DNA of 64,000 nucleotides, taken from NCBI GenBank assembly GCA_958296025.1, contig OY282430.1:3212477-3276476 (forward strand). The letters are read 5' to 3'. Source of the stretch: an uncultured Pseudomonadales bacterium (GTDB lineage: Bacteria; Pseudomonadota; Gammaproteobacteria; Pseudomonadales; Azotimanducaceae). The position numbers and the translations under genes were made by a program. This document shows positions 1 through 64,000 of the stretch, one piece after another (within the stretch, counting starts at the first letter, position 1; the number at the start of each line of letters is the position of its first letter). A model generated the notes under the pieces. It was given only the letters and a program-made list of their open reading frames with translations, made no database searches and was not told where the DNA came from.

Positions 1-1
1 G

Positions 2-661
2 TTGCTTTCGGGCAGCATCGGTCTGATGCCCCTAGTGGCGAGGTTGGGAATACCCGACCGCATCAATGACCTCTACAATTTTCGCTTGGAGCCTTGGAGC
101 CGAGAAACCTGCATCCAGTGCTTCGAGCGCCTTGCCGAACACAACGGATTGTTGGCTGATGAAGGCGTGGCGAAAACGGTTTACGAAGCCCTCGGCATCG
201 GCATTCCCCACCATGTGCAGTCATTCTTCGCCCGGCTGCGAGACTTCGCCATGATGAAAGGCCGCGACCGAGTGACCGTGGCGGATGTGGGTGAAGTTTA
301 CCGCACCCAAATGCTCGGCCCCTCGGGGCAAAGCGACTTGTCGCATTACGAAAACCGCCTCAAGCAAGGCTTGGACGACGAGACTTTCCAGATTGCGATG
401 GAAATACTCGCCGAGGCGGCCACCCAAGGTGCGTTCACGGCAAGCGCGAGGCGCTGCCTAGAACGGGGATACGTCAGAATAATCCCAAATGCGCGGGACC
501 GCGTCAGCGAGGCGCTGGAAGTGCTGGTGCATGACGGCTATCTAACCGCCAATAGTGATGGCTACGGTTTTTACTTCCCTCTTCTGAAAGACTGGTGGGC
601 GGCCCGCTTCCGCGACCACCACATTCCCTTGGCAAGCCGATTCCCAGACAAAGACCAATGA
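2..661 (+). CDS. ATP-binding (ORC/Arch_ATPase-like) protein, C-terminal part; 5' end lies outside the window
   Basis: ORF is open to the window edge. Helical region plus winged-helix-like tail (ALEVLVHDGYL...LLKDWW), as in C-terminal halves of ATPase_2-type proteins. Its stop overlaps the next start (ATGA at 658-661). Confidence 0.45.
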   Translation: MLSGSIGLMPLVARLGIPDRINDLYNFRLEPWSRETCIQCFERLAEHNGLLADEGVAKTVYEALGIGIPHHVQSFFARLRDFAMMKGRDRVTVADVGEVYRTQMLGPSGQSDLSHYENRLKQGLDDETFQIAMEILAEAATQGAFTASARRCLERGYVRIIPNARDRVSEALEVLVHDGYLTANSDGYGFYFPLLKDWWAARFRDHHIPLASRFPDKDQ

Positions 662-3060
662 AAACCGCAATGAACGCATCGCCTGAGCGAACTATCCGCA
701 AGTTCAACCCCGGCACCTTCCAGTCAGACGAGGAGCTAATCGAACAGTTCGTGGTCAGGCAAAACGAACTCGGCATGGTGATGGAGACTTTGCGCGGCAA
801 CATTGGCTCGCCCTCGTGCCAGCACCTGCTGATCGTGGCGCCCCGCGGCAGGGGAAAAACAATGCTCCTAGCCCGGACTGCAGCGGAAATAAGGACGAAC
901 AGCGAACTATCAGAACGGCTGCTGCCAGTGCGATTCATGGAGGAAAGCCATGAAGTTTTCAACATGGCCGACTTCTGGCTGGAAACGCTGTTTCACCTAG
1001 CCAGGGAAATCGAGGGCTGCAACACCGACTTAGCGCAAGAATTGCGAGAAACCCACAGCGACTTAGCCCAGCAGTGGCGGGGAGGCGATTTGGAGGAACG
1101 CGCCCGATCCGCAGTTCTAGAAACCGCGGATAGACTAAATAGGCAGCTCGTTCTCATGGTCGAAAACCTGCAGGAAATGAACAACGCCGTGGACGACCGC
1201 TTCGGCTGGAAGCTGCGCCAGACGTTGCAGACGGAACCCCAAATCATGTTGCTCGCCACCGCCACCAGCCATTTCGAGGCATTGGATGACGTAGAACAAC
1301 CATTTTTTGAATTGTTTCGAACCCTTCACCTAGACCCACTGAACACCGAAGAATGCAGACGCCTTTGGCAAATGGCCAGCGGTAATGAGATGAGTGGAGA
1401 GCAAATAAGACCACTGGAAATTTTAACGGGCGGCGACCCGCGCTTACTAGTCATCATATCTCAGTTTTCCCATCATCGATCAGTGCATGACCTAATGGAG
1501 GACCTCGTCAAGTTAATCGACGACCACACCGAGTACTTCCGTACCCATCTAGAAGGCATCCCTAAAACCGAACGCAGAGTCTATCTCGCCCTAATCGACC
1601 TCTGGCAGCCATCCACCACCGATGAAATCACAGCTCGGGCCCGCATGGATATTCGACAAGTATCTACTCTATTGGGACGCCTCGCCAAGCGTGGCGCAGT
1701 AACCGTGAACAAAAGCGGCGGGAAAAGGCTATACGTCACAACTCAACGCCTCTACTGCATCTACTATAAGCTGCGACGACAGCGGGACGAAGCCTCCATT
1801 GTACGAAATCTAATTAGCTTTATGTCAGACTATTTTTTCGGGCCTAACGAATTACTCGAAATTTGGCGAAATATGCAAACGCTTCTTGAAAAATTTCCTG
1901 ATATTGAGAAGGACGTTAGTAACGCCATCGCTGGAACCTTGTATGACAACTGGATAGAAAAGGGAAATGTCGACGCACCTGATTCAGCGATGTCCTTTTT
2001 TGAGAGAGTTATCAAATCTTATGAAGTGCATCCTAATCCAGAAACTCGCGGCCTGGTAGCTAAGGTTTTATATCGAAAAGGTTGTATGCAGAATCATTTA
2101 GGCAATCATCGAGAGGCAATGGAGACCTTAAATGAACTAATTTTCAATTTTTCCCAACATGAAGATCAATCGGAAATCAAAGAAATGGTGGCACGGGCAT
2201 TGATTGAAAAAGGATTCATTCTCTACAGTACGGGGTCCCTTGAATTGGCAATTGAAACTTTCGATATGGTAACGGAGAAGTTTCAAGAGAGTGATGGACA
2301 TCTTTTCGTGGTAAGTTGTGCCAGTGCGATGGCGCTGAAAGGACAAGTGCTAAGTTCGCTGGGCCGATTTGATGAAGTTTTGGAAATTAGCGATAGAGCG
2401 GTCGGTCTCTATCAAAATCATACCCCTGGGGTTCATGCAGCAGCTATTGCACTTTTATTGAAGGCCAAGGCGTCCGCACATATGAACCTTTCAGCCCCCG
2501 AAGCAGCCATCGCAGCGTACAGTCAGATATACGAATGGTTTAGCAGCAGCGACGATTTGTTTGTACGTCGAATGGTGGGCACTTCTCTGGTTGCCAGGGC
2601 TGATATACAATTGCAGATACACCGTATTGAAGACGTTCTACGTAGCTGCGATGCTTTGGAGAAATATTTCGGTGATCTACATGACAACGATGGCGTTCCA
2701 TTTTCATGGTATGCTAAGTGGAAGCGGGTGAAAGTTCTTTCAGCCCAGGGCATGTACCATCAAGCCTTAGACTTGTTTAAAAGAGTATATGATCAATTTG
2801 ACGGCTGTAACAAGAAGATGGTTGCAGACATGCTTGAGGTGATCGATCTGGTTTCCAGAGGAGTATCTGAATCGGATATTGTCGGCATACTGTTAACTGA
2901 CGCAAATAAAAGCGGAAAGCTGCAGCCGCTTGTCGTTGCCTTGGAGATGCGAAGCGGGCGGAATGTACGAGCGCCCGCGGAGGTCATGAGTGTGGCCGAA
3001 GATATTTCAGCCCGCATTGATAAACAGCAGAGGTCGAACCTCTCATCCCGTGGCCGCTAA
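658..3060 (+). CDS. P-loop NTPase with winged-helix and C-terminal TPR-like repeats (STAND/ORC-like architecture)
   Basis: Walker A VAPRGRGKTML, Walker B-like LVLMVENL, wHTH-like segment (RVYLALIDLW...LGRLAKRGAV). The C-terminal ~400 aa are helical-repeat sequence rich in L/A/Y/E. Internal ATG at 658 is in frame with ORF 595..3060 and coupled to the upstream stop. Confidence 0.7.
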   Translation: MKTAMNASPERTIRKFNPGTFQSDEELIEQFVVRQNELGMVMETLRGNIGSPSCQHLLIVAPRGRGKTMLLARTAAEIRTNSELSERLLPVRFMEESHEVFNMADFWLETLFHLAREIEGCNTDLAQELRETHSDLAQQWRGGDLEERARSAVLETADRLNRQLVLMVENLQEMNNAVDDRFGWKLRQTLQTEPQIMLLATATSHFEALDDVEQPFFELFRTLHLDPLNTEECRRLWQMASGNEMSGEQIRPLEILTGGDPRLLVIISQFSHHRSVHDLMEDLVKLIDDHTEYFRTHLEGIPKTERRVYLALIDLWQPSTTDEITARARMDIRQVSTLLGRLAKRGAVTVNKSGGKRLYVTTQRLYCIYYKLRRQRDEASIVRNLISFMSDYFFGPNELLEIWRNMQTLLEKFPDIEKDVSNAIAGTLYDNWIEKGNVDAPDSAMSFFERVIKSYEVHPNPETRGLVAKVLYRKGCMQNHLGNHREAMETLNELIFNFSQHEDQSEIKEMVARALIEKGFILYSTGSLELAIETFDMVTEKFQESDGHLFVVSCASAMALKGQVLSSLGRFDEVLEISDRAVGLYQNHTPGVHAAAIALLLKAKASAHMNLSAPEAAIAAYSQIYEWFSSSDDLFVRRMVGTSLVARADIQLQIHRIEDVLRSCDALEKYFGDLHDNDGVPFSWYAKWKRVKVLSAQGMYHQALDLFKRVYDQFDGCNKKMVADMLEVIDLVSRGVSESDIVGILLTDANKSGKLQPLVVALEMRSGRNVRAPAEVMSVAEDISARIDKQQRSNLSSRGR

Positions 3061-4590
3061 CCGCTTCGAAATTTTGGAAAATTGCTCCTGCGCTGCTTGC
3101 AGATCCCCGGCGATTTCGGCGGCAATCACATCCGGCGGGGCCAGCGAATCCACGTCGGTGATGCTCTGGTCCTTGATCCAGAATAGGTCCAAGCTGAGCT
3201 TGTCCCGCTTCAACAGGTCTTTGTAGTCGTAGTCCCGCCAGCGGCCATTGGGGTTGGCTTGGCTCCAGGTGGGCTTGCGTCTGTGCATTGCGCCGGGGCA
3301 GTAGCAGTCGATGAACTCGTTGAAGTCCTCACGGCGAATGGGCTTTTGCTTCAGAGTGAAGTGCAGGTTGGTGCGCAGGTCGTAGATCCATAGTTTGTCC
3401 GTCCAAGCCTTGGCGCGGCCTTCCTTCTTGTCGAAGAAGATCACGTTGGCCTTCACGCCCGGCGAATACCAGATGCCTGTTGGCAAGCGCAGCAGGGTGT
3501 GGACGCGGCACTTTTCCAGCAGGTTGCGGCGCACCTTCTCCCCTGCCCCACCCTCGAACAACACATTGTCCGGCACCACCACCGCCGCTCGCCCATCGAT
3601 TTTCAACAGGGTGTAAATGTGCTGCACGAAGTTGAGTTGCTTGTTGCTGGTGGAGGTCCAGAAGTCCTCCCGCACCACCACCTGATTTTGCTTCGCCGTT
3701 TCGCCCTCCTCGTTCACGAACGTGAGGCTCTGCTTTTTGCCGAAGGGCGGATTGGCGAGCACCACCGAGTATTCGCCCGGCCAAGCGGCGGCGAGGCTGT
3801 CGTGGCCGGTGTGAACGACCACCTCGTCCGCGCCCTCGCCGCCGATGCCGTGCAGGTAAGCGTTCATGGCGCACATGCGCCCCACCTTCGGCGACAGTTC
3901 CATGCCTTCCACAAGTTCCGTGCGCAGCGCCCGTAGCTGGTCGCGGTCCAACTCGCGCCCAAAGCGACCCAACACATGGCTGTAGGCGGCGCACAGAAAG
4001 CCGCCAGTGCCGGCGGCCGGGTCGCAGATGCGGTCTTGCGGCCTCAGCCGCATCACTTCGCAAAGGGTCTGCACCACGGGCCGCGGCGTGAAGTACTGTC
4101 CAGCGCCCCGGGAGGATTCCTGCGCCGAACGAGCCACCAGCTCTTCGTAGATGGTGCCCTTCACATCGACCGGCAACGACATCCAGTCCACCTCGTCCAG
4201 CAGGTTCACGATGAGCTGCTTGAGCAGCGAAGGATTGTGGATTTCGCAGCGGGCGCTGCGGAAGATCACGCCGAGCATCCCCGGTTGCGTGCCCAGCGCC
4301 TCCAGGCTCTTGCGGTACTGCGCTTCCAGCGCGGCACCGTCCAAGCGCAACAACGGCGGCCAACCAAGTTCGGGCGGCACCAGCGGCTCGCGCTCGTAGG
4401 GCGGTCGAGTGAGCTGATCGGCCATCTTCAGGAACAGCAGGAGCGTGAGCTGCTCCACATACTCAAAGCAGGAGAGGCCGGCATCCTGCAACACGCCGGC
4501 GTAGCTCCAAGCGCGCTTGCCGATCTGGGATGCGTCCATGCGACGGCTACGGTATCGTGAAAGATAGGTCGTATCGACTAGGGCATCCAT
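3043..4590 (-). CDS. hsdM: Type I restriction-modification system N6-adenine DNA methyltransferase subunit
   Basis: SAM-binding motif DPAAGTGGFL and catalytic motif LANPPFGKK. 515 aa. Operon partner of hsdS/hsdR. Confidence 0.95.
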   Translation of the reverse strand: MDALVDTTYLSRYRSRRMDASQIGKRAWSYAGVLQDAGLSCFEYVEQLTLLLFLKMADQLTRPPYEREPLVPPELGWPPLLRLDGAALEAQYRKSLEALGTQPGMLGVIFRSARCEIHNPSLLKQLIVNLLDEVDWMSLPVDVKGTIYEELVARSAQESSRGAGQYFTPRPVVQTLCEVMRLRPQDRICDPAAGTGGFLCAAYSHVLGRFGRELDRDQLRALRTELVEGMELSPKVGRMCAMNAYLHGIGGEGADEVVVHTGHDSLAAAWPGEYSVVLANPPFGKKQSLTFVNEEGETAKQNQVVVREDFWTSTSNKQLNFVQHIYTLLKIDGRAAVVVPDNVLFEGGAGEKVRRNLLEKCRVHTLLRLPTGIWYSPGVKANVIFFDKKEGRAKAWTDKLWIYDLRTNLHFTLKQKPIRREDFNEFIDCYCPGAMHRRKPTWSQANPNGRWRDYDYKDLLKRDKLSLDLFWIKDQSITDVDSLAPPDVIAAEIAGDLQAAQEQFSKISKRLAATG

Positions 4591-4595
4591 CGCCG

Positions 4596-4880
4596 CTAGC
4601 CATCGTCCTCCAACCCAAGCGCCTTGCGGCTGAGTGCCGGATCATGGAAGGCCGCGATCATCTTCTCCGCCACCTCTGGCGGATCTTGGTCGATGCCGAG
4701 GCGCCGAAGGGTCGCCTCGAGCTTCTCGAAGTCGATGCCGCCGCGGCGCTTCCGTTTGGGGCAGGCCACCATTTCCACCGCCGGCTCACCGCGCTTGGTG
4801 ATGATCACTCGTTCGCCGCGCTGGGCGGCGGCGATTAACTCCGAAAGGCGCGGCTTAGCCGCGCTGATGGCGAGTTCCAT
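4596..4880 (-). CDS. Phd/YefM-family type II antitoxin (copy 1)
   Basis: N-terminus MELAISAAKPRLSELIAAAQRGERVIITKRGEPAVEMV is the typical Phd/YefM pattern. ATG at 4880. Ends 5 nt before the hsdM start. Confidence 0.8.
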   Translation of the reverse strand: MELAISAAKPRLSELIAAAQRGERVIITKRGEPAVEMVACPKRKRRGGIDFEKLEATLRRLGIDQDPPEVAEKMIAAFHDPALSRKALGLEDDG

Positions 4881-4940
4881 GCTGCTGCTCCGGTTGTCGT
4901 GGGGCAGTTTACGCTACTTCACCACCGCGGGCGATGCCGA
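4761..4940. repeat. Direct repeat copy 1 (5' half of phd gene plus its upstream leader); partner at 5275-5455
   Basis: Near-identical stretch ...cttggtgatgatcac..gttcgcc.cgctgggc.gcggcgat...gctgatggcgagttccatgctgctgctccggt... read in both places. Confidence 0.8.
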
Positions 4941-4949
4941 TCGCCTGCG

Positions 4950-5054
4950 TCAAGCGCCTTGATGTACGCTCAAAAAGAAGCACTCCCGACGAGAAAACTC
5001 ACCGCTCGACTCGGTCCACTTGAACAGGTAGTAAGTGTCGAGGAGGATCTGCAT
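4950..5054 (-). pseudogene. Truncated PIN/VapC-like toxin N-terminal fragment (34 codons)
   Basis: Hand translation gives MQILLDTYYLFKWTESSGEFSRRECFFLSVHQGA*. The ILLDT start is typical of PIN toxins that follow phd-type antitoxins. Starts 8 nt after the stop of antitoxin copy 2. Far too short for a functional PIN domain. Confidence 0.35.
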
Positions 5055-5061
5055 GCACGGC

Positions 5062-5394
5062 TCACTGGTCATCAACACCTAGCACACGACGACTCAGCGC
5101 TGAGTCATGGAGGGCTTCAGCCGTTGCTTGCGCTTCTTCAGGCAGCACATCTTCAAGGCCCAACTGCTCGCGGGCTGCCGCAAGCCGATCAAAGAAGTCG
5201 CCGTCAAGCTCCTGCTCGATACTGACGGACGTCACCTCTAGCTCCTGATTGCCGGTGTCGCCACTGCACTTGAGACACGCAACCATTTCCACTGCGGGTT
5301 TCCCGTGCTTGGTGATGATCACCCGTTCGCCCCGCTGGGCTGCGGCGATCAGCTCTGAGAGGCGCGATTTTGCCGTGCTGATGGCGAGTTCCAT
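5062..5394 (-). CDS. Phd/YefM-family type II antitoxin (copy 2, longer acidic C-terminus)
   Basis: MELAISTAKSRLSELIAAAQRGERVIITKHGKPAVEMV begins at the internal ATG 5394 of ORF 5062..5481. The first ~40 aa are nearly identical to copy 1. Confidence 0.75.
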   Translation of the reverse strand: MELAISTAKSRLSELIAAAQRGERVIITKHGKPAVEMVACLKCSGDTGNQELEVTSVSIEQELDGDFFDRLAAAREQLGLEDVLPEEAQATAEALHDSALSRRVLGVDDQ

Positions 5395-5455
5395 GCTGCT
5401 GCTCCGGTCCGTCGTTGGGCAATTTACGCCATTCTGTCGCCGCGGGCGAAACCAA
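5275..5455. repeat. Direct repeat copy 2 (partner of 4761-4940)
   Basis: See copy 1. Confidence 0.8.
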
Positions 5456-5477
5456 TGCTGTAAGAGGCTGACTGGAC

Positions 5478-6986
5478 TCACCCAACGGCCTTGGTGGCTC
5501 TAGCACCGGTGTGGCGATGGCGCTTAGCTCCTTTCCGTTTTTGCGTTTCCCGTTCGGCGGCGATGCGTTCGAGCAGTTTCGCTGCCGGCTCGTCGTTGGG
5601 GTCTTGCGGAACCAGTTCGCCAGTGAATGCGCGATGCAGCGTGGACTGGCGGAACCTTTGGCAATCCTTCAGCTTTGCATCAATAACAACCGCGACTGCG
5701 TCAATGGCGGAAAGCTGCTCATCTACTGTCGCCACAATCATGCGCTGTTCCTCCACCGGCGGCAGTGGGACTGCCAGTCCGCGCAAGATATGGTTGTTGA
5801 TGTTTCTCTGAGCGGTTGCAGGGGCATAGGCAGATACTCGACTCTTCGCGCTCTGCATAAAGAGCTCGACGTATCCTACCGAGACGAGAGATGGCTCAAA
5901 GATAACTCCGACAATGCTATCTGGGAAGCAGGCAGGATAAGTCAGAATTGCCGTTTCAGCGATGTTAGCTGCGATAGTTATGCACAAAGTTCCTCGTGGC
6001 CAGAGGCGGCTCTGCCTTAGGCCAGCTTCGCTATAGGTCTGAGTATGTTCTTGAAGAAATCGTGGTGCTCGTCTCACATCGCTTGTTTGCACAAATGGAT
6101 ATGGACCACCGTAGAGAAAGTCAGCGTTTCGCGGCCGGTGCTTTGAGCGTCCACGATCGATCTGTCCAAGTTGATCTAGCGAGACCCAACACCAGCGCTT
6201 CGGCAGCGAAGGCAGGATTGCTGTGTCCGCCAACACCGGTTCCTTGTACTCCGCTTTCCAGTTCTTCGGTGGCGTTTTGCCTTTCTCGGCGTAGGTGCAT
6301 AGCTGATCTTGCTCCCATCGTTGGCGGCGCTCGGCGAGGATGCGTTGCAGGAGTACACTCGTCGGCTCGGCATGGGGATGCTCGTCACGCCAATCAGCGG
6401 TCAGATCGCCTTCCACAGCCGCATTCAGCAGCGAGGCGCGGTAGAGGCCCAGCTTCTCTCGGCAGCGCTCCAAGGCGGCGACGCCGACGGCCAAGTCGTC
6501 GAGCAGCTCACCGAGCAAGTTGGCCATGCGGATTTGCTCGTTCTTTGGAGGTAGCGCCAGCGGGAAGGTGCGTAATTGGCCGAAATCCACCCGCGGGCGA
6601 TCGCCAGCGTTGAGGTGGCTGGCAAAGTCAACGAAGTCGTAGGCGCTCAAGCGGCGCTTGAGGAAAGCACCCGATACCGCGTGGTTCTCGGGCATGACCA
6701 CGAATTCCCCTGAACAGAGGCCGTCGAAGTCTGGCTGATACACCTTGTTCAAGTAGGGGCGCAACCTGCCGTAGAGGACATCGCCTCGTTTGAAGGCGTT
6801 GGCACTGCTTCTCATTGTGGCCGCGGACGTAGTGCCGAGCAACTTCGTGGTGTGCGCTTCAACATGCTCCATGCCAACGAATCTGGCGGTTGGCGTCGCC
6901 TGCGGGTCGGCTTTGACGCGCCTTGGTTCGATCAAATCACCGAGTGTCGTCATTACCCAGCCACTTGGCAGGCCATTTGCGTTCAC
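5478..6986 (-). CDS. hsdS: Type I restriction-modification system specificity subunit
   Basis: Two target-recognition halves, each followed by the conserved spacer motif (LALPPKNEQIRMANLL and VPLPPVEEQRMIVATV). GTG start overlaps the hsdR stop (GTGA). Confidence 0.9.
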   Translation of the reverse strand: MNANGLPSGWVMTTLGDLIEPRRVKADPQATPTARFVGMEHVEAHTTKLLGTTSAATMRSSANAFKRGDVLYGRLRPYLNKVYQPDFDGLCSGEFVVMPENHAVSGAFLKRRLSAYDFVDFASHLNAGDRPRVDFGQLRTFPLALPPKNEQIRMANLLGELLDDLAVGVAALERCREKLGLYRASLLNAAVEGDLTADWRDEHPHAEPTSVLLQRILAERRQRWEQDQLCTYAEKGKTPPKNWKAEYKEPVLADTAILPSLPKRWCWVSLDQLGQIDRGRSKHRPRNADFLYGGPYPFVQTSDVRRAPRFLQEHTQTYSEAGLRQSRLWPRGTLCITIAANIAETAILTYPACFPDSIVGVIFEPSLVSVGYVELFMQSAKSRVSAYAPATAQRNINNHILRGLAVPLPPVEEQRMIVATVDEQLSAIDAVAVVIDAKLKDCQRFRQSTLHRAFTGELVPQDPNDEPAAKLLERIAAERETQKRKGAKRHRHTGARATKAVG

Positions 6987-9820
6987 GCCGCCAGCCTCTC
7001 ATTCAACTCAGCCAGCAACGGCTTGAGCTGGTCACCAAACAAGACATGGGCTCGACCTAGGCTGCCCTGTTGGCCGAACCAGCCGCTCTCGAAGTCCTCC
7101 GGCTCGATGGCGAGGCTGTTGGCGATGTGTTCGGCCATGCGGTCCAACCATTCGCGCTGTGGCGGGGTGAAGGCGTTGTCCGCGTCGCGTTCTTGCAGCC
7201 AAGCCGCGTAGCGTTCGCGCAAGCCGTCTCGGTACGGCACCAGCGTCAACCGGGGCATCAGGGCGCTGCGCACCAGATTCACCAAGTCAGCCAAGGGTTC
7301 GCCGCCGCGGCCCTGCACACGCTCCGGCGCGGTGGTCTCGAATGCGCGCCAAAGTTGCGTCGGCGTCGCGGCAACAGGTGGGCGGGCGATGGCGTCGCGC
7401 AAGCGGCGCAAGTCCGCCAGCGTCAGTTTGAGCGGGCGTGCGCCGGCGTAGATCACTTGGATGGCGGCCATCTCGTCCTTGTTAGCTTGCAGCCAGGCTT
7501 GGAAGTCCGTCACCGTCGTGCGGGCCTTCTCCACCGCCGCGGCGTCAAAGCCGGAGTGGAGCACTTCGTCAACGGTGTGGCGGTCTATCGTCTGCTCGCG
7601 CTGGCGCTGCATTTCAACAAGACGATGGCGCAGCGCAGGCTTGAGGAAGGGCGTCACCGCGTTTCGGGCAAGCTGCTGGGTCGCGGCTTCGATCTGCCCT
7701 GTTGTCGGTGCCGCAGTGTCGAACTGAGTCTTGGCGGCCTCGGCTTGCGCATCCGGCTCGCCGGTGCGGAGCAGGTCGCGGGCTAAGTCCGGCAGCGGCT
7801 TGTTGTTGGCCAGTTCGCGCAACTCGGCCAGTTCGGTGACGCCGAGCCGGCGTTGCAGGCGGGAGAGGCGGCTGGCCAAGGTGGCCAGCGCATCAGGATC
7901 CAGCCCGCCTCGGGCCACATAGTCCAACACTTGCTTGAGAGACTTGGAGGGCTGCCGGTTGAGCGTTCTCGAATCCGTTCGGTCCTGCTCGCAAACGCCT
8001 ACGGCATCCACGACGATGAAGCGGTCCTTCGCCTTGGCGCTGGGGCTCACGGCGCGGAGTTTGTCCGGCGAAATCACGCGTACGCCGCGGCCCTTCATCT
8101 GCTCGAAGAAGCCGGCGGACTTCACATTGCGCAAAAAGAACACGCACTCGATGGGCTTCACGTCCGTGCCCGTGGCGATCATGTCCACCGTCACTGCGAT
8201 GCGCGGGTGGTAGCTGTTGCGAAAGTTGGCGAGGAGCTCCTCCGGCGTCAGGTCAACCGTCTTTTTCCACTCGAAGGATTGGGCTTCGCCGCCATCTTCA
8301 TTCTTCACCGTGACGGGAACTTTGACGAAGCCGGTGCGGTAGGTGATCTTCTGGCAGAACTCGTTGCCTTCGGCGAACTCCTGCCGCGCCAGGCGCACGA
8401 TGTCGTCGGCGTGGGAGTCGTCCTTGGCGAAGATGAGCGTCTTCGGCACTTCTTTCCGGTCTGGGAATGCGGCGGGCAGCACGGCTTTCCGAAACTCACG
8501 CAGCACGGTGCGGATCTGGCTCACGGCCACCACGTCCCGGTCCACTTGGTTGGCCGTGTAGGTGAGGTCGTCCGCCAACAATTGCAGCCGTTCCTTCCGC
8601 GTCAGCTTGTCGCGCTGTTGCACATACACAGCGCCCGGCGCTGCCGGGATGGTGGCGCCTTCCGCGGTGATGCGGGTGGCGATGCGGTACACGTCGAAGT
8701 CCACGTTCACGCCATCCACCACAGCATCCTCGTGGCCGTACTGCATCACCAAATTCTGGTTGAAAAAGCCGAGTGTCTTGCCGGCGGGCGTCGCCGTGAG
8801 GCCAATCAGAAAGGCATCGAAGTAGAGCAGCACCTGGCTCCACAGGTCGTAGATGGAGCGGTGGCACTCGTCAATGACGATGAAGTCGAAGAACTCCGGC
8901 GGCAACTTGGCGTTGTAGGCGACCGTTGGCGGCTCGCCCTGCCACGGTGCAGCGTCAAAGGCGGAGTCGTCCTCGTTTTCCGCGTCGTATTCGGCATCGC
9001 CCTTGAGCATGGAGAACAGCCGTTGGATCGTGGTGACCACCACCTTCGCCGCCGGGTTGATGGCGTTGGCACCGAGGTGCTGCACGGTGTAGAGCTCGGG
9101 GAACTTGCGTGCGTCGTCCGGCGGGGCGAAGTTGGCGAACTCATCATGCGCCTGCCGGCCGAGGTTGTTGCGGTCCACCAAAAACAGGATGCGCTTGGCG
9201 TCCGCGTATTTCAGAAGGCGGTAGGCGATGTTCACGGCGGTGAAGGTCTTGCCGGAACCGGTGGCCATTTGCATCAACGCCCGCTGGTCCGCCTTGGTGA
9301 ACGACTCTTCAAGGCTGCGGATGGCGCGGGCCTGAGCGGACCACAGACGCGATGCGTCCAAAGGCGGCAGCGCCCTTAACCGGGTGCGTAAGGAACTGGT
9401 CTGCGCCACCCGCCCCGCCAGAGTATCGGGCCGCGGAAAGTTGAAAACCTCCCGACTGCGGGGCCTCGGGTCGCGCAGGTCGGTGAAGCGTGTCACGGCG
9501 CCATTGGATTCGAACAGAAAAGGCAAGGGCCGCTCATGAACGGCAAGGCCATCCGGCATTCCCTGGCTGTACTTTAGGGATTGCGGCTCCACCCCAGTCA
9601 AGGTGCCGGCCGCCTTGGCCTCCACAACGCCGACGGCCATGCGGTCAACGTACAGCATGTAGTCGGCGGTGCCGAAACCCTGCTTCAAGGGAAATTCGGC
9701 AACCGCCACGCCGCGCCCGGCACTTAGATCAAGGTCCTGGCGGCCTTGCACCAACCAACCCGCCGCCTCGAGATTGGCGTCTATGGACCGTCGCGCCTGC
9801 CCCTCGGGTGTGTCGGTCAC
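6983..9820 (-). CDS. hsdR: Type I restriction enzyme R subunit (helicase-nuclease)
   Basis: N-terminal nuclease region (ADYMLYVD...VVEAK), Walker A MATGSGKTF, DEAH box VIDECHRS, 945 aa. GTG start. Confidence 0.95.
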   Translation of the reverse strand: MTDTPEGQARRSIDANLEAAGWLVQGRQDLDLSAGRGVAVAEFPLKQGFGTADYMLYVDRMAVGVVEAKAAGTLTGVEPQSLKYSQGMPDGLAVHERPLPFLFESNGAVTRFTDLRDPRPRSREVFNFPRPDTLAGRVAQTSSLRTRLRALPPLDASRLWSAQARAIRSLEESFTKADQRALMQMATGSGKTFTAVNIAYRLLKYADAKRILFLVDRNNLGRQAHDEFANFAPPDDARKFPELYTVQHLGANAINPAAKVVVTTIQRLFSMLKGDAEYDAENEDDSAFDAAPWQGEPPTVAYNAKLPPEFFDFIVIDECHRSIYDLWSQVLLYFDAFLIGLTATPAGKTLGFFNQNLVMQYGHEDAVVDGVNVDFDVYRIATRITAEGATIPAAPGAVYVQQRDKLTRKERLQLLADDLTYTANQVDRDVVAVSQIRTVLREFRKAVLPAAFPDRKEVPKTLIFAKDDSHADDIVRLARQEFAEGNEFCQKITYRTGFVKVPVTVKNEDGGEAQSFEWKKTVDLTPEELLANFRNSYHPRIAVTVDMIATGTDVKPIECVFFLRNVKSAGFFEQMKGRGVRVISPDKLRAVSPSAKAKDRFIVVDAVGVCEQDRTDSRTLNRQPSKSLKQVLDYVARGGLDPDALATLASRLSRLQRRLGVTELAELRELANNKPLPDLARDLLRTGEPDAQAEAAKTQFDTAAPTTGQIEAATQQLARNAVTPFLKPALRHRLVEMQRQREQTIDRHTVDEVLHSGFDAAAVEKARTTVTDFQAWLQANKDEMAAIQVIYAGARPLKLTLADLRRLRDAIARPPVAATPTQLWRAFETTAPERVQGRGGEPLADLVNLVRSALMPRLTLVPYRDGLRERYAAWLQERDADNAFTPPQREWLDRMAEHIANSLAIEPEDFESGWFGQQGSLGRAHVLFGDQLKPLLAELNERLAA

Positions 9821-10213
9821 GGCGGTGCGTTGGGAGGCGGCACTGGGCGATGCACCGGGAACTTCCTGTTGGCGGTGGCGGCCCTACGCAGCAGCATGAC
9901 CATCGTGGCGGAGCGAATGGGCTGCACTCTGTTCATTGCCCCTCTTAAAGCACCTATTTTCCGCCAATTGGCGGGCAGCCAGGCCACTATAAGGACTCTG
10001 GGTGCATATCTCCAATCCTGCCGACGGGCGGCAAAGACTTCATCGAAATCGTTCAGTGGCCAGACGTCGGGATGGGAGGGCATCTCCAAAGCCGGGGGCC
10101 ATTTCGCGCAGCGGCGGTTCTGGATACCTGCCGTGCTCCATCATCGCCAGACGTGCCGACCGGCTCAGCTCTCAACGAGATGGGAAGGCGTCATGCGTAT
10201 TTCAATGTGCTTG

Positions 10214-11269
10214 TCAGGCATCTAAGCGGGCGAGGAATTCCCGCCCCGTCTCGCAGCGCACGATCAGCTCGCCAATTTCCTCAAGGTGGTCGGAGTCCGC
10301 GACGTCCTCCAGCAACTCCGCAGCGCGGTCAGCGGTGTCCTCACCGAACCGCACAGTCGCCAATCGGCGCAGCAGCGCCCGCTGGCGCTCAAGCCCCTGC
10401 TCAAGGCCCTGCTCGCGGCCCTGCTCAAGGCCCTGCTCGCGGCCCTGCTGAATCCACGGCTTGGGCCACTCCGCCACACGCTCCTCAAGGCTCATCTCAT
10501 CAAGCGTCATCCTCACATCCTCCAAGTCCAAGCCCGGAGGCGGCGAATCCGCCGCCTCCGGCTGCAACCGCCGCGCCAGCCGCCACAGCCAGTCCGCAAA
10601 CGCACGGCGCAACTCCGCATCCCCCGGCTCCCGCAGCCAGCCCTGCAGCGACGCCGCCACCAGGCGCAGGTCCTCCGGAGAACGGCTGCGCTCCATCCGC
10701 GACACCGCGCCGACCAGGTTGCGCAGGGGCAAATCATCTTCCCGCAGACGCTGCAGGTCAACCACCAGATAGCGCTGCGAGGGCTGGTGGGGTGCCAGGG
10801 ACAGCCCCGTCGGCGCCACTAGGTCCCGCACGTCCGTGGCCGCCGACCAGCGCGGCCCACCGTTGTACAGCACCACCGGCAGCACCGGCGGGCGCAGGCC
10901 GCCCGGGCCAAGGCCGCTACGGGAAAGCTCCCGGTACAGCAGCACGGTGTATTCCAGAATGCGCAGCGCCATGTCCGGCTCGCTGCGGGACTGAAACTCC
11001 AAGAGGATCAGGACATGCAGCCAGTCCCCGTCCAAGGGCAGCCGCCACACCGAGTCGCCGAGGCGCTTGCGCAGGTCGTCGCCGACGTACTCGGCGGGGG
11101 CCTTGCGCAAGGCGGGGAAGTCCGCCCGCTGAATCCAGTCGCCCTTGGCGAAGCCGCGCAGCAGGTCCTCCACCATGCGCGGGAAGGCGAAGATGCGCTT
11201 GTAGATTGGGTCGTTCACGGGGCCAAAATAGCCCCATGTCAAGGGCGCGTCTGTACGCCAAGGATGCAT
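10214..11269 (-). CDS. Rpn-family recombination-promoting nuclease / putative transposase (YhgA-like PD-(D/E)XK) with DUF4351-type C-terminal tail
   Basis: DPIYKRIFAFPRMVEDLL, HVLILLEFQSRSEPDMALRILEY, LPVVLYNGGPRW. C-terminal ...LLRRLATVRFGEDT...IVRCETGREFLARLDA. Start taken at ATG 11269 (MHPWRTD...). Confidence 0.85.
   Translation of the reverse strand: MHPWRTDAPLTWGYFGPVNDPIYKRIFAFPRMVEDLLRGFAKGDWIQRADFPALRKAPAEYVGDDLRKRLGDSVWRLPLDGDWLHVLILLEFQSRSEPDMALRILEYTVLLYRELSRSGLGPGGLRPPVLPVVLYNGGPRWSAATDVRDLVAPTGLSLAPHQPSQRYLVVDLQRLREDDLPLRNLVGAVSRMERSRSPEDLRLVAASLQGWLREPGDAELRRAFADWLWRLARRLQPEAADSPPPGLDLEDVRMTLDEMSLEERVAEWPKPWIQQGREQGLEQGREQGLEQGLERQRALLRRLATVRFGEDTADRAAELLEDVADSDHLEEIGELIVRCETGREFLARLDA
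10388..10450. repeat. In-frame tandem repeat (24-nt unit ctgctcaaggccctgctcgcggcc, about 2.5 copies) inside rpn
   Basis: Encodes QGREQGLEQGREQGLEQGLE on the minus strand. Confidence 0.85.
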
Positions 11270-11554
11270 TTTGCGTAGGAGATCGGCGCTTTGACGCTGC
11301 AGGAGGCGCATTGAAGGCAGGTGCATGATTGCTGCGAAGGCGCTCCTGCAGGGAGGGGGCATCGACCGTGCCGAGGCAGATGGCGTCACAGCGAATGCCT
11401 TGGGTGACCGGGACGGGAAACCAGCCCACCGCCTTGCGGGTGTGGCTGGGGAGGTGCTCGCTTTTTATGTTGTGCAGGTGGACATGTTCTCCAAGTGTAG
11501 CGCCCCGCCAGCAAAAACAGTCGAAGTCCCCATGCTCCATCGCTGGTCAGCGAT

Positions 11555-12382
11555 TCAGCTTCCTTGGGGTCCACCGAGCGGGCCAGTGGAGGCGCGATGG
11601 CCCAAGGCGTCGGAAATATCTGTTGCGGCTGCGGCCAAGTGTTGCCGGGCCTGCTCAAGGTCAACCTTGTGGGAGCTGTCCAGATGCTCCAGGAAGGGCA
11701 CCACCAAGGCGGCGCTGATGGTGCCGGAGTAATCGAATACCGGGTAGCCGATGTCCTTCACCCCCTGCACCTGCTCGCTTTCGACCACCTCAAAGCCTTG
11801 CTTCAACACAAGGCTGAGGGCCTGTTTCAACTCGGCGCGGTGTACGGGGGGCTTCGGCCTAGCCTCGTTAAGCATCCGCCGCCGCTCCTCCAGGCTGGAG
11901 AAGGCCAGCAGAATGCGACCGGAGCAACTGTTAGCCAAGGACGCATCCGCCCCCAAGCGGACGTTGAGGCCGCGGTCCGCCGGGCTGCTTTGCTGCACCA
12001 CGACGATGCCCCGGCCTTGGTAGTGGATGACCAGATGGCAGGACTGCTCAATGGTTTGGACCAGCTTGGACATGGCCGGCGCGGCGGCGCTGGACAGGCG
12101 CTGAATGCGGGGTTGGCGATGGGTCAGGGCGAACAGCTTCAGCGTCATGCCATAGGTTTCGGACTCGCGGTCCAAGTAGATGTAGTCCCGGTCGTTCAGC
12201 ACCACCAGCATGCGGAAGATCTCGCCCTTGGAGCGCCCCAGTTTGTCAGCGATTTGCCCCAAGGAAAGGCGGCCGGGTTCGGAGGCCATCAGTTCCAAAA
12301 TGTCGAGACCTTTGGCCAAGGCTGGGGCAGTATAGGTTTTTCGTCTTGTTGCCGGGGCTGCCATTGCGGGACCCTCACTCAA
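11555..12382 (-). CDS. IclR-family transcriptional regulator
   Basis: N-terminal wHTH ALAKGLDILELMASEPGRLSLGQIADKLGRSKGEIFRMLVVL plus a C-terminal effector-binding region. Confidence 0.85.
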   Translation of the reverse strand: MSEGPAMAAPATRRKTYTAPALAKGLDILELMASEPGRLSLGQIADKLGRSKGEIFRMLVVLNDRDYIYLDRESETYGMTLKLFALTHRQPRIQRLSSAAAPAMSKLVQTIEQSCHLVIHYQGRGIVVVQQSSPADRGLNVRLGADASLANSCSGRILLAFSSLEERRRMLNEARPKPPVHRAELKQALSLVLKQGFEVVESEQVQGVKDIGYPVFDYSGTISAALVVPFLEHLDSSHKVDLEQARQHLAAAATDISDALGHRASTGPLGGPQGS

Positions 12383-12402
12383 TCCGGGAATCAGCTTAGC
12401 CC

Positions 12403-13560
12403 ATGACCGCCGCCAAGTACATCAACCGGGAGCTCTTGGCCACCTTCGCAGTGACCTTGCTGGTGCTGTTCGCGGTGGCGGTGGGCGGGCGCTTCATCGG
12501 CTACCTGCAGGATGCGGCGGTTGGCAAGTACGCCGCCAACAGCCTGCTCACCGTCATGGGCCTGCGGCTGCCGGGCTTTTTGCAGTTGATCGTCCCCTTC
12601 GCCTCCTACATCGCCCTGCTGCTGACCTTAGGGCGAATGCACGCGGAACAGGAAATGGCCGTGCTGCAAAGCTGCGGCGTCGGCCTCGGGCGGCTGCTGG
12701 GCTGGACCTTGGCGCCCTTGGCGCTGGTGGCGGGCGTGGTGGCCTGGCTTTCCCTGACGCTAACGCCGGCAAACAACGCCGCCTTAGACCGTTTCGTGCT
12801 GGAGCAGCGCACCAAGGCTGGGTTCGACCGTGTGCAGCCGGGCTTGTTTCAAGTCTCCAACGGAGGACGGCGGGTCACCTACGCGGAGAGCCTCGGCGAA
12901 GATGGCCGCACCCTGAACGAAGTGTTCATATCCGAGTATGGCGATGGGGACGCAGTGGCCAGCATCTGGGCCAAGCACGGTGAACAGTATGTGGATGAGG
13001 AAACCGGCAGCCGCTTTCTGGTGCTGGAGGAAGGGATGCGGCTGGCGCTAGGGGGCGGCGCAGCAAAAGACGAAGGCGCTAGCAAACCGCGGCAATTGAT
13101 TCGCTTCGCCTCCTTGGGCCGGAAGATCGACGTAGGGGCGGCAGTGTTGCGGATGAAAGAGGATGCCCAGCCCACCGCCAGCCTTTGGCGCCGCGACGAC
13201 GCGGCGGCGGCGGCGGAACTGCATTGGCGCATCGCCCTGCCCCTGTTTTGCCTCATCAGCGCTCTGATCGCCCTTGGAGTGTCGCCCGTCAAACCCCGCC
13301 AGGGACGGTTTGGCCGCATCGTGCCAGGGGTGCTCATCATGCTCGGTTACTACCTTGCCCTGCTGGCCAATCAAAATGTCCTCGTAGATGGTTATTTGCC
13401 GCCGGCGTTCGGCCTCTGGCCGGCCCATGCGCTGTTTGCGGCGGTGGCCGCGGCTTTGGTTTGGAAGGCGCATCCGATTAGGCCCTTGCGCCCAGACCGT
13501 AGCGCATGGCGTGTCCCGACGACGCACGCGGGATCGACCACTTGCGGAACCAAGGGCTAG
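12403..13560 (+). CDS. lptF: LPS export ABC transporter permease LptF
   Basis: YINRELLATF start, multi-TM profile with a central periplasmic domain, directly followed by lptG. Confidence 0.9.
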   Translation: MTAAKYINRELLATFAVTLLVLFAVAVGGRFIGYLQDAAVGKYAANSLLTVMGLRLPGFLQLIVPFASYIALLLTLGRMHAEQEMAVLQSCGVGLGRLLGWTLAPLALVAGVVAWLSLTLTPANNAALDRFVLEQRTKAGFDRVQPGLFQVSNGGRRVTYAESLGEDGRTLNEVFISEYGDGDAVASIWAKHGEQYVDEETGSRFLVLEEGMRLALGGGAAKDEGASKPRQLIRFASLGRKIDVGAAVLRMKEDAQPTASLWRRDDAAAAAELHWRIALPLFCLISALIALGVSPVKPRQGRFGRIVPGVLIMLGYYLALLANQNVLVDGYLPPAFGLWPAHALFAAVAAALVWKAHPIRPLRPDRSAWRVPTTHAGSTTCGTKG

Positions 13561-13566
13561 GCGTGG

Positions 13567-14658
13567 ATGCAGCCCCTATCCCGACTCGACCGCTACCTGT
13601 GCCGCTCCGCTCTGACCGCGGCGGCGACGGTGCTGTTGGCGCTGCTAAGCCTGATCGCCTGTTTCGCCCTATTCGAGGAGCTTGACGAGAGACAGGGCGC
13701 CTATGGGCTGGCGGCGGCGACTTGGTACGTCCTCCTAACCCTGCCCAGACGCACCTATGAAATTCTGCCCTATGTTCTCTTTCTCGGCAGCCTCATCAGC
13801 CTCGGCCGCTTGGCCGCCCAATCGGAACTGGTGGCGATGCGGGCCGCCGGAGTCTCCGTCCACCGGCTGGGCGGGGCCTTGGCTTGGCCGGTGGGTTTGG
13901 CTTGGCTGCTCGGTGCAGCGGTGGACGAATGGGCGGTACCGGCCAGCGAGGCCCTGGCGGAGTCGCACAAAGCCCGAGTTCTGCACGGCAACCAACACAT
14001 CGAACCACGCGGCGGCTACTGGTACCGGGAAGGTCCGCTGTACATGCATGTGCAAGCCTTGGACGACGATGGTGGCCTGTTGGGCGTGCGCCAATACTGG
14101 CTGAACGAAGACGGTGGGCTCGGGTTGACCCGGCTGGCGGCGCGGGCCGAATACCAAGGCGTGGACGCCGATGGTGGCGGGCGCTGGCTGCTGCGCGACG
14201 GCACCCAAACCACGCTGGGCGACGAACGGGCCGCGCTTGATGCCTTCGGGCAGCTGGCATGGCGCAGCCAGCTCGACCCGGCGCTGCTAAGCGAAAGGGT
14301 CTTGGTGGATGCCGACAAGCTGTCCCTGTCGGACCTGCGCCGGCAAATCCTCTACATGGAGCGCGAAGGGCTGGACGCCACCAGCCAACGCCTCGCCTTG
14401 TGGAGCAAGTATTTTCAACCGGTCGCCACCCTTGGCTTGGCGATGTTAGCCTTGGCCTTCGTGCTGGGGCCCCTGCGCGAATTGGGCGCCGGGGTGCGGG
14501 TCACCGTCGGCGTCATCGTCGGCCTGTGCTTCAAGTACCTACAGGATCTGTTCGCGCCCATGAGCGCCGTTTACGAACTGCCCGCACCACTCGCCGTCGG
14601 CCTGCCCATCGCCTTGTGCTGGGCCGTCGCTATCTGGGGCATCCGCCGCGCGGCTTAA
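13567..14658 (+). CDS. lptG: LPS export ABC transporter permease LptG
   Basis: LSRLDRYLCRS start, same YjgP/YjgQ topology, adjacent to lptF. Confidence 0.9.
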   Translation: MQPLSRLDRYLCRSALTAAATVLLALLSLIACFALFEELDERQGAYGLAAATWYVLLTLPRRTYEILPYVLFLGSLISLGRLAAQSELVAMRAAGVSVHRLGGALAWPVGLAWLLGAAVDEWAVPASEALAESHKARVLHGNQHIEPRGGYWYREGPLYMHVQALDDDGGLLGVRQYWLNEDGGLGLTRLAARAEYQGVDADGGGRWLLRDGTQTTLGDERAALDAFGQLAWRSQLDPALLSERVLVDADKLSLSDLRRQILYMEREGLDATSQRLALWSKYFQPVATLGLAMLALAFVLGPLRELGAGVRVTVGVIVGLCFKYLQDLFAPMSAVYELPAPLAVGLPIALCWAVAIWGIRRAA

Positions 14659-14772
14659 CGGCGGCACATGGTCTAGGGCCTTTTTTTGCCCCATTGCGAC
14701 CAACGAACGCAGCGAAAGCCGCTGCAGGCGATTGATTGGGCTTCGCGCCGATGCACTAGTGGAAACGCCTTG

Positions 14773-15204
14773 TCATGGTGCCTGACGCACAATCCGGCTG
14801 TGGCTGAGCAGGTCCGGCCAAGTTCGTCCCTGGCGGTCAAACAAGGCCCAAAGATAGCCCAGCCCCAAGGCGGCGAAGGCCGCCAAGGCACCGAACAGGC
14901 GCAGCATCGCTTGGTTGAGGCTGATGGGCCCGCCGATATCGGACACCAAGCGCAGCCGCCAAGCCCGCATCCCCGCGGTCTGCCCGCCGGTGCGCCAGAA
15001 ATAGACGAAGAAAGTGACCAACTCCAGGAACAGCAGGCTCTGAACGGGGGCGCCATACACCGCCTCACCGCCGTTGGCGACCACCATGAGCAGTAAGGTC
15101 AGCAGCCAAATGGCCAGCACCAGCAGGCCGTCATAGACCATCGCCGCGACGCGAGGCCAAAGCCCCGCCGGCGCCTCCGGACGAAGCGGTGGCACTGTCG
15201 CCAT
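14773..15204 (-). CDS. RDD-family membrane protein
   Basis: 143 aa, three hydrophobic segments. N-terminal GLWPRVAAMVYDGLLVLAIW and C-terminal ALFDRQGRTWPDLLS are typical of RDD domains. Confidence 0.65.
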   Translation of the reverse strand: MATVPPLRPEAPAGLWPRVAAMVYDGLLVLAIWLLTLLLMVVANGGEAVYGAPVQSLLFLELVTFFVYFWRTGGQTAGMRAWRLRLVSDIGGPISLNQAMLRLFGALAAFAALGLGYLWALFDRQGRTWPDLLSHSRIVRQAP

Positions 15205-15435
15205 CTAAGGCGCCGTCCGGCCGGTGCGCATGATCGCAGAGCGGGCCGCTCGGCCGGCGCCAATTGGGGATGCCCCGCGAAGCCTACCGTCGCTTTGCGG
15301 CCCTTGGTGACGGCGCCAGCCATCTCCTGGGCACCCGGCCTTGCTGCAAAACCGCTGACCGGCGCTAAAACGATACGCATTAACCCGAAAGGACACCCGC
15401 TGATGGGCTGACGCGGTGCCGGTCACAGCAGGGCT

Positions 15436-16896
15436 TCAGGACACAAAATGGGCGCGGCCACCATCCAAGTACACGGAATTGCCGCAGAACTCCTCCCGGG
15501 TCATCGCATCCAAAACATCGGCGTCCCGGCAGTTGGCCCAAGCCCGTTCACCCCCATCCAAGCGGGCGGCGATGTGGGCCAACTCCGGGCCTTCGCCCTG
15601 GTACATGACCGCGTAGCCCTCCACCGTCGCGCCACCCTTGTGGTCCTCCACCAACTGCCGGAACGGCAGAGCGTCCACTTCCGCCTGCGGCGCAGCGTGT
15701 TGAAACGGTTGCCGCGGCGGTTCCGAGCTGTAGATGCCGAAGGCGTGCTTGGTGAGGAAGCCGCCGTTGCCCGATATCAGGCCCTTTTTGCCGGGCGTCG
15801 TGCGCAGCAGTTCCGCCATCCGGGCGATGGAGTGCATGACGTAACTGTTCAGCGGTCCCCCGGCGAAAGTCATGCCGCCGGTCACCGTCAGGGGCTCGGC
15901 GGGGTCCAAACCCAGCTCCGCCGCCGCCACCTGCACGGCGATGGGGAAGCAACTGTAAAGATCCACCCAGTCCAAGTCATGGGGCGCTAGGCCGGCCATC
16001 TCCAAAGCCCGTCCGCCAGCGATGCGGATGGCCGGGGAGCTGTACAGGTTGTCCCGATTGGAGACGAAATTGTGGTCGCGGGCGTCAGCACCCGCCCAAG
16101 GATAAACCCGCTTCTGCCGGTCGATGCCCAGGGCGGAGGCCTTGCGCTCCGAGCAAAGGATCAGCGCGGCGGCCTGATCCACCTTGTTGTTGGAATTCAT
16201 CAGCTTGGGATAGGGGTGGGAGACCGGGCGGTTGGCAGGCGAAGGCGTGCGGATCTCCTCGGCGCTTTTCGCATCGCGCAGCCAAGCATGGGGGTTTTCG
16301 GCGGCCACGGCGCTGAAGCCGGCCCACAGCTGTGCAATGCGCTGCAGGTGCTGCCCAACCCCTTCACCGAGATGATGGCGGTGGGCGGTTTCCATGATCG
16401 GGTACATGTGGGTGGGGCGAACGATGTCCAGCGTCACCTCCCGCGGATGGCTCATCGGGACCTCCTCGCCGATTTGCAGGTCGGGCGTTCCGTTGACATC
16501 CCGCCACTTGACCTTCATCCCCGCCCGCCGCGCCTTGGCTTGGCTGTAACCGCACTCCGCGCTGGTGATGAGGATGACCTCATGCTCCCCGGACTGAATT
16601 TCCAAGGCGGAGCGGTTGACCACGCTTTGCACCATGTTGCCGCCGTAGGGGGTGATGGCGGTCTGCGCCCGGCTGTTGCCGAACGCCTCGCACAGCGCCT
16701 TGGCGGGATTTTGGTAGCGCCACCAGCCGCGAATCACCCGCACAGATCCGGCTTGGGCCAAAAGCGTCGGCTGCCCCGCATCCTCCGCCGCTAGGCGGCA
16801 GGCGTCGATCATCAGATCAATGGGCTCCTTGCCCTCCGCCGGGTTTTGGATGCGCTGACTGACTTGGCCCACGCCCACCAATACCGGTGTTTCCAT
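15436..16896 (-). CDS. Thiolase-like protein (acetyl-CoA acetyltransferase family)
   Basis: METPVLVGVGQVSQR start, thiolase-like fold signatures across ~486 aa (LYSCFPIAVQ, GGMTFAGGPLNSY). ATG 16896 is preferred over TTG 16914. Confidence 0.75.
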   Translation of the reverse strand: METPVLVGVGQVSQRIQNPAEGKEPIDLMIDACRLAAEDAGQPTLLAQAGSVRVIRGWWRYQNPAKALCEAFGNSRAQTAITPYGGNMVQSVVNRSALEIQSGEHEVILITSAECGYSQAKARRAGMKVKWRDVNGTPDLQIGEEVPMSHPREVTLDIVRPTHMYPIMETAHRHHLGEGVGQHLQRIAQLWAGFSAVAAENPHAWLRDAKSAEEIRTPSPANRPVSHPYPKLMNSNNKVDQAAALILCSERKASALGIDRQKRVYPWAGADARDHNFVSNRDNLYSSPAIRIAGGRALEMAGLAPHDLDWVDLYSCFPIAVQVAAAELGLDPAEPLTVTGGMTFAGGPLNSYVMHSIARMAELLRTTPGKKGLISGNGGFLTKHAFGIYSSEPPRQPFQHAAPQAEVDALPFRQLVEDHKGGATVEGYAVMYQGEGPELAHIAARLDGGERAWANCRDADVLDAMTREEFCGNSVYLDGGRAHFVS

Positions 16897-16951
16897 GTAC
16901 GTCCTGACTATCAAGCTAAAGGCGGGAATGATAGCGCCTTACAATTCCCTC

Positions 16952-17767
16952 ATGGCAATAAACGAACTTCTCAACGCCGAAGGTCGGAGCGTCCGCCTCC
17001 AATGGCTGCTGCTCCTGTTGGTGGCGGCACCTTGTTTCCCGGTCGAGAGCGGCCAACCAGCGGCCGCCCCCAAGTTGAACTACCGGGTGGTGGCAAGCTA
17101 TCCGCACGACCCTGCCGCCTTTACCCAAGGGTTGGTGAGCCAAGGCGACAAGTTGTTCGAGAGCACCGGCGGCTACGGTGAATCCACGCTGCGGGTGACG
17201 GACCTCGCCAGCGGGCGGGTTCTTCAGCAGCGTCCCTTGCCAAACCAGTTGTTTGGCGAGGGGCTGGCGCTGGCCGGCGGGCGGCTCTACCAACTCACAT
17301 GGAAGGCCGGCATCGGATTGGTGCATGAGTCCACCACCTTGGAGCAAGTCGGAGAGTTCAGCTATGCCGGTGAGGGCTGGGGCCTCGCCGCCGGCAGCGA
17401 ACACTTGGCGATGAGCGACGGCAGCGCCCAACTGCGTTTCCTCGACCGCACCGACCTGCGGGAATTGCGGCGGGTCGAAGTGCGTGACGGCGGCCGGCCC
17501 GTGGCCGGACTTAACGAACTCGAATACATTGAGGGCAGCCTGTACGCCAACGTCTGGCCCACGGACCGAATCGCCATCATCAACCCAAGCAGCGGCCAAG
17601 TGCAGGGCTGGCTGGACCTGAGCGACATTCTGCCCCTAGTCTTCCGCCATCCGCGCATCGACGTGCTCAACGGCATCGCCTACGACGCAGAGACGAAAAG
17701 GCTGTTCGTCACCGGCAAGCGCTGGCCCAGGCTATTCGAGATTGAGGTGTTGCCAAAGCCCGGCTAG
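16952..17767 (+). CDS. Glutaminyl-peptide cyclotransferase (beta-propeller type), secreted
   Basis: YRVVASYPHDPAAFTQGL...ESTGGYGESTLR...FGEGLA...LYQLTWK is characteristic of the family. Signal-like LLLLLVAAP. Start is ambiguous (16895 or 16952). Confidence 0.8.
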   Translation: MAINELLNAEGRSVRLQWLLLLLVAAPCFPVESGQPAAAPKLNYRVVASYPHDPAAFTQGLVSQGDKLFESTGGYGESTLRVTDLASGRVLQQRPLPNQLFGEGLALAGGRLYQLTWKAGIGLVHESTTLEQVGEFSYAGEGWGLAAGSEHLAMSDGSAQLRFLDRTDLRELRRVEVRDGGRPVAGLNELEYIEGSLYANVWPTDRIAIINPSSGQVQGWLDLSDILPLVFRHPRIDVLNGIAYDAETKRLFVTGKRWPRLFEIEVLPKPG

Positions 17768-19080
17768 CGATAGCCGTAGGGTTTCGACAGGTCCTGGTAG
17801 CGGTCGAACAATTGGGTTTGCCGGGAGCGCATGGGCATCGGTTCGCCGTCGATGACCACCTGTTCCGCCCAGGTGGTGACCTCCAAGGGGTCACCGCTCC
17901 AAATGACCAAGTCCGCATGGGCACCGGGACGGATGACGCCGACATCCTCCATCCCCCAAGTTTCGGCGGCGCGGCGGGTCAGGCCGGCCAAGGCGTCATG
18001 CCAAGGCAGGCCGTGGGCGACGGCGTTGCCGGCCATCTGTCGTAGGTTTGTGGCGCCGCCCAATCCAGCGCCGGTGAAGATTACCCGCACCCCCGCCTCA
18101 TGCAGCAGGGCGGCGTTGTCCAGACGGGCGCCCAAGGCGTCGAAGCTGCGCGGCAGGTTGCCATGCACGCGCACCACCACCGCTGCCCCAGCCGCGGCCA
18201 AGGCTTCCCGAACCCGCCATGCTTCGGCGCCCCCCAAGACCACCAAGCGCAAATCATGGGCCGCCGCCAAGTCGATGGCGCGGCGAATTTCCGCGGCCCG
18301 GTCCGCCGCCAGCACTAGCGGCTTGCCGGAGGTTATGAAACGCTTTAGCGCCGCCATATCGTGGCGGCTGTAGTCCCCCGGCCCAGGCCGATAGCGGCTG
18401 GGGCTGAAGCGGGAGGCCTCGGCGAAGGCCCTGAACAAGCGCTGCAAAGCCGCCGCCCGGCTGCCGCCGGCCAAGTCTGTGGCCGCCGCGTCCAAATATC
18501 CAACCAGCGCAGTTCTCGGTTCGAGCAGAAATTCTCCGCCTAGGCGCACCGCAGCCGCCAACCCGGCCAACGGGTCCACCCCAGCGAGGGGAAAGGCGAT
18601 GGCCCGCGTCACCCCCTCCATGCGGTTGACGGCGATCAGCGTGGAGTTCGGGTTCAGCGCATAGCTGACATCAAAGGCCGGGGCCAAGGGATACTCCAGC
18701 AGGGCGGCGTCATCGGTGCTGGGCTCCAGCTCGATCTCACGCAAACCAAAGTGGCTGTACGACTCGATCAGGCCCGGCGTAACGATCTTGCCGGCCGCGT
18801 CGATGCGCTGGTAGGCAAAGGGCACCGACAGGTTCACGCCCACCGCCTCAATGCGGCCTCCAGCAATCAGAATGGTGGCGTCTTGCAACGGCTCCGGGTT
18901 CTCCAAGGTGTAAACGCGCCCGCCGGCGATGGCGAGGTCCGCCCAGGATGGGGCGGCCAACAGCCATGGAAGAACCGCTAACGCCAATGCCCTAGTCCGC
19001 CCGAAGGCGGCGCCGCGGCGGCACGCACGCCCAACTCCCGCTGCCAAGCGATGTAGGCACAAGAGTCTTCCAAGTTTCAC
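17764..19080 (-). CDS. Amidohydrolase-family protein (periplasmic)
   Basis: Signal-like N-terminus, amidohydrolase fold signatures. GTG 19080 overlaps the stop of the upstream paralog (GTGA). The longer ORF to 19221 would overlap that gene by 145 nt. Confidence 0.75.
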   Translation of the reverse strand: MKLGRLLCLHRLAAGVGRACRRGAAFGRTRALALAVLPWLLAAPSWADLAIAGGRVYTLENPEPLQDATILIAGGRIEAVGVNLSVPFAYQRIDAAGKIVTPGLIESYSHFGLREIELEPSTDDAALLEYPLAPAFDVSYALNPNSTLIAVNRMEGVTRAIAFPLAGVDPLAGLAAAVRLGGEFLLEPRTALVGYLDAAATDLAGGSRAAALQRLFRAFAEASRFSPSRYRPGPGDYSRHDMAALKRFITSGKPLVLAADRAAEIRRAIDLAAAHDLRLVVLGGAEAWRVREALAAAGAAVVVRVHGNLPRSFDALGARLDNAALLHEAGVRVIFTGAGLGGATNLRQMAGNAVAHGLPWHDALAGLTRRAAETWGMEDVGVIRPGAHADLVIWSGDPLEVTTWAEQVVIDGEPMPMRSRQTQLFDRYQDLSKPYGYR

Positions 19081-20510
19081 TGATCTTGCCCCGCGACAGT
19101 CTGGCCGAGGTCGAAGTCGCTTGCCGGCCGGCGGGAGGCATCCTGCCGGTCGTAGTAGAGATGGCCGTCGATCCAGACTTTCTCCGCATGGGCGTAAACG
19201 CTGAACGGCTGCCGGTCCCAAAGCACTAGATCAGCCGCCTTGCCTTCTTCGATGCTGCCGGTCTCATCGGCGATGCCCAGAGCCTCGGCGGCGTTGCTGG
19301 TGATCCAAGCGATGGCTTGGGCGTCGTCGATGGTCATGCCCATGCGCGTTGCGCTGGCCACCGCCTTGGCGGCCTCCTGATTCAACCGCTGAATGCCCTC
19401 GGCGGAGTCTGAGTGGACGATGGCGCAGGCGCCGGCCGCATCCACCAAGGCGACGTTTTGCGGAATGGCGTCAAACGCCTCCAGCTTGAAACCCCACCAA
19501 TCGCTCCACATGGCCGAGCAGACCCCGGCTTCCGCCAGCAAATCCGCGATCTTGTAGGACTCCACCGCGTGGTGGAAGGCGGTGACGGCGTAGCCGAACT
19601 CCCGGGCGACGTCCAGCATCACGGCCATCTCGTCCGCCCGGTAGCAGTGGTTCTGCACCAGAATTTCGCCGTCGAGCACCGCCGCCAAGGTGTCCAAGCC
19701 TAGATCCCGCGGTGGCGCTGCATCGGCGTCCCCGGCTTGGAACTTGCGCCGTTTTTCCCTGTAGGCAGCGGCTGCCGCCCAGGCGGCGCGGTGGCCGGCC
19801 ACGTTGCCCATGCGGGTGGTGGGCGCCTTTTCCTTTTCCCCGTAAATCCGCTTGGGGTTTTCGCCACAAGCCATCTTCAGGCTCTGCGGGGCGCCCGGAA
19901 ACTTCATGCCCTGCACGGTGCGTGAGGGCACGTTCTTGACGGTGACGCCGCGCCCGCCGAAGAGGTTGCCGCTGCCCGGCAGGATGTGCAGAGTGGTGAC
20001 GCCGCCGGCCAAGGCCAAGCCGAATTGCGGGTCCTGAGGCCAGACGGAGTGCTCCACCCAGACGCCGGCGCTGTTCGGGTCCGTCAACTCGTTGCCGTCC
20101 GCCGTGGAGGCCACTTCCGGCGACGGATAGGCACCAAGGTGGGAGTGGACGTCGATGATGCCCGGCGTCAGCCACTTGCCGGCGCCGTTGATGACGCGAA
20201 CGGGCACCGCTTCCGGTCGGCGCTCTTGCCCGCCCCCTGCTTCGTTCCGCCGCCCTGCAGCACTGCCGGCCTGCAAAGCCGCCGAGTCCAAACCGCCAGC
20301 CGCAGCCAGCGCAGCAATGCGCCCCGCCTGCATCAGCACATCCACCCGCGCAAGCCGCTCTCCGGTCCCCGTAAGCACCGCGACGCCTTGGATTAGGGTC
20401 GTTGGCGCCGGGCGCGGAGCGTAGGTGGATTCATGGGGGGCGGCTGCGCGTCCGGCCCTAGAAAAAAGCAGGCAAACCGCCAGCAACAAGACGGCATTCA
20501 ACTTGGGCAT
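19077..20510 (-). CDS. Amidohydrolase-family protein (periplasmic)
   Basis: Signal peptide MPKLNAVLLLAVCLLFSRAGRA, metal-binding GIIDVHSHLG. ATG 20510. Confidence 0.85.
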   Translation of the reverse strand: MPKLNAVLLLAVCLLFSRAGRAAAPHESTYAPRPAPTTLIQGVAVLTGTGERLARVDVLMQAGRIAALAAAGGLDSAALQAGSAAGRRNEAGGGQERRPEAVPVRVINGAGKWLTPGIIDVHSHLGAYPSPEVASTADGNELTDPNSAGVWVEHSVWPQDPQFGLALAGGVTTLHILPGSGNLFGGRGVTVKNVPSRTVQGMKFPGAPQSLKMACGENPKRIYGEKEKAPTTRMGNVAGHRAAWAAAAAYREKRRKFQAGDADAAPPRDLGLDTLAAVLDGEILVQNHCYRADEMAVMLDVAREFGYAVTAFHHAVESYKIADLLAEAGVCSAMWSDWWGFKLEAFDAIPQNVALVDAAGACAIVHSDSAEGIQRLNQEAAKAVASATRMGMTIDDAQAIAWITSNAAEALGIADETGSIEEGKAADLVLWDRQPFSVYAHAEKVWIDGHLYYDRQDASRRPASDFDLGQTVAGQDQ

Positions 20511-20754
20511 GGGGCGCACCACCAGGAATACATGGACAGACTAGGAGACATCGGCCAGCAACAAGACGGCATTCAACGTAGGCATGGAGTCATCCGAAGT
20601 CCTAGACTCGCCCATATCGCGCCAAGCGCCCGAGGCGCACATCGAGCACTGCGGGCTTGCGTCGCTCGGAGCGCGGCAAAGCCGGCGGGCGGGCATCTTG
20701 GGAAGGGGCGGTGCAATGGGCTCGGACCCAGCGGCTGGGACCAGCGGTTTGCCC

Positions 20755-21741
20755 TCACCGCAGCCTCATGAGGAAGTCCGCTTCGGAAGCGCAGGCCAGG
20801 GCTGCTGAGACAATGGCCTGCTCCGAAAGCTCGCCAAGAAAGACTAGGGCGGCGGAAAACTCCGCTGAGACATCGATGCCCCGGGACAACAAAATTTGCC
20901 GCGCCATTTCGGTCCTCGCCTCACCCTTGCCCTGCATACGACCTTCCGCACGCCCCCGCGCCCGGCCATGCTCACGCAACGAACGCAGCAGTGGGTCATC
21001 ATCCGGCCCCGTGCCCTCCCGAGCGCCCAACGCCAGCCCCACCCGCTCCAGCACTGCGCAGGTGGCCGCCGATGGCATCGCCTCGTTCATGGCGGCGTGG
21101 ATTTCCTCCGCCGTCCAGCCAGGAAAGGCGCGGCTTTCCGGCAACTCCCGGTATGCGCCGTCCTCCAAAACATGGATCGTCAGGCCCGGCAGGCGGCTTC
21201 GCGGGCGGCTCGGCGCCCGCCTCTCGGGAACCTCGACCCAAACCTCCGGGAAGCCCCAAGACTCGTATAGCTGCAGCTTGCCGCGGCGAACGTCCGTGGT
21301 GTGGTCCACCTCCAAGACCAGGTCCGGAAAGTCGTTTTCGCCAATCACCATTGCTGAAATTCCCGGCAGATTGGCCCGCCCCGGACGCAGGTACGCGGAT
21401 TGGTCCGCCTGCATGATGCGCTTAGGCTTCCCGCTCCCGTCCCGCACCAGCAGGTCCATGGCGCCGTAGCACTCGATGGGCGAACCGCGCACCGCGGCAA
21501 TTCGCTCCCCCAGCGCGGAGAGTTTCTGCGACGGGCGCTCGTGATAGGGGCTGGTGGGTTCGCAGACCATCCAGGCGGTGGCTGTTTCGGCATCCCAGAA
21601 CTCCAGCCTTCCCTCGAAGTTCACGACCTCCTCCTCCGTCATGGGTACGGGCTCGCATCCCGGAAACTCCAAACCGGACAGTGGGGCGCCCCCCGGCTCA
21701 GTGTCCGCAGAGGTGGTTTGCAAGAGTTCGAGATTGGCCAT
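20755..21741 (-). CDS. Uma2-family (DUF820) restriction-endonuclease-like protein with extra C-terminal helical tail
   Basis: EFWDAE..., PDLVLEVDHTTDVRRGKLQLYESWGFPEVWVEVP is the Uma2 PD-(D/E)XK core. The last ~90 aa (RARGRAEGRMQGKGEAR...SEADFLMRLR) resemble the Rpn DUF4351-type tail. Confidence 0.75.
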   Translation of the reverse strand: MANLELLQTTSADTEPGGAPLSGLEFPGCEPVPMTEEEVVNFEGRLEFWDAETATAWMVCEPTSPYHERPSQKLSALGERIAAVRGSPIECYGAMDLLVRDGSGKPKRIMQADQSAYLRPGRANLPGISAMVIGENDFPDLVLEVDHTTDVRRGKLQLYESWGFPEVWVEVPERRAPSRPRSRLPGLTIHVLEDGAYRELPESRAFPGWTAEEIHAAMNEAMPSAATCAVLERVGLALGAREGTGPDDDPLLRSLREHGRARGRAEGRMQGKGEARTEMARQILLSRGIDVSAEFSAALVFLGELSEQAIVSAALACASEADFLMRLR

Positions 21742-21995
21742 GCCGCGAGTGTAGCCCTTGCCCCCCGCCAACGCCACTTGCCCATCAATGGGCATGGCTT
21801 TCCCCTGACGCTGTTTGCCCGGCAGGGTGGCGTGGCGACGCTTGGTGCGTTAATCAGCAAGCGCATCAGCCGCGAAATTAGATGTGGCTTACCCTCCGCA
21901 GAACGGGATAATGGAGGTTTCGCGTTCGCTTCATGGGCCGAGCGCATCGCCAAGAACGCGGCTGGGAGGCAATCCACTTGACGGCAATCAAGGCA

Positions 21996-22919
21996 ATGAC
22001 GGCAACCGCGGAGGCGGTGCGCAGCCGCTTGGAGGCGCATCGCTACATTTGCAGCGAGCAGATCGCCACGGCGGTTTACCTAGCCTACCACCTGCACAAG
22101 CCGGTGCTGATCGAGGGGCCGCCCGGGGTGGGCAAGACGGAGTTGGCCAAGACTACCGCGACGATGTTCGCCCTGCCGCTGATCCGCCTGCAGTGCTACG
22201 AAGGGCTGGACGAGGCCAAGGCCATCTACGAATGGAAGTACGGCAAGCAACTGCTCTACACCCAAGTGCTCAAGGAGACCTTGGAGGAAGTGCTGCAAGG
22301 GGCCAAGGGCTTCGCCGAGTCCGTTACCCGGCTGCACGAGTTCGGCGACATCTTCTTCTCCGAGGAGTTCATGGAGCCGCGCCCGCTGCTCAAGGCGTTG
22401 CGCGAGAAGGACGGCTGCGTGCTGCTGATCGACGAGGTCGATAAGGCCGACCACGAGTTCGAGTCCCTGCTGCTGGAAATCCTCTCCGACTACCAAGTCT
22501 CCATTCCCGAAATCGGCACCGTCAAGGCGGTCACCGAACCGCCGATGGTGTTCCTGACCAGCAACAACAGCCGCGAGCTATCGGACGCCTTGAAACGCCG
22601 CTGCCTGCACCTGTACATCCCCTTCCCGGACACGGCGCTGGAGCAGCGCATCATTCAGGCGCGGGTGCCCGACATTCCGCCGGAGTTGCGCCGCCAACTG
22701 GTGCAGTTCATCCAAGAGCTGCGCGGGCTTGATCTCAAAAAGGCGCCGGCCATCTCCGAGACCATTGACTGGGCGCGAACCTTGGTGCTGCTGCACAGCG
22801 AGGCGCTGCACCCGGACTTGGTGCGGGAGACGCTGAACGTCATCCTCAAGTTTCAGGAGGACATCGAGAACGTGCAGGGGGAGGTACATATCCTCACCAA
22901 CAAGGCAGTGAAAGGGTAG
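21996..22919 (+). CDS. MoxR-like AAA+ ATPase
   Basis: Walker A GPPGVGKTELAK, Walker B LLIDEVDKA, sensor region typical of the MoxR/CoxD class. Confidence 0.85.
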   Translation: MTATAEAVRSRLEAHRYICSEQIATAVYLAYHLHKPVLIEGPPGVGKTELAKTTATMFALPLIRLQCYEGLDEAKAIYEWKYGKQLLYTQVLKETLEEVLQGAKGFAESVTRLHEFGDIFFSEEFMEPRPLLKALREKDGCVLLIDEVDKADHEFESLLLEILSDYQVSIPEIGTVKAVTEPPMVFLTSNNSRELSDALKRRCLHLYIPFPDTALEQRIIQARVPDIPPELRRQLVQFIQELRGLDLKKAPAISETIDWARTLVLLHSEALHPDLVRETLNVILKFQEDIENVQGEVHILTNKAVKG

Positions 22920-22967
22920 ATGCCTGTGCTCCGCCCTCGGCAGCGCCCTGTTGGGCGCTAAGCGTTC

Positions 22968-24470
22968 ATGGACCGCACCCTCGCCAATTTCATCCACGCC
23001 CTGCGCAACGCCGAGGTGCGCGTCTCCACGGCTGAAACCCTGGACGCCTTCAGCGCCGTGCAGCTGGTCGGCTATCGGGACCGCGCCCTGCTGAAGCGCT
23101 CCCTAGCCTTGGCGCTGCCCAAGACCGCCGACGAGAAGGAGACCTTTGACGCCTGCTTCGATCAATTCTTCGCCTTCCGCGAAGTCAGCGGCAGTCGCCA
23201 AGCCAACGGCGTCCCAGCTAACGCGGGCGAGGACGCACAAGGCGATGGCGAAGGAGAGGGCGGCGCCGGCGGTGGACGCCAAGACAGCGAGCAGCAGTCA
23301 AGCCCCGCTTCAGACCGCCAAGGCAAAAGCAAGCGCAAGCCAAGAACGACGCTGCAAGGCGGGGAGGAGGCTGAGCCGGATCTAGGCACCGGCGAGATGA
23401 GCGCCCCCACCTCCACCCTAGGCGCCCTGCTGATGCAGGACTCCAAGGTGGAGCTTTCCTTGGCGGTGTCCGCCGCCGGCGAAGCGGTCAAAGTGCGGGA
23501 CATCCAAATCTTCACCCAAAAGGGCCTCTACACCCGCCGCATCATGGACGAGATGGGGCTTGCCGAACTGAACCGGGAAATCGCCGACCTGCGCGACAGC
23601 GCCGTGGTTCCCGAAAGACGCTTGGGGCAGGAGTTGCGGCGGCGCCGGGAGTGGCTGCGCGAGCAAGTGCGCGACCATGTGGAGCGGCAGTTCCTGCTGC
23701 ACGCCGACGTCACCGGCCGGCGCCTGCGCGAGGAGCTGTTGCGCAAGGTGAAGCTGTCCAACGTGGAGCACCGCAGCTTCCGCCTGATCCAAGAGATCGT
23801 TTACAGGATGGCCAAGCGCTTGGCGACGCTGCACGCCCGCCGCAAAAAGGTGTACAAGAAGGGCCACCTGCACGTTCCGCGCACGCTGCGCAGCAACATG
23901 TCCTACGACGGCGCCGTCTTCGACCTGCGCTGGCGCTCCGTGAAGATCGACCGCCCCCGGGTGTTCGCCATCTGCGACGTGTCCGGCTCCGTGGCCAACT
24001 ACGCCCGCTTCATGCTGATGTTCCTGTACAGCTTGGAGGAGGTGATGCCCAAGGTGCGCTCCTTCGCCTTCTCCTCGGACTTGGCGGAGGTGACCGAACT
24101 GTTCGAGCGCAACCGCATCGAGGACGCCATCGCCAAGACCCTGCGCGACTACGCCGGCGGCTCCACGGACTACGGCCAAGCCTTCGCCGACTTCAAGCGC
24201 CTGTGCCTGGACGAGGTGGACAACCGCACCACCATCATCATCCTGGGCGACGCCCGCAACAACTACGGCGACCCCAAGGCCGAAGTGCTCAAGGAGATGT
24301 ACGAGCGCTGCAAACGCCTCATCTGGCTAAACCCGGAACCGCGCAACTCCTGGCAAGTGGGAGACGCGGAGATGCGCCGCTACAGCGCCTACTGCCACCA
24401 AGCGGAGGAGTGCAACTCCCTAATGCACCTGGAGCGGGTGGTGGGCAATCTGCTGAAGACGGTGCGGTAA
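22968..24470 (+). CDS. VWA domain protein, CoxE-like
   Basis: CoxE-type N-terminus (FIHALRNAEVRVSTAETLD), low-complexity insert, MIDAS motif ICDVSGSV, C-terminal ...WLNPE.... Confidence 0.85.
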   Translation: MDRTLANFIHALRNAEVRVSTAETLDAFSAVQLVGYRDRALLKRSLALALPKTADEKETFDACFDQFFAFREVSGSRQANGVPANAGEDAQGDGEGEGGAGGGRQDSEQQSSPASDRQGKSKRKPRTTLQGGEEAEPDLGTGEMSAPTSTLGALLMQDSKVELSLAVSAAGEAVKVRDIQIFTQKGLYTRRIMDEMGLAELNREIADLRDSAVVPERRLGQELRRRREWLREQVRDHVERQFLLHADVTGRRLREELLRKVKLSNVEHRSFRLIQEIVYRMAKRLATLHARRKKVYKKGHLHVPRTLRSNMSYDGAVFDLRWRSVKIDRPRVFAICDVSGSVANYARFMLMFLYSLEEVMPKVRSFAFSSDLAEVTELFERNRIEDAIAKTLRDYAGGSTDYGQAFADFKRLCLDEVDNRTTIIILGDARNNYGDPKAEVLKEMYERCKRLIWLNPEPRNSWQVGDAEMRRYSAYCHQAEECNSLMHLERVVGNLLKTVR

Positions 24471-24651
24471 GCGCAAGCAACCGCCCCGACAAAACCCGCC
24501 GAACCCCTAGCGGGGGACTAGGATGCTATGCTTTGACTGTCAGAATTTTCCTCAGAGCTAGGGGAACATCGGGAAGTGGCCGAGAACTACGAAACTGAAC
24601 ATCCGCTATGCCCTCTCGAAAAAATCAGCAGATGGTGGGGATAGCTGAGGA

Positions 24652-25701
24652 ATGGCGCAAGTCCAAGCCCTACTGTCTGACCTGTTGCCCCGACAGGCAC
24701 CGGAAGCGCACCAGGAATACGCTCGGGGGGCGGTGTCGATCCGCTTCGGGTTGGCGGAAAACTACTATGCGGATTGGCCGGCGCCCACCTGCGTCATCGC
24801 CGATGGCCCCTACGGCGTCAGTGGCTTTCCGGGTGATGCACACACCCCAGCCTCGTTGGCGGACTGGTACGAACCCCATATCAAGGCTTGGAGCGAGCGG
24901 GCGACGCCGGAAACGACGCTTTGGTTCTGGAACACCGAAGCCGGCTGGGCGGCGGTGCATCCGCTGCTGATCGCCAATGGCTGGGAGTACCGCTGCTGCA
25001 ACATCTGGGACAAGGGATTGGGGCACATCGCCGGCAACGCCAATACGCGCACCCTAAGAAAGTACCCGGTGGTGACGGAGGTGTGCGTTCACTACGTCAA
25101 AGCCGCCCAGTTCAAGGTTGGCGGCGAAACCCTTTCCATGCAGGCTTGGCTGCGGCATGAGTGGAAGCGATCCGGCCTGCCTCTGCGCCTAGCCAATGCG
25201 GCCTGCGGCACATTGAACGCCGCGACGCGCAAATACCTAACCGCCGACCACCTTTGGTACTACCCGCCGCCGGAGGCGTTTGCAAAACTGGCCGCCTACG
25301 CCAGTCAGCACGGCGACCCGCAAGGCCGCCCCTACTTCAGCATGGACGGCAAGTCCCCGATCTCGGCAAGGAAGTGGGCCAAGCTGCGCGCCAAGTTCAA
25401 GTGCGAGTTGGGCGTGACCAACGTTTGGCGCGAGCCGCAAGTCAGCGGAGCGGAGCGCATTCAGGGCGCACGGAGCGGCATGAAGTACAAGTTCCGCAGC
25501 CTGCACGGCAGCCAAAAGCCACTGAAATTCATCGACCGGATCATCCGCGCCTCCACGGACAAGGGCGACGCCGTGTGGGAGCCTTTCGGCGGTCTGTGCC
25601 CTGGCGCGGTGGTCTCCCATCTCCTTGGCCGAAAATACAACGCGGCGGAGATGAACAACGAATTCTACGAAGCCGCCGTCAAGCGGCTGGCGGCGCTATG
25701 A
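24652..25701 (+). CDS. Beta-class DNA methyltransferase (N6-adenine or N4-cytosine)
   Basis: Catalytic motif IV variant VIADGPYGV lies near the N-terminus. SAM motif I VWEPFGGLCPGAV lies near the C-terminus. This order defines the beta class. GAGG RBS precedes ATG 24652. Confidence 0.85.
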   Translation: MAQVQALLSDLLPRQAPEAHQEYARGAVSIRFGLAENYYADWPAPTCVIADGPYGVSGFPGDAHTPASLADWYEPHIKAWSERATPETTLWFWNTEAGWAAVHPLLIANGWEYRCCNIWDKGLGHIAGNANTRTLRKYPVVTEVCVHYVKAAQFKVGGETLSMQAWLRHEWKRSGLPLRLANAACGTLNAATRKYLTADHLWYYPPPEAFAKLAAYASQHGDPQGRPYFSMDGKSPISARKWAKLRAKFKCELGVTNVWREPQVSGAERIQGARSGMKYKFRSLHGSQKPLKFIDRIIRASTDKGDAVWEPFGGLCPGAVVSHLLGRKYNAAEMNNEFYEAAVKRLAAL

Positions 25702-26621
25702 CGAACGGCAACCGTGAAGATTTGGCAGCGGAAAGGTCGCCGGCGGTGGGATCGGAGCACACCCAACTGCACAAGGACGTCCGGGAAGCCATTGCCTGCT
25801 TACCGATACATTTCCGCACGGAGACCCAAGTATCGGGAATCATGGCCACCGATCTGCACACGCTGCACACCGTGCTCGGCGCGACCATCGAGGAGCAGGT
25901 GGTGAGGACGCTCAACCTCGTTCGCAACACATGGGACCCGCATGACAAATACGCGCTGTACAGTTTCGTCCGCCAAGCGCAAACCTTTCCCGACGTTCTG
26001 TTGCGCAGGATGTCCGATGGCGACGTGCTGTTGGGAATTGAGCTGAAGGGATGGTATCTACTAGCCAAGGAAAAGGAGCCCAGCTTGCGCTTCCAAGTGA
26101 CCGCAGCAGCCTGTGCCGAGCAAGACCTGATTGTCGTAGTGCCTTGGGTGCTCAGCAACGTCATCAGCGGTTCGCCCGTGGTTTTTGAACCGTTTATCCA
26201 TTCAGCCAAAGCTGCCGCAGCGCACCGGAACCATCACTGGCAAGACGTCAGATCGACGCAACTCAATTCCCGCATTGAAATTCCACAGGGCATCACGCCC
26301 TATCCCAGCAAGTCAGACCGAATTCTAGATAAGCCGGTTGCGGACAGAGGCGGCAACTTTGGCAGATTAGCGCGGACGGGCTTGATGGACTCCTACATCA
26401 AAAGGCTGGACGACGCGCCTTTGTGCGGAATCAAAACAGTGTTCTGGCGAGACTTTTTGCGCACATTCCAACAAAGCAGCACGGACGACCAAGTGAGAAC
26501 CGCCTTGGAGAGATTGAGGCGGCGCATTGAAGGTGCGGGAAATGCTCCGTCCTCAAAGACCCAAGCGGCATTGACCATCATCGGCGAGGTCGAACGGCTG
26601 CTTGAAATCGCGGAACCCTGA
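25698..26621 (+). CDS. Candidate type II restriction endonuclease (PD-(D/E)XK)
   Basis: ATG 25698 overlaps the methylase stop (ATGA). FPDVLL...VLLGIELKGW fits PD...(D/E)XK. No recognisable family beyond that. Confidence 0.5.
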   Translation: MTNGNREDLAAERSPAVGSEHTQLHKDVREAIACLPIHFRTETQVSGIMATDLHTLHTVLGATIEEQVVRTLNLVRNTWDPHDKYALYSFVRQAQTFPDVLLRRMSDGDVLLGIELKGWYLLAKEKEPSLRFQVTAAACAEQDLIVVVPWVLSNVISGSPVVFEPFIHSAKAAAAHRNHHWQDVRSTQLNSRIEIPQGITPYPSKSDRILDKPVADRGGNFGRLARTGLMDSYIKRLDDAPLCGIKTVFWRDFLRTFQQSSTDDQVRTALERLRRRIEGAGNAPSSKTQAALTIIGEVERLLEIAEP

Positions 26622-26641
26622 ACCGAAAGGCAACCGAACCC

Positions 26642-28330
26642 ATGACAACCAAGGCAATCTCATCCACCAGTTTAGCCATTCGCCAGCTTGGGCTGTTCGC
26701 CTTTGCCGCAGTGGCCGGGCTGGCCGCGCTGATGTGGGGCCTGAACCTGCTGGCCAACCTGACCGCCTCCGCCAGCGGCGCCAACAGCGCGGTGGACGCC
26801 GCCAGCAACGCCATCACCGTGCTGATTTCCTCAGAGCCGCCGCAGCTGGACAGCAGCCTGTCCACCGACCAGGTGAGCGGCATGGTCCTCGGCCATGTCA
26901 TGGAGGGCCTGCTGCGCTACGACGAGAACAACGAACTGGCGCCCGGCGTGGCGGAAAGCTGGCGCATCAACGCCGACAGCGCGGTCTTTCGGCTGCGGGA
27001 GAACGCCCTGTGGAGCGACGGCAAACCGGTCACGGCGCAGGACTTCGTGTTCGCCTGGCGCTTGGCCCTTGCCCCGGACAACGCCTCCCAATACGCCTTC
27101 ATCCTCTATCCGGTGAAGAACGCCGAGGCCATAAACCAAGGGACCCAGCCACCCGAGGCGCTGGGCGCCCGCGCCTTGGACGACCGCACCCTTGAGATCG
27201 AATTCGAGCGGCCCATCGCTTTCTTCGACAAGCTCACCGCCTTCTCCACCTACTACCCGGTGCGGCAGGACTTCTACGAGTCCACCGACGGCACCTATGG
27301 CGCTGACGCCGACAAGCTGCTTTACAACGGGCCTTTCGTCATCGCCAGTTGGGTGCATGGGCAGTCCTTGGACATGCGCCGCAATCCCCTCTACTGGAAC
27401 CAAGGGCGCATCCACCTGGATCGCATCAATGCGGGCTACATCACCTCGGACCCCAACACTAGCCTCAACCTGTTCAAGGACGACAAGATCGTCTTGACCG
27501 GGCTGACGCCGGAAAACCTGACCAGCGCCCTGGAGCAGCGCTGGCAAATCCATCGCTTCATGGACGGTTCCCTGTTCTTCCTGGAGCTCAACCACCGGCC
27601 CGACCGCCTGACGAGCAACCTCAACCTGCGCAAGGCCCTTTACCTCGCCCAAGACCCGAACGAACTGGTTTACAAGGTCATCAAGCTGCCCGGCTACCTG
27701 CCCGGCGTTTCGCTGTTTCCCAGCTTCCTGGACGGCCCGCACGGCAGGTTCCGGGACGACCATCCCCCGCCAGCGCACCGCATTGACGTGGCGGCCGCCC
27801 GCCGGCATTTGGCGCTGGCCCAGGCGGAGTTGGGGTTGGACGAATTTCCGTCCTTGGTGCTGTTGACCGGCGACAACACGGTGTCCAACGTGCAGAGCGA
27901 GTATTTTCAGGCCGTGTTTAAGAAGAACCTGGGCTTGGACATCAAGATCGACCGGCAGATCTTCAAGCAGCGGCTGGCCAAGATGACCTCCGGGGAATTC
28001 GACATCGTGATGGCCGGCTGGGGGCCGGACTACGACGACCCGCTCACCTTCGGCGACCTGTTCGCCTCTTGGAACCTGAACAACCGAGGGCGCTACAGCA
28101 ATCCCGCCTATGACGAGCAGGTGCGCATCGCCCAAAACGCCTTGGATGCGGAGGTGCGCATGGCGGCCTTTGCCAACATGCAGCGCATCATCCACGAGGA
28201 CGTGGTCATCATCCCCAGCTACGATCGGGGGGTCGCCTACGTCACCCATCCCCGCCTGCAGGGCGTTCGGCGCAGGGTGGTGGGCGCGGACCCAGACTAC
28301 AGCAACGCCTACATCGTGCCGGAGGCCTAA
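26642..28330 (+). CDS. ABC transporter substrate-binding protein, family 5 (peptide/nickel type)
   Basis: 562 aa, signal/TM start, family-5 SBP profile, first gene of a 5-gene ABC operon. Confidence 0.9.
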   Translation: MTTKAISSTSLAIRQLGLFAFAAVAGLAALMWGLNLLANLTASASGANSAVDAASNAITVLISSEPPQLDSSLSTDQVSGMVLGHVMEGLLRYDENNELAPGVAESWRINADSAVFRLRENALWSDGKPVTAQDFVFAWRLALAPDNASQYAFILYPVKNAEAINQGTQPPEALGARALDDRTLEIEFERPIAFFDKLTAFSTYYPVRQDFYESTDGTYGADADKLLYNGPFVIASWVHGQSLDMRRNPLYWNQGRIHLDRINAGYITSDPNTSLNLFKDDKIVLTGLTPENLTSALEQRWQIHRFMDGSLFFLELNHRPDRLTSNLNLRKALYLAQDPNELVYKVIKLPGYLPGVSLFPSFLDGPHGRFRDDHPPPAHRIDVAAARRHLALAQAELGLDEFPSLVLLTGDNTVSNVQSEYFQAVFKKNLGLDIKIDRQIFKQRLAKMTSGEFDIVMAGWGPDYDDPLTFGDLFASWNLNNRGRYSNPAYDEQVRIAQNALDAEVRMAAFANMQRIIHEDVVIIPSYDRGVAYVTHPRLQGVRRRVVGADPDYSNAYIVPEA

Positions 28331-28340
28331 GGGGGCTGGA

Positions 28341-29273
28341 ATGCTGCGCTACGCCTTCAAGCGCCTGATGCAGGGGATCATCACGGTCTTCTTCATCGCC
28401 ACCGCCACCTTCTTCGGCATGCACAGCGTACCTGGCGACCCCTTGGCCAACGACAAGGCCATGACCGAAAAGATCCGCGCCAACCTAGAAGTCAAGTACG
28501 GGCTGGACAAGCCCCTGCTGTCCCAATACGGCATCTACATGGGCAACCTGCTGCGCGGCGATTTCGGCATTTCCTACACCCAGGAGAACCGGCGGGTGAA
28601 CGACATCATCCGCGAGCACTTCCCGGTGTCCGCCACCTTGGGCATTCTGGCCATCGCCTTCGCCGGCCTCGGCGGAGTGCTCTGGGGGGCGCTGACCGCG
28701 CTGTACCGCAACCGGCTGCCGGACCTCGTCATCATGCTGCTGGTGATTCTGGGCATCTCCGTGCCCAGCTTCGTCTTCGCCGCCTTGGGACAACTGCTGC
28801 TGGTCAACCTGAACGATCAGTTCGGCTTCTCCCTGCTGCCGGTGGCCGGTTGGGGCACGGTGGCGCACATGCTGGCGCCCTCCTTGGTGCTGGGCCTTGG
28901 CACCATGGCCTACTTAACCCGCTTGATGCGCTCCTCCATGCTGGAGATCATCAACGCGGACTTCATCCGCACCGCCAAGTCCAAGGGGCTGCCAGCCACC
29001 CGCATCTTCACCCACCATCAGCTGCGCAACGCCATCCTGCCGGTCATCACCGTGCTGGGGCCTTCCATCGCCGCCATCACCACCGGCGGCTTCGTGGTGG
29101 AGATGCTGTTCGCCATCCCCGGCCTCGGCCGCTACTTCGTGCAGGCGGTGCAGCAGCTGGACTACACCGTCATCATGGGCACCACGGTGTTCTACGGCGC
29201 CTTTCTGGTGTTCATGGTGATCGTGGTGGACTTGCTTTACGGGCTGATCGACCCCCGGGTAAGGCTGGAATAG
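28341..29273 (+). CDS. ABC transporter permease (OppB/DppB type)
   Basis: MLRYAFKRLMQGIITVFFIATATFF start and EAA-loop region FIRTAKSKGL. Confidence 0.9.
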   Translation: MLRYAFKRLMQGIITVFFIATATFFGMHSVPGDPLANDKAMTEKIRANLEVKYGLDKPLLSQYGIYMGNLLRGDFGISYTQENRRVNDIIREHFPVSATLGILAIAFAGLGGVLWGALTALYRNRLPDLVIMLLVILGISVPSFVFAALGQLLLVNLNDQFGFSLLPVAGWGTVAHMLAPSLVLGLGTMAYLTRLMRSSMLEIINADFIRTAKSKGLPATRIFTHHQLRNAILPVITVLGPSIAAITTGGFVVEMLFAIPGLGRYFVQAVQQLDYTVIMGTTVFYGAFLVFMVIVVDLLYGLIDPRVRLE

Positions 29274-29275
29274 CG

Positions 29276-30646
29276 ATGGCCGAGACCACCTACTCAGCAG
29301 AGGACTTCGCACCGGCGCCGGCGCTGGCCTCGGTGCAGGGCATCTCCCGCCCTTCCCTATCCTACTGGCAGGATGCTTGGTTACGCCTGAAGGCCAACCG
29401 CCGGGCGCTTTACTCCCTATACATTGTGATCGCCCTGTTGGCGTTCACCTTGGTTGGCCCGGTGGTTTGGAACATCGATCCGGCCTTGCAGGACTTGCAG
29501 CAGATCAGCCAAGCACCACAGGCGGACCGCAACGCCACCATCATCGAACCTTATAAACCTTGGGACGGCGCCGATGCGCCAATGGTTGCCCGCCTGCGCC
29601 TAGCCGAGCCCCCCACCACCCAAGCGGTGCGGCTGGTTTGGGGGGCTTTGCCGGGTGCCGCCGGCTACCGCCTGTATCGCAACATCTTCCCCGTCGGCGA
29701 GGAACGGGCTTACGGACTGCCGCTGTTCGAGACCCTTGACCCCGCCAAGCACCACTTTGAGGACCGCTTGGACCTTCGCCCGCAAACCTACTTCTACAGC
29801 GTGGTGGCCCTAGACGGCCAAGGGCGGTTGACGGACGCCTTCGAGACTGTGGAAGCCGAGGTGCGGCGGGTCATCACCGTCGAGGAAGCCGAAGCGATGG
29901 GCTTGGCCGAAGCAGGGCAGGCGTTGGCGCCGGGAGATCGAATCAAGCTGCAAGCCCATCCCCTGGGCACCGACTACCTGGGCCGGGACATGCTGGCCCG
30001 GCTGATGGCGGGGGCGCGGGTGTCGCTGTTCATCGGCTTGGTTGCGCCGCTGATCTTCATCGCCTTCGGGGTGGCCTACGGGGCCGCCGCCGGCTTCTTC
30101 GGCGGCTGGATGGACCAAGCGCTGATGCGCTTCTCCGACTTCGTCGTCGCCCTGCCCTTCCTACTGTTCATGATTCTAATCCGGGTGATCTCCGGGGTGC
30201 AGCCGGGGGAGTCCGGCGTCGCCCCCATGGTGCTGGCGATGGTGCTGCTCAGCTGGCCGGCGACAGCGCGGCTGGTGCGCGGGCAGATTCTGCAAATCCG
30301 CGAGGAGGGCTACATCAGCGCCTCCCAGCTGCTGGGCGCCGGCGCCCCCTACCTGGTGCTGCGGCACATGATTCCCAACACCCTAGGCGTCATTCTGGTG
30401 ACCCTGACCTTCGCCGTGCCGACAGCCATCTTCACCGAAGCCTTCCTCTCCTTCATCGGCATGGGGGTGGCGCCGCCGACGGCCTCCTGGGGCAGCATGT
30501 GCAACGAGGGCATCAAGACCATGCTGACCCATCCCCACGAACTGATCTTTCCGGCGCTGTTCATCAGCATCACCGTGCTGGCCTTCAACCTGTTGGGGGA
30601 CGGCCTGCGCGACGCGCTGGATGCGCGAATGAGGTCACGGGAGTAG
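29276..30646 (+). CDS. ABC transporter permease (OppC/DppC type) with enlarged periplasmic insert
   Basis: OppC-like N-terminus and C-terminal TM bundle. A ~170-aa insert includes an FN3-like stretch VRLVWGALPGAAGYRLYRN...YFYSVVALDGQG. Confidence 0.85.
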   Translation: MAETTYSAEDFAPAPALASVQGISRPSLSYWQDAWLRLKANRRALYSLYIVIALLAFTLVGPVVWNIDPALQDLQQISQAPQADRNATIIEPYKPWDGADAPMVARLRLAEPPTTQAVRLVWGALPGAAGYRLYRNIFPVGEERAYGLPLFETLDPAKHHFEDRLDLRPQTYFYSVVALDGQGRLTDAFETVEAEVRRVITVEEAEAMGLAEAGQALAPGDRIKLQAHPLGTDYLGRDMLARLMAGARVSLFIGLVAPLIFIAFGVAYGAAAGFFGGWMDQALMRFSDFVVALPFLLFMILIRVISGVQPGESGVAPMVLAMVLLSWPATARLVRGQILQIREEGYISASQLLGAGAPYLVLRHMIPNTLGVILVTLTFAVPTAIFTEAFLSFIGMGVAPPTASWGSMCNEGIKTMLTHPHELIFPALFISITVLAFNLLGDGLRDALDARMRSRE

Positions 30647-30708
30647 CAGATGGACCCGAGAATTCACGGCAGCGACGAGTGGGGATCAAAACGCAAGCGA
30701 GGGAAGGC

Positions 30709-31881
30709 ATGAGCGCCTTGCTGGAAGTGCGCGACTTGGAGGTCGAGTTCGACACCTACGGCGGCACCGTGCATGCCGTGCGCGGCGTGTCGTTCGACGT
30801 TCGGGCCGGCAAGACCCTCGCCATCGTCGGCGAGTCCGGCTGCGGCAAGTCCGTGACCGTGCAGTCGATCATGGGGCTGATTCCCATACCGCCGGGGCGC
30901 ATCGTCGCCGGCACCGCCAAACTGCGCGGCGTGGATATTCTCGGGCGGCCGGAAGTCGATGGCAGGGACGTGCGCGGCGACACCATCGGCATGATCTTCC
31001 AAGACCCCATGACGTCCTTGAACCCCACCATGACCATCGGCGATCAGATCGCGGAGACCTTGCAGACCCACCGCGGCCAGGCCCGCCCTCAAGCCCGCGC
31101 CCGGGCCGTGGAGTTGCTGGAAATGACTCGCATTCCCGAAGCCGAAGAGCGCGCCGGACAATACCCCTTCGAGTTCTCCGGCGGCATGCTGCAACGGGCC
31201 ATGATCGCCATGGCCATCGCCTGCGAACCGGCCATCCTAGTCGCCGACGAACCCAGCACCGCCTTGGACGTGACCATTCAGGCGCAAATCCTGGACCTGC
31301 TGGGCGACCTGCAGGCCAAGACCGGCATGGCCATCATTCTCATCACCCACGACCTCGGCGTGGTGGCGCGGCTGGCCGACGAAGTGGCTGTGATGTACGC
31401 CGGGCGCATCGTCGAGCACGGCACGGCGGACGCGGTGTTCCACCAGTCCGGCCATCCCTACACCCAAGGCTTGAAGGCGGCGATGCCCACCCGCAACTCC
31501 CGCCGCGACGACCCCTTGCAGCCCATCGACGGCAGCCCGCCGGACCTGTTCGCCCCGCCGCCGGGCTGCGCCTACCGGCCACGCTGCCCAAACGCCATGC
31601 GCATCTGCGAGCGGCGCGACCCGCCGGCTTTTCCGCTTGAGCCAAGCGACGCATCCCGCCCATCCGCCGCCGTAGATGTGGTTTCCCACGCCAGCCGGGG
31701 GGACGCCGCATCAGGTTCCCAAGCCCCGGCCCCAAGGACGCCGCCAAAGGAAACTGAGGCCCATCCCGCCAAGGACGCAACGGCTGCGCCGCATCACAGG
31801 GACCACTTCTCCCGTTGCTGGCTGCACAGGGCCGAAGCCAGCGCACATCGGGGCACCGTCAATCCCGGAGCTTCACAATGA
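30709..31881 (+). CDS. ABC transporter ATP-binding protein (OppD/DppD type) with low-complexity insert near the C-terminus
   Basis: Walker A GESGCGKS, signature FSGGMLQR, Walker B LVADEPSTALD. Stop overlaps the next start (ATGA). Confidence 0.9.
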   Translation: MSALLEVRDLEVEFDTYGGTVHAVRGVSFDVRAGKTLAIVGESGCGKSVTVQSIMGLIPIPPGRIVAGTAKLRGVDILGRPEVDGRDVRGDTIGMIFQDPMTSLNPTMTIGDQIAETLQTHRGQARPQARARAVELLEMTRIPEAEERAGQYPFEFSGGMLQRAMIAMAIACEPAILVADEPSTALDVTIQAQILDLLGDLQAKTGMAIILITHDLGVVARLADEVAVMYAGRIVEHGTADAVFHQSGHPYTQGLKAAMPTRNSRRDDPLQPIDGSPPDLFAPPPGCAYRPRCPNAMRICERRDPPAFPLEPSDASRPSAAVDVVSHASRGDAASGSQAPAPRTPPKETEAHPAKDATAAPHHRDHFSRCWLHRAEASAHRGTVNPGASQ

Positions 31882-32840
31882 CGACGCTGCTGGAAACCCG
31901 CAACCTGACCAAGCACTTCGACCTCGGCCGCGGGCGGCGGGTCCATGCCGTGGACGGCCTAAGCCTCACCATTGACGAGCGGGAGATCGTCGGCTTGGTG
32001 GGCGAGAGCGGCTCCGGCAAATCCACTTTCGGCAAGGCCATCCTGGGCCTGCACGACAAGACCGCCGGGCTCGTCACCTTCAAGGGCGAGGAGTTGCCGG
32101 GCCGCTACCGGCAGCGGGACTTTCGCCGCTACGCGCCGCACATGCAGATGATCTTTCAGGACCCGTACTCATCCCTGAACCCGCGCATGACCGTGGGCGA
32201 AATCGTTGGCGAGGGGTTGAAGCTGCACTCCGACCTGTCCGGCCGGGAAGTCCGCGAGCGCAGCGCCGACTGGCTGCAACGGGTGGGCCTGGAGCCGGCG
32301 CACATGTCCCGCTATCCGCACGAGTTCTCCGGCGGCCAGCGGCAGCGCATCGGCGTCGCCCGGGCGCTGATCCTGGAGCCGGAGTTCGTGGTCTGCGACG
32401 AACCCATCTCCGCCTTGGACGTGTCCGTGCAAGCCCAGGTCATCAATCTGCTCGACGACCTGAAGGCGTCCCTCGGCCTCACCCTGCTGTTCATCGCCCA
32501 CGACCTTTCGATGGTGCGCTACGTCAGCGACCGCATGGCGGTGATGTACCTCGGCGCTCTAGTGGAGGTGGGCAAGGCCAACGACGTCTTCTTCGACCCG
32601 CAACACCCCTACACCCAATTCCTAGTCGCCGCCAACCCGGAGCCGGACCCCAGAACCGAACGCCGCCGCGCCTTCTCCGCCATCCAAGGCGAAATACCCT
32701 CCCCCATCAACGTCCCCCCCGGCTGCCGCTTCGCCAACCGCTGCCCCCAAGTCATGCCGCAGTGCCGGGAGCAGACGCCGCAATTGATTCCGTTGCAGGA
32801 GAAAGGCGGACGGGAGGTGGCCTGCCACTTGTTTGGGTAG
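31878..32840 (+). CDS. ABC transporter ATP-binding protein (OppF/DppF type)
   Basis: Walker A GESGSGKS, signature FSGGQRQR, Walker B VVCDEPISALD, C-terminal oligopeptide-type Cys motif. Confidence 0.9.
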   Translation: MTTLLETRNLTKHFDLGRGRRVHAVDGLSLTIDEREIVGLVGESGSGKSTFGKAILGLHDKTAGLVTFKGEELPGRYRQRDFRRYAPHMQMIFQDPYSSLNPRMTVGEIVGEGLKLHSDLSGREVRERSADWLQRVGLEPAHMSRYPHEFSGGQRQRIGVARALILEPEFVVCDEPISALDVSVQAQVINLLDDLKASLGLTLLFIAHDLSMVRYVSDRMAVMYLGALVEVGKANDVFFDPQHPYTQFLVAANPEPDPRTERRRAFSAIQGEIPSPINVPPGCRFANRCPQVMPQCREQTPQLIPLQEKGGREVACHLFG

Positions 32841-32892
32841 GGAGTAGTGTTGCGGAGACACTGACGGCTTCCGGCCAGCAACAAGGCTGATT

Positions 32893-33534
32893 TTGGTTGG
32901 AGGCAGCGGAGGGGAACCTGTCGCAGCCGTGCTGGTACCAACCCAGCGTAAGGGTTCAGGCATTGCGGAGGACCGATTGACAACAAAACCAACTTTGTCC
33001 ATTCATGACATGGAACAACGACACCACGGGCTGACAAAGGCCATCGCGGACATGTACACCGAAGCGGCGACCGTCTGCTTAGATCGGCATCATCAATCGC
33101 CAACGGATTTCAATTTGAACGGAAGTGGTGTGCGGTCCGAAGCGGCCGTGGAGTGGCGGCGATCCGATGCGCGAACCCGTGGTGCATGGGCGAACGAGAT
33201 CGACGCAACAGAGGCGGGCGCTTGTGCTTGCGCTCTCGCAGCGGTTGAACTCATTGATGGCCTAGTCGCCATTCACAGGGCGGAAACCAAAACCGGTGCC
33301 GACTACTACATCGCTCCCAAGGGCACACCTGCGGAGGACCTACAAAAGTGGTTGCGCTTTGAAGTTTCCGGCGTGGACAGCGGATCGGAAAGCACTGTCA
33401 AAAGACGCCTCAAAGACAAACTGACTCAAGCCGCAACAGGCAAAAGTGATCTCCCGGCGATGGCCGGCGTGGTAGGATTCAGAGCCAAGTTAATTCTGTT
33501 GGCCGATCTCCAAAACAGCCAGGCGAGCAACTGA
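32893..33534 (+). CDS. Hypothetical protein, possible degenerate PD-(D/E)XK-like fold
   Basis: ORF with TTG 32893 or ATG 33010 start. Contains EIDATEAGACACALAAVE ... TGADYYI ... LRFEVSGV (E / D / ExS spacing). 10 nt upstream of the next ORF. Confidence 0.5.
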   Translation: MVGGSGGEPVAAVLVPTQRKGSGIAEDRLTTKPTLSIHDMEQRHHGLTKAIADMYTEAATVCLDRHHQSPTDFNLNGSGVRSEAAVEWRRSDARTRGAWANEIDATEAGACACALAAVELIDGLVAIHRAETKTGADYYIAPKGTPAEDLQKWLRFEVSGVDSGSESTVKRRLKDKLTQAATGKSDLPAMAGVVGFRAKLILLADLQNSQASN

Positions 33535-33544
33535 GAACGGCGCT

Positions 33545-34660
33545 ATGACTTGGGTCGAGCACCATAAGATCAGCGAGCAGTTTGCCTCGCAAGCACAAGT
33601 TGCCGTGTGGGAAGGCCGACATACGGAAGCACTGCCCCTGTACGCCCTTGCTGCCGACGCCGAAAACAAAGCTCTTGCGGGTCTGGATACCTCCAAAGCC
33701 CGCACCATCGGCATAACCGCTGTGAGTGCGGCTGCTCTCTATTACAAAGCGGAAGACTTCACCCGAGCGGAAGAGATAGCGGGCTATTGGCTCGGGTTCG
33801 GTTTGCTCCCCGCCTTCGCCAAGGAGCAACTGCGCAGCTTGCTTCAATCCATCTGGTGCGAACAAGTTCGAACGCGAACGGACCCTAGGTTTGCGCCGGG
33901 CCAAGTTCTGATCTCCGTGAAGGGCGGGGAAGTCGTCCACGGCGGCGCCCCGCTTGACCTCATCGTGGATAAGGTAAAGATCGTCCAATCCATCCTGCAC
34001 AGAACCGCCGAGTTCATGAGCAACCTGACGCATCGCAAACGCGGCGGCCCAAGCAAGGACATACAGGAAATCTGCCGCCCGTGGCTATTTCAAACCGAAC
34101 CGGGCAGCTATCAATTCGCTGTCGCAATTCAAGAGAAGAAGCAACTCGAATTGCTCCGCGAACTACCTTCATCAAGAGGTATATCGGATTGCTTCTTGAA
34201 GATTCTTCGCGTAGGGATCGAAGATCCCGAACAACGTTTTGCGGAGATAGTTCCCGATCCTGACTACCGTAATACGTTTTTGAAGTTGACGCGAAACCTC
34301 GCTCCGCAAGGAGAAGTATGCAATAGCGTGGAACTTAAATCTCAGGAACAGACGCAAGCCATTAGGCTCGATTCCAAAGTCCGACATGACTTAGGAAAAG
34401 CCATTCGCAGCGCTAAGGAGAGGGAAACAGCACCAACAAGTCACCCTGAATCATTGCATGGAACACTTCGGGCGATCCATCTGGACAAGGATTGGCTTGA
34501 ACTCACTGTGGGGGAAAAACCTCTTCGCGTGGTTCAAGTCGGCGAACAAGTTGACGACGTGATTGGTCCCATGATTAACAAGCCAGTGATTGTCCATGTA
34601 TCCGTGGATGAAGACCAGTATAAGTTTCTGGACATCGAGCCGGATGAATCAAGTTGCTAA
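33545..34660 (+). CDS. Hypothetical protein (371 aa), helical N-terminus, no recognisable motif
   Basis: Long uninterrupted ORF in an AT-richer segment, co-oriented and nearly abutting 32893..33534. Confidence 0.55.
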   Translation: MTWVEHHKISEQFASQAQVAVWEGRHTEALPLYALAADAENKALAGLDTSKARTIGITAVSAAALYYKAEDFTRAEEIAGYWLGFGLLPAFAKEQLRSLLQSIWCEQVRTRTDPRFAPGQVLISVKGGEVVHGGAPLDLIVDKVKIVQSILHRTAEFMSNLTHRKRGGPSKDIQEICRPWLFQTEPGSYQFAVAIQEKKQLELLRELPSSRGISDCFLKILRVGIEDPEQRFAEIVPDPDYRNTFLKLTRNLAPQGEVCNSVELKSQEQTQAIRLDSKVRHDLGKAIRSAKERETAPTSHPESLHGTLRAIHLDKDWLELTVGEKPLRVVQVGEQVDDVIGPMINKPVIVHVSVDEDQYKFLDIEPDESSC

Positions 34661-34705
34661 ACCTGCATCGTCGATCGCTGGCCTTTCTATAGCAGGGCAA
34701 GATTG

Positions 34706-34840
34706 ATGGCCAGCGACTACAACGCGATACCAATCGAGAACTAGCGTCGGGATGGAACCGACGTGGGTCGGTATGGAAAGAACCTGTTAACCGACCTCTA
34801 CGATGATAAAACTCACTTCATCCATGAGTTGCTTGAACGG
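34706..34840 (+). pseudogene. Fragment of a second sacsin-like GHKL gene (N-terminal ~45 codons, in-frame TAG)
   Basis: MASDYNAIPIEN*RRDGTDVGRYGKNLLTDLYDDKTHFIHELLE parallels the start of gene 35503 (MASDYKAIKANNERRYGTDVGRYGKRLLTDLYDDRTHFIYELLQ). Confidence 0.7.
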
Positions 34841-34949
34841 GCATGGCGGAGGACACAGCCGCGAACTGCAAATCTGGACCTTCACCGTCGCTCGTTTCCC
34901 GCTGCCCGGCTAAAGGTTGAGGTGCAAAGGAAGGGCGCCGTCAATGTGA

Positions 34950-35196
34950 GTTCGCCGATCTTGGCGCGCAGGTGGCGGATGGTGGCCTCGTGCTCGGCAC
35001 CCCGCTTGGCCCGGTTCTGGAGGGCGGCCTTGCCGCCTTCCAGAAAAAGCCGGCGCTAGTCCCGCACTTGGTTGGGGTGGATGCCGAGTCGGGCTGCCAC
35101 TGCGCTCAGCGTGTCCACCTCACCCATCGCGCCACGGACCACGCGAGCCTTGAAATCCGCCGTGCAACGGTGCCTTGTCGTGGTCTTTCCAGCCAT
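34950..35196 (-). mobile_element. IS3-family transposase OrfA remnant (HTH part only, in-frame TAG)
   Basis: Hand translation from ATG 35196 gives MAGKTTTRHRCTADFKARVVRGAMGEVDTLSAVAARLGIHPNQVRD*RRLFLEGGKAALQNRAKRG...RHLRAKIGELTL. No OrfB and no inverted repeats seen. Confidence 0.6.
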
Positions 35197-35296
35197 CTCA
35201 GGTCCTCCCGAATGGACGGAAAGTCTACCTTAAGCAGTTATCGCGAAAACCCAGACCACATCTATCACTTCTCAGCTTCAGGCATGCGGAGTTGCT

Positions 35297-35503
35297 GTGA
35301 AAGTAGCTCCCCGCATTCTAGAGGTGTTACCCTATCGCCCAGAGCGCGTGGATGCCGCCGGCCGCCACTTCGACGCGACGATGCGGCGCATCCAAGCTGG
35401 TGAGTTCGCCGTGGCGGTGCCACCGGAACCAGGCATTTGTGGGGAGTGCGATTTGCGGACGCTCTGCCGAGCCGAAGGCGTTATCCAGGAAGAGGCAGGC
35501 TGA
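35297..35503 (+). pseudogene. C-terminal fragment of a Cas4/AddB-type PD-(D/E)XK nuclease domain (Cys-cluster tail)
   Basis: ...IQAGEFAVAVPPEPGICGECDLRTLCRAEG is the typical C-terminal CxxC-x5-C tail of helicase-nuclease fusions. No upstream body is present. Its stop overlaps the start of the next gene (ATGA... tgATG at 35501-35505). Confidence 0.4.
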
Positions 35504-38500
35504 TGGCCAGCGATTACAAGGCAATAAAGGCTAACAACGAACGGCGTTACGGCACCGATGTCGGCCGCTACGGCAAGAGGTTGCTGACCGATCTCTACGA
35601 CGACCGAACGCACTTTATCTATGAGCTTCTGCAGAACGCGGAAGACGCCCTCCGTAGGCGTACCGAAAGTCCGCCTTCCCGTACTGTCAGATTTGACCTC
35701 TCGGAGTACGCGCTGCGTATTAGCCACCACGGCAAGCCTTTTGATCGAGGGGATGTGGAGGGAGTGTGCGGTATCGCGTTAGGAACGAAGCAAGAGGACG
35801 TTACTCAGATCGGTCGCTTCGGAATCGGCTTCAAGTCCGTGTATGGCTTCACCGAACGACCCGAGATCCACTCCGGCGACGAGGACTTCGGCATCGACAG
35901 CTTCGTTTGGCCGTCGGCCCAATCGGCCATCGAACGTGACCCAGACCAGACTGTCTTCATCATGCCGCTACGCAACCCTGATGTTGATGGTGAAGAAATC
36001 GCCAAAGGGCTTCGACGTATTAGCCTCGACACCCTGCTGTTTCTACGCGAGATCGACACCATAGAGTGGTCGATCCCAGACGGCGAATCCGGTACATATA
36101 TTCGGCAGTCAGTCCCCTGGGACAAGCACAAGCATGTCCGACGAGTGACGGTCATCGGAGTGTCCACCGACCACGACGACGTCGAGAGAGATTGGCTCGT
36201 ATTCTCGAGGCCTACATATGGGGCCGCTGATGTGCTCGCAGGGCATGTCGAAGTCGCATTCCTCATGAAGGATGAACGCATCGTACCTGTATCTCACTCG
36301 CCGCTGGTGGTGTTCTTCCCCACGGTGGTGGAGACTAATCTGGGCTTCCGAATCCAAGGTCCATATCGCACGACACCAAGTCGAGATAGCGTCCCCGAAG
36401 CCGACGAGTGGAACCAACAATGCGTGGAGAATACCGGTGACGTACTTGTAGATGCGCTCGTATGGCTGCGCGACCACGAAATGCTTGATGTGGACGTACT
36501 CCGATGCCTTCCCATCGACCAGCGCAAGTTCGATGACGAAAGCAGGTTCGCGCCGCTGTATGAGAGCGTAAAAGAAGCTTTCCGTTCCCAAGAGCTGCTG
36601 CCTATATTCGGTGGGGGGTACGCGACAGCGGCTGGCGTGAAGCTCGCCCGCACGCAAGAGCTTCGGGAGCTATTCGACCGCAAGCAGCTTGAGCGGTTGT
36701 TCAAGAGTAAACACTCCATATCGTGGCTGACTGATACCATCTCCCAAGATCGAACGCCCGATCTTCGGGCGTATCTTATGGAAGATCTGGGCGTCGATGA
36801 GATCACACCGCAGACAATACTTCGGAAACTCAATACTTCGTATCTCCAGCACCAGAGCAATGGGTGGATGTGTCGGCTCTATGAGTTCCTGAAAGGGCAA
36901 GCGGCATTGCACCGGCAGGCCAAGGATGTGCCAATCATTCGGCTGTCCGATGACACACATGTACCGGCCTTCGTCGGCGATGCACCACAGGCATTCCTGC
37001 CTGGACCAGTTAAGACAGAGTTTCCGACCGTTCATGAAGGGGCATGCCGGTCAGCGGACGCAAAGCAATTCCTCCGCATGATTTGCCTCTCGGAACCACA
37101 CCTCGTTGATGACGTGATACTGTACGTGCTGCCGAAGTATGGCGAGGAAAAACTCCATATATCCGACTCCGATTACGCCGCAGACATTGATCGCATCTTG
37201 GCCGCGTCGCAAACGAAGGAAATCGACAAGCGCGGAGAGTTGATACAGCGTCTCCGCCGGACTCGATTCGTCCGTGCGGTGAATGCCGGAGACGGTGCGA
37301 CGTTCTTTGCCTCACCGGACGGACTTTACTTGGCAACGGAGCGCCTCAAGGCGTTGTTTGCCGGCATCTCTGGCATCGAAATGGTGGATGACGGTTGTGA
37401 TGCGCTTCGGCGCGGCGGCATCAGGGATCTGCTTGAGTCCTGCGGGGCCGTTCGGCATTTGCTACCAAGCAAGAAAGAGTATAGGACGTTGAACAGTCCG
37501 CTGTCAGCGGAGTTCCTAGCGAAACTGCGGGGGCAAAGCGGCCATGCCGCGACTTCCGGTTACAGTGACACCGTTACTGACTGGGCTTTGCGCGGCCTTG
37601 ACGATGTGCTGGCGCAGCTACCCTCTCTTGATGCCGAAGATCAACGCAACAGAGCAAGGTGCATCTGGGAAGAGCTAATCCAATTGGAAGAGCAGCGAGG
37701 AAGGGCAGTATTCCGCAGCGAGTACCGTTGGACGCACTATGGCAGCCATAGGCAGGAGTTCGATTCGGCCTTTGTCCGACAGCTCAACGACAGCGCCTGG
37801 ATCCCCGATCAGGAAGGAGGATTGCGGCGGCCGGATATGGTACTGTTCGATTCCCTAGATTGGCGCGATGATCCGTTCCTGCTATCCAAAATTAGCTTCA
37901 AACGGCCAGTTGTTGAGGAGCTAGCAGCGGAGGCCGGTTTCGAGCCGGCGATGCTGGACAAACTGAAAGAGCTTGGCATAACAAGCATGGTGGAACTTGA
38001 GAAGCGAGGACTGCTGGAAGACCAGGCTGGTGCGACCGGAGATGTGAGCTTGGTCAAGGATGCAGTGAATGATCTGGGCACCAATCACGAGGGCGGTAGT
38101 GGTTCGTCAAACAGCCCGTATGATGGGCCTTCAAAGAGCAACAGCCATCCTAGATCGGAGTCTGGCGGATACACGCAGCAGAAGAGACACGGGGCTGCAC
38201 CCTTCATTTCCTATGTGGCGGTTGACCGGGAAGGCGGCACGGACGATCCTGACGGGGTGAATCACGAGGAGCGCATGGCGTTGGAGGAGGCCGCCATCAA
38301 GCGAATTCTGAACCGCGAGCCGGACTGGCAAAGGACATCCATGAACAATGAAGGATTCGATCTAGTCAAGGTTGCGGAGGGCCAGCCTGTTAGCTGGTGC
38401 GAGGTGAAATCCATGAAGGGCGACCTCGAAGGACGTCCCGTAGGGCTCTCCCGCGCACAGTTCGATTGCGCTCGCGAGTATGGTGATGCCTACTGGCTCT

Positions 38501-38619
38501 ATGTAGTGGAACGGGCGGACACTGAGGACGCTCGCATCGTCCGTATTCAGAACCCGGCTGGCAAGGCGCGAACCTTCACCTTCGACAAGGGCTGGCTTGC
38601 GGTGGCGGAGTGCGATTGA
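35503..38619 (+). CDS. Sacsin-like GHKL ATPase (HATPase_c_3 type) fused to a C-terminal DUF3883 restriction-endonuclease-like domain (1038 aa)
   Basis: N-box FIYELLQNAEDAL and GRFGIGFKSVY at the N-terminus. C-terminal EEAAIKRIL...EGFDLVKV...SWCEVKSMKG...YWLYVV matches the DUF3883 pattern with D...EVK. Confidence 0.8.
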   Translation: MASDYKAIKANNERRYGTDVGRYGKRLLTDLYDDRTHFIYELLQNAEDALRRRTESPPSRTVRFDLSEYALRISHHGKPFDRGDVEGVCGIALGTKQEDVTQIGRFGIGFKSVYGFTERPEIHSGDEDFGIDSFVWPSAQSAIERDPDQTVFIMPLRNPDVDGEEIAKGLRRISLDTLLFLREIDTIEWSIPDGESGTYIRQSVPWDKHKHVRRVTVIGVSTDHDDVERDWLVFSRPTYGAADVLAGHVEVAFLMKDERIVPVSHSPLVVFFPTVVETNLGFRIQGPYRTTPSRDSVPEADEWNQQCVENTGDVLVDALVWLRDHEMLDVDVLRCLPIDQRKFDDESRFAPLYESVKEAFRSQELLPIFGGGYATAAGVKLARTQELRELFDRKQLERLFKSKHSISWLTDTISQDRTPDLRAYLMEDLGVDEITPQTILRKLNTSYLQHQSNGWMCRLYEFLKGQAALHRQAKDVPIIRLSDDTHVPAFVGDAPQAFLPGPVKTEFPTVHEGACRSADAKQFLRMICLSEPHLVDDVILYVLPKYGEEKLHISDSDYAADIDRILAASQTKEIDKRGELIQRLRRTRFVRAVNAGDGATFFASPDGLYLATERLKALFAGISGIEMVDDGCDALRRGGIRDLLESCGAVRHLLPSKKEYRTLNSPLSAEFLAKLRGQSGHAATSGYSDTVTDWALRGLDDVLAQLPSLDAEDQRNRARCIWEELIQLEEQRGRAVFRSEYRWTHYGSHRQEFDSAFVRQLNDSAWIPDQEGGLRRPDMVLFDSLDWRDDPFLLSKISFKRPVVEELAAEAGFEPAMLDKLKELGITSMVELEKRGLLEDQAGATGDVSLVKDAVNDLGTNHEGGSGSSNSPYDGPSKSNSHPRSESGGYTQQKRHGAAPFISYVAVDREGGTDDPDGVNHEERMALEEAAIKRILNREPDWQRTSMNNEGFDLVKVAEGQPVSWCEVKSMKGDLEGRPVGLSRAQFDCAREYGDAYWLYVVERADTEDARIVRIQNPAGKARTFTFDKGWLAVAECD

Positions 38620-40124
38620 CGATGGTAGTTGCCGCATCCGACATCGACATCATGATCCAGCAGGGCGAGGGCACCACGCTGGAGTTCAAGGAGGCCCTCT
38701 CGGCTGGCTTTGCTCGGGAATTGGTGGCGTTGGCGAACACCATTGGGGGCCGGATACTGCTTGGCGTGGCCGACGATGGCACGGTGAAGGGCGTCAAGGA
38801 CACCAACGCTCTGCGTGCTCGCATTCAGGACATCGCCCGTAATTGCGATCCTTCGGTGAAGGTGCTGGTAGAGCCGGTGGACGGGGTGCTCGCGGTCCAT
38901 GTGCGGGAAAGCGATGCCAAGCCGGTGCAGTGCAGCGACGGCTTCTTCTGGCGTCAGGGCGCGGTGACGCAGAAGCTCAGCCGTGATGAAATCCGGGATT
39001 TCTTCCGCGAGGAAGGGGTGATCCGGTTCGATCTTTCGCCCTGCCCCCGCTTCAGCTACCCGGAAGATTTCGACCGCGACAAGTTCGACGCCTGGCTGCG
39101 GCTATCCGGCATCACCAATAGCCCGTCGGTGGAGGATGTGCTGGTCAACATCGAGGTAGCCGAGCGGGCCGGCGACCGCTTGCTGTTCCGCAACGTCGGA
39201 GTGCTTTTCTTCGCTAAGAAGGTGCGCCGCTTCTTCTCGGAAGCCTACATTACCTGCCTGCTTGGCAGGGGCACGGACAAGGTGCATATCCTGGACCGCA
39301 AGGACTTCGACGGCGGCATCGTGGCGGACATTGAAGACGCCATGCGCTTCATCGAGCGCAACACCCGCACCGCTTACCGCATCGAGAGCCTGAGACGGCA
39401 GAACATACCGGAGTACCCGATGGAAGCGCTACGCGAGGCGATCACCAACGCCGTGATGCACCGCGACTGGTTTCTCCAAGGTGCCAACGTCTTCGTCGAA
39501 CTGTACGCCGACCGCATTGAGGTGATCAGTCCGGGCAGCCTGCCGAAGGGCGTGACCTTGGCCGATCTGGGCCACAAGAGCCTGCGGCGCAACCCGCTCG
39601 TCGCCGACCTGCTGCATCGCATCGACTTCATCGAGAAGGCGGGCACCGGCATCCGGCGCATCCGTGACGGCGCCAAGGCCGTGGACTGCCCTGAACCAGA
39701 GTTCGAGGCCGACAGCTTTGTCACGGTGACCTTCCGGCCTAACCCGGAGGTGCGACAAGCCGCTGGGGGAGAACTGCTAGCCACCCCCGAAGTCACTGGC
39801 CAAGTCACCCCGGAAGTCACCGACCAAGTCACCGGGCAAGTCACCGGGCAAGTCACCGACCAAGTCACCGGGCAAGTCACCGGGCAAGTCGCCCCGGAAG
39901 TCCGACTGCTACGGGTATTATCTGGTGAAATGACCAGGCAGGATATCCAGGAAGCCCTTGGCCTGAAACATCGGGACCACTTCAACCAAGCCTATCTGCT
40001 CCCCGCTCTTCAGGGTGGCCTGATCGAAATGACCATCCCGGACAAGCCGCGCAGCAGCAAGCAGCGATACCGTCTGACGCCCGCGGGAAGCGAATACCTG
40101 AAACGAATCGAAGAGGGACAGTAG
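38610..40124 (+). CDS. Schlafen/AlbA_2 domain protein with HATPase_c_4 (RecG-C-like) and C-terminal wHTH
   Basis: QGEGTTLEFKEALS...LANTIGGRILLGVADDGTVKGV (AlbA_2); EALREAITNAVMHRDW...IEVISPGSLP...IEKAGTGIRRI; tail MTIPDKPRSSKQRYRLT. The start is 38610 (10-nt overlap) or 38622. Confidence 0.85.
   Translation: MRLTMVVAASDIDIMIQQGEGTTLEFKEALSAGFARELVALANTIGGRILLGVADDGTVKGVKDTNALRARIQDIARNCDPSVKVLVEPVDGVLAVHVRESDAKPVQCSDGFFWRQGAVTQKLSRDEIRDFFREEGVIRFDLSPCPRFSYPEDFDRDKFDAWLRLSGITNSPSVEDVLVNIEVAERAGDRLLFRNVGVLFFAKKVRRFFSEAYITCLLGRGTDKVHILDRKDFDGGIVADIEDAMRFIERNTRTAYRIESLRRQNIPEYPMEALREAITNAVMHRDWFLQGANVFVELYADRIEVISPGSLPKGVTLADLGHKSLRRNPLVADLLHRIDFIEKAGTGIRRIRDGAKAVDCPEPEFEADSFVTVTFRPNPEVRQAAGGELLATPEVTGQVTPEVTDQVTGQVTGQVTDQVTGQVTGQVAPEVRLLRVLSGEMTRQDIQEALGLKHRDHFNQAYLLPALQGGLIEMTIPDKPRSSKQRYRLTPAGSEYLKRIEEGQ
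39789..39905. repeat. In-frame 12-nt tandem repeat (caagtcaccggg-like, about 9-10 units)
   Basis: Encodes EVTGQVTPEVTDQVTGQVTGQVTDQVTGQVTGQVAPEV within the AlbA_2 gene. Confidence 0.9.
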
Positions 40125-40310
40125 ATGCCGAAGATCGACATCACGAAGACCGAATTGGTCTGGCCCGGCAAGTACGACGAGGACGGGGCCTTGCGTGAAG
40201 CGCCCAGAGCAAGCTTACCGTTCCAAGTGATTGAGACGGTGAACGAAAGCCGCGCCACTCGTGACGCTACGCGGCCTAATAAAATGTCGCCTCCTTTGCC
40301 ATGGACTTGA
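40125..40310 (+). pseudogene. N-terminal stub of a Mod-type (type III-like) DNA methyltransferase
   Basis: MPKIDITKTELVWPGKYDEDGALREAPRASLPFQVIETVNESRATRDA is the conserved N-terminus of COG2189-type methylases. The reading frame ends after 61 codons with no catalytic domain. Confidence 0.6.
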
Positions 40311-40388
40311 TGGAAACGTCCGGGTCCTGGAACTTGAGCGCTACGCCGGGTTCGCGGAGCGACTTGGGAATTGCGGAAAGGGGGTCCA

Positions 40389-41522
40389 TCAGCCGGCATG
40401 GGCCGCGATATAGGCCATCAGGCTAGGGATGCCCGGCCGCCACAGGTCTTCCTCGTTCGGCGAGTTCCAGACATAGCCCAATTCGGCTAAGCCGTCACGA
40501 TGCTCATCCACATTCTGGGCGGACGCATCGGCCGGCAAGGCCGCGGCGATGGCAGCGTCAAGTTCATGCTCCCTGAGCTGTCGCCTGGCGTCGAAGGCCC
40601 CAGCCAGTTGCGCCGCCGTGCGGAGCAGCCCCAAACGCTTCAACTCCTCGCGCCGATCGTCGTAGTAGGCTGACCGCTCCATGTCGAAGCGCGGTTTCGC
40701 CTTGGCAACCAAGGCTTCATCGATCCGGGTTGCCCCGCTTTCGTGCGCCATCACCCACAGGGCCGCGCCCCAAAGTTGCAGGAAATAGGGGTAACACTGA
40801 CTTTCCCCAACCACTTGCCGCAAAGCGCCACTGTCGAAGGAGATCGGCGGTTTTTGCTCCGCCAGCGGCTGCGCCAACGCTTGGGCGGACGCCACCTCGT
40901 CAAGCAAGCCGATTCCCAGCTTTTGACCCCGGCTCCAAAAAGTGGCCGACATGCCGTTCAAGTGCGTCTGCAACCCAGGGGTGCCGGCCATGACGAGCAT
41001 AAACGGCGCTTCGGCGCTAACCGACTGGCTGGCGTTGAGCAGGACTTGACCCACATCCTCCCTCAGCGTATGGGCTTCGTCGAGCAGCAAAACCAGAGGT
41101 CGCCGCTGGCAGCGCACAGCCAACAACCGGGTTAAGGAGCTAGGACGGTTGCCTAGCTTCCAGCCAAGCCGCCCGATGCCGATGGCGAAGGACAGGGCAG
41201 CCGGGCGCAACGAGTTGAATCGACTAGGCGGCGCCAATAGAGTGGCCAACTCGTCGAGACTCGGTATTTCAGCGGGCGTTAGCCAAACCACGTCCACCTT
41301 TTGCTTCGCCGCCTCGAGTTGATGTTGGAACCAACGCAGCAGGGCTGTTTTGCCGTTGCCTCGGGGGCCGGACAAAACCAAGTTTCGGGGTGCGCCTTTG
41401 CCGGCCTTTAGGTAAGCCAGCAAGGCGTTCAATGCGCTTTGCTCGGTGCCCCTGCCGGCCAAACAGGGCGGTAATTGACCGTGGCCCGGCACAAACGGAT
41501 TGACGGCGGATGATGCGCTCAT
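40389..41522 (-). CDS. ORC/Cdc6-like AAA ATPase (ATPase_2-type)
   Basis: FVPGHGQLPPCLAGRGTEQ..., Walker A LSGPRGNGKTALL, Walker B LVLLLDEAH, YPYFLQLWG lid motif. Confidence 0.75.
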   Translation of the reverse strand: MSASSAVNPFVPGHGQLPPCLAGRGTEQSALNALLAYLKAGKGAPRNLVLSGPRGNGKTALLRWFQHQLEAAKQKVDVVWLTPAEIPSLDELATLLAPPSRFNSLRPAALSFAIGIGRLGWKLGNRPSSLTRLLAVRCQRRPLVLLLDEAHTLREDVGQVLLNASQSVSAEAPFMLVMAGTPGLQTHLNGMSATFWSRGQKLGIGLLDEVASAQALAQPLAEQKPPISFDSGALRQVVGESQCYPYFLQLWGAALWVMAHESGATRIDEALVAKAKPRFDMERSAYYDDRREELKRLGLLRTAAQLAGAFDARRQLREHELDAAIAAALPADASAQNVDEHRDGLAELGYVWNSPNEEDLWRPGIPSLMAYIAAHAG

Positions 41523-41845
41523 GCCTTGAGAATAGCAGACAAGTCCCTTGGCTGGTTATTTCCACTAAAGCCGTCGACAATCTCCTATGCCCCCGGTCAG
41601 CCGAAGGGAGACCCCTTGGAAAGGGATGGAGACCTTGCCGGGCCGACTACTCTACTCCACCAATTGTCCGCCGAAGCCGACCCGCCCCTTGGCATCTGGC
41701 GCGTAGAGCACATGCACGTTCTCGCACGGACGCTTAAGTGTTCGCGGGTTCGCTGTTGAACAAATCACCCAGTTCGTCGGCGATAACCTGCAACAGCTCC
41801 CGGCGCGGCGGCCCGCCGTCGGCAGCGCTTGCGACAAGTTCAATG

Positions 41846-41995
41846 TCAATGATTGGCATGTCGTTCGTCGAACTGATCGAAATAGTAGGTGTTGCCGTCC
41901 GTGTCGCGAAACATGGACATGAATCCGCCCCAGGGCTGTCTCTCGGGCAGCATGGAAAACTCGACGCCCCGCAGCAAGTACCGGAAAACCTTGCT
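41846..41995 (-). pseudogene. C-terminal fragment of a VOC/glyoxalase-family protein
   Basis: Hand translation gives ...LRGVEFSMLPERQPWGGFMSMFRDTDGNTYYFDQFDERHANH*. Only ~50 codons, with no plausible full-length start. Confidence 0.4.
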
Positions 41996-42002
41996 AGCTC
42001 CG

Positions 42003-42608
42003 CTACGGCATCGGCTGGCCAAGAAACTCCATCAGTCCATTCACCACATATTTCTCTGAAGGTGCAACTTTGCGCTGCTTGCGCTTGTCGATATCCGCGA
42101 ACATCGTCAGGCCCTCCAAGGTGGCCATGACGAAGATGGTGCGCCGCCGCGCCTCGGCGTTCGACAGGCCGGCGTTGAACTCGCCCACCATGTCCGCCAG
42201 GATGGCGACGTTGCGCTCGTAGAATTCATCCATCAGTTCGGCGGCGAACTCGGCCAGTCTGGCCCGCGCCCAAAGCTGGTAGAAGAAGCCCGCCGTCTCG
42301 TCGTGCAAGTTCGCCTTGTAGTGGCCGGATATTCTGGCCCTTAGGATGCTGTCCGGCGAATCACCGGCGCGTACCACCATGCGGTTGATCTGTTCGCGCT
42401 CCTTCGCCAGCGCATCCTCAAAGGCAGCCCGGAACAACTGCTGCTTGGTCTTGTAGTAATACTGCAGGGTGGCCAGCCGAATGTCCGACTCCTCCGCCAC
42501 ATAGCGCAGGCTGAGGGCGGAGAAGCCCTCGCTGACCAGTATGCGTTTGGCCACGTCAAGGATGATTCGGTTGCGCTCATGCGCCTTCAGGCGCTTGGTG
42601 GGCTTCAC
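42003..42608 (-). CDS. TetR/AcrR-family transcriptional regulator
   Basis: HTH region RNRIILDVAKRILVSEGFSALSLRYVAEESDIRLATLQYYYKTKQQLF. GTG 42608 overlaps the receptor stop (GTGA). Confidence 0.85.
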   Translation of the reverse strand: MKPTKRLKAHERNRIILDVAKRILVSEGFSALSLRYVAEESDIRLATLQYYYKTKQQLFRAAFEDALAKEREQINRMVVRAGDSPDSILRARISGHYKANLHDETAGFFYQLWARARLAEFAAELMDEFYERNVAILADMVGEFNAGLSNAEARRRTIFVMATLEGLTMFADIDKRKQRKVAPSEKYVVNGLMEFLGQPMP

Positions 42609-44827
42609 CGAAGGCTCGCGTAAACCGTGACGCCGTAGGTTCTGGGGTTGCCGTAAATATCGTTGGCGATGCCAAGCCCGGAAACGTCCACGGAATACAG
42701 GCGGTATTCCTCCTCCGCCAAGTTGTTGACGAACGCGGCCAGCGACCACCGACCGCCGGGGAAAGCGTACTGCGCCCGCGCATTGGCCACCATGTAGGAA
42801 CCTTCCCGGTCAAGCGGAGCGCAGAGCACGGAAAAGCAAAAGCCGTCGCTGTAGTTGAAGTCCGCCTGCACGGAGGCGGTGCCGCCGCCAAGCGGCCAGC
42901 TGAAACGCGCTAGACCGTTGAAGGAGAAGTCCGGCGCATAGGGCAGTTCCGTGTTCCGCACCGTGGCGCCATCCGGAAACACCACGTCCTTGACCTTGCT
43001 GTCCATCCAGGCCGCGCCCAGCGACAAGTCCAAGCCGCTGAACGGGCTGGCGGCCAATTCCACTTCGACGCCGGCCGCCTCCGCATCCACGTTGACGATG
43101 TCCAAGGCGGCGATAACGCCGGTGGTGGGGTCCACCACGAACGCTTGGTAGTCCGCATAGTCGTAGAAGAATGCGGCGGCGTTCAGCCGCGCTCGACCAT
43201 CGGCGAAGTTCGCCTTTAAGCCGATCTCGACGCTTCTAAGCTCCTCCTCGTCGTGCGGGGTCAGCAGGTTCGGGGCGCCTATGCCCAACCTGAAGTTGCC
43301 GGCCTTGTGGGTCTGAGTGATGCCGGCGTAGGCCAAAACGCCGTTGCCCGAGCGCCAATTCAATTGCGCCTTGTAGGAGAAATTGTTGAAGCCCAAGTCC
43401 CCAGAGTGCGGAATGTTGGGGCCGCCGCCGAAATTGTCGAAGCCCACATAGTCCGCCTTGCGGTCGTCCTCCGTGTAGCGAACGCCCAAGGTTGCGGACA
43501 GCTGCTCGCCAAGGTCGTATTCGCCTTGCGCGAACAACGCCCAAGACTGGGTTTTGATGGTGGAATCATGCCCGCCAGTGTTCACCACCTGGCCGAAGTC
43601 ATCGCCTTCCCCGAAGGTGAAGAAGTCCAAGTCGAAAAACGCGCCGACGTCCGTGTCGATGTTGAGGTAGTAAACCCCCGTCTGCCAATTTAGGCGCTCA
43701 TTCGCCCCGTGCAGGCGCAGTTCCTGGGAGAATTGGTCGAAATCCTGCGTGGTCTCAAAGATGAAGTAGGGAAACGGGCTGCTGTCCGCGTCCTCCCGAT
43801 AGTCCTTCTCCATGCCCAACAGGTTGCTCACGGAGGTGAGCGCCACCGAATCGTTGAGGTCCCAAGTAATTTGCAGGTTGCCGCCGACGATTTCCCTTGT
43901 AAAAAAGCCGCTGTCGTCGTATTCGCCGGCGAATGGGTCGCCGTCCGCATCCCGGTAGCCGTTGAAGTCGGTGCCTGGGCCGAGGCCGAAGCCGTTGTAG
44001 TCCTCGTCGTCCGGTATGCGCTCGCCTAGGCCCAAGGCGTTCTGCAAGGTGGCGTCATGCTGGTAGGCGTTGCCGTTGCTGTCGTCTTGGGAGTAATGGA
44101 CCTTGGCCAGCACATCGACGGTGTCGGACGGTTGCCATGCCACTTGCAGGCGCACCGCGAAGGAGTCCGCATCGCGCAGGTCGTCCCCGGCGGCGTTTTC
44201 CAAGTAGCCGTCGTTTTTGTCCAGCGCTGCGGAGAGCCTAGCCTGCAAGCCCTCCGCCAAGCCGCCGCCGATGGCGCCTTCCAGCTGGGTGGCGCCGTAG
44301 TTGCCCAGGGTTGCGCTGGCGTAGCCGTCCGCCTCCTCCGTGGGGGCGGCGCTGATGAAGTGGACCAGGCCGCCAGTGGCGTTGCGCCCGAACAGGGTGC
44401 CTTGCGGGCCGCGCAGCACCTCCACCCGCTCAATGTCGAACAGCTGCACATGGGCACCGCCCATGGCGCTGACGTAAGCGTCGTCCACAAACATGGCGAT
44501 GGGCGGCTCAAGGTGGTCGGCAAACTCGTTCTGGGACACCCCCCGGATGTTGATGTTGGTGACGGAAGGATGGAATTGGATGATGTTCAAACTGGGCGCT
44601 TGGGCGGCGATGTCGATGGAGTCCGTATAGCCCAGCTCCCGCAGCGCCTCACCGGAAAAGGCCGTCACCGCAAGGCCCACGTCCTGCAGATTCTGCTCGC
44701 GCTTTTGCGCCGTGACGACGATTTCCTCCAGAGTTTCGCCCTGCGCGTAAGCGGCCCCGCCCCAAGGCGCCGCAAGCAGCAGCACGGCGGTGGCCAAGGA
44801 GTTTCTGAGTCGATTGGGTTGCTGCAT
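42605..44827 (-). CDS. TonB-dependent receptor
   Basis: Signal peptide, plug domain start EEIVVTAQKREQNLQDV, 740 aa beta-barrel profile. Confidence 0.9.
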   Translation of the reverse strand: MQQPNRLRNSLATAVLLLAAPWGGAAYAQGETLEEIVVTAQKREQNLQDVGLAVTAFSGEALRELGYTDSIDIAAQAPSLNIIQFHPSVTNINIRGVSQNEFADHLEPPIAMFVDDAYVSAMGGAHVQLFDIERVEVLRGPQGTLFGRNATGGLVHFISAAPTEEADGYASATLGNYGATQLEGAIGGGLAEGLQARLSAALDKNDGYLENAAGDDLRDADSFAVRLQVAWQPSDTVDVLAKVHYSQDDSNGNAYQHDATLQNALGLGERIPDDEDYNGFGLGPGTDFNGYRDADGDPFAGEYDDSGFFTREIVGGNLQITWDLNDSVALTSVSNLLGMEKDYREDADSSPFPYFIFETTQDFDQFSQELRLHGANERLNWQTGVYYLNIDTDVGAFFDLDFFTFGEGDDFGQVVNTGGHDSTIKTQSWALFAQGEYDLGEQLSATLGVRYTEDDRKADYVGFDNFGGGPNIPHSGDLGFNNFSYKAQLNWRSGNGVLAYAGITQTHKAGNFRLGIGAPNLLTPHDEEELRSVEIGLKANFADGRARLNAAAFFYDYADYQAFVVDPTTGVIAALDIVNVDAEAAGVEVELAASPFSGLDLSLGAAWMDSKVKDVVFPDGATVRNTELPYAPDFSFNGLARFSWPLGGGTASVQADFNYSDGFCFSVLCAPLDREGSYMVANARAQYAFPGGRWSLAAFVNNLAEEEYRLYSVDVSGLGIANDIYGNPRTYGVTVYASLR

Positions 44828-44916
44828 TGTCCACCTCCTCGTCCTGTCGAACGGTTAGTCCATCGCGTTCAAGCCGGTTGCCCGGCGGCAAGCGCCGCCA
44901 ACATAGAGGATTTGCT

Positions 44917-44940
44917 ATTCTCTGTCAAATGACAGAGAAT
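44917..44940. promoter_or_regulatory. Perfect 11-bp inverted repeat (ATTCTCTGTCA-AA-TGACAGAGAAT), candidate operator
   Basis: Read directly. Lies in the 413-bp divergent intergenic region between the TonB receptor/TetR operon and the acyl-CoA ligase gene. Confidence 0.5.
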
Positions 44941-45240
44941 TTTCCAATCCGGCCCGCTGGCTGCCGGATGGCTTGGAGATCGTCTTGCGCCGCGGAAAAA
45001 CTCGCCACTGGCACCGGTCACCGCACGGGGGATGGCTGCGCCCTGTTGCACCCTCGGCAGATGGAGAGCGCAGCCGCAGCGCGGGCGTGGTCGGCGGCGA
45101 AATCCCCCGCCCGCATATTTGGCTGCGCCGTTCCTGCAAGCCACCCAGCCGCTTGCCGAATAGATGAAACGCAGCAGCCAAACATGCCGGGCGGCAGGTG
45201 CGCGGCTTTGGAAGCTAGGGCGTAGCCGCGCTGGGTCTCG

Positions 45241-46815
45241 ATGATGCCGGTTGCGCCGCAATTCCACCGCTCCTACCAGTATTTGGAGCACTACGCCCGG
45301 CAGCAGCCGGATGCGGAAGCCGTGGTGTCCGGCAACGAGCGGTGGTCCTACGCCACGCTGAAACGCCAAGTTGACGGCTGCGCCCGCGCTCTGCTCGCCC
45401 ACGACATTCGACCCGGCGACCGCATCGCCTACCTCACGCCTCCCAACGCAGGGTTCGTCGCTCTGCTGCTGGCGGCGCAGGCGATCGGCGGCATCGCGGT
45501 GGGCGTCAATCCACGCTATCGGCAACGTGAAATCCTCCATATTCTGCGGGATTCCGCGCCGAAATTGCTGTTTTGCCGGCAGCCGGCCCGGAGCGGGAAC
45601 AATCTTGACGACATCGCCGCCAGCTTGACGGACTTGCCCGAACCTTGCCGTCTTGTCGAGCTCGGCACCGGCGGGAGTTCCGCACACTTCTCCGCATGGG
45701 AAGAATTTTTATCATCGGCGTCGAGTTCGACAGCCGGAGATATCCGCCACAGGGCACGGGCCATTGACCCCGATGCGCCCAGCCTGATCGTCTATACCTC
45801 CGGCACCACGGGGGCGCCAAAGGGCGCTCTTCTGCGCCAAAGCGCCGCCTTGCGCCACGGGAGGCTGGCATTGGACAGCTTTCGCCCGCAACCTTTGCGG
45901 GTGCTCAACTACTATCCGACCAACCACATTTCCGGCTTGGTCGCCAACACCCTCTATGCGTTGGTCGGCGGCGGCGTCCTTGTGTGCATGGAGCGGTTCG
46001 ACCCGGCGGAGGTTCTGGCCACCATCGAAGCGGAGCGGATCAGCTATTGGGGGGGCGTGCCGACCATGCTGCAACTGTGCGTAGCAGAGCAGCGATTCGG
46101 GGAAACGGACCTGTCCAGCGTGCAGTTGGTGGCCTGGGGCGGCAGCCCGGCGGCGGCGGACTTGATTCAAGCGCTGGCGGCGCGGGTTCCGCGCCTGACC
46201 ACCCTGTACGCGATGACCGAAACCACCGGCGCCGTCACTGCGGTTGCCCCCACCGCCAACATCGACCTGCTTGCCCGCACCGTGGGCAAGCCGTTGCCGG
46301 ACGTTGAGATGCGCTTGGTGGATGATGCAGGCAAGGATGCGGGCGGCGGCGAAGCCGGGGAGATCCTCGTCCGCGGCCCCTTCCTCATGGCGGGCTATTG
46401 GCGCAACCGGCTGGCGACCAAGCAAGCCTTCACCGAGGACGGCTGGTTGCGCACCGGGGACCTCGCCCGGTTCAACGCCAATGGGTTTGTGGAGATCGTG
46501 GGCAGAAAGACGGAGATGTACAAGTCCGGCGGCTACAACGTTTACCCGAAGGAAGTGGAGGCGGTCATCAGGGCGCACCCCAAAGTGCGTGACGCAGCCG
46601 TTGTCGGAGTGTCTGACCACCTCTTTGGCGAAGTGGGGATAGCCTTCGTGATGGGCGATTTCGGGGCGGTTGCGCAGGGCGAAGCGGAGTTGGCCGAACA
46701 CTGCCGCCAACGGCTGGCCAACTACAAAGTGCCGAAACGGATCCGCTTGGTCGATGCCCTGCCGCTCCTGCCCGGCGGCAAGGTCGATAGAAAAGCCTTA
46801 GGGCGGGTACACTGA
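45241..46815 (+). CDS. AMP-dependent synthetase/ligase (acyl-CoA synthetase family)
   Basis: AMP-binding motif IVYTSGTTGAPKGA, GEILVRGP, TGDLAR, C-terminal ...LPGGKVDRKAL. Confidence 0.85.
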   Translation: MMPVAPQFHRSYQYLEHYARQQPDAEAVVSGNERWSYATLKRQVDGCARALLAHDIRPGDRIAYLTPPNAGFVALLLAAQAIGGIAVGVNPRYRQREILHILRDSAPKLLFCRQPARSGNNLDDIAASLTDLPEPCRLVELGTGGSSAHFSAWEEFLSSASSSTAGDIRHRARAIDPDAPSLIVYTSGTTGAPKGALLRQSAALRHGRLALDSFRPQPLRVLNYYPTNHISGLVANTLYALVGGGVLVCMERFDPAEVLATIEAERISYWGGVPTMLQLCVAEQRFGETDLSSVQLVAWGGSPAAADLIQALAARVPRLTTLYAMTETTGAVTAVAPTANIDLLARTVGKPLPDVEMRLVDDAGKDAGGGEAGEILVRGPFLMAGYWRNRLATKQAFTEDGWLRTGDLARFNANGFVEIVGRKTEMYKSGGYNVYPKEVEAVIRAHPKVRDAAVVGVSDHLFGEVGIAFVMGDFGAVAQGEAELAEHCRQRLANYKVPKRIRLVDALPLLPGGKVDRKALGRVH

Positions 46816-46885
46816 TCTGCGTTTCGTTGAGGGGCTTTGGTGATTCGTCGGATCGGCGCAACCAAGGCGCTGCCGAATAGGCGGC

Positions 46886-48244
46886 CTAAGTTTGCAGCTT
46901 CACCCGGGACAGGGCGCCGTCCAAGGCGGCCGCCAACTCATCCACGTTCTCCTTGCTGAAGGTCAGCGGCGGGGAGAGGATGATCCTCGGCCCCACCGGC
47001 CGGACCATGACCCCGTTCGCTTGGCAGTCCGCCGCCAGTTGGCGGGAAAAGCCGGAGGCGGGAGCGACCGGCGCCTTCGTCCCCTTGTCCGCCACGAGGT
47101 CGAGGGCCAGCATCAGGCCCTTGCCGCGCACTTCACCGACGTTGGGGTATTTTTCAACCAAGGGCGCCAGCCGCTGCAGACAGTAGGCGCCGACTTCGGC
47201 GGCGTTATCGACAAGATTCTCCCGTTCGACGAGCTCCAAGGACTGCAACCCAGCCGCGCAGGCCAGCGGATGACCGGAGTAGGTGTAGCCGTGGGCCACG
47301 AAACCGGCCGCCGCGGCCTGCTCCCAGACTGCGGCGATGCGCTCGTTGACCGCGGTGGCGCCCAAGGGCACATAGCCAGAGGTCAACCCCTTCGCAAAGC
47401 ACATGACGTCCGGCTTCACCTCCCAACCGCGCGCTCCGAACAGGCAGCCGCTGCGCCCGAAGCCGGTGACCACTTCGTCGGCGATCAACAGCACGTCGTG
47501 CCTGCTGCACACCTCCCGCACCAACGGCCAGTAGTTGGCCGGGGGCACGATGACGCCGCCGGCGCCCTGAATGGGCTCGGCGATGAACGCCGCCACGTTT
47601 TGCGGCCCTAGGTATTGGATTTCCCGGTCCAGGATGGCGGCGCATATCCGCCCGAGCTCGTCTGGGTCTTCGCTCCACGGATTGCGGTAGGGGAAGGGGT
47701 TGTCGATCTGGGAGCAGCCCGGCACCAGGGGTTCGTAGGGGTCCTTGTAACCGGGAATGCCGTTGAGCGAGGTGCCGCCGAACTGCACCCCGTGGTAGGC
47801 GTATTTCAGGGAGATGAAGCGGGTTTTGGAAGGTTGCCCGGACAACCGCCAGAACTGCCGGACCAGCTTCAGCGCGGTCTCCACCGCGTCCGAGCCGCCG
47901 AGCCCGAAAAACACCTTGGCCATGCCCTCCGGCCGCAGCAGGGACTTTATTTTGGTGGCCAGCTTGGCGGAGGGTTCATTGGAGACTTCCCCAAAGGTGG
48001 TGAAGTAGGCCAGCTTGCCGAGCTGCTCCTGAATGGCTTGGTTCATCTCCTCCCGGTTGTGGCCGACGTTGACGCACCAAAGCCCGCCCATCCCGTCCAA
48101 GTAGGCTTTGCCCTCGCTGTCGAAGACCCGCACGCCCTGGCCGCGGGCCATGAACAGCGGCTTTTCGCCATCATGCGCGGGAACGCTCATGGGGTGCAGC
48201 ACGTTGCCGTTGAGTTCCTTCAATTCCGCGTAATTGGCGCTCAT
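46886..48244 (-). CDS. Class III (omega) aminotransferase, PLP-dependent
   Basis: GLGGSDAVE, LLIADEVVTGFGRSG, FAKGLTSGYVPLG (PLP lysine region). Confidence 0.9.
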   Translation of the reverse strand: MSANYAELKELNGNVLHPMSVPAHDGEKPLFMARGQGVRVFDSEGKAYLDGMGGLWCVNVGHNREEMNQAIQEQLGKLAYFTTFGEVSNEPSAKLATKIKSLLRPEGMAKVFFGLGGSDAVETALKLVRQFWRLSGQPSKTRFISLKYAYHGVQFGGTSLNGIPGYKDPYEPLVPGCSQIDNPFPYRNPWSEDPDELGRICAAILDREIQYLGPQNVAAFIAEPIQGAGGVIVPPANYWPLVREVCSRHDVLLIADEVVTGFGRSGCLFGARGWEVKPDVMCFAKGLTSGYVPLGATAVNERIAAVWEQAAAAGFVAHGYTYSGHPLACAAGLQSLELVERENLVDNAAEVGAYCLQRLAPLVEKYPNVGEVRGKGLMLALDLVADKGTKAPVAPASGFSRQLAADCQANGVMVRPVGPRIILSPPLTFSKENVDELAAALDGALSRVKLQT

Positions 48245-48292
48245 TCGCTTTCCTTATGCGCAGTGTTTGCACCGCTTGGCCGACGCCTTGAG

Positions 48293-48312
48293 TATCTGTC
48301 GCGCAACAGATA
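48293..48312. promoter_or_regulatory. Inverted repeat TATCTGT-N6-ACAGATA in a divergent promoter region
   Basis: Read directly. Shares the TCTGT/ACAGA core with the 44917 palindrome. Lies between the aminotransferase and oxidoreductase starts. Confidence 0.3.
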
Positions 48313-48465
48313 ATGTCAACGAGTGCAAAATGGGTGCGCCGGCGGGCCAAGACGCCAATGAGGCGAGTTCGGCAAGGGCGGCAGGATGTCGGCACTGATC
48401 TCCGCCCTGGCGTTGGCCTTGCTGCACAGCTTGTTTTGGGATCAACACGAGGACCGGGAAGACAC

Positions 48466-50460
48466 ATGGCGATGCAAACCAAACTGACCGAGGAGGAAGT
48501 CCGCCTAGGCATGGCGGCCGACATTACCCGCCGGGATTTCGTGAACGCCGCCTTGGTTGGCGCCGGCGCCGCGCTCTTGGGCACCGCCGGCTGCTCGGAA
48601 GCCGGCAATGCCCCGCGCTCGCCCACTAGCCCCAGAAAATACGGCAGCCTTGGGCCGGAATGGACCGGGCCAGGCGGCGTCGGGGACTATCGGGAGTCGA
48701 ACGGGGACACGGCGGAAGTGGTCAACGCCGCCCACGCGGTGCGGGACGGCTTCGTCGAGGAGATTCTCGAGGGCGTCATCGACACGGGCGAAATCTATGA
48801 TCTGGTCGTGGTCGGCGGCGGGTTTGCCGGCTTGAGCGCCGCCTACACCCTGTTTCGGGAACATGGGGCGCAGAAGTCCTGCTTGGTGTTGGACAACCAC
48901 CCCATCTTCGGCGGCGAGGCGAAGCAGAACGAATTCGCGGTCGATGGCCACCGCCTGCTGGCGCCGCAAGGCTCCAACGGCTTCGTCTGGCCGCCGGGAC
49001 CGGCCGAGCAGGCCGGCCTGTTCCATCGCTACTGGGACGAGATCGGCCTGCCCCGCGAACTGTCATGGAAGGACCGGGCCGACGGCACCGACAAGAACCT
49101 GCGTTTTCCGAAGGACCACTTCACCGCCATGGGCGCAGAGGAAGGCAACGCCACCACCGGCTTTTTTTACGGAGACAACGGCGGTGACGACGCCCAATGG
49201 GTGATCGATCCGCATGGCGATGGGTTTGCCCGGGCACCCATCCCGCCAAGGCTGCGCCAGGACCTGCAGGCCCTGTACAGCAACGAACCACTGGAAAATC
49301 TGCCGGAGGATTGGCGCACCTGGTTGGACAGCATGACGCTTAGGGAGTTTCTGCTCGACAAGATGGGCCTTGACGCCGGCGTCCTGGACTATGTGAACGG
49401 CACCATTGCAACCTCCGGCGGCGGCTTGAGCGCCAGCGTGGTCTCCGCCTATTCCGTCGTTCAATACTATGCGCCGCCGGCCAACCGCATTTGGGCGGCA
49501 GTGGCCGGCCAACAGGATGCATCGGACCCGGAAGGCTTCACGTTGGTGAGCTTTCCCGGCGGCAACACTGGCATTGCCCGGGCCTTCGTGAAGAAGATGC
49601 TGCCCAACGCCTTGCAGGGCGGCAGCGGCCTGCATGACATCCTATGGGCGCCGCTCAATTGGGGGGAGTTAGACAAGCCAGGCGCCTCGGTCCGCCTGCG
49701 CATGAGGTCCATGGTGGTCTCCGTGGAGCACGAGGGCCGCCCGGAAAGCGCTGACCACGTGAACGTCGCCTACACCGACACGGCAACAGGGCAGGCGCAT
49801 CGCGTCAAAGCGCGGGCGGTGATGATGGGCACGGGGGGCTGGATCAACAAGCATGTGGTGCGGGACTTGCCGGCCCATCTGCAAGCCGCCTTCGCCGAAT
49901 TCTTCTACGGTCCGATTTTGACTGTCAACGTCGCCGTGCGCCATTGGCGCTTCATGGAGAAGCTCGGCATCTCCGCGGCGCAGTGGTTTGACGGCTTCGG
50001 CTGGTTCGTCAACCTGCGCGCCCAATTGAATCTAGGCGAACGGACCGCGCCCCTGCACCCGGACAAGCCGGCGGTGCTGACCTTCTATGTGCCGTTCCTG
50101 AAGCCGGAGTTGGACCTCGCCGCGCAGTCGGTGGTGACCCGCACCGAACTGCTGGCCACGCCCTACCGGGACTTTGAACGGCGGGTGCGCCGTCAACTGG
50201 TGAAGCTGTTCGGCGGCGCCGGCTTCGATGCCGAAAGGGACATCGCCGGAATCATCACCAACCGCTGGGGACACGCCTACATCGTGCCGCAGCCCGGCTA
50301 CTACTTCGGCAAGGACGGCAATCCGGCGCCGCGGGAGATCGTTCGCCAAGGCTTCGGCCGGGTGGCCTTCGGCCACTCCGAACTAAGCGGCGAACAGCTC
50401 TGGAGCACCGCCGTGGCCGAAGGCGAACGCGCCGCCCGCCAACTCATGGCCATGCTGTAG
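48466..50460 (+). CDS. FAD-dependent oxidoreductase (amine-oxidase-like), Tat-exported
   Basis: Twin-arginine signal ITRRDFVNAALVGAGAALL, Rossmann motif DLVVVGGGFAGLSAA. Start at ATG 48466. Confidence 0.8.
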   Translation: MAMQTKLTEEEVRLGMAADITRRDFVNAALVGAGAALLGTAGCSEAGNAPRSPTSPRKYGSLGPEWTGPGGVGDYRESNGDTAEVVNAAHAVRDGFVEEILEGVIDTGEIYDLVVVGGGFAGLSAAYTLFREHGAQKSCLVLDNHPIFGGEAKQNEFAVDGHRLLAPQGSNGFVWPPGPAEQAGLFHRYWDEIGLPRELSWKDRADGTDKNLRFPKDHFTAMGAEEGNATTGFFYGDNGGDDAQWVIDPHGDGFARAPIPPRLRQDLQALYSNEPLENLPEDWRTWLDSMTLREFLLDKMGLDAGVLDYVNGTIATSGGGLSASVVSAYSVVQYYAPPANRIWAAVAGQQDASDPEGFTLVSFPGGNTGIARAFVKKMLPNALQGGSGLHDILWAPLNWGELDKPGASVRLRMRSMVVSVEHEGRPESADHVNVAYTDTATGQAHRVKARAVMMGTGGWINKHVVRDLPAHLQAAFAEFFYGPILTVNVAVRHWRFMEKLGISAAQWFDGFGWFVNLRAQLNLGERTAPLHPDKPAVLTFYVPFLKPELDLAAQSVVTRTELLATPYRDFERRVRRQLVKLFGGAGFDAERDIAGIITNRWGHAYIVPQPGYYFGKDGNPAPREIVRQGFGRVAFGHSELSGEQLWSTAVAEGERAARQLMAML

Positions 50461-50676
50461 CCCCCTTGCAGCGCAGCAACTTTGGCAAATTGATGTACAG
50501 TGTTTCCGTTTGTCAAGGGAGAGGCCGAGTTGCGGCTTAGCGGCGCTTGGCCCAAGCCAAAATGTTCTTTTCTTCAACAAGTTGCTCAGCCATTGTTCGG
50601 GAACGCCCCCAAGCGCAATGTGTACTGGCCGCGCCCTCGCTTGTCTTTTGGCGATCATCGCGGCCCTTGGTGCAGT

Positions 50677-52917
50677 ATGCGGGTTAACCGAAGGGGCCTG
50701 CTGCTTGCCGCACTCTTAGTGGCTGGGCTTGTTCCAGCCGCGGCCGGTGCCCAGCGCCCGCAGCTTGAAGAAGTCGTTGTCACCGCCCAAAAGCGCGTTG
50801 AGCCTTTGCAGGAAGCGCCGCTTTCGGTGGTTGCCCTCGACGAATCCATGCTGGTGAACCAAGGTGTTGCAACGCTGACCGATCTGTCGATTCAGGCGGC
50901 CAGCTTGCAGCTCTACGACTTCCCCACTTCCAGCAGCAACATCGCCTTGTTCCTGCGCGGCTTCGGCAATCCGGACTCCCAAACCCTGACCATCGACAAC
51001 CCGGTGGGGCTGTACATCGACGGCGTTTACATCTCCCGCACGTCTGGGGCCACGCTGAACCTGTTGGACCTCGAACGGGTGGAGATTCTGCGCGGTCCTC
51101 AGGGTACGCTGTTCGGCAGGAACTCCTCCGCCGGCGCCGTCAACTTCATCAGCGCCAAGCCGGGTGCGGAGTTCCGGGGCGTGGTCAACGCCGGCATGGG
51201 CAATTTTGGCCGGCGGCGGGCTGGTTTTTCCATAGACTTGCCGGTGGCCGAGAGCTTGCGCACCAAGCTCACCTACGACGCCGCCACCGTTCGCGGCTGG
51301 GTGAGGAACGAAGGTCCGCAGGACGGGCGGCCAAGCGAGGACTTCTACGCCAACGAGCAGCATGGGCTGCGCCTAGCCGTTGCTTGGGATCTGACCGACA
51401 GCCTGACCCTGGACTACAGCCACGACCGTTCGGAGGTTGAGGGCACCGGGCCTTACTACCAGCAAAATCCTGATGAACGGCAGGAAAGGACCACCCACCT
51501 TTTCCTGCAGGGAGGCCCCTATCGCTATGTGCTGCCCGAGTCCGCCACCGAGCAATCCGGCCACAACCTGACCGTCAACTGGAGCTTTGGCGACAGCCTG
51601 TCCTTGAAATCCATAACCGGCTATCGGGAGATGGAGGAGCTGGCGGTTCAGAACTGGTCCGACACCCTGTTCTTCGCAACCGACCTGGAATGGTCCACAA
51701 AGGCTTTCAGCCAAGAGGTTCAGCTATTGGGCAACGCCTTTGGCGAGAAGCTGGAGTACATCCTAGGTCTCTACTACCTTGACGAAGAAGGCGCCAAGGA
51801 GGAGGAGCAATACACCAACGCCGCCGGCGGGGTTCCGATCTTCGACGCACTGCAAAGGCCGCTGACGGCTGCCTCGGTGCTTGCGGGAGGCACCAGCTTG
51901 GGCGCTCACGCCATCGACGCCCAATCCCAATCCAAGGCGGTTTTCGCCCAAGCCGCCTACACCCCGGATGTGCTCGGCGCCCGGCTGCGCATTACAGCAG
52001 GCGTCCGCTACAGCAAGGAAAAGCGGGACGCGGAGCGCGGCGTCATCCCATCCAAGCCCTCCATCTTGTTTCCGCCGGGGCGCAACGAGCTCGACTACGC
52101 CCAGGCGGACTACACATTCGCCTTGGACTACGCCTTCACCGACCTCCTGAACGGCTACCTGCGCATTGCCACCGGCCACCGGGCCGGCGGGTCCGGGGAG
52201 CGCACGCTGGATTTTGCGCAAACCTTCGCGGAAGAGAGGAACGTCGGCTATGAATTCGGCCTGAAGTCAGAGCTGTTCCAGCGCCGGCTGCGCATCAACG
52301 GAGTTCTGTTCCTGACCGACTACGACGACCTGTTGGTCACCCTTGCCGGCCGCCCGCCGCTGTTCGCCTCCTATGCGGAGAATGTGAACGCCGGGGAGGC
52401 GCGCGTGGACGGGGTTGAGTTCGATCTGGTCGGCCTGCTTGGTCCGGCAACCAGGTTCACCATCAACTATGTGTACCTCAGCACCCGAATCAAAGACGTC
52501 GTGGTGCCAAATGACAGCTTTTTGTTGGGCGGTCCGCCAGCCAGCGAACAAAATCTGCGCGGGATGGACATTTCCGACGCCACCTACATGGCCTTTGCGC
52601 CGAAGCATGCGTTTTCGCTGGCGTTTGACCAGGGCTGGGCGTTGCGCAATGGCGCCGGGTTGGACTTTCACCTGAACTACAGCTGGCGGGATGCGGCGTA
52701 TTCCCAGCAGGGGATGGGGCTTCCGGTGCCGTCCCTCGGCCAGCTCGGCGCCCGAATCGCGCTTTCGGATTGGCCGGTCGGCGGCGCTCGTCTGACCGTA
52801 GCGGCTTGGGGCAAAAACCTCGCCGATGCGCAGGAGGTGATCTACAACCTCTCCAATTTCGGCTACCAGTACAATCGACCCCGCACCTTTGGCTTGGACC
52901 TCAAGCTGAACTTCTGA
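50677..52917 (+). CDS. TonB-dependent receptor
   Basis: Signal peptide MRVNRRGLLLAALLVAGLVPAAAGA, plug EEVVVTAQKRVEPLQEAP, terminal ...LDLKLNF. Confidence 0.9.
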   Translation: MRVNRRGLLLAALLVAGLVPAAAGAQRPQLEEVVVTAQKRVEPLQEAPLSVVALDESMLVNQGVATLTDLSIQAASLQLYDFPTSSSNIALFLRGFGNPDSQTLTIDNPVGLYIDGVYISRTSGATLNLLDLERVEILRGPQGTLFGRNSSAGAVNFISAKPGAEFRGVVNAGMGNFGRRRAGFSIDLPVAESLRTKLTYDAATVRGWVRNEGPQDGRPSEDFYANEQHGLRLAVAWDLTDSLTLDYSHDRSEVEGTGPYYQQNPDERQERTTHLFLQGGPYRYVLPESATEQSGHNLTVNWSFGDSLSLKSITGYREMEELAVQNWSDTLFFATDLEWSTKAFSQEVQLLGNAFGEKLEYILGLYYLDEEGAKEEEQYTNAAGGVPIFDALQRPLTAASVLAGGTSLGAHAIDAQSQSKAVFAQAAYTPDVLGARLRITAGVRYSKEKRDAERGVIPSKPSILFPPGRNELDYAQADYTFALDYAFTDLLNGYLRIATGHRAGGSGERTLDFAQTFAEERNVGYEFGLKSELFQRRLRINGVLFLTDYDDLLVTLAGRPPLFASYAENVNAGEARVDGVEFDLVGLLGPATRFTINYVYLSTRIKDVVVPNDSFLLGGPPASEQNLRGMDISDATYMAFAPKHAFSLAFDQGWALRNGAGLDFHLNYSWRDAAYSQQGMGLPVPSLGQLGARIALSDWPVGGARLTVAAWGKNLADAQEVIYNLSNFGYQYNRPRTFGLDLKLNF

Positions 52918-52976
52918 ACGTTAGCGTCTCACGTCAGCCTGTCAGCCCACAACGCTGGCTTTTGTGGGTATTGTCT

Positions 52977-53426
52977 TCAAACCGCCCGCGCCTCCACCAC
53001 CACTGCGACGGCCGCCGCACGGGTGAGGTCGGCGGCGTTCGGGGTCCGATCCTTGTTCAGCTTGACCTCATGGTAGGCGGCGTCTTGCGGGTATTCGGCG
53101 AGGTACGCCTTCAGCAGTTCCTCAATGCGCTGCGGGTCGTCCAAGATGACGTCGGCCCGGTAGCGCCCTTCGGCACCGCGGATGGCGAGTGTCACTTCCG
53201 CGCCACCCACTAGGTTGCGCCACCAACGGGTGTGGCGGGAAGTGAAGCAGCGCACCGTTGCGCCGTCCCGAACATAGCGCACCGGCGTGGTGTAGGAACG
53301 GCCCGTGCGCCTGCCGACGAAGGTGATCAGCAGCAGGCTGCCGCTCATCAGGAAATGCAGCGGGGAGCGCAACAGCAGGGCCATCATCGGGTTGATGAAC
53401 TTGAACAGAGGTTCGGGAATTTTCAT
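52977..53426 (-). CDS. DUF385 / deazaflavin-dependent nitroreductase-family (split-barrel) protein, copy 1
   Basis: MKIPEPLFKFINPMM..., FVGRRTGRSYTTPVRYV, TRWWRNL. ATG 53426. Confidence 0.65.
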   Translation of the reverse strand: MKIPEPLFKFINPMMALLLRSPLHFLMSGSLLLITFVGRRTGRSYTTPVRYVRDGATVRCFTSRHTRWWRNLVGGAEVTLAIRGAEGRYRADVILDDPQRIEELLKAYLAEYPQDAAYHEVKLNKDRTPNAADLTRAAAVAVVVEARAV

Positions 53427-53595
53427 GGCGCATCCTGATCTTGCTGAGGGGGAGTAATGGTAGCAGCCAATCCCGGCGCCCTGCCCAACGGCATGACCAT
53501 CGAAAAGATGAAGAGCGGATAGCAAACGCCGCGCAACTTCAACAGGGTCCGCATCCTACCGAACTACGGCGTGGCGGGTGGAGCGCCGGGATGGG

Positions 53596-53655
53596 GCGTC
53601 GCTGGCGGACTACGAACGGATGTTGGCGCAGGAGAAGGGAGCAAGAGAGATGACG
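53596..53655. repeat. Short fourth copy of the rpn-derived repeat (LADYERMLAQEKGAREMTTL segment) at the tandem-duplication junction
   Basis: ctggcggactacgaacggatgttggcgcaggagaagggagcaagagagatgacgacgtt also occurs at 54622 and 56954. Confidence 0.8.
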
Positions 53656-53677
53656 ACGTTGATTCGGCCAAAACCCC

Positions 53678-54127
53678 TCAAACCGCTCGCGCCTCCACCA
53701 CCACCGCAGCGACCGCCGCACGGGTTAGGTCGGCGGCGTTCGGGGTCCTGTCCTTGTTCAGCTTGACCTCATAGAAGGCGGCGTCCTGCGGGTATTGGGT
53801 GAGGTACGCCTTCAGCAGCTCCTCGATGCGCGGCGGGTCGTCCAGGATGACGTTGACCCGGTAGCGCCCTTCGGCACCGCGGAGTGCGAGCACCACTTCC
53901 GTGCCGTCCGCGAGGTCGCGCCACCAGCGGGTTTTGCGGGAACTGAAGCAGCGCACCGTTGCGCCGTCCTGAACATAGCGCACCAGCTTGGTGTAGGGGC
54001 GGTTCGTGTATTTGCTGACTAAGGTCATCAGTAGCAGGCTGCCGCTCATCAGGAAGTGCAGCGGGGAGCGCAGCAGCCGAACCATCATCGGGTTGATGAA
54101 TTTAAGCAGAGGTTGGGGAATTTTCAT
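53678..54127 (-). CDS. DUF385 / deazaflavin-dependent nitroreductase-family protein, copy 2
   Basis: Paralog of 52977..53426 (MKIPQPLLKFINPMM...). ATG 54127. Confidence 0.65.
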   Translation of the reverse strand: MKIPQPLLKFINPMMVRLLRSPLHFLMSGSLLLMTLVSKYTNRPYTKLVRYVQDGATVRCFSSRKTRWWRDLADGTEVVLALRGAEGRYRVNVILDDPPRIEELLKAYLTQYPQDAAFYEVKLNKDRTPNAADLTRAAVAAVVVEARAV

Positions 54128-54289
54128 GGCACATCCTGATCTCGCTGAGGGGAAGTGATGATAGCAGCCAACCCCAGCACCCTGCCCAACGGCATGACCA
54201 TCAAAAAGATGAAGAGCGGGTAGCAAGCGTCGCGCAACTCCAACAGGGTCCGCATCCTACGGGACTACGGCGTCACGGACGACCGCGGC

Positions 54290-54997
54290 ATGGGCATCCG
54301 CCGCAAGGTCATTCCGCTGATGCGGGAACACAACGGCTGCGAGCCGGAGTTCGAGGCGGCGGAAGACTACTTCCGATGGCGGGCCTATGTTGTGATTGAC
54401 TATCCGAAGCTTGCCGGCGACCATGCGCTCATGCGCCGGCTGCTGCCGGACAACCGCCAGGCGGCGCTGATCCGCTTGGAGAGCGCCTCCGGCGACGACG
54501 TGCCTAGGCTGCTGGCGGCGGCGTTCCAGCGGTGGAGCGGGCCGGAGTCAGGGGGGCTGCGTCGGGGCTTCCACGCCCGGGCCGAGCATTTGCTGCGGCG
54601 GCGGGGATTGGCGCTGCCGCCGCTGGCGGACTACGAACGGATGTTGGCGCAGGAGAAAGGAGCAAGAGAGATGACGACGTTAATGGAGGCGAGGCTGCAG
54701 GAATGGCACGACAACGCCATTGCGCAGGGTGTGCGGCAAGGTGTGCAACAGGGGATGCAGCAAGGGGTGCGGCAAGGCTTACAGCAGGGGGTGCGGCAAG
54801 GCGTCCACCAAGGCCAAACGGACCTGCTGCGCCGCCAAGCGGAGCGGCGCTTTGACGCGGAAACCGCCCGGCGGCTGTCGGCCCTGCTGGACGGCGCCGA
54901 CGCGGACCGCTTGATTGAGGTGGGCGATTGGATTGTCGAGTGCAGCAGCGGCGACGAACTGCTGGAGCGGCTCCGCCAAGCCGGCGGGTTGGCCTAG
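54290..54997 (+). pseudogene. 5'-truncated rpn paralog lacking the PD-(D/E)XK core; retains the middle region and DUF4351-type tail
   Basis: Aligns by eye to the intact Rpn from VIPLMREHNG (= LPVVLYNGG) to the tail. Rpn-like sequence (RVRILRDYG = LRILEYT) continues upstream of the ATG to a stop at 54221. The catalytic EFQ strand and everything before it are missing. Confidence 0.55.
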
Positions 54998-55125
54998 CGA
55001 CTCCCCGTTAATAGGTCCGCGACCACCTCGCTGCCGCATGCGTCAAAACGACCGCGACGTCCTTAAGACGTGCTCGCCGATGTAGCTGAGGATCAGGTTG
55101 GTCGATATGGGGGCGAATTCCCCGC
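54615..55125. repeat. Direct repeat A (~510 bp): rpn 3' part, spacer, and the 3' end of a convergent unknown gene
   Basis: Collinear with 56947-57455, with only scattered mismatches. Confidence 0.9.
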
Positions 55126-55197
55126 GAAGGCGAACCTTGTCAATGGGGAAGGGAGTGGCGGTTGTGGCCTGCATACGGAGTTGTACACTGCGTTCTC

Positions 55198-55947
55198 ATG
55201 AAACAACCTTCACGATTCAGCGCCGCTGAGCGTCCGCGAGACTCATCCATCGTCTTAAGGCCGCTTTGGGAGCGCACTGAGGTCATTCCCATGCGGCATC
55301 CACCTGTTGAACCCCAAGACGGGCGGTGGGACTTGAGCGACACCGAAAACCAGTTGCTGCCGGATGGATACTGGGGCATTTGGGTGCCGCCCACCACTGT
55401 GGAACGGCATGTCACTGGGCTGGAGATGCTAAACCTTCCCGGCGAGCCTTGCGGCGATTGGCGAGGGCATGGGGTATGGCTGTCGCGCAACTTTGCCGAC
55501 GACATGGGGCGCCGTCTGTGCGTCACCTTGTCCAAGGCGGGGCCCTTGTCCGTCCATGCGTTGTTGGGTGCGCAGGGCGTCGCGGACATCCGCCCGCGCT
55601 TGGCGCTGGCCGGGCATCCCGCCGCCCGCCGCAGCGTTCCCGTATGGGGGGCGTCACATGCCCGGGCGGCTTTGGAGTGGGCTTGGGATGCGTTAGTGGA
55701 GACCGCGGAGGGAAGTGCGCCCGACGGCAGTGAGTTGGCGGAATGGCTGTCCGATGCGCAGGCCGATGAGTTGACGCACATGGCGCATAGGTTAGTCCGG
55801 GCGCATCCCGACCCGGACATCGCCGCCGTTTGGCTGCAATGGGTGGAGCAGTCGTTGCATCCTCCAGACCGTCGCGGGGCGGCGGCGGTCGGCGTCCAAC
55901 CGCGCAGGATCAATTTGCCACCTCGAAAAACTGAGGTTGTCACATGA
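55198..55947 (+). CDS. Hypothetical protein, upstream partner of the AbiEii-like gene
   Basis: ORF with ATG 55198 (TTG 55162 also possible). Its stop overlaps the next start (ATGA at 55944-55947). No HTH or other motif recognised. Confidence 0.55.
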   Translation: MKQPSRFSAAERPRDSSIVLRPLWERTEVIPMRHPPVEPQDGRWDLSDTENQLLPDGYWGIWVPPTTVERHVTGLEMLNLPGEPCGDWRGHGVWLSRNFADDMGRRLCVTLSKAGPLSVHALLGAQGVADIRPRLALAGHPAARRSVPVWGASHARAALEWAWDALVETAEGSAPDGSELAEWLSDAQADELTHMAHRLVRAHPDPDIAAVWLQWVEQSLHPPDRRGAAAVGVQPRRINLPPRKTEVVT

Positions 55948-56921
55948 CGGCGGCGATGGACTTGCCGTCACTGCTGCCGCCCGTACCAGAGTCGCCTGAC
56001 GGCCGGGACGCATGGTGGGAAGGCGTCCTGCATCGGGCCATTGCGCTGGCGCAGCACCAATTGGAAGGGCAAGGCTCGCCCGCCATCCTGCTCGGCGGCA
56101 CCGCTGCCCGCCTATGCTACGGATTGTCGAGGCCATCCCAGGACATCGATTTGGACCTGCTTCACCAAGATGGGGATGTGGCGTCAGCAATCAGCACAGG
56201 CTTCACGCAAGCCCAAAAGGAGCTGGCTGCGTCGGTGCATTGGCCAAAGCGCCGCCATGGACGGGGCTTTGAGGTGCGGTTGTCGCATCCTCGCTTTGGC
56301 GGGCGCACCTGCTCAGTGGACACTAGAGTGTTGCGCGGCGATGCTGCCGAGACGGCGGAACATCAGCTGTCCATATTGGCGGCGGGCCTGCGAGTGTATC
56401 GGCCCGATGAACTGGTGCGTCAAAAAATGGCGCTGGCAATCGATACCAAAGAGCGTCGGCGGGGGCGGGACCGATATGACCTGGCGTGGTGGCTGACGAA
56501 TCGAATGGAGTGCGCGGCACCCAACGACCGCATTGCACTGAGCCATGCACTGTCCGAAAGCTCCATCTTGCAAGAGGCTTGGGACCGTTCCCATCGTAAG
56601 GACGCCATCCTGAGCCGCGTTCCTCCCCAAGCGGTGCAGGCGGCGCTGGATGCCGCCTTGGCGTCCGACCCAATCGTGCTGCTGAGCCGTCATCCGCAAG
56701 GCTCCGTCACCATCGACGCATCCATGCAAGAGGGGTGCCGTCTTCTCTGGCGGGACGAGCCGCATGCCACGAAGCGTTTGTTGCGGCAGTTCCCTTCCGC
56801 ACAAAGGTGCATTCGCCATCTGCAGGCGATTGGCTGGTGCGACGAGGGGGATGCGAATTCGTTGCTGCGTCAATCCCTAGGGCAGGCGGGCACACCCTTA
56901 GTTGCGCCGTCGCCTTCATAA
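55944..56921 (+). CDS. Nucleotidyltransferase of the AbiEii/AbiGii toxin family
   Basis: LLGGTAARLCYGLSRPSQDIDLDL (GGTA...S.DIDL NTase motif) and KMALAIDTKERRRGRDRYDLAWWL (K...R.RD.YDL). Confidence 0.7.
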   Translation: MTAAMDLPSLLPPVPESPDGRDAWWEGVLHRAIALAQHQLEGQGSPAILLGGTAARLCYGLSRPSQDIDLDLLHQDGDVASAISTGFTQAQKELAASVHWPKRRHGRGFEVRLSHPRFGGRTCSVDTRVLRGDAAETAEHQLSILAAGLRVYRPDELVRQKMALAIDTKERRRGRDRYDLAWWLTNRMECAAPNDRIALSHALSESSILQEAWDRSHRKDAILSRVPPQAVQAALDAALASDPIVLLSRHPQGSVTIDASMQEGCRLLWRDEPHATKRLLRQFPSAQRCIRHLQAIGWCDEGDANSLLRQSLGQAGTPLVAPSPS

Positions 56922-56946
56922 AGCCCGGCACCCAACTACTGGCCCG

Positions 56947-57455
56947 GCCGCCGCTAGCGGACTACGAACGGATGTTGGCGCAGGAGAAAGGAGCAAGAGA
57001 GATGACGACGTTGATGGAGGCGAGGCTGCAGGAATGGCACGACAACGCCATCGCGCAGGGGGTGCGGCAAGGTGTGCAGCAAGGCTTGCAGCAGGGAGTG
57101 CGGCAAGGCTTACAGCAGGGGGTGCGGCAAGGCGTCCACCAAGGCCAAGCGGACCTGCTGCGCCGCCAAGCGGAGCGGCGCTTTGACGCGGAAACCGCCA
57201 GGCGGCTGTCGGCCCTGCTGGAAGGCGCCGACGCGGACCGCTTGATTGAGGTGGGCGACTGGATTGTCGAGTGCGGCAGCGGCAACGAACTGCTGGAGCG
57301 GCTCCGCCAAGCCAGCGGGTTGGTCTAGGCACTGCCTCTCAATCAGGCCGCGACCACCCCACTGTCGCATCCGCGTCAAAACGACCGCGGCCTACCCAAG
57401 ACTTGCTCTCCGATGGAGCTGAGGATCAGGTTGGTGGAGATGCGGGCGGTCCGGT
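56947..57455. repeat. Direct repeat B (~510 bp), partner of 54615-55125
   Basis: See repeat A. Confidence 0.9.
56972..57328 (+). pseudogene. Free-standing rpn 3' fragment (DUF4351-type tail only, 118 codons from an internal ATG)
   Basis: MLAQEKGAREMTTLMEARLQEWHDNAIAQGVRQG...RLIEVGDWIVECGSGNELLERLRQASGLV. About 95% identical to the tail of 54290..54997. Confidence 0.5.
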
Positions 57456-57504
57456 AGAGGCGGATTTCGCGGAAAATGGCCAAGATCGGCCAAAAAAGAC
57501 CTTG

Positions 57505-57696
57505 ATGCCGGCTCGGGTCAACGAAATCGTCCGCGGCCGTCGCGGCACTACCGCTGGAACGGCGTTGCGCCTTGCCCGGTACTTCAACACCGACGCGCAA
57601 AGCTGGATGAACCTTCAGAGTCAGTATGAACTGGCACTTGCGGCCCGGGAGGCCGACGACTCGCTGGCGGCAATCCGGCCGCTGCAAGTAGCCTAA
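57505..57696 (+). pseudogene. higA: HigA-type (XRE HTH) antitoxin, N-terminally degraded
   Basis: ARVNEIVRGRRGTTAGTALRLARYFNTDAQSWMNLQSQYELALAA matches the C-terminal two-thirds of HigA. The expected PxHPGEIL...LGxSQ part is scrambled, and no higB is present. Confidence 0.5.
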
Positions 57697-57879
57697 GCGG
57701 CGGCGCTTTCGCTAAGCAAGCAACGCCCCGCGGGCTTTGATGGCCCTACTCCTCGCTTTCACACTACTACCGGCAGCCAGAAAGCGCCCAAAAGCGCCCT
57801 AAGGCGTGTCTAGGATCTTCCTTGCCGGCAGTTTGCTTTGCGCGGCTTGGCTATAATTGTGCTTCCGTCAACCTGGAGA

Positions 57880-58530
57880 ATGACCTTGAAAAAGCTACTG
57901 GCCAATTTGCTGCTTGCCACCGTGCTGCCGGCTTTAGGCCATGCTCAAACCGTGGACATTTGCGGCAGAACGCCGCAAGTGCGCGACGCCATCATGGGGG
58001 ACCTTGGCGCGGAAGACTGCGCCGCCGTGGATTCCGCACAGATGGCCGAATTGCGACTATTTATATTTAGTCGAAACAGGTTGACGGCCTTGCCGGCGGG
58101 CGTGTCCGAAGGCCTGACCAACTTGAACACACTGGAGTTGACGAACAACCGCCTTGTGGGATCGAGCCGGAATGACCCATTGTTTGCCATGCTTCCCAGC
58201 GAGGTTGACTCGGAATCGGAGTGGCAAACCGAAGAGCCGGATGGGCTAGAACCTCCGGCAACACGCCTTGCCAACACCGGGGCGAACGCCGCAAGCGTGA
58301 GCACTGAAGGTGTCGACGGCCAAGGCAACACCGCCGGGCCGGTCACCTTGACGCTGGCCGCCCCAGCCAAGCGGAAAACGACCCTTCCGCCCCTCCCGGA
58401 ATCCGCCCTCGCCCGACTTCCCGGGTCCCAAAAACACAGGATCGAACGCAACAGCTTCGCCAGCAAACGACTCTATAATCACCCCGGCGATCCCATACAT
58501 TCAATTGACTTGAATGCGAAACTCACCTAG
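57880..58530 (+). CDS. Secreted protein with two leucine-rich repeats and a low-complexity C-terminus
   Basis: GGAGA RBS, signal peptide MTLKKLLANLLLATVLPALGHA, LRR units NRLTALPAGVSEGLTNLNTLELTNNRL. Confidence 0.55.
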   Translation: MTLKKLLANLLLATVLPALGHAQTVDICGRTPQVRDAIMGDLGAEDCAAVDSAQMAELRLFIFSRNRLTALPAGVSEGLTNLNTLELTNNRLVGSSRNDPLFAMLPSEVDSESEWQTEEPDGLEPPATRLANTGANAASVSTEGVDGQGNTAGPVTLTLAAPAKRKTTLPPLPESALARLPGSQKHRIERNSFASKRLYNHPGDPIHSIDLNAKLT

Positions 58531-58577
58531 AGTCCACCAGTGCGCCATTTTCCAACCAGCTTGCAAGGAGGCCGCTA

Positions 58578-59933
58578 ATGTCTTCGACCCATACGACAGC
58601 GACGAAAACCCTAAAAAGGCATTTTCTTATACCCATGTGTTGCGTATTTCTTCTCGCTGCATGTGTTGAAAATCCCGAAATCAAATCTGCAAGGGCCAGC
58701 TTGGAGCTTGCAGAAATGAAGGGTGATCTTGACGGCATGTTTCTGTCACTACGGCAGCTAGTAGAACTTGGTGATGAAGCAGCAGCAAATAGCTTGCCTT
58801 TGGTGCGCACAGCCATTGCAGAGCGCGAACGCATGCTTCAATCCCTCGCCGACCACGACCACGAAGGAGCAATCCAGGCAGCAGAGGAGCTGTTGAATAT
58901 AGTTCCGAAGCATAAAGAGGGTCTAAAGGTTCTTCGGGAGTCTGGGCAGATATTTTTCTACCTTAGAGAAGCGAAGCACCTCGTGGTCTCGATCTTTGAT
59001 CAAAGCAATTCTCAAGCAGTTACTATAGAGCCCTTAATGGTTGATGAGTCGCTGCCTGAGGAACAACGTCATGCTTTTATTGTAACGACAATCCAGACGC
59101 TTCTCGAAGAATTGGGCTACTACCACGGCGAAGTCGACGGTGTGGCGGGCCCCGATACGGAAAATGCGCTTGAAGCCTTCCAAAAGGAGCAAAATGAGGA
59201 GGAGACTTTCGACCTTTCTGTGGAAACTGCAAACATGCTGAAGTCCGAACATAGGAAGAGGGAGATGGAAGATAAGGATATCGAAAAGCGGTTTTACGCC
59301 TTTTCTCGTTCACGCAAACTCGTTGACTTAGCAAAAAAACTTGATCCAAACTTCCCGAACGCTATCGAATTTGGAGAGATTATTGACCGTGGACATTCGA
59401 GCCTAGTGTATATAGAGGCTCAAAGGATTATAGCGAAAGGTGCCTTGATGATGGTGAAGGCTGAAATGGTCCATTCCTTAATATCATCGACTCTAGGCAT
59501 CGCTGCTTCTTCTCCTTACGGATCTGTCCAAGATACTTGGAGAAGAATTTCTCCACTTGTTGATGAAATAAGGCAGCCACTAAAGATGGACAAGGAAAAA
59601 TTGGACAATGGTCTGGCTCTTCTCTCCACTTACGAGTCTGGTAGATCCCTTGAATTTGTATCAAATCTCAAGGAATACGTCGTGACAGTCCATGTAGCGA
59701 CAATGGCCTTTTTGGAGCCAAGTGGAAGTCTGGTCGACTTTCGACAAGCAGCAAGCGACGCTACTAGCGAGTATTCACGCGTCAGTGCTAGACTCAATGG
59801 GTCCATGCCTAGTGAAACTCAGATACAGGAGGACTATGAAGGTCTAGCCGCGATCCTTAGTAACCACGCAGTAGTTTCTGACCCGAGAACTGACCAAATC
59901 ATCGCTCGCCATGAAGGGCTTTATACTCTGTGA
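58578..59933 (+). CDS. Lipoprotein with a peptidoglycan-binding (PG_binding_1-like) domain
   Basis: Lipobox VFLLAAC; IQTLLEELGYYHGEVDGVAGPDTENALEAFQ. AT-rich codon usage unlike the core genes. Confidence 0.6.
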   Translation: MSSTHTTATKTLKRHFLIPMCCVFLLAACVENPEIKSARASLELAEMKGDLDGMFLSLRQLVELGDEAAANSLPLVRTAIAERERMLQSLADHDHEGAIQAAEELLNIVPKHKEGLKVLRESGQIFFYLREAKHLVVSIFDQSNSQAVTIEPLMVDESLPEEQRHAFIVTTIQTLLEELGYYHGEVDGVAGPDTENALEAFQKEQNEEETFDLSVETANMLKSEHRKREMEDKDIEKRFYAFSRSRKLVDLAKKLDPNFPNAIEFGEIIDRGHSSLVYIEAQRIIAKGALMMVKAEMVHSLISSTLGIAASSPYGSVQDTWRRISPLVDEIRQPLKMDKEKLDNGLALLSTYESGRSLEFVSNLKEYVVTVHVATMAFLEPSGSLVDFRQAASDATSEYSRVSARLNGSMPSETQIQEDYEGLAAILSNHAVVSDPRTDQIIARHEGLYTL

Positions 59934-59988
59934 GGAATTTTGCAAAATCCTTCTACTTCCGTGGAGTGCGAAGAGGGCGAGAGGTCGT

Positions 59989-60306
59989 ATGAAGGCTAAG
60001 GCATGGAATAACGGAAGATGGTATCCAACCGGAGCAGGGTATGGTATCAAGATATCTGCTGCGGATCGTGATAGGTATTTTCGCCGATGTTGGCCTAACG
60101 TGGACATTGAGCTGCCAAACGGCAACCAAGTCACAGTTAATACCAGTAAGAGGTCCTTCTGGGACGGAACATGCAGGGAGCTAATTCACAAGGATATTGG
60201 TCGATGGTTGATCGATAGCGGTAGAGCCCGATGGCTCCCTGGAAGTTCGCCGGAGTTTCAACTGGTTCCTATGCAAATGAGATGCTTTGTTTTAAAAATG
60301 GGCTAA
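59989..60306 (+). CDS. Small hypothetical protein (105 aa)
   Basis: MKAKAWNNGRWYPTGAGYGIKISAADRDRYF...SFWDGTCRELIHKDIGRWL. Pattern recalled from conserved hypothetical proteins. No function known to me. Confidence 0.45.
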   Translation: MKAKAWNNGRWYPTGAGYGIKISAADRDRYFRRCWPNVDIELPNGNQVTVNTSKRSFWDGTCRELIHKDIGRWLIDSGRARWLPGSSPEFQLVPMQMRCFVLKMG

Positions 60307-60343
60307 AAGCTAGTGTTCTGTTCCATAAATAACTAATATAACT

Positions 60344-60547
60344 ATGAGCGTGTTTAATCCAGAGAATACGCTTATGTCTCGCGATCGATCCACTGTTCCG
60401 ATTGTCCTCGACAATGACGAAAAACACGAATTGCTCGGTATCGTACGCTCCCGCTCACTGCCTCACGCAGTCTTGCGGAAGCGCTTCTGGCAACCAACCA
60501 CATTCTCGCTGGGCAAATTGCCGGCATCGAATTCGAGCAACATGTGA
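60344..60547 (+). pseudogene. Possible IS630-type transposase N-terminal (HTH) fragment
   Basis: PIVLDNDEKHELLGIVRSRSLPHA resembles the start of IS630-family transposases. Similarity is lost afterwards. Confidence 0.3.
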
Positions 60548-60798
60548 GGAACCTAACCAATGCGAAATCGAAAGATTCACTGGGATGGCTGGTTTACCAT
60601 AAGTTGCCCGATATCATTCGGGTACGCTGTTCGGGTCAGAATCAAAGTGAGGAAATTATCAAAAAGTGCAAGATGGCGCACGACGTCCGAAATCAAGCGA
60701 TTCATTTGGATCCTGTGCCAGAAGCGGAGGCCGTCGGGCAGCTACTCGAAGCCATGAAGCTGGTTGGACGGATGAGAATACCTATATCCCAACGGTAA
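60460..60798 (+). pseudogene. HEPN/DUF4145-like remnant (Rx4H motif), 5' end lost
   Basis: In the frame of ORF 60544..60798: ...AEALLATNHILAGQIAGIEFEQHVRNL...CKMAHDVRNQAIHLDP...AVGQLLEAMKLV. The RNQAIH motif fits the HEPN Rx4-6H signature. Only a GTG start at 60544. Confidence 0.3.
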
Positions 60799-60964
60799 AA
60801 GGTTGCCAAAAACCCAACTTCCCCAACGATGAAACCGAGGAAATAGCGGTGCCTTGGGCAGGTACTCTTAGGAATATAAGCGTAGATGAACTCGGCGCTG
60901 AACAGGGGATTAGAGAGGCGATGCTGGTAGAGCGATTTAGCCTGTATTGAGCATTTGCCGCTGG

Positions 60965-62086
60965 TTAGCTGTCCAAGCCCTTGTAAACATCCCGGCGAAG
61001 GCCGAACCGCTCCAAAACAACCCTATGTTCGTGCTTGTCCAGCCAATAGATTATGCGGTAGTCGCCAAGGCGATAGCGCCATCTGCGCCGCTGTCCCTGG
61101 AGCCGCTTAATCGGTTTCCGGGGTGTTGTCGGGTCGCGGCATATGCTCAAAGTCGCCTGACTTATCCTCGTGAACTCACCCATATTCCCATACACCTCAC
61201 TTTGGAAGCGACTGGTGTATGCAAGCTGCCAAGGAAGGCTGTCCGGGCCGATGTCCTGTATTGGCATGCTCTCCGGCGCTTGTTCCGCAACTTCAACCTC
61301 AGCGCTCTCCGAGGGCAACCCCGCCACAGTTTCGCGTAGCGACCGCAGGATTACGGTGCCAAGCTGGTGTTCCGATGGCAAATCGCAGATCCCGTCTTCG
61401 GACAGGCCAAGCAGTTCCGTGGCCACGCACTTTCCGAAGGCAGTGAGCGCATAGTCGCCAGCGGCCATCGCATCGAAGCAGTGCAGCACGTCCGTTTTCG
61501 TCGCCGCGACCTTCTCCCAATCGATCAACCGCCGATAGGCGTCGATAGCAGTCAAGTCGATGATGCGGGCAATTCCGAATCGCTTGATGTAGTCGCACAG
61601 AACATCCGTAAGCAAGGCGTCCTTCCGCCACAGCTCCGCAACCGGCGGTGCCATCGGACAGCTATACAGTTGAATTGGCTCCGTTGGCCGCAGCAGACCG
61701 TACAGACCGGAGATGAACAGGGTGTGGTGTTCGGATTCCGCCAGCCTTTGCTTGCCTTCCGCACCCAACGCCTGGAAGAACCGGCCCTCGTAGCGGTCAA
61801 GCGTCGGCAGATAGGTGGCGGTGTGCCGGCCGCCAAGGTCCGGACCACTGGTGAGTTCCTGGTTGAATGCAAGCTCCGAGACGGGGGCACCCTGCCAACA
61901 AAAATCAGAGGCGCTTTTCACGAGCTGGAAAATTCTTGCTCGCCGCTTGAGAAGCCGGTCTCCTAGGGAGTTCGGCAAAACGGAAGTGATCGCCTGCCCT
62001 GCATCGTACTCGGCGCTGCCGCCTGGCGCCTTGGTGAGTGAGCAGTTGGTCAGGAACAGCACCATGCTCGATGGCTGGTATGGCAT
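60965..62086 (-). CDS. Fusion protein: YaaA/DUF328-DUF6884-like N-terminal module + acidic linker + RelE/ParE-fold C-terminal domain
   Basis: GGAGG RBS 7 nt before ATG 62086. LFLTNCSLTK..., RYEGRFFQAL, LFISGLYGLLRPTEPIQLY (YaaA-type signature). C-terminal WQLAYTSRF...IKRLQGQRRRWRYRLGDYRIIYWLDKHEHRVVLERFGLRRDVY (RelE/ParE signature). Confidence 0.7.
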   Translation of the reverse strand: MPYQPSSMVLFLTNCSLTKAPGGSAEYDAGQAITSVLPNSLGDRLLKRRARIFQLVKSASDFCWQGAPVSELAFNQELTSGPDLGGRHTATYLPTLDRYEGRFFQALGAEGKQRLAESEHHTLFISGLYGLLRPTEPIQLYSCPMAPPVAELWRKDALLTDVLCDYIKRFGIARIIDLTAIDAYRRLIDWEKVAATKTDVLHCFDAMAAGDYALTAFGKCVATELLGLSEDGICDLPSEHQLGTVILRSLRETVAGLPSESAEVEVAEQAPESMPIQDIGPDSLPWQLAYTSRFQSEVYGNMGEFTRISQATLSICRDPTTPRKPIKRLQGQRRRWRYRLGDYRIIYWLDKHEHRVVLERFGLRRDVYKGLDS

Positions 62087-62143
62087 GAGGACGCCTCCAA
62101 CAGGAATTGAGAGCCTTGCATTTTACCTCGCGTCCAACGAGGA

Positions 62144-62887
62144 CTATACCCATGCCTCCACCAGCGCCTCCATCCTGTCCAGAAAGGCGACGTCGTAGTC
62201 CTCTTCAACGTGGTTGTTGTTCCACAGCCCGGAGGCGCGAACCCGCGGCCGGTCGCTGCAAGCGCCCAGCCAACGACCGGAGGGCGCATCGGCACCGACG
62301 CTTCGCGCATGGCTGAGCAAGGCGATGGCGTTGCGCTCGATGACCCCCCGGTCGCTGTGCGGGCTTGGATTGTCGGGGATGTTCAACCACAGAAACGGCA
62401 TCCGCCCGATGTGGGCGCTGACGCGGCGCTCCAAGTCCGCTTCCGCGTCTTTCACCGCTACGCGAGTCATGCCTAGTTTGCGGGCCGCGGCACCGGGGTC
62501 GCCGCCAATGCCCCAAGACCGCGGCGGTGGGCAATCGCCGCGCTCGGCCAGCGCCCTGCCCACCAACAGCCGGAAGATGGAGCCGCGGTGGTGGCCGCCC
62601 CCGCTCTTGGCGCTGCCGCGATGCTGGGAAAGCCGTGCCCACAGCGTTGTCCTTGAACGGTCTGTCAGCGCATGGGTGCCAACCCGCACCAAGCGGTCAC
62701 CGCGGCCCGACAAACTGCGCTGCTCGCCCTCTTCAAAGAAAAAATAGACGCCGCGTTGCGGCCAATCCATGCGGCCATCGCAGACGCCGAGGGTGCGGCG
62801 CCCGCCAGCCCGATCTTCAATGCGGGCCAGAAGATCGTAGAAGCGTATGGTGTCGGCAACGCGGCTCGGTGAGGGCTTTGTGGTCAA
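62144..62887 (-). CDS. GIY-YIG-like nuclease-family protein
   Basis: RGVYFFFEEGE ... LVRVGTHA ... LWARLSQHRG ... SIFRLLVG ... GVIERNAIALLS follows the GIY / YIG / R / E-N order. TTG start overlaps the upstream stop (TTGA). Confidence 0.6.
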   Translation of the reverse strand: MTTKPSPSRVADTIRFYDLLARIEDRAGGRRTLGVCDGRMDWPQRGVYFFFEEGEQRSLSGRGDRLVRVGTHALTDRSRTTLWARLSQHRGSAKSGGGHHRGSIFRLLVGRALAERGDCPPPRSWGIGGDPGAAARKLGMTRVAVKDAEADLERRVSAHIGRMPFLWLNIPDNPSPHSDRGVIERNAIALLSHARSVGADAPSGRWLGACSDRPRVRASGLWNNNHVEEDYDVAFLDRMEALVEAWV

Positions 62888-63687
62888 CGCTTAATCCGGT
62901 CGTTTAGCCAAGCCAACTGTTCGCCGATCTTCAGGCCTTCCATTGGCACCTCAACCCGAACGCCGCGCTTGCGCATTTCCGGGACCAAGAACTCGCGGTA
63001 GCGCTGGCCGGCAAAAACCACGACGGTTTGCACACCACCCAAATGGCACGCGAGCGCCTGCATAACGTCACTCGCCCAAGCCCGCCGCTCGGCCACCCGC
63101 ATCGTGTTCAGCGTCTTCTCGTAGGGAGCGATCTCCTTGTCGGGATGCACCAAACCATGCTTTGCGGAAAGGATGAACCAAGGCCAGCCTTGGGCTTCAA
63201 CCAATTTGCGCACCTTGGCAAACCAAACCGATATGTAAAGATCCCTAGCCAGCGCCTGATGAGATTGCTTCGTCCAAACGCAGGAAACAAGGCAGAGATC
63301 TGCGGCCGGCAGCTTGGCGTTCCTTGCGGACGGTGCCTTCGGGCGCGGGGTCGCTACGGTTTTCGGTGGCGGTCGGTCGGGCTGTTGCTTCTCTGCGCAC
63401 ATCTTGATCAAGGTTTTAGACGAACCCTTCCGCTTGTAGTGGAACCTGGTTGTAGTGCTTTCAGGGGGTCCCGTTCGGTCCAAGTACTCAAGCCCTACAT
63501 GCTCAGCTTCCCGTTGGAACTTCCGACCTTCAAGGGCGCTGCATACGGCTCGAGTCCTGTTGACAAGACCCATGCTGCGCACGACATCCCCGGTGCAAAT
63601 GGAAAGCGTAGCCTCATTGGCATCTAGAAAGGGCCGAACATAGCGTTCCATCACATGCTGTCGGATTCTGTCTGCTTGCGACGCCAT
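62884..63687 (-). CDS. DUF6884-domain protein with a ~90-aa N-terminal domain of unknown function
   Basis: AAGGGAG RBS before ATG 63687. C-terminal LCLVSCVWTKQ...ARDLYISVWF...WFILSAKHGLVHPDKEIAPYEKTL...FAGQRY...LKIGEQLAWL fits the DUF6884 pattern. Confidence 0.65.
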   Translation of the reverse strand: MASQADRIRQHVMERYVRPFLDANEATLSICTGDVVRSMGLVNRTRAVCSALEGRKFQREAEHVGLEYLDRTGPPESTTTRFHYKRKGSSKTLIKMCAEKQQPDRPPPKTVATPRPKAPSARNAKLPAADLCLVSCVWTKQSHQALARDLYISVWFAKVRKLVEAQGWPWFILSAKHGLVHPDKEIAPYEKTLNTMRVAERRAWASDVMQALACHLGGVQTVVVFAGQRYREFLVPEMRKRGVRVEVPMEGLKIGEQLAWLNDRIKR

Positions 63688-63774
63688 TTCGTGCTCCCTT
63701 GCGGCGGGCTTAGGTCTGCCGGCACTTATATCCAATTTGGCGATGGTTGTCTAAACGGCGTCAAGCCTCGGACT

Positions 63775-63900
63775 GCGCCGGCCGCCCGGTTGGCCCGCAA
63801 CCAGCCTCGCCATCGCATCCGTCTCAAAACGACCGCGACATCCCCAAAACGTGCTCGCCGATGTAGCTTAGGATCAGGTTGGTGGAGATGGGGGCGATGA
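63775..63900. repeat. Third copy (3' part only) of the rpn-derived repeat
   Basis: ...ccgcaaccagcctcgccatcgcatccgtctcaaaacgaccgcgacatccccaaaacgtgctcgccgatgtagcttaggatcaggttggtggagatggggg matches 55017-55125 and 57347-57450. Confidence 0.8.
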
Positions 63901-64000
63901 TCCCTCAATCTGAGGAGCGCCGGCCCTCCGCCGGCATGATGCGCCGCATGAATGCATCGAAAAGGGGTGCTGTGAAGGCGGTGTCGCCGTGGCTTGGGCT

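Follow-up and report, generated by a model that had tools for sequence, protein, structure and literature searches.

On the minus strand of the window, as the whole 64,000-nucleotide stretch of DNA under analysis is called here, a single gene at positions 60,965–62,086 encodes a 373-residue protein in which a YaaA-type domain is fused to a RelE-type domain. Its open reading frame runs uninterrupted from an ATG at 62,086 to a stop codon at 60,965–60,967, and a ribosome-binding site of its own, the Shine-Dalgarno sequence GGAGG, can be read on the same strand at 62,094–62,098, 7 nt 5' of the ATG. The protein comprises an N-terminal YaaA/DUF6884-type 'cantaloupe' domain (residues 1–251; 61,334–62,086), a disordered acidic linker (residues 252–283; 61,238–61,333) and a RelE-fold domain (residues 284–373; 60,968–61,237), all encoded on the minus strand. 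An earlier note, made from the sequence alone, had proposed this anatomy of a RelE fold, an acidic linker and a YaaA-like domain within 373 residues, and profile searches, an AF2 model and Foldseek comparisons bear it out, with the N-terminal domain measuring about 250 residues and not the ~215 first estimated. At the fusion locus, a promoter scan found no promoter-like site, a terminator scan found terminator-like sites only at the rate expected by chance, and tRNA and Rfam searches of its surroundings returned no match. A look-up of the window protein by exact sequence retrieved no record.

The identity of the C-terminal domain is supported by profiles, structure and residue conservation. 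Pfam PF05016 gives the whole fusion protein 19.2 bits and the domain by itself 22.6 bits, both just under the cut-off of 23, and matches 22 of 22 aligned family members at E ≤ 0.01, with a best value of 3.8e-11. The domain is also matched by a PHROG RelE-like profile (1.6e-8) and by T. thermophilus RelE, 2KHE (1.9e-5), and a profile of the family recovers Rv2866/RelG (1.4e-9), aRelE (1.8e-7) and Mtb RelE1 (3e-7) from the PDB, together with the RelK and YoeB mRNA interferases. The beta-alpha-alpha-beta-beta-beta core of the RelE fold is present in the AF2 model, which has a strand at residues 287–290, helices at 292–299 and 302–317, a short strand at 326–328 and three last strands at 335–340, 343–350 and 355–363, and Foldseek aligns the model to RelE/YoeB structures such as 3G5O, 7V5Y, 1WMI and 4FXE with target-normalised TM-scores of 0.64–0.80.

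An hhalign comparison with E. coli RelE, using a query of 95 residues, the length of the 4FXE chain, pairs R337, R339, R344, R364 and Y368 with K52, K54, R61, R81 and Y87. The latter are the catalytic residues of RelE, as established by structural and mutational work on RelE and the ribosome. In 131 distinct RelE domains found attached to the N-terminal domain, arginine or lysine is present at position 337 in 95%, at 339 in 99% and at 364 in 98%, arginine at 344 in 100% and tyrosine at 368 in 89%. All five catalytic equivalents, the retention of which had at first been left as a question, are therefore kept, and because they are conserved at 89–100% the domain is probably an active RNase; its residues match those of a RelE-type mRNA interferase as opposed to those of the ParE gyrase poison type. 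Every one of the 46 members compared has a RelE domain of positive net charge, +8.7 on average.

The N-terminal domain belongs to the YaaA fold. Pfam PF03883 (YaaA) matches residues 91–195 with 35.8 bits, above its gathering cut-off of 29.6, in an alignment that spans only profile positions 72–178 of 236. The AF2 model has a pLDDT of ~88–98 throughout the domain, and its top PDB match in Foldseek, and best structural match, is E. coli YaaA/DUF328 (5CAJ; E = 3.1e-8, target-normalised TM 0.51), with which it has the motif LSGLYGLLRPxExIQxY in common. The fusion protein differs from E. coli YaaA in possessing a CxxxK motif of DUF6884 type and in being joined to an effector domain, and it is not a YaaA ortholog, since the NCBIfam YaaA equivalogs score at best 12–18 bits against cut-offs of 204–392. 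The domain carries an acidic net charge, −5 on average, which counts against the nucleic-acid-sensing role proposed below.

The motifs that define DUF6884 are CxxxK and LSAxxG (PMC11701544). In the fusion protein, the first is present as C15-SLT-K19, which is invariant in the family alignment, and the second as L125-S-G-L-Y-G130, where G replaces the A and S126-G130 is invariant. The DUF6884 signature first attributed to the domain stands as far as CxxxK and LS[AG]xxG are concerned and not at the level of the Pfam profile, as a search of the window protein with PF21818 (DUF6884; B. subtilis YfjM) gave no match at E ≤ 0.1; the same profile matches 21 of 88 relatives of the N-terminal domain that lack RelE, with a best E-value of 1.3e-9. 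A set of positions comprising K19, R49, N75, G101, Y129-G130, E136 and Q139 is kept across clades with differing C-termini; the retention of such an active-site-like motif set would be surprising if the domain were no more than a steric plug. A cleft that binds DNA is present in proteins of the DUF6884/YaaA type. YfjM binds lesions of the abasic and RNA-base kinds, and in an AF3 model of YfjM on a DNA-RNA hybrid a base is flipped into the CxxxK/LSAxxG site (PMC11701544). DpdC, a member of PF03883, has a base in DNA as its substrate (PMC12839542).

The linker is the least conserved part of the protein, with a mean pairwise identity of 0.27, compared with 0.57 for the N-terminal domain and 0.44 for the RelE domain. 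AF2 pLDDT is below 50 over residues 252–283, a segment that includes the linker sequence singled out at first, SESAEVEVAEQAPESMPIQD, and in 42 of the 46 family members compared the linker has a negative net charge.

The fusion is conserved far beyond the window. Homologs fall into more than 100 clusters at 97–100% coverage and 44–95% identity, and a database search recovered more than 130 distinct sequences of the same architecture; the assemblies behind them are independent, and complete MAG chromosomes built from long reads are among them. One genome carries three copies. Frameshifts split 3 of 29 homologous copies, those at L026, L028 and L030, with breaks at about residue 266, at about residue 220 and within residues 87–132, and because these positions are unrelated, they are taken as decay or sequencing errors and not as an ancestral two-gene state. 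The fusion family was not found among the viral contigs of IMG/VR or the plasmids of PLSDB.

The N-terminal domain also occurs with other C-terminal partners, in a family of 487 clusters at 50% identity. Of 150 members, about 28 carry RelE, 31 carry a helical module with an R-x4-H/Y motif and 13–14 carry Schlafen/AlbA_2, and further members carry HEAT, TIR, NERD, HEPN-like or HicA modules. An 'unknown' module of ~150 residues is among the commonest alternatives. The commonest of all is matched weakly by Pfam DUF4145 (E 0.02–0.09) and is modelled by AF2 as a confident four-helix bundle, for which Foldseek matches to the HEPN structures HepS and YutE are non-significant (E > 4). The HEAT module, the ~150-residue module and the 'HEPN-like' bundle are at most putative effectors. 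A small open reading frame that follows a HicA-bearing variant at locus L008 was tried as a HicB and gave no PDB or Pfam match. Since the same N-terminal domain is joined to HicA, Schlafen/AlbA_2, TIR, NERD, HEPN-like and other modules, it is read, from these architectures, as a shared sensor that would drive interchangeable effectors.

Upstream of the fusion gene, on the same strand, lie the two genes of PDC-M57, a predicted defence system catalogued by PADLOC. PDC-M57B (62,144–62,887, minus strand) is 57 nt upstream and encodes a GIY-YIG_3-type protein of 247 residues that matches PADLOC model PDLC04714 at 5.6e-78; its homolog at locus L003 (phmmer 4e-88) bears PF26468 GIY_YIG_3. PDC-M57A (62,884–63,735, minus strand) is the first gene of the same-strand cluster and overlaps PDC-M57B by 4 nt. 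It contains a DUF6884 domain at residues 148–278 (PF21818, 1.3e-49) and matches the PADLOC PDC-M57A model at 5.3e-38 and the DpdC models weakly, whereas the fusion protein itself is matched by no PADLOC model, those for PDC-M57A/B and DpdC included. A direct hhalign comparison of the N-terminal domain of the fusion with the DUF6884 domain of PDC-M57A gave E = 0.31, which is not significant, and what links the two is the motifs that they share and the Pfam double matches among relatives. One protein, P0148, combines a DUF6884 segment with an N-terminal domain of the fusion type.

PDC-M57A/B are the only conserved neighbouring open reading frames of the fusion gene and adjoin it in 7 of ~29 loci, the window and six others, in three arrangements. 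A reverse survey covered 28 PDC-M57B loci whose downstream sequence was long enough and found a YaaA-like gene at 1 of 28 and RelE at 0 of 28, so that PDC-M57 loci generally lack the fusion gene and the idea that it forms the third core gene of the system is rejected. The fusion is thus an occasional partner of this candidate system and not a core component. GIY-YIG matches beside the copies at L024 and L001 are weak (E ~0.02–0.03). The window also contains a complete AbiEi/AbiEii pair, ~4 kb from the fusion gene, and genes for RM, PDC-S11, AbiEi and pPIWI-nuclease proteins occur near other copies; no CRISPR/Cas genes were seen among the neighbours. Many copies sit among housekeeping genes, such as those for aconitase, acyl-CoA dehydrogenases and CoaE. 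As housekeeping neighbours are common and the family is absent from IMG/VR and PLSDB, a defence role is not established. The earlier note had overlooked the upstream PDC-M57 pair and the AbiE pair, as well as the precedent of Cami1 that is discussed below. A literature search found no mention of PDC-M57, nor of DpdC together with YaaA.

RelE toxins are textbook two-gene modules, in which a stand-alone toxin of ~90 residues is encoded next to its antitoxin. The C-terminal domain of the fusion resembles the toxins of RelBE, YoeB-YefM and RelG (PF05016, PF06769) in fold, in profile matches with E-values down to 1e-9 and in its catalytic equivalents, and differs from them in forming the end of a 373-residue protein with no conserved antitoxin. 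In the window, the fusion gene is flanked by PDC-M57B and by a convergent segment of low-GC DNA downstream. Over ~27 homologous loci, no conserved small open reading frame (at least 40–50 residues) was found beside the fusion gene and no abutting same-strand frame of at least 40 residues with protein-like sequence is conserved, and gene calls at L001, L003 and L004 place no antitoxin next to it. An adjacent, co-transcribed small antitoxin gene, such as type II toxin-antitoxin systems have, was thus not found conserved at these loci, in agreement with the claim of the earlier note that no antitoxin gene is present.

These features suggest that the fusion protein is a single-chain sensor-effector. 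The C-terminal domain would be a catalytically competent, ribosome-dependent mRNA endonuclease of RelE type, held silent in cis by the N-terminal domain, by the acidic linker in front of the strongly basic RelE domain, or by both, with no separate antitoxin; this cis-inhibition is a conjecture. The N-terminal domain would act as a conserved ligand-binding, possibly base-flipping, module, and on binding its cue would free or activate RelE, which would then cleave mRNA in the ribosomal A site and stop translation. The most plausible cue is some unusual feature of a nucleic acid, for instance DNA that has been modified or damaged, or a hybrid of DNA and RNA, and the likely role would be growth arrest of an abortive-infection or conflict type. 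The protein may act on its own; in the window and in some other genomes it sits beside the DUF6884 and GIY-YIG candidate PDC-M57. A probability of about one half is assigned to the fusion being an autoinhibited, ligand-gated RelE that works as a one-protein sensor-effector in conflict-type arrest. The functional suggestion, one of two made in the earlier note, that an active RNase has the N-terminal domain as its sensor or cis-regulator is favoured here because the catalytic equivalents are conserved at 89–100% and because the N-terminal domain is common to other effector-type modules.

Two single-chain systems offer a comparison. Cami1 is a CARF-RelE protein gated by cA4 that has no antitoxin (PMC11229360). 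Like Cami1, the fusion has an N-terminal domain, proposed in its case to sense a ligand, followed by a C-terminal RelE-family nuclease and accompanied by no antitoxin. Cami1, however, senses cA4 made by a type III CRISPR system through a CARF domain, whereas the fusion has a YaaA/DUF6884 fold and no CRISPR context. The Cami1-ribosome structure 8PHJ is a low-probability Foldseek match to the model of the fusion, and no sequence-level relation between the two proteins was found beyond membership of the RelE superfamily. CapRelSJ46 is reportedly a fused toxin-antitoxin immune sensor that is triggered by a phage capsid protein. It too combines a toxin and an inhibitory or sensing domain in one chain, with a trigger that relieves autoinhibition and brings about translation arrest, as is proposed for the fusion, but its fold is unrelated, comprising a RelA/SpoT-type tRNA pyrophosphokinase and a pseudo-zinc-finger antitoxin domain, and the cue of the fusion is presumed to be a nucleic acid.

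To our knowledge, Cami1 is the only antitoxin-free, sensor-fused RelE to have been described, and its function is tied to CRISPR signalling. If another, unrelated sensor fold were likewise coupled to a RelE that is apparently active, the ligand-gated RelE would be revealed as a general design. Proposals for the YaaA/DUF328/DUF6884 fold have so far comprised peroxide stress, DNA-lesion binding and the base chemistry of DpdC, and a fold of this type tied to a lethal, easily scored output would allow its ligand to be screened for directly by genetic means. With its exchange of effectors, the family of the N-terminal domain points to an uncatalogued conflict-system sensor. A broader proposal, advanced tentatively and with less confidence than the first, is that the YaaA/DUF6884 domain defines a new family of single-chain immune sensors, in which a base-flipping reader of modified or damaged DNA (for example, that of phage) or of DNA-RNA hybrids would be wired to interchangeable effectors, namely RelE, HicA, HEPN-like, Schlafen/AlbA_2, TIR and NERD. 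If this is correct, the RelE version would be a second class of antitoxin-free, ligand-gated RelE after Cami1, the fusion would provide a layer of translation arrest beside the DNA-cutting candidate PDC-M57, and the family would give a first experimental handle on the ligand that is read by the YaaA fold.

The same wiring of sensor to effector could serve stress-gated growth arrest and not phage defence, with a different trigger and biological role: the N-terminal domain would sense endogenous DNA damage, oxidative stress or an iron cue, in the sensing of which YaaA-family proteins have been implicated, and RelE would pause translation during repair. E. coli YaaA takes part in the peroxide response, Caulobacter mutants in yaaA show sensitivity to MMC, UV and H2O2 (PMC10055390), and the binding of DNA lesions by the DUF6884 protein YfjM is in keeping with such a role, as are the many housekeeping neighbours and the failure to find the family on phages and plasmids. 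The fusion is not an ortholog of YaaA, however, and the TIR, NERD, HEPN and Schlafen/AlbA_2 alternatives, together with the recurrent adjacency to PDC-M57, RM and AbiE genes, are typical of conflict systems. The patchy, multi-copy distribution, with three copies in one genome and frameshifts in 3 of 29, fits accessory genes, and arrest in response to stress is considered unlikely.

The second suggestion of the earlier note, that the RelE fold serves as a ribosome- or RNA-binding module, can be extended to a protein in which RelE is a targeting device for the ribosomal A site or for RNA and the N-terminal domain is a genuine enzyme acting there on a base of mRNA, tRNA or rRNA. This would suit the active-site-like motif set of the N-terminal domain, the activity of its family member DpdC on a base in a polynucleotide and the building of the YfjM AF3 model on a DNA-RNA hybrid. 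The conservation of the catalytic residues disfavours an inert ribosome-binding domain, as the five equivalents are under strong purifying selection and would not be needed for docking alone, and the N-terminal domain is also found on TIR, NERD, HEAT and Schlafen/AlbA_2, modules without ribosome binding. Such a targeting role is decidedly improbable.

A conventional type II toxin with an unrecognised antitoxin is very improbable, given that the join to a conserved domain of 250 residues is kept in every RelE-bearing member and that PDC-M57 and conserved small neighbours are both missing from ~22 of 29 loci. RelE-superfamily toxins do normally need an antitoxin, and the candidates would be an unlinked protein of RelB/ParD type, PDC-M57A/B, which adjoins the fusion in seven loci, or a HigA-like fragment at 57,271–57,696 in the window, the like of which recurs 1–3 kb from the fusion gene at L005, L006 and L017. 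The HigA-like frame of the window, however, appears to be cut short; it is encoded on the opposite strand at a distance of 3.3 kb, and no PADLOC model matches it. That the two domains were joined by an error of sequencing or assembly, or that two genes fused recently by accident, is effectively refuted despite the split copies at L026, L028 and L030, because the frame is intact in the window, the same architecture is conserved in the >130 distinct homologs and independent assemblies, and the split copies are broken at unrelated positions.

Compared with these alternatives, the autoinhibited, ligand-gated RelE remains the preferred reading of this protein. A literature search found no description of a YaaA-RelE fusion, nor of YaaA with a HEPN effector. 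Homologs retrieved from databases are either unnamed or named for one domain only, as 'peroxide stress protein YaaA' or 'RelE', and this single-domain naming hides the fusion architecture. The name 'peroxide stress protein YaaA' that is carried by one homolog, P0078, is an over-annotation.

The fusion is encoded on the reverse strand of the window by an open reading frame of 373 aa (60965..62086), which the window's ORF listing gives as uninterrupted and which has a GGAGG sequence (62098-62094) 7 nt upstream of its ATG. Pfam places PF03883 (YaaA) on residues 91-195, at 35.8 bits against a gathering score of 29.6, and PF05016 (ParE/RelE toxin) on residues 307-367 at 19.2 bits, slightly under the cut-off of 23. 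The C-terminal domain is more strongly supported by the PHROG 'RelE-like toxin' profile, which matches residues 320-369 (1.6e-8), and by a phmmer search of the PDB, which matches the fusion to T. thermophilus RelE (2KHE; 1.9e-5). In an AlphaFold2 model built from 46 homologues (mean pLDDT 86.8, pTM 0.70), residues 1-251 fold into a well-defined domain and residues 284-370 into one of beta-alpha-alpha-beta-beta-beta topology; between them, residues 252-283, which include the acidic linker, are disordered. The best Foldseek match of this model in the PDB is E. coli YaaA (5CAJ; E=3.1e-8), followed by a long run of RelE, YoeB and HigB2 toxins matching the C-terminal domain (target-normalised TM 0.64-0.80). 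The N-terminal domain (N-domain) carries the motifs C15xxxK19 and L125SGLYG130, comparable to CxxxK and LSAxxG (PMC11701544), and has no PF21818 match in Pfam. Given the domain, profile, model and Foldseek evidence, the earlier note was correct in describing a RelE-like C-terminus joined by an acidic linker to a YaaA-like domain, except that the N-domain spans about 250 aa instead of ~215 aa and its DUF6884 signature is present as motifs only. The YaaA and RelE domains both belong to known superfamilies.

The sequence data suggest, with a probability of about one half, that the fusion is wired as an autoinhibited, ligand-gated RelE. The N-domain would bind a signal, the most plausible being an unusual feature of a nucleic acid, and this binding would release the RelE domain to cleave A-site mRNA and so halt translation. 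Inhibition in cis receives circumstantial support from charge, as the linker is net acidic in 42/46 members and the RelE domain net basic in all 46 (mean charge +8.7). RelB-type antitoxins have acidic, disordered toxin-binding tails, which the linker of the fusion recalls. Functionally, the nearest precedent is Cami1, a CRISPR-linked CARF-RelE protein that is activated by cA4 and does not need an antitoxin (PMC11229360); an antitoxin-free, sensor-fused RelE was therefore previously known. Because of this precedent and the known superfamilies of both domains, the fusion is judged a variant on a known theme. No description of this YaaA-RelE fusion or of its effector-swapping family was found in the searchable literature, and named homologues carry only 'peroxide stress protein YaaA' or 'RelE' in their sources.

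The N-domain alone retrieves 487 clusters (50% identity) at E<=1e-3 and 301 at E<=1e-10. Residues K19, R49, N75, G101, Y129-G130, E136 and Q139 are kept across clades and resemble an active-site or ligand-site set. Among the best 150 representatives, the C-terminal extensions fall into discrete, unrelated classes: a helical module bearing the motif R-N-x-x-x-[H/Y] (31), RelE (28), an unknown module of roughly 150 aa (18), Schlafen/AlbA_2 (14) and HEAT repeats (7), with single or few cases of TIR, NERD and HEPN Pfam matches and of an unknown ~225-aa domain. The helical module is modelled confidently as a four-helix bundle, and neither Pfam nor structure matches showed it to belong to HEPN. One homologue (P0148) combines a DUF6884 segment, the N-domain and HEAT repeats in a single chain. 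In seven others (P0044-P0047, P0049, P0122 and P0167), an N-domain 73-78% identical to that of the fusion is joined to the unrelated ~225-aa domain in place of RelE; this domain has no Pfam match, and the class looks like a recent effector swap inside the same clade. One conserved N-terminal module paired with exchangeable nuclease- or NADase-type partners typically marks a sensor-effector family of conflict systems. Facing the fusion gene in convergent orientation, an 84-aa ORF (60544-60798, forward strand) resembles the R-N-x-x-x-[H/Y] module, and its 'RNQAIH' fits the HEPN RNase R-x4-H motif; it has no Pfam or PADLOC match and may be a remnant or chance.

YaaA and DUF6884 have a common positively charged DNA-binding cleft, B. 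subtilis YfjM binds lesions, and in an AF3 model the CxxxK/LSAxxG site accommodates a flipped base (PMC11701544). The PF03883 member DpdC acts within DNA, converting preQ0 to ADG (PMC12839542), and Caulobacter yaaA mutants are sensitive to DNA damage (PMC10055390). The N-domain is net acidic across the 46 members (mean charge -5). The same ligand-gated wiring could conceivably serve an endogenous stress response instead of phage defence, although this is rather unlikely. The neighbours of some other copies are type I RM, PDC-S11, AbiEi or a pPIWI-associated nuclease, those of others are instead aconitase, acyl-CoA dehydrogenases or CoaE, and neither the viral contigs of IMG/VR nor the plasmids of PLSDB contain the family.

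Less likely still, the RelE domain might be a targeting module for an enzymatic N-domain. A RelE-domain profile of 22 family sequences, searched against PDB structures, matches genuine mRNA interferases: M. tuberculosis RelG/Rv2866 (1.4e-9), T. thermophilus RelE (1.7e-8), P. horikoshii aRelE (1.8e-7) and M. tuberculosis RelE1 (3e-7), and more weakly RelK, YoeB, M. jannaschii RelE3 and E. coli RelE. With hhalign, R337, R339, R344, R364 and Y368 of the fusion pair with K52, K54, R61, R81 and Y87 of an E. coli RelE sequence whose length agrees with the PDB chains. RelE-ribosome structures and mutagenesis have established these five E. coli residues as catalytic. The same WRYR...YR..Y...R..VY register appears in independent HMMER alignments (phmmer and the 22-sequence profile against the PDB). 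Across 131 distinct fused RelE domains, the equivalent positions are kept at 89-100%: R337 (R/K 95%), R339 (R/K 99%), R344 (R 100%), R364 (R/K 98%) and Y368 (Y 89%, plus F 3%). Such conservation favours a functional nuclease over an inert docking module or a ParE-like gyrase poison.

That the fusion is a conventional toxin whose antitoxin went unrecognised is doubtful. When every ORF within 5 kb of 29 non-redundant loci was clustered, the only recurrent neighbour, shadow ORFs aside, was the PDC-M57A/B pair. No conserved ORF of 40 aa or longer abuts the fusion on its own strand across about 27 loci; the ORFs there are chance ones rich in arginine, proline and glycine. The gene calls of three loci also place no antitoxin gene beside the fusion, bearing out the claim that there is none. 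In one locus (L008), a variant (P0048/P0050; 10001-11269) carries an extra HicA domain (PF07927) C-terminal to RelE and is followed after 22 nt by a 73-aa ORF (11291-11512) that is HicB-like by eye and has no PDB or Pfam match. The arrangement points to a hicAB module captured by read-through, and is by eye the sole exception to the missing antitoxin neighbour. The window also contains a HigA-like antidote fragment (57271-57696, forward strand; ...VNEIVRGRRGTTAGTALRLARYFNTDAQSWMNLQ...), apparently lacking its N-terminal half, and similar ORFs sit 1-3 kb from the fusion in three other loci (L005, L006 and L017). A leucine-rich-repeat protein follows it (57838-58530, forward strand; LRR_8 2.8e-5).

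That a frameshift artefact joined two genes is scarcely credible, being contradicted by the intact frame, by over 100 clusters from a search of 5.8 billion proteins, which align over 97-100% of the fusion at 44-95% identity, many previously annotated with PF03883 and PF05016 together, and by 32 loci in a scan of one genome per species. All 32 are in MAGs, mostly of uncultured Alpha- and Gammaproteobacteria and many of them complete long-read chromosomes; one genome has three copies. Split copies occur in three loci, and represent decay or sequencing error since their frameshifts lie at unrelated positions. Members of this otherwise proteobacterial family are also on contigs binned to Heimdallarchaeota (L025), Methanobacteriota (L029) and Chloroflexi (L031/L034) MAGs, which could reflect horizontal transfer or binning error.

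PDC-M57, one of 145 candidate systems from 'guilt by embedding' (bioRxiv 10.1101/2024.01.29.577857), lies upstream of the fusion on the same strand, with PDC-M57A at 62884-63735 (DUF6884 1.3e-49, PADLOC 5.3e-38) and PDC-M57B at 62144-62887 (PADLOC 5.6e-78; a homologue in L003 is annotated GIY_YIG_3). The pair adjoins the fusion in the window and six other loci, in three arrangements (A-B-fusion, fusion-A-B and convergent), and the linked fusion proteins are only 43-67% identical to that of the window, so the linkage is not a single inherited accident. In the reverse survey of 80 metagenomic PDC-M57B loci, 28 of which had adequate downstream sequence, a YaaA-like gene adjoins B in one (L103) and RelE in none. 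This rules out the fusion as a core PDC-M57 component and is consistent with an occasional partner. In L103, B (3-722, forward strand) is followed by a YaaA-like N-domain gene without RelE (726-1688, forward strand; E=7.4e-14), which begins 4 nt after it; no PDC-M57A was detected, and an upstream A is possible as the contig begins at B. In L024 (11151-11585, forward strand, and 11235-12428, reverse strand), the start of a GIY-YIG-like ORF (GLYRFRL...YIGETDELRRRF; Pfam GIY-YIG E=0.034) overlaps the stop codon of the fusion gene. It is broken by a DDE-type transposase ORF, IS630-like by eye, and would represent another type of GIY-YIG neighbour, unlike PDC-M57B.

The window also holds a complete AbiEi/AbiEii pair (type IV TA / abortive infection; 55162-55947 and 55944-56921, forward strand; PADLOC 7.5e-13 and 1e-17, Pfam AbiEii 1.8e-13), whose genes overlap by 4 nt. 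L006 likewise has an AbiEii homologue near its fusion-family gene, and L033 has one near a truncated relative that consists of the N-domain only. The pair is flanked by two paralogous ORFs (54290-54997 and 56735-57328, forward strand) that share 95% identity across the last 128 aa at the C-terminus, carry a (Q-G-[VLM]-[RQ]) repeat tract and weakly match the PADLOC 'C3a178 putative invertase' (about 2-5e-5). A 300-nt repeat, D1 (54609-54908 and 56940-57239; 95% identical), and an 84-nt direct repeat, D2 (55032-55115, 57365-57448 and 63813-63896), bracket the AbiE pair, and the second and third D2 copies bracket a 6.4-kb segment with the fusion and PDC-M57. The 25-nt D2 core has three matches in window 53500-64000, against 0 expected by chance. 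Synteny extends to L006, a locus from a Pseudomonadales MAG, where D2 cores lie on either side of its AbiEii gene. This layout looks like cassette accretion at one hotspot. Directly downstream of the fusion, a segment at about 58.5-61.0 kb has a GC content of about 47-50%, compared with about 60-68% upstream in this stretch. It encodes a 131-aa ORF (59911-60306) with no family match and a protein of 451 aa (58578-59933) that has a peptidoglycan-binding domain (PG_binding_1 6.5e-10), and is probably a separate horizontally acquired insert.
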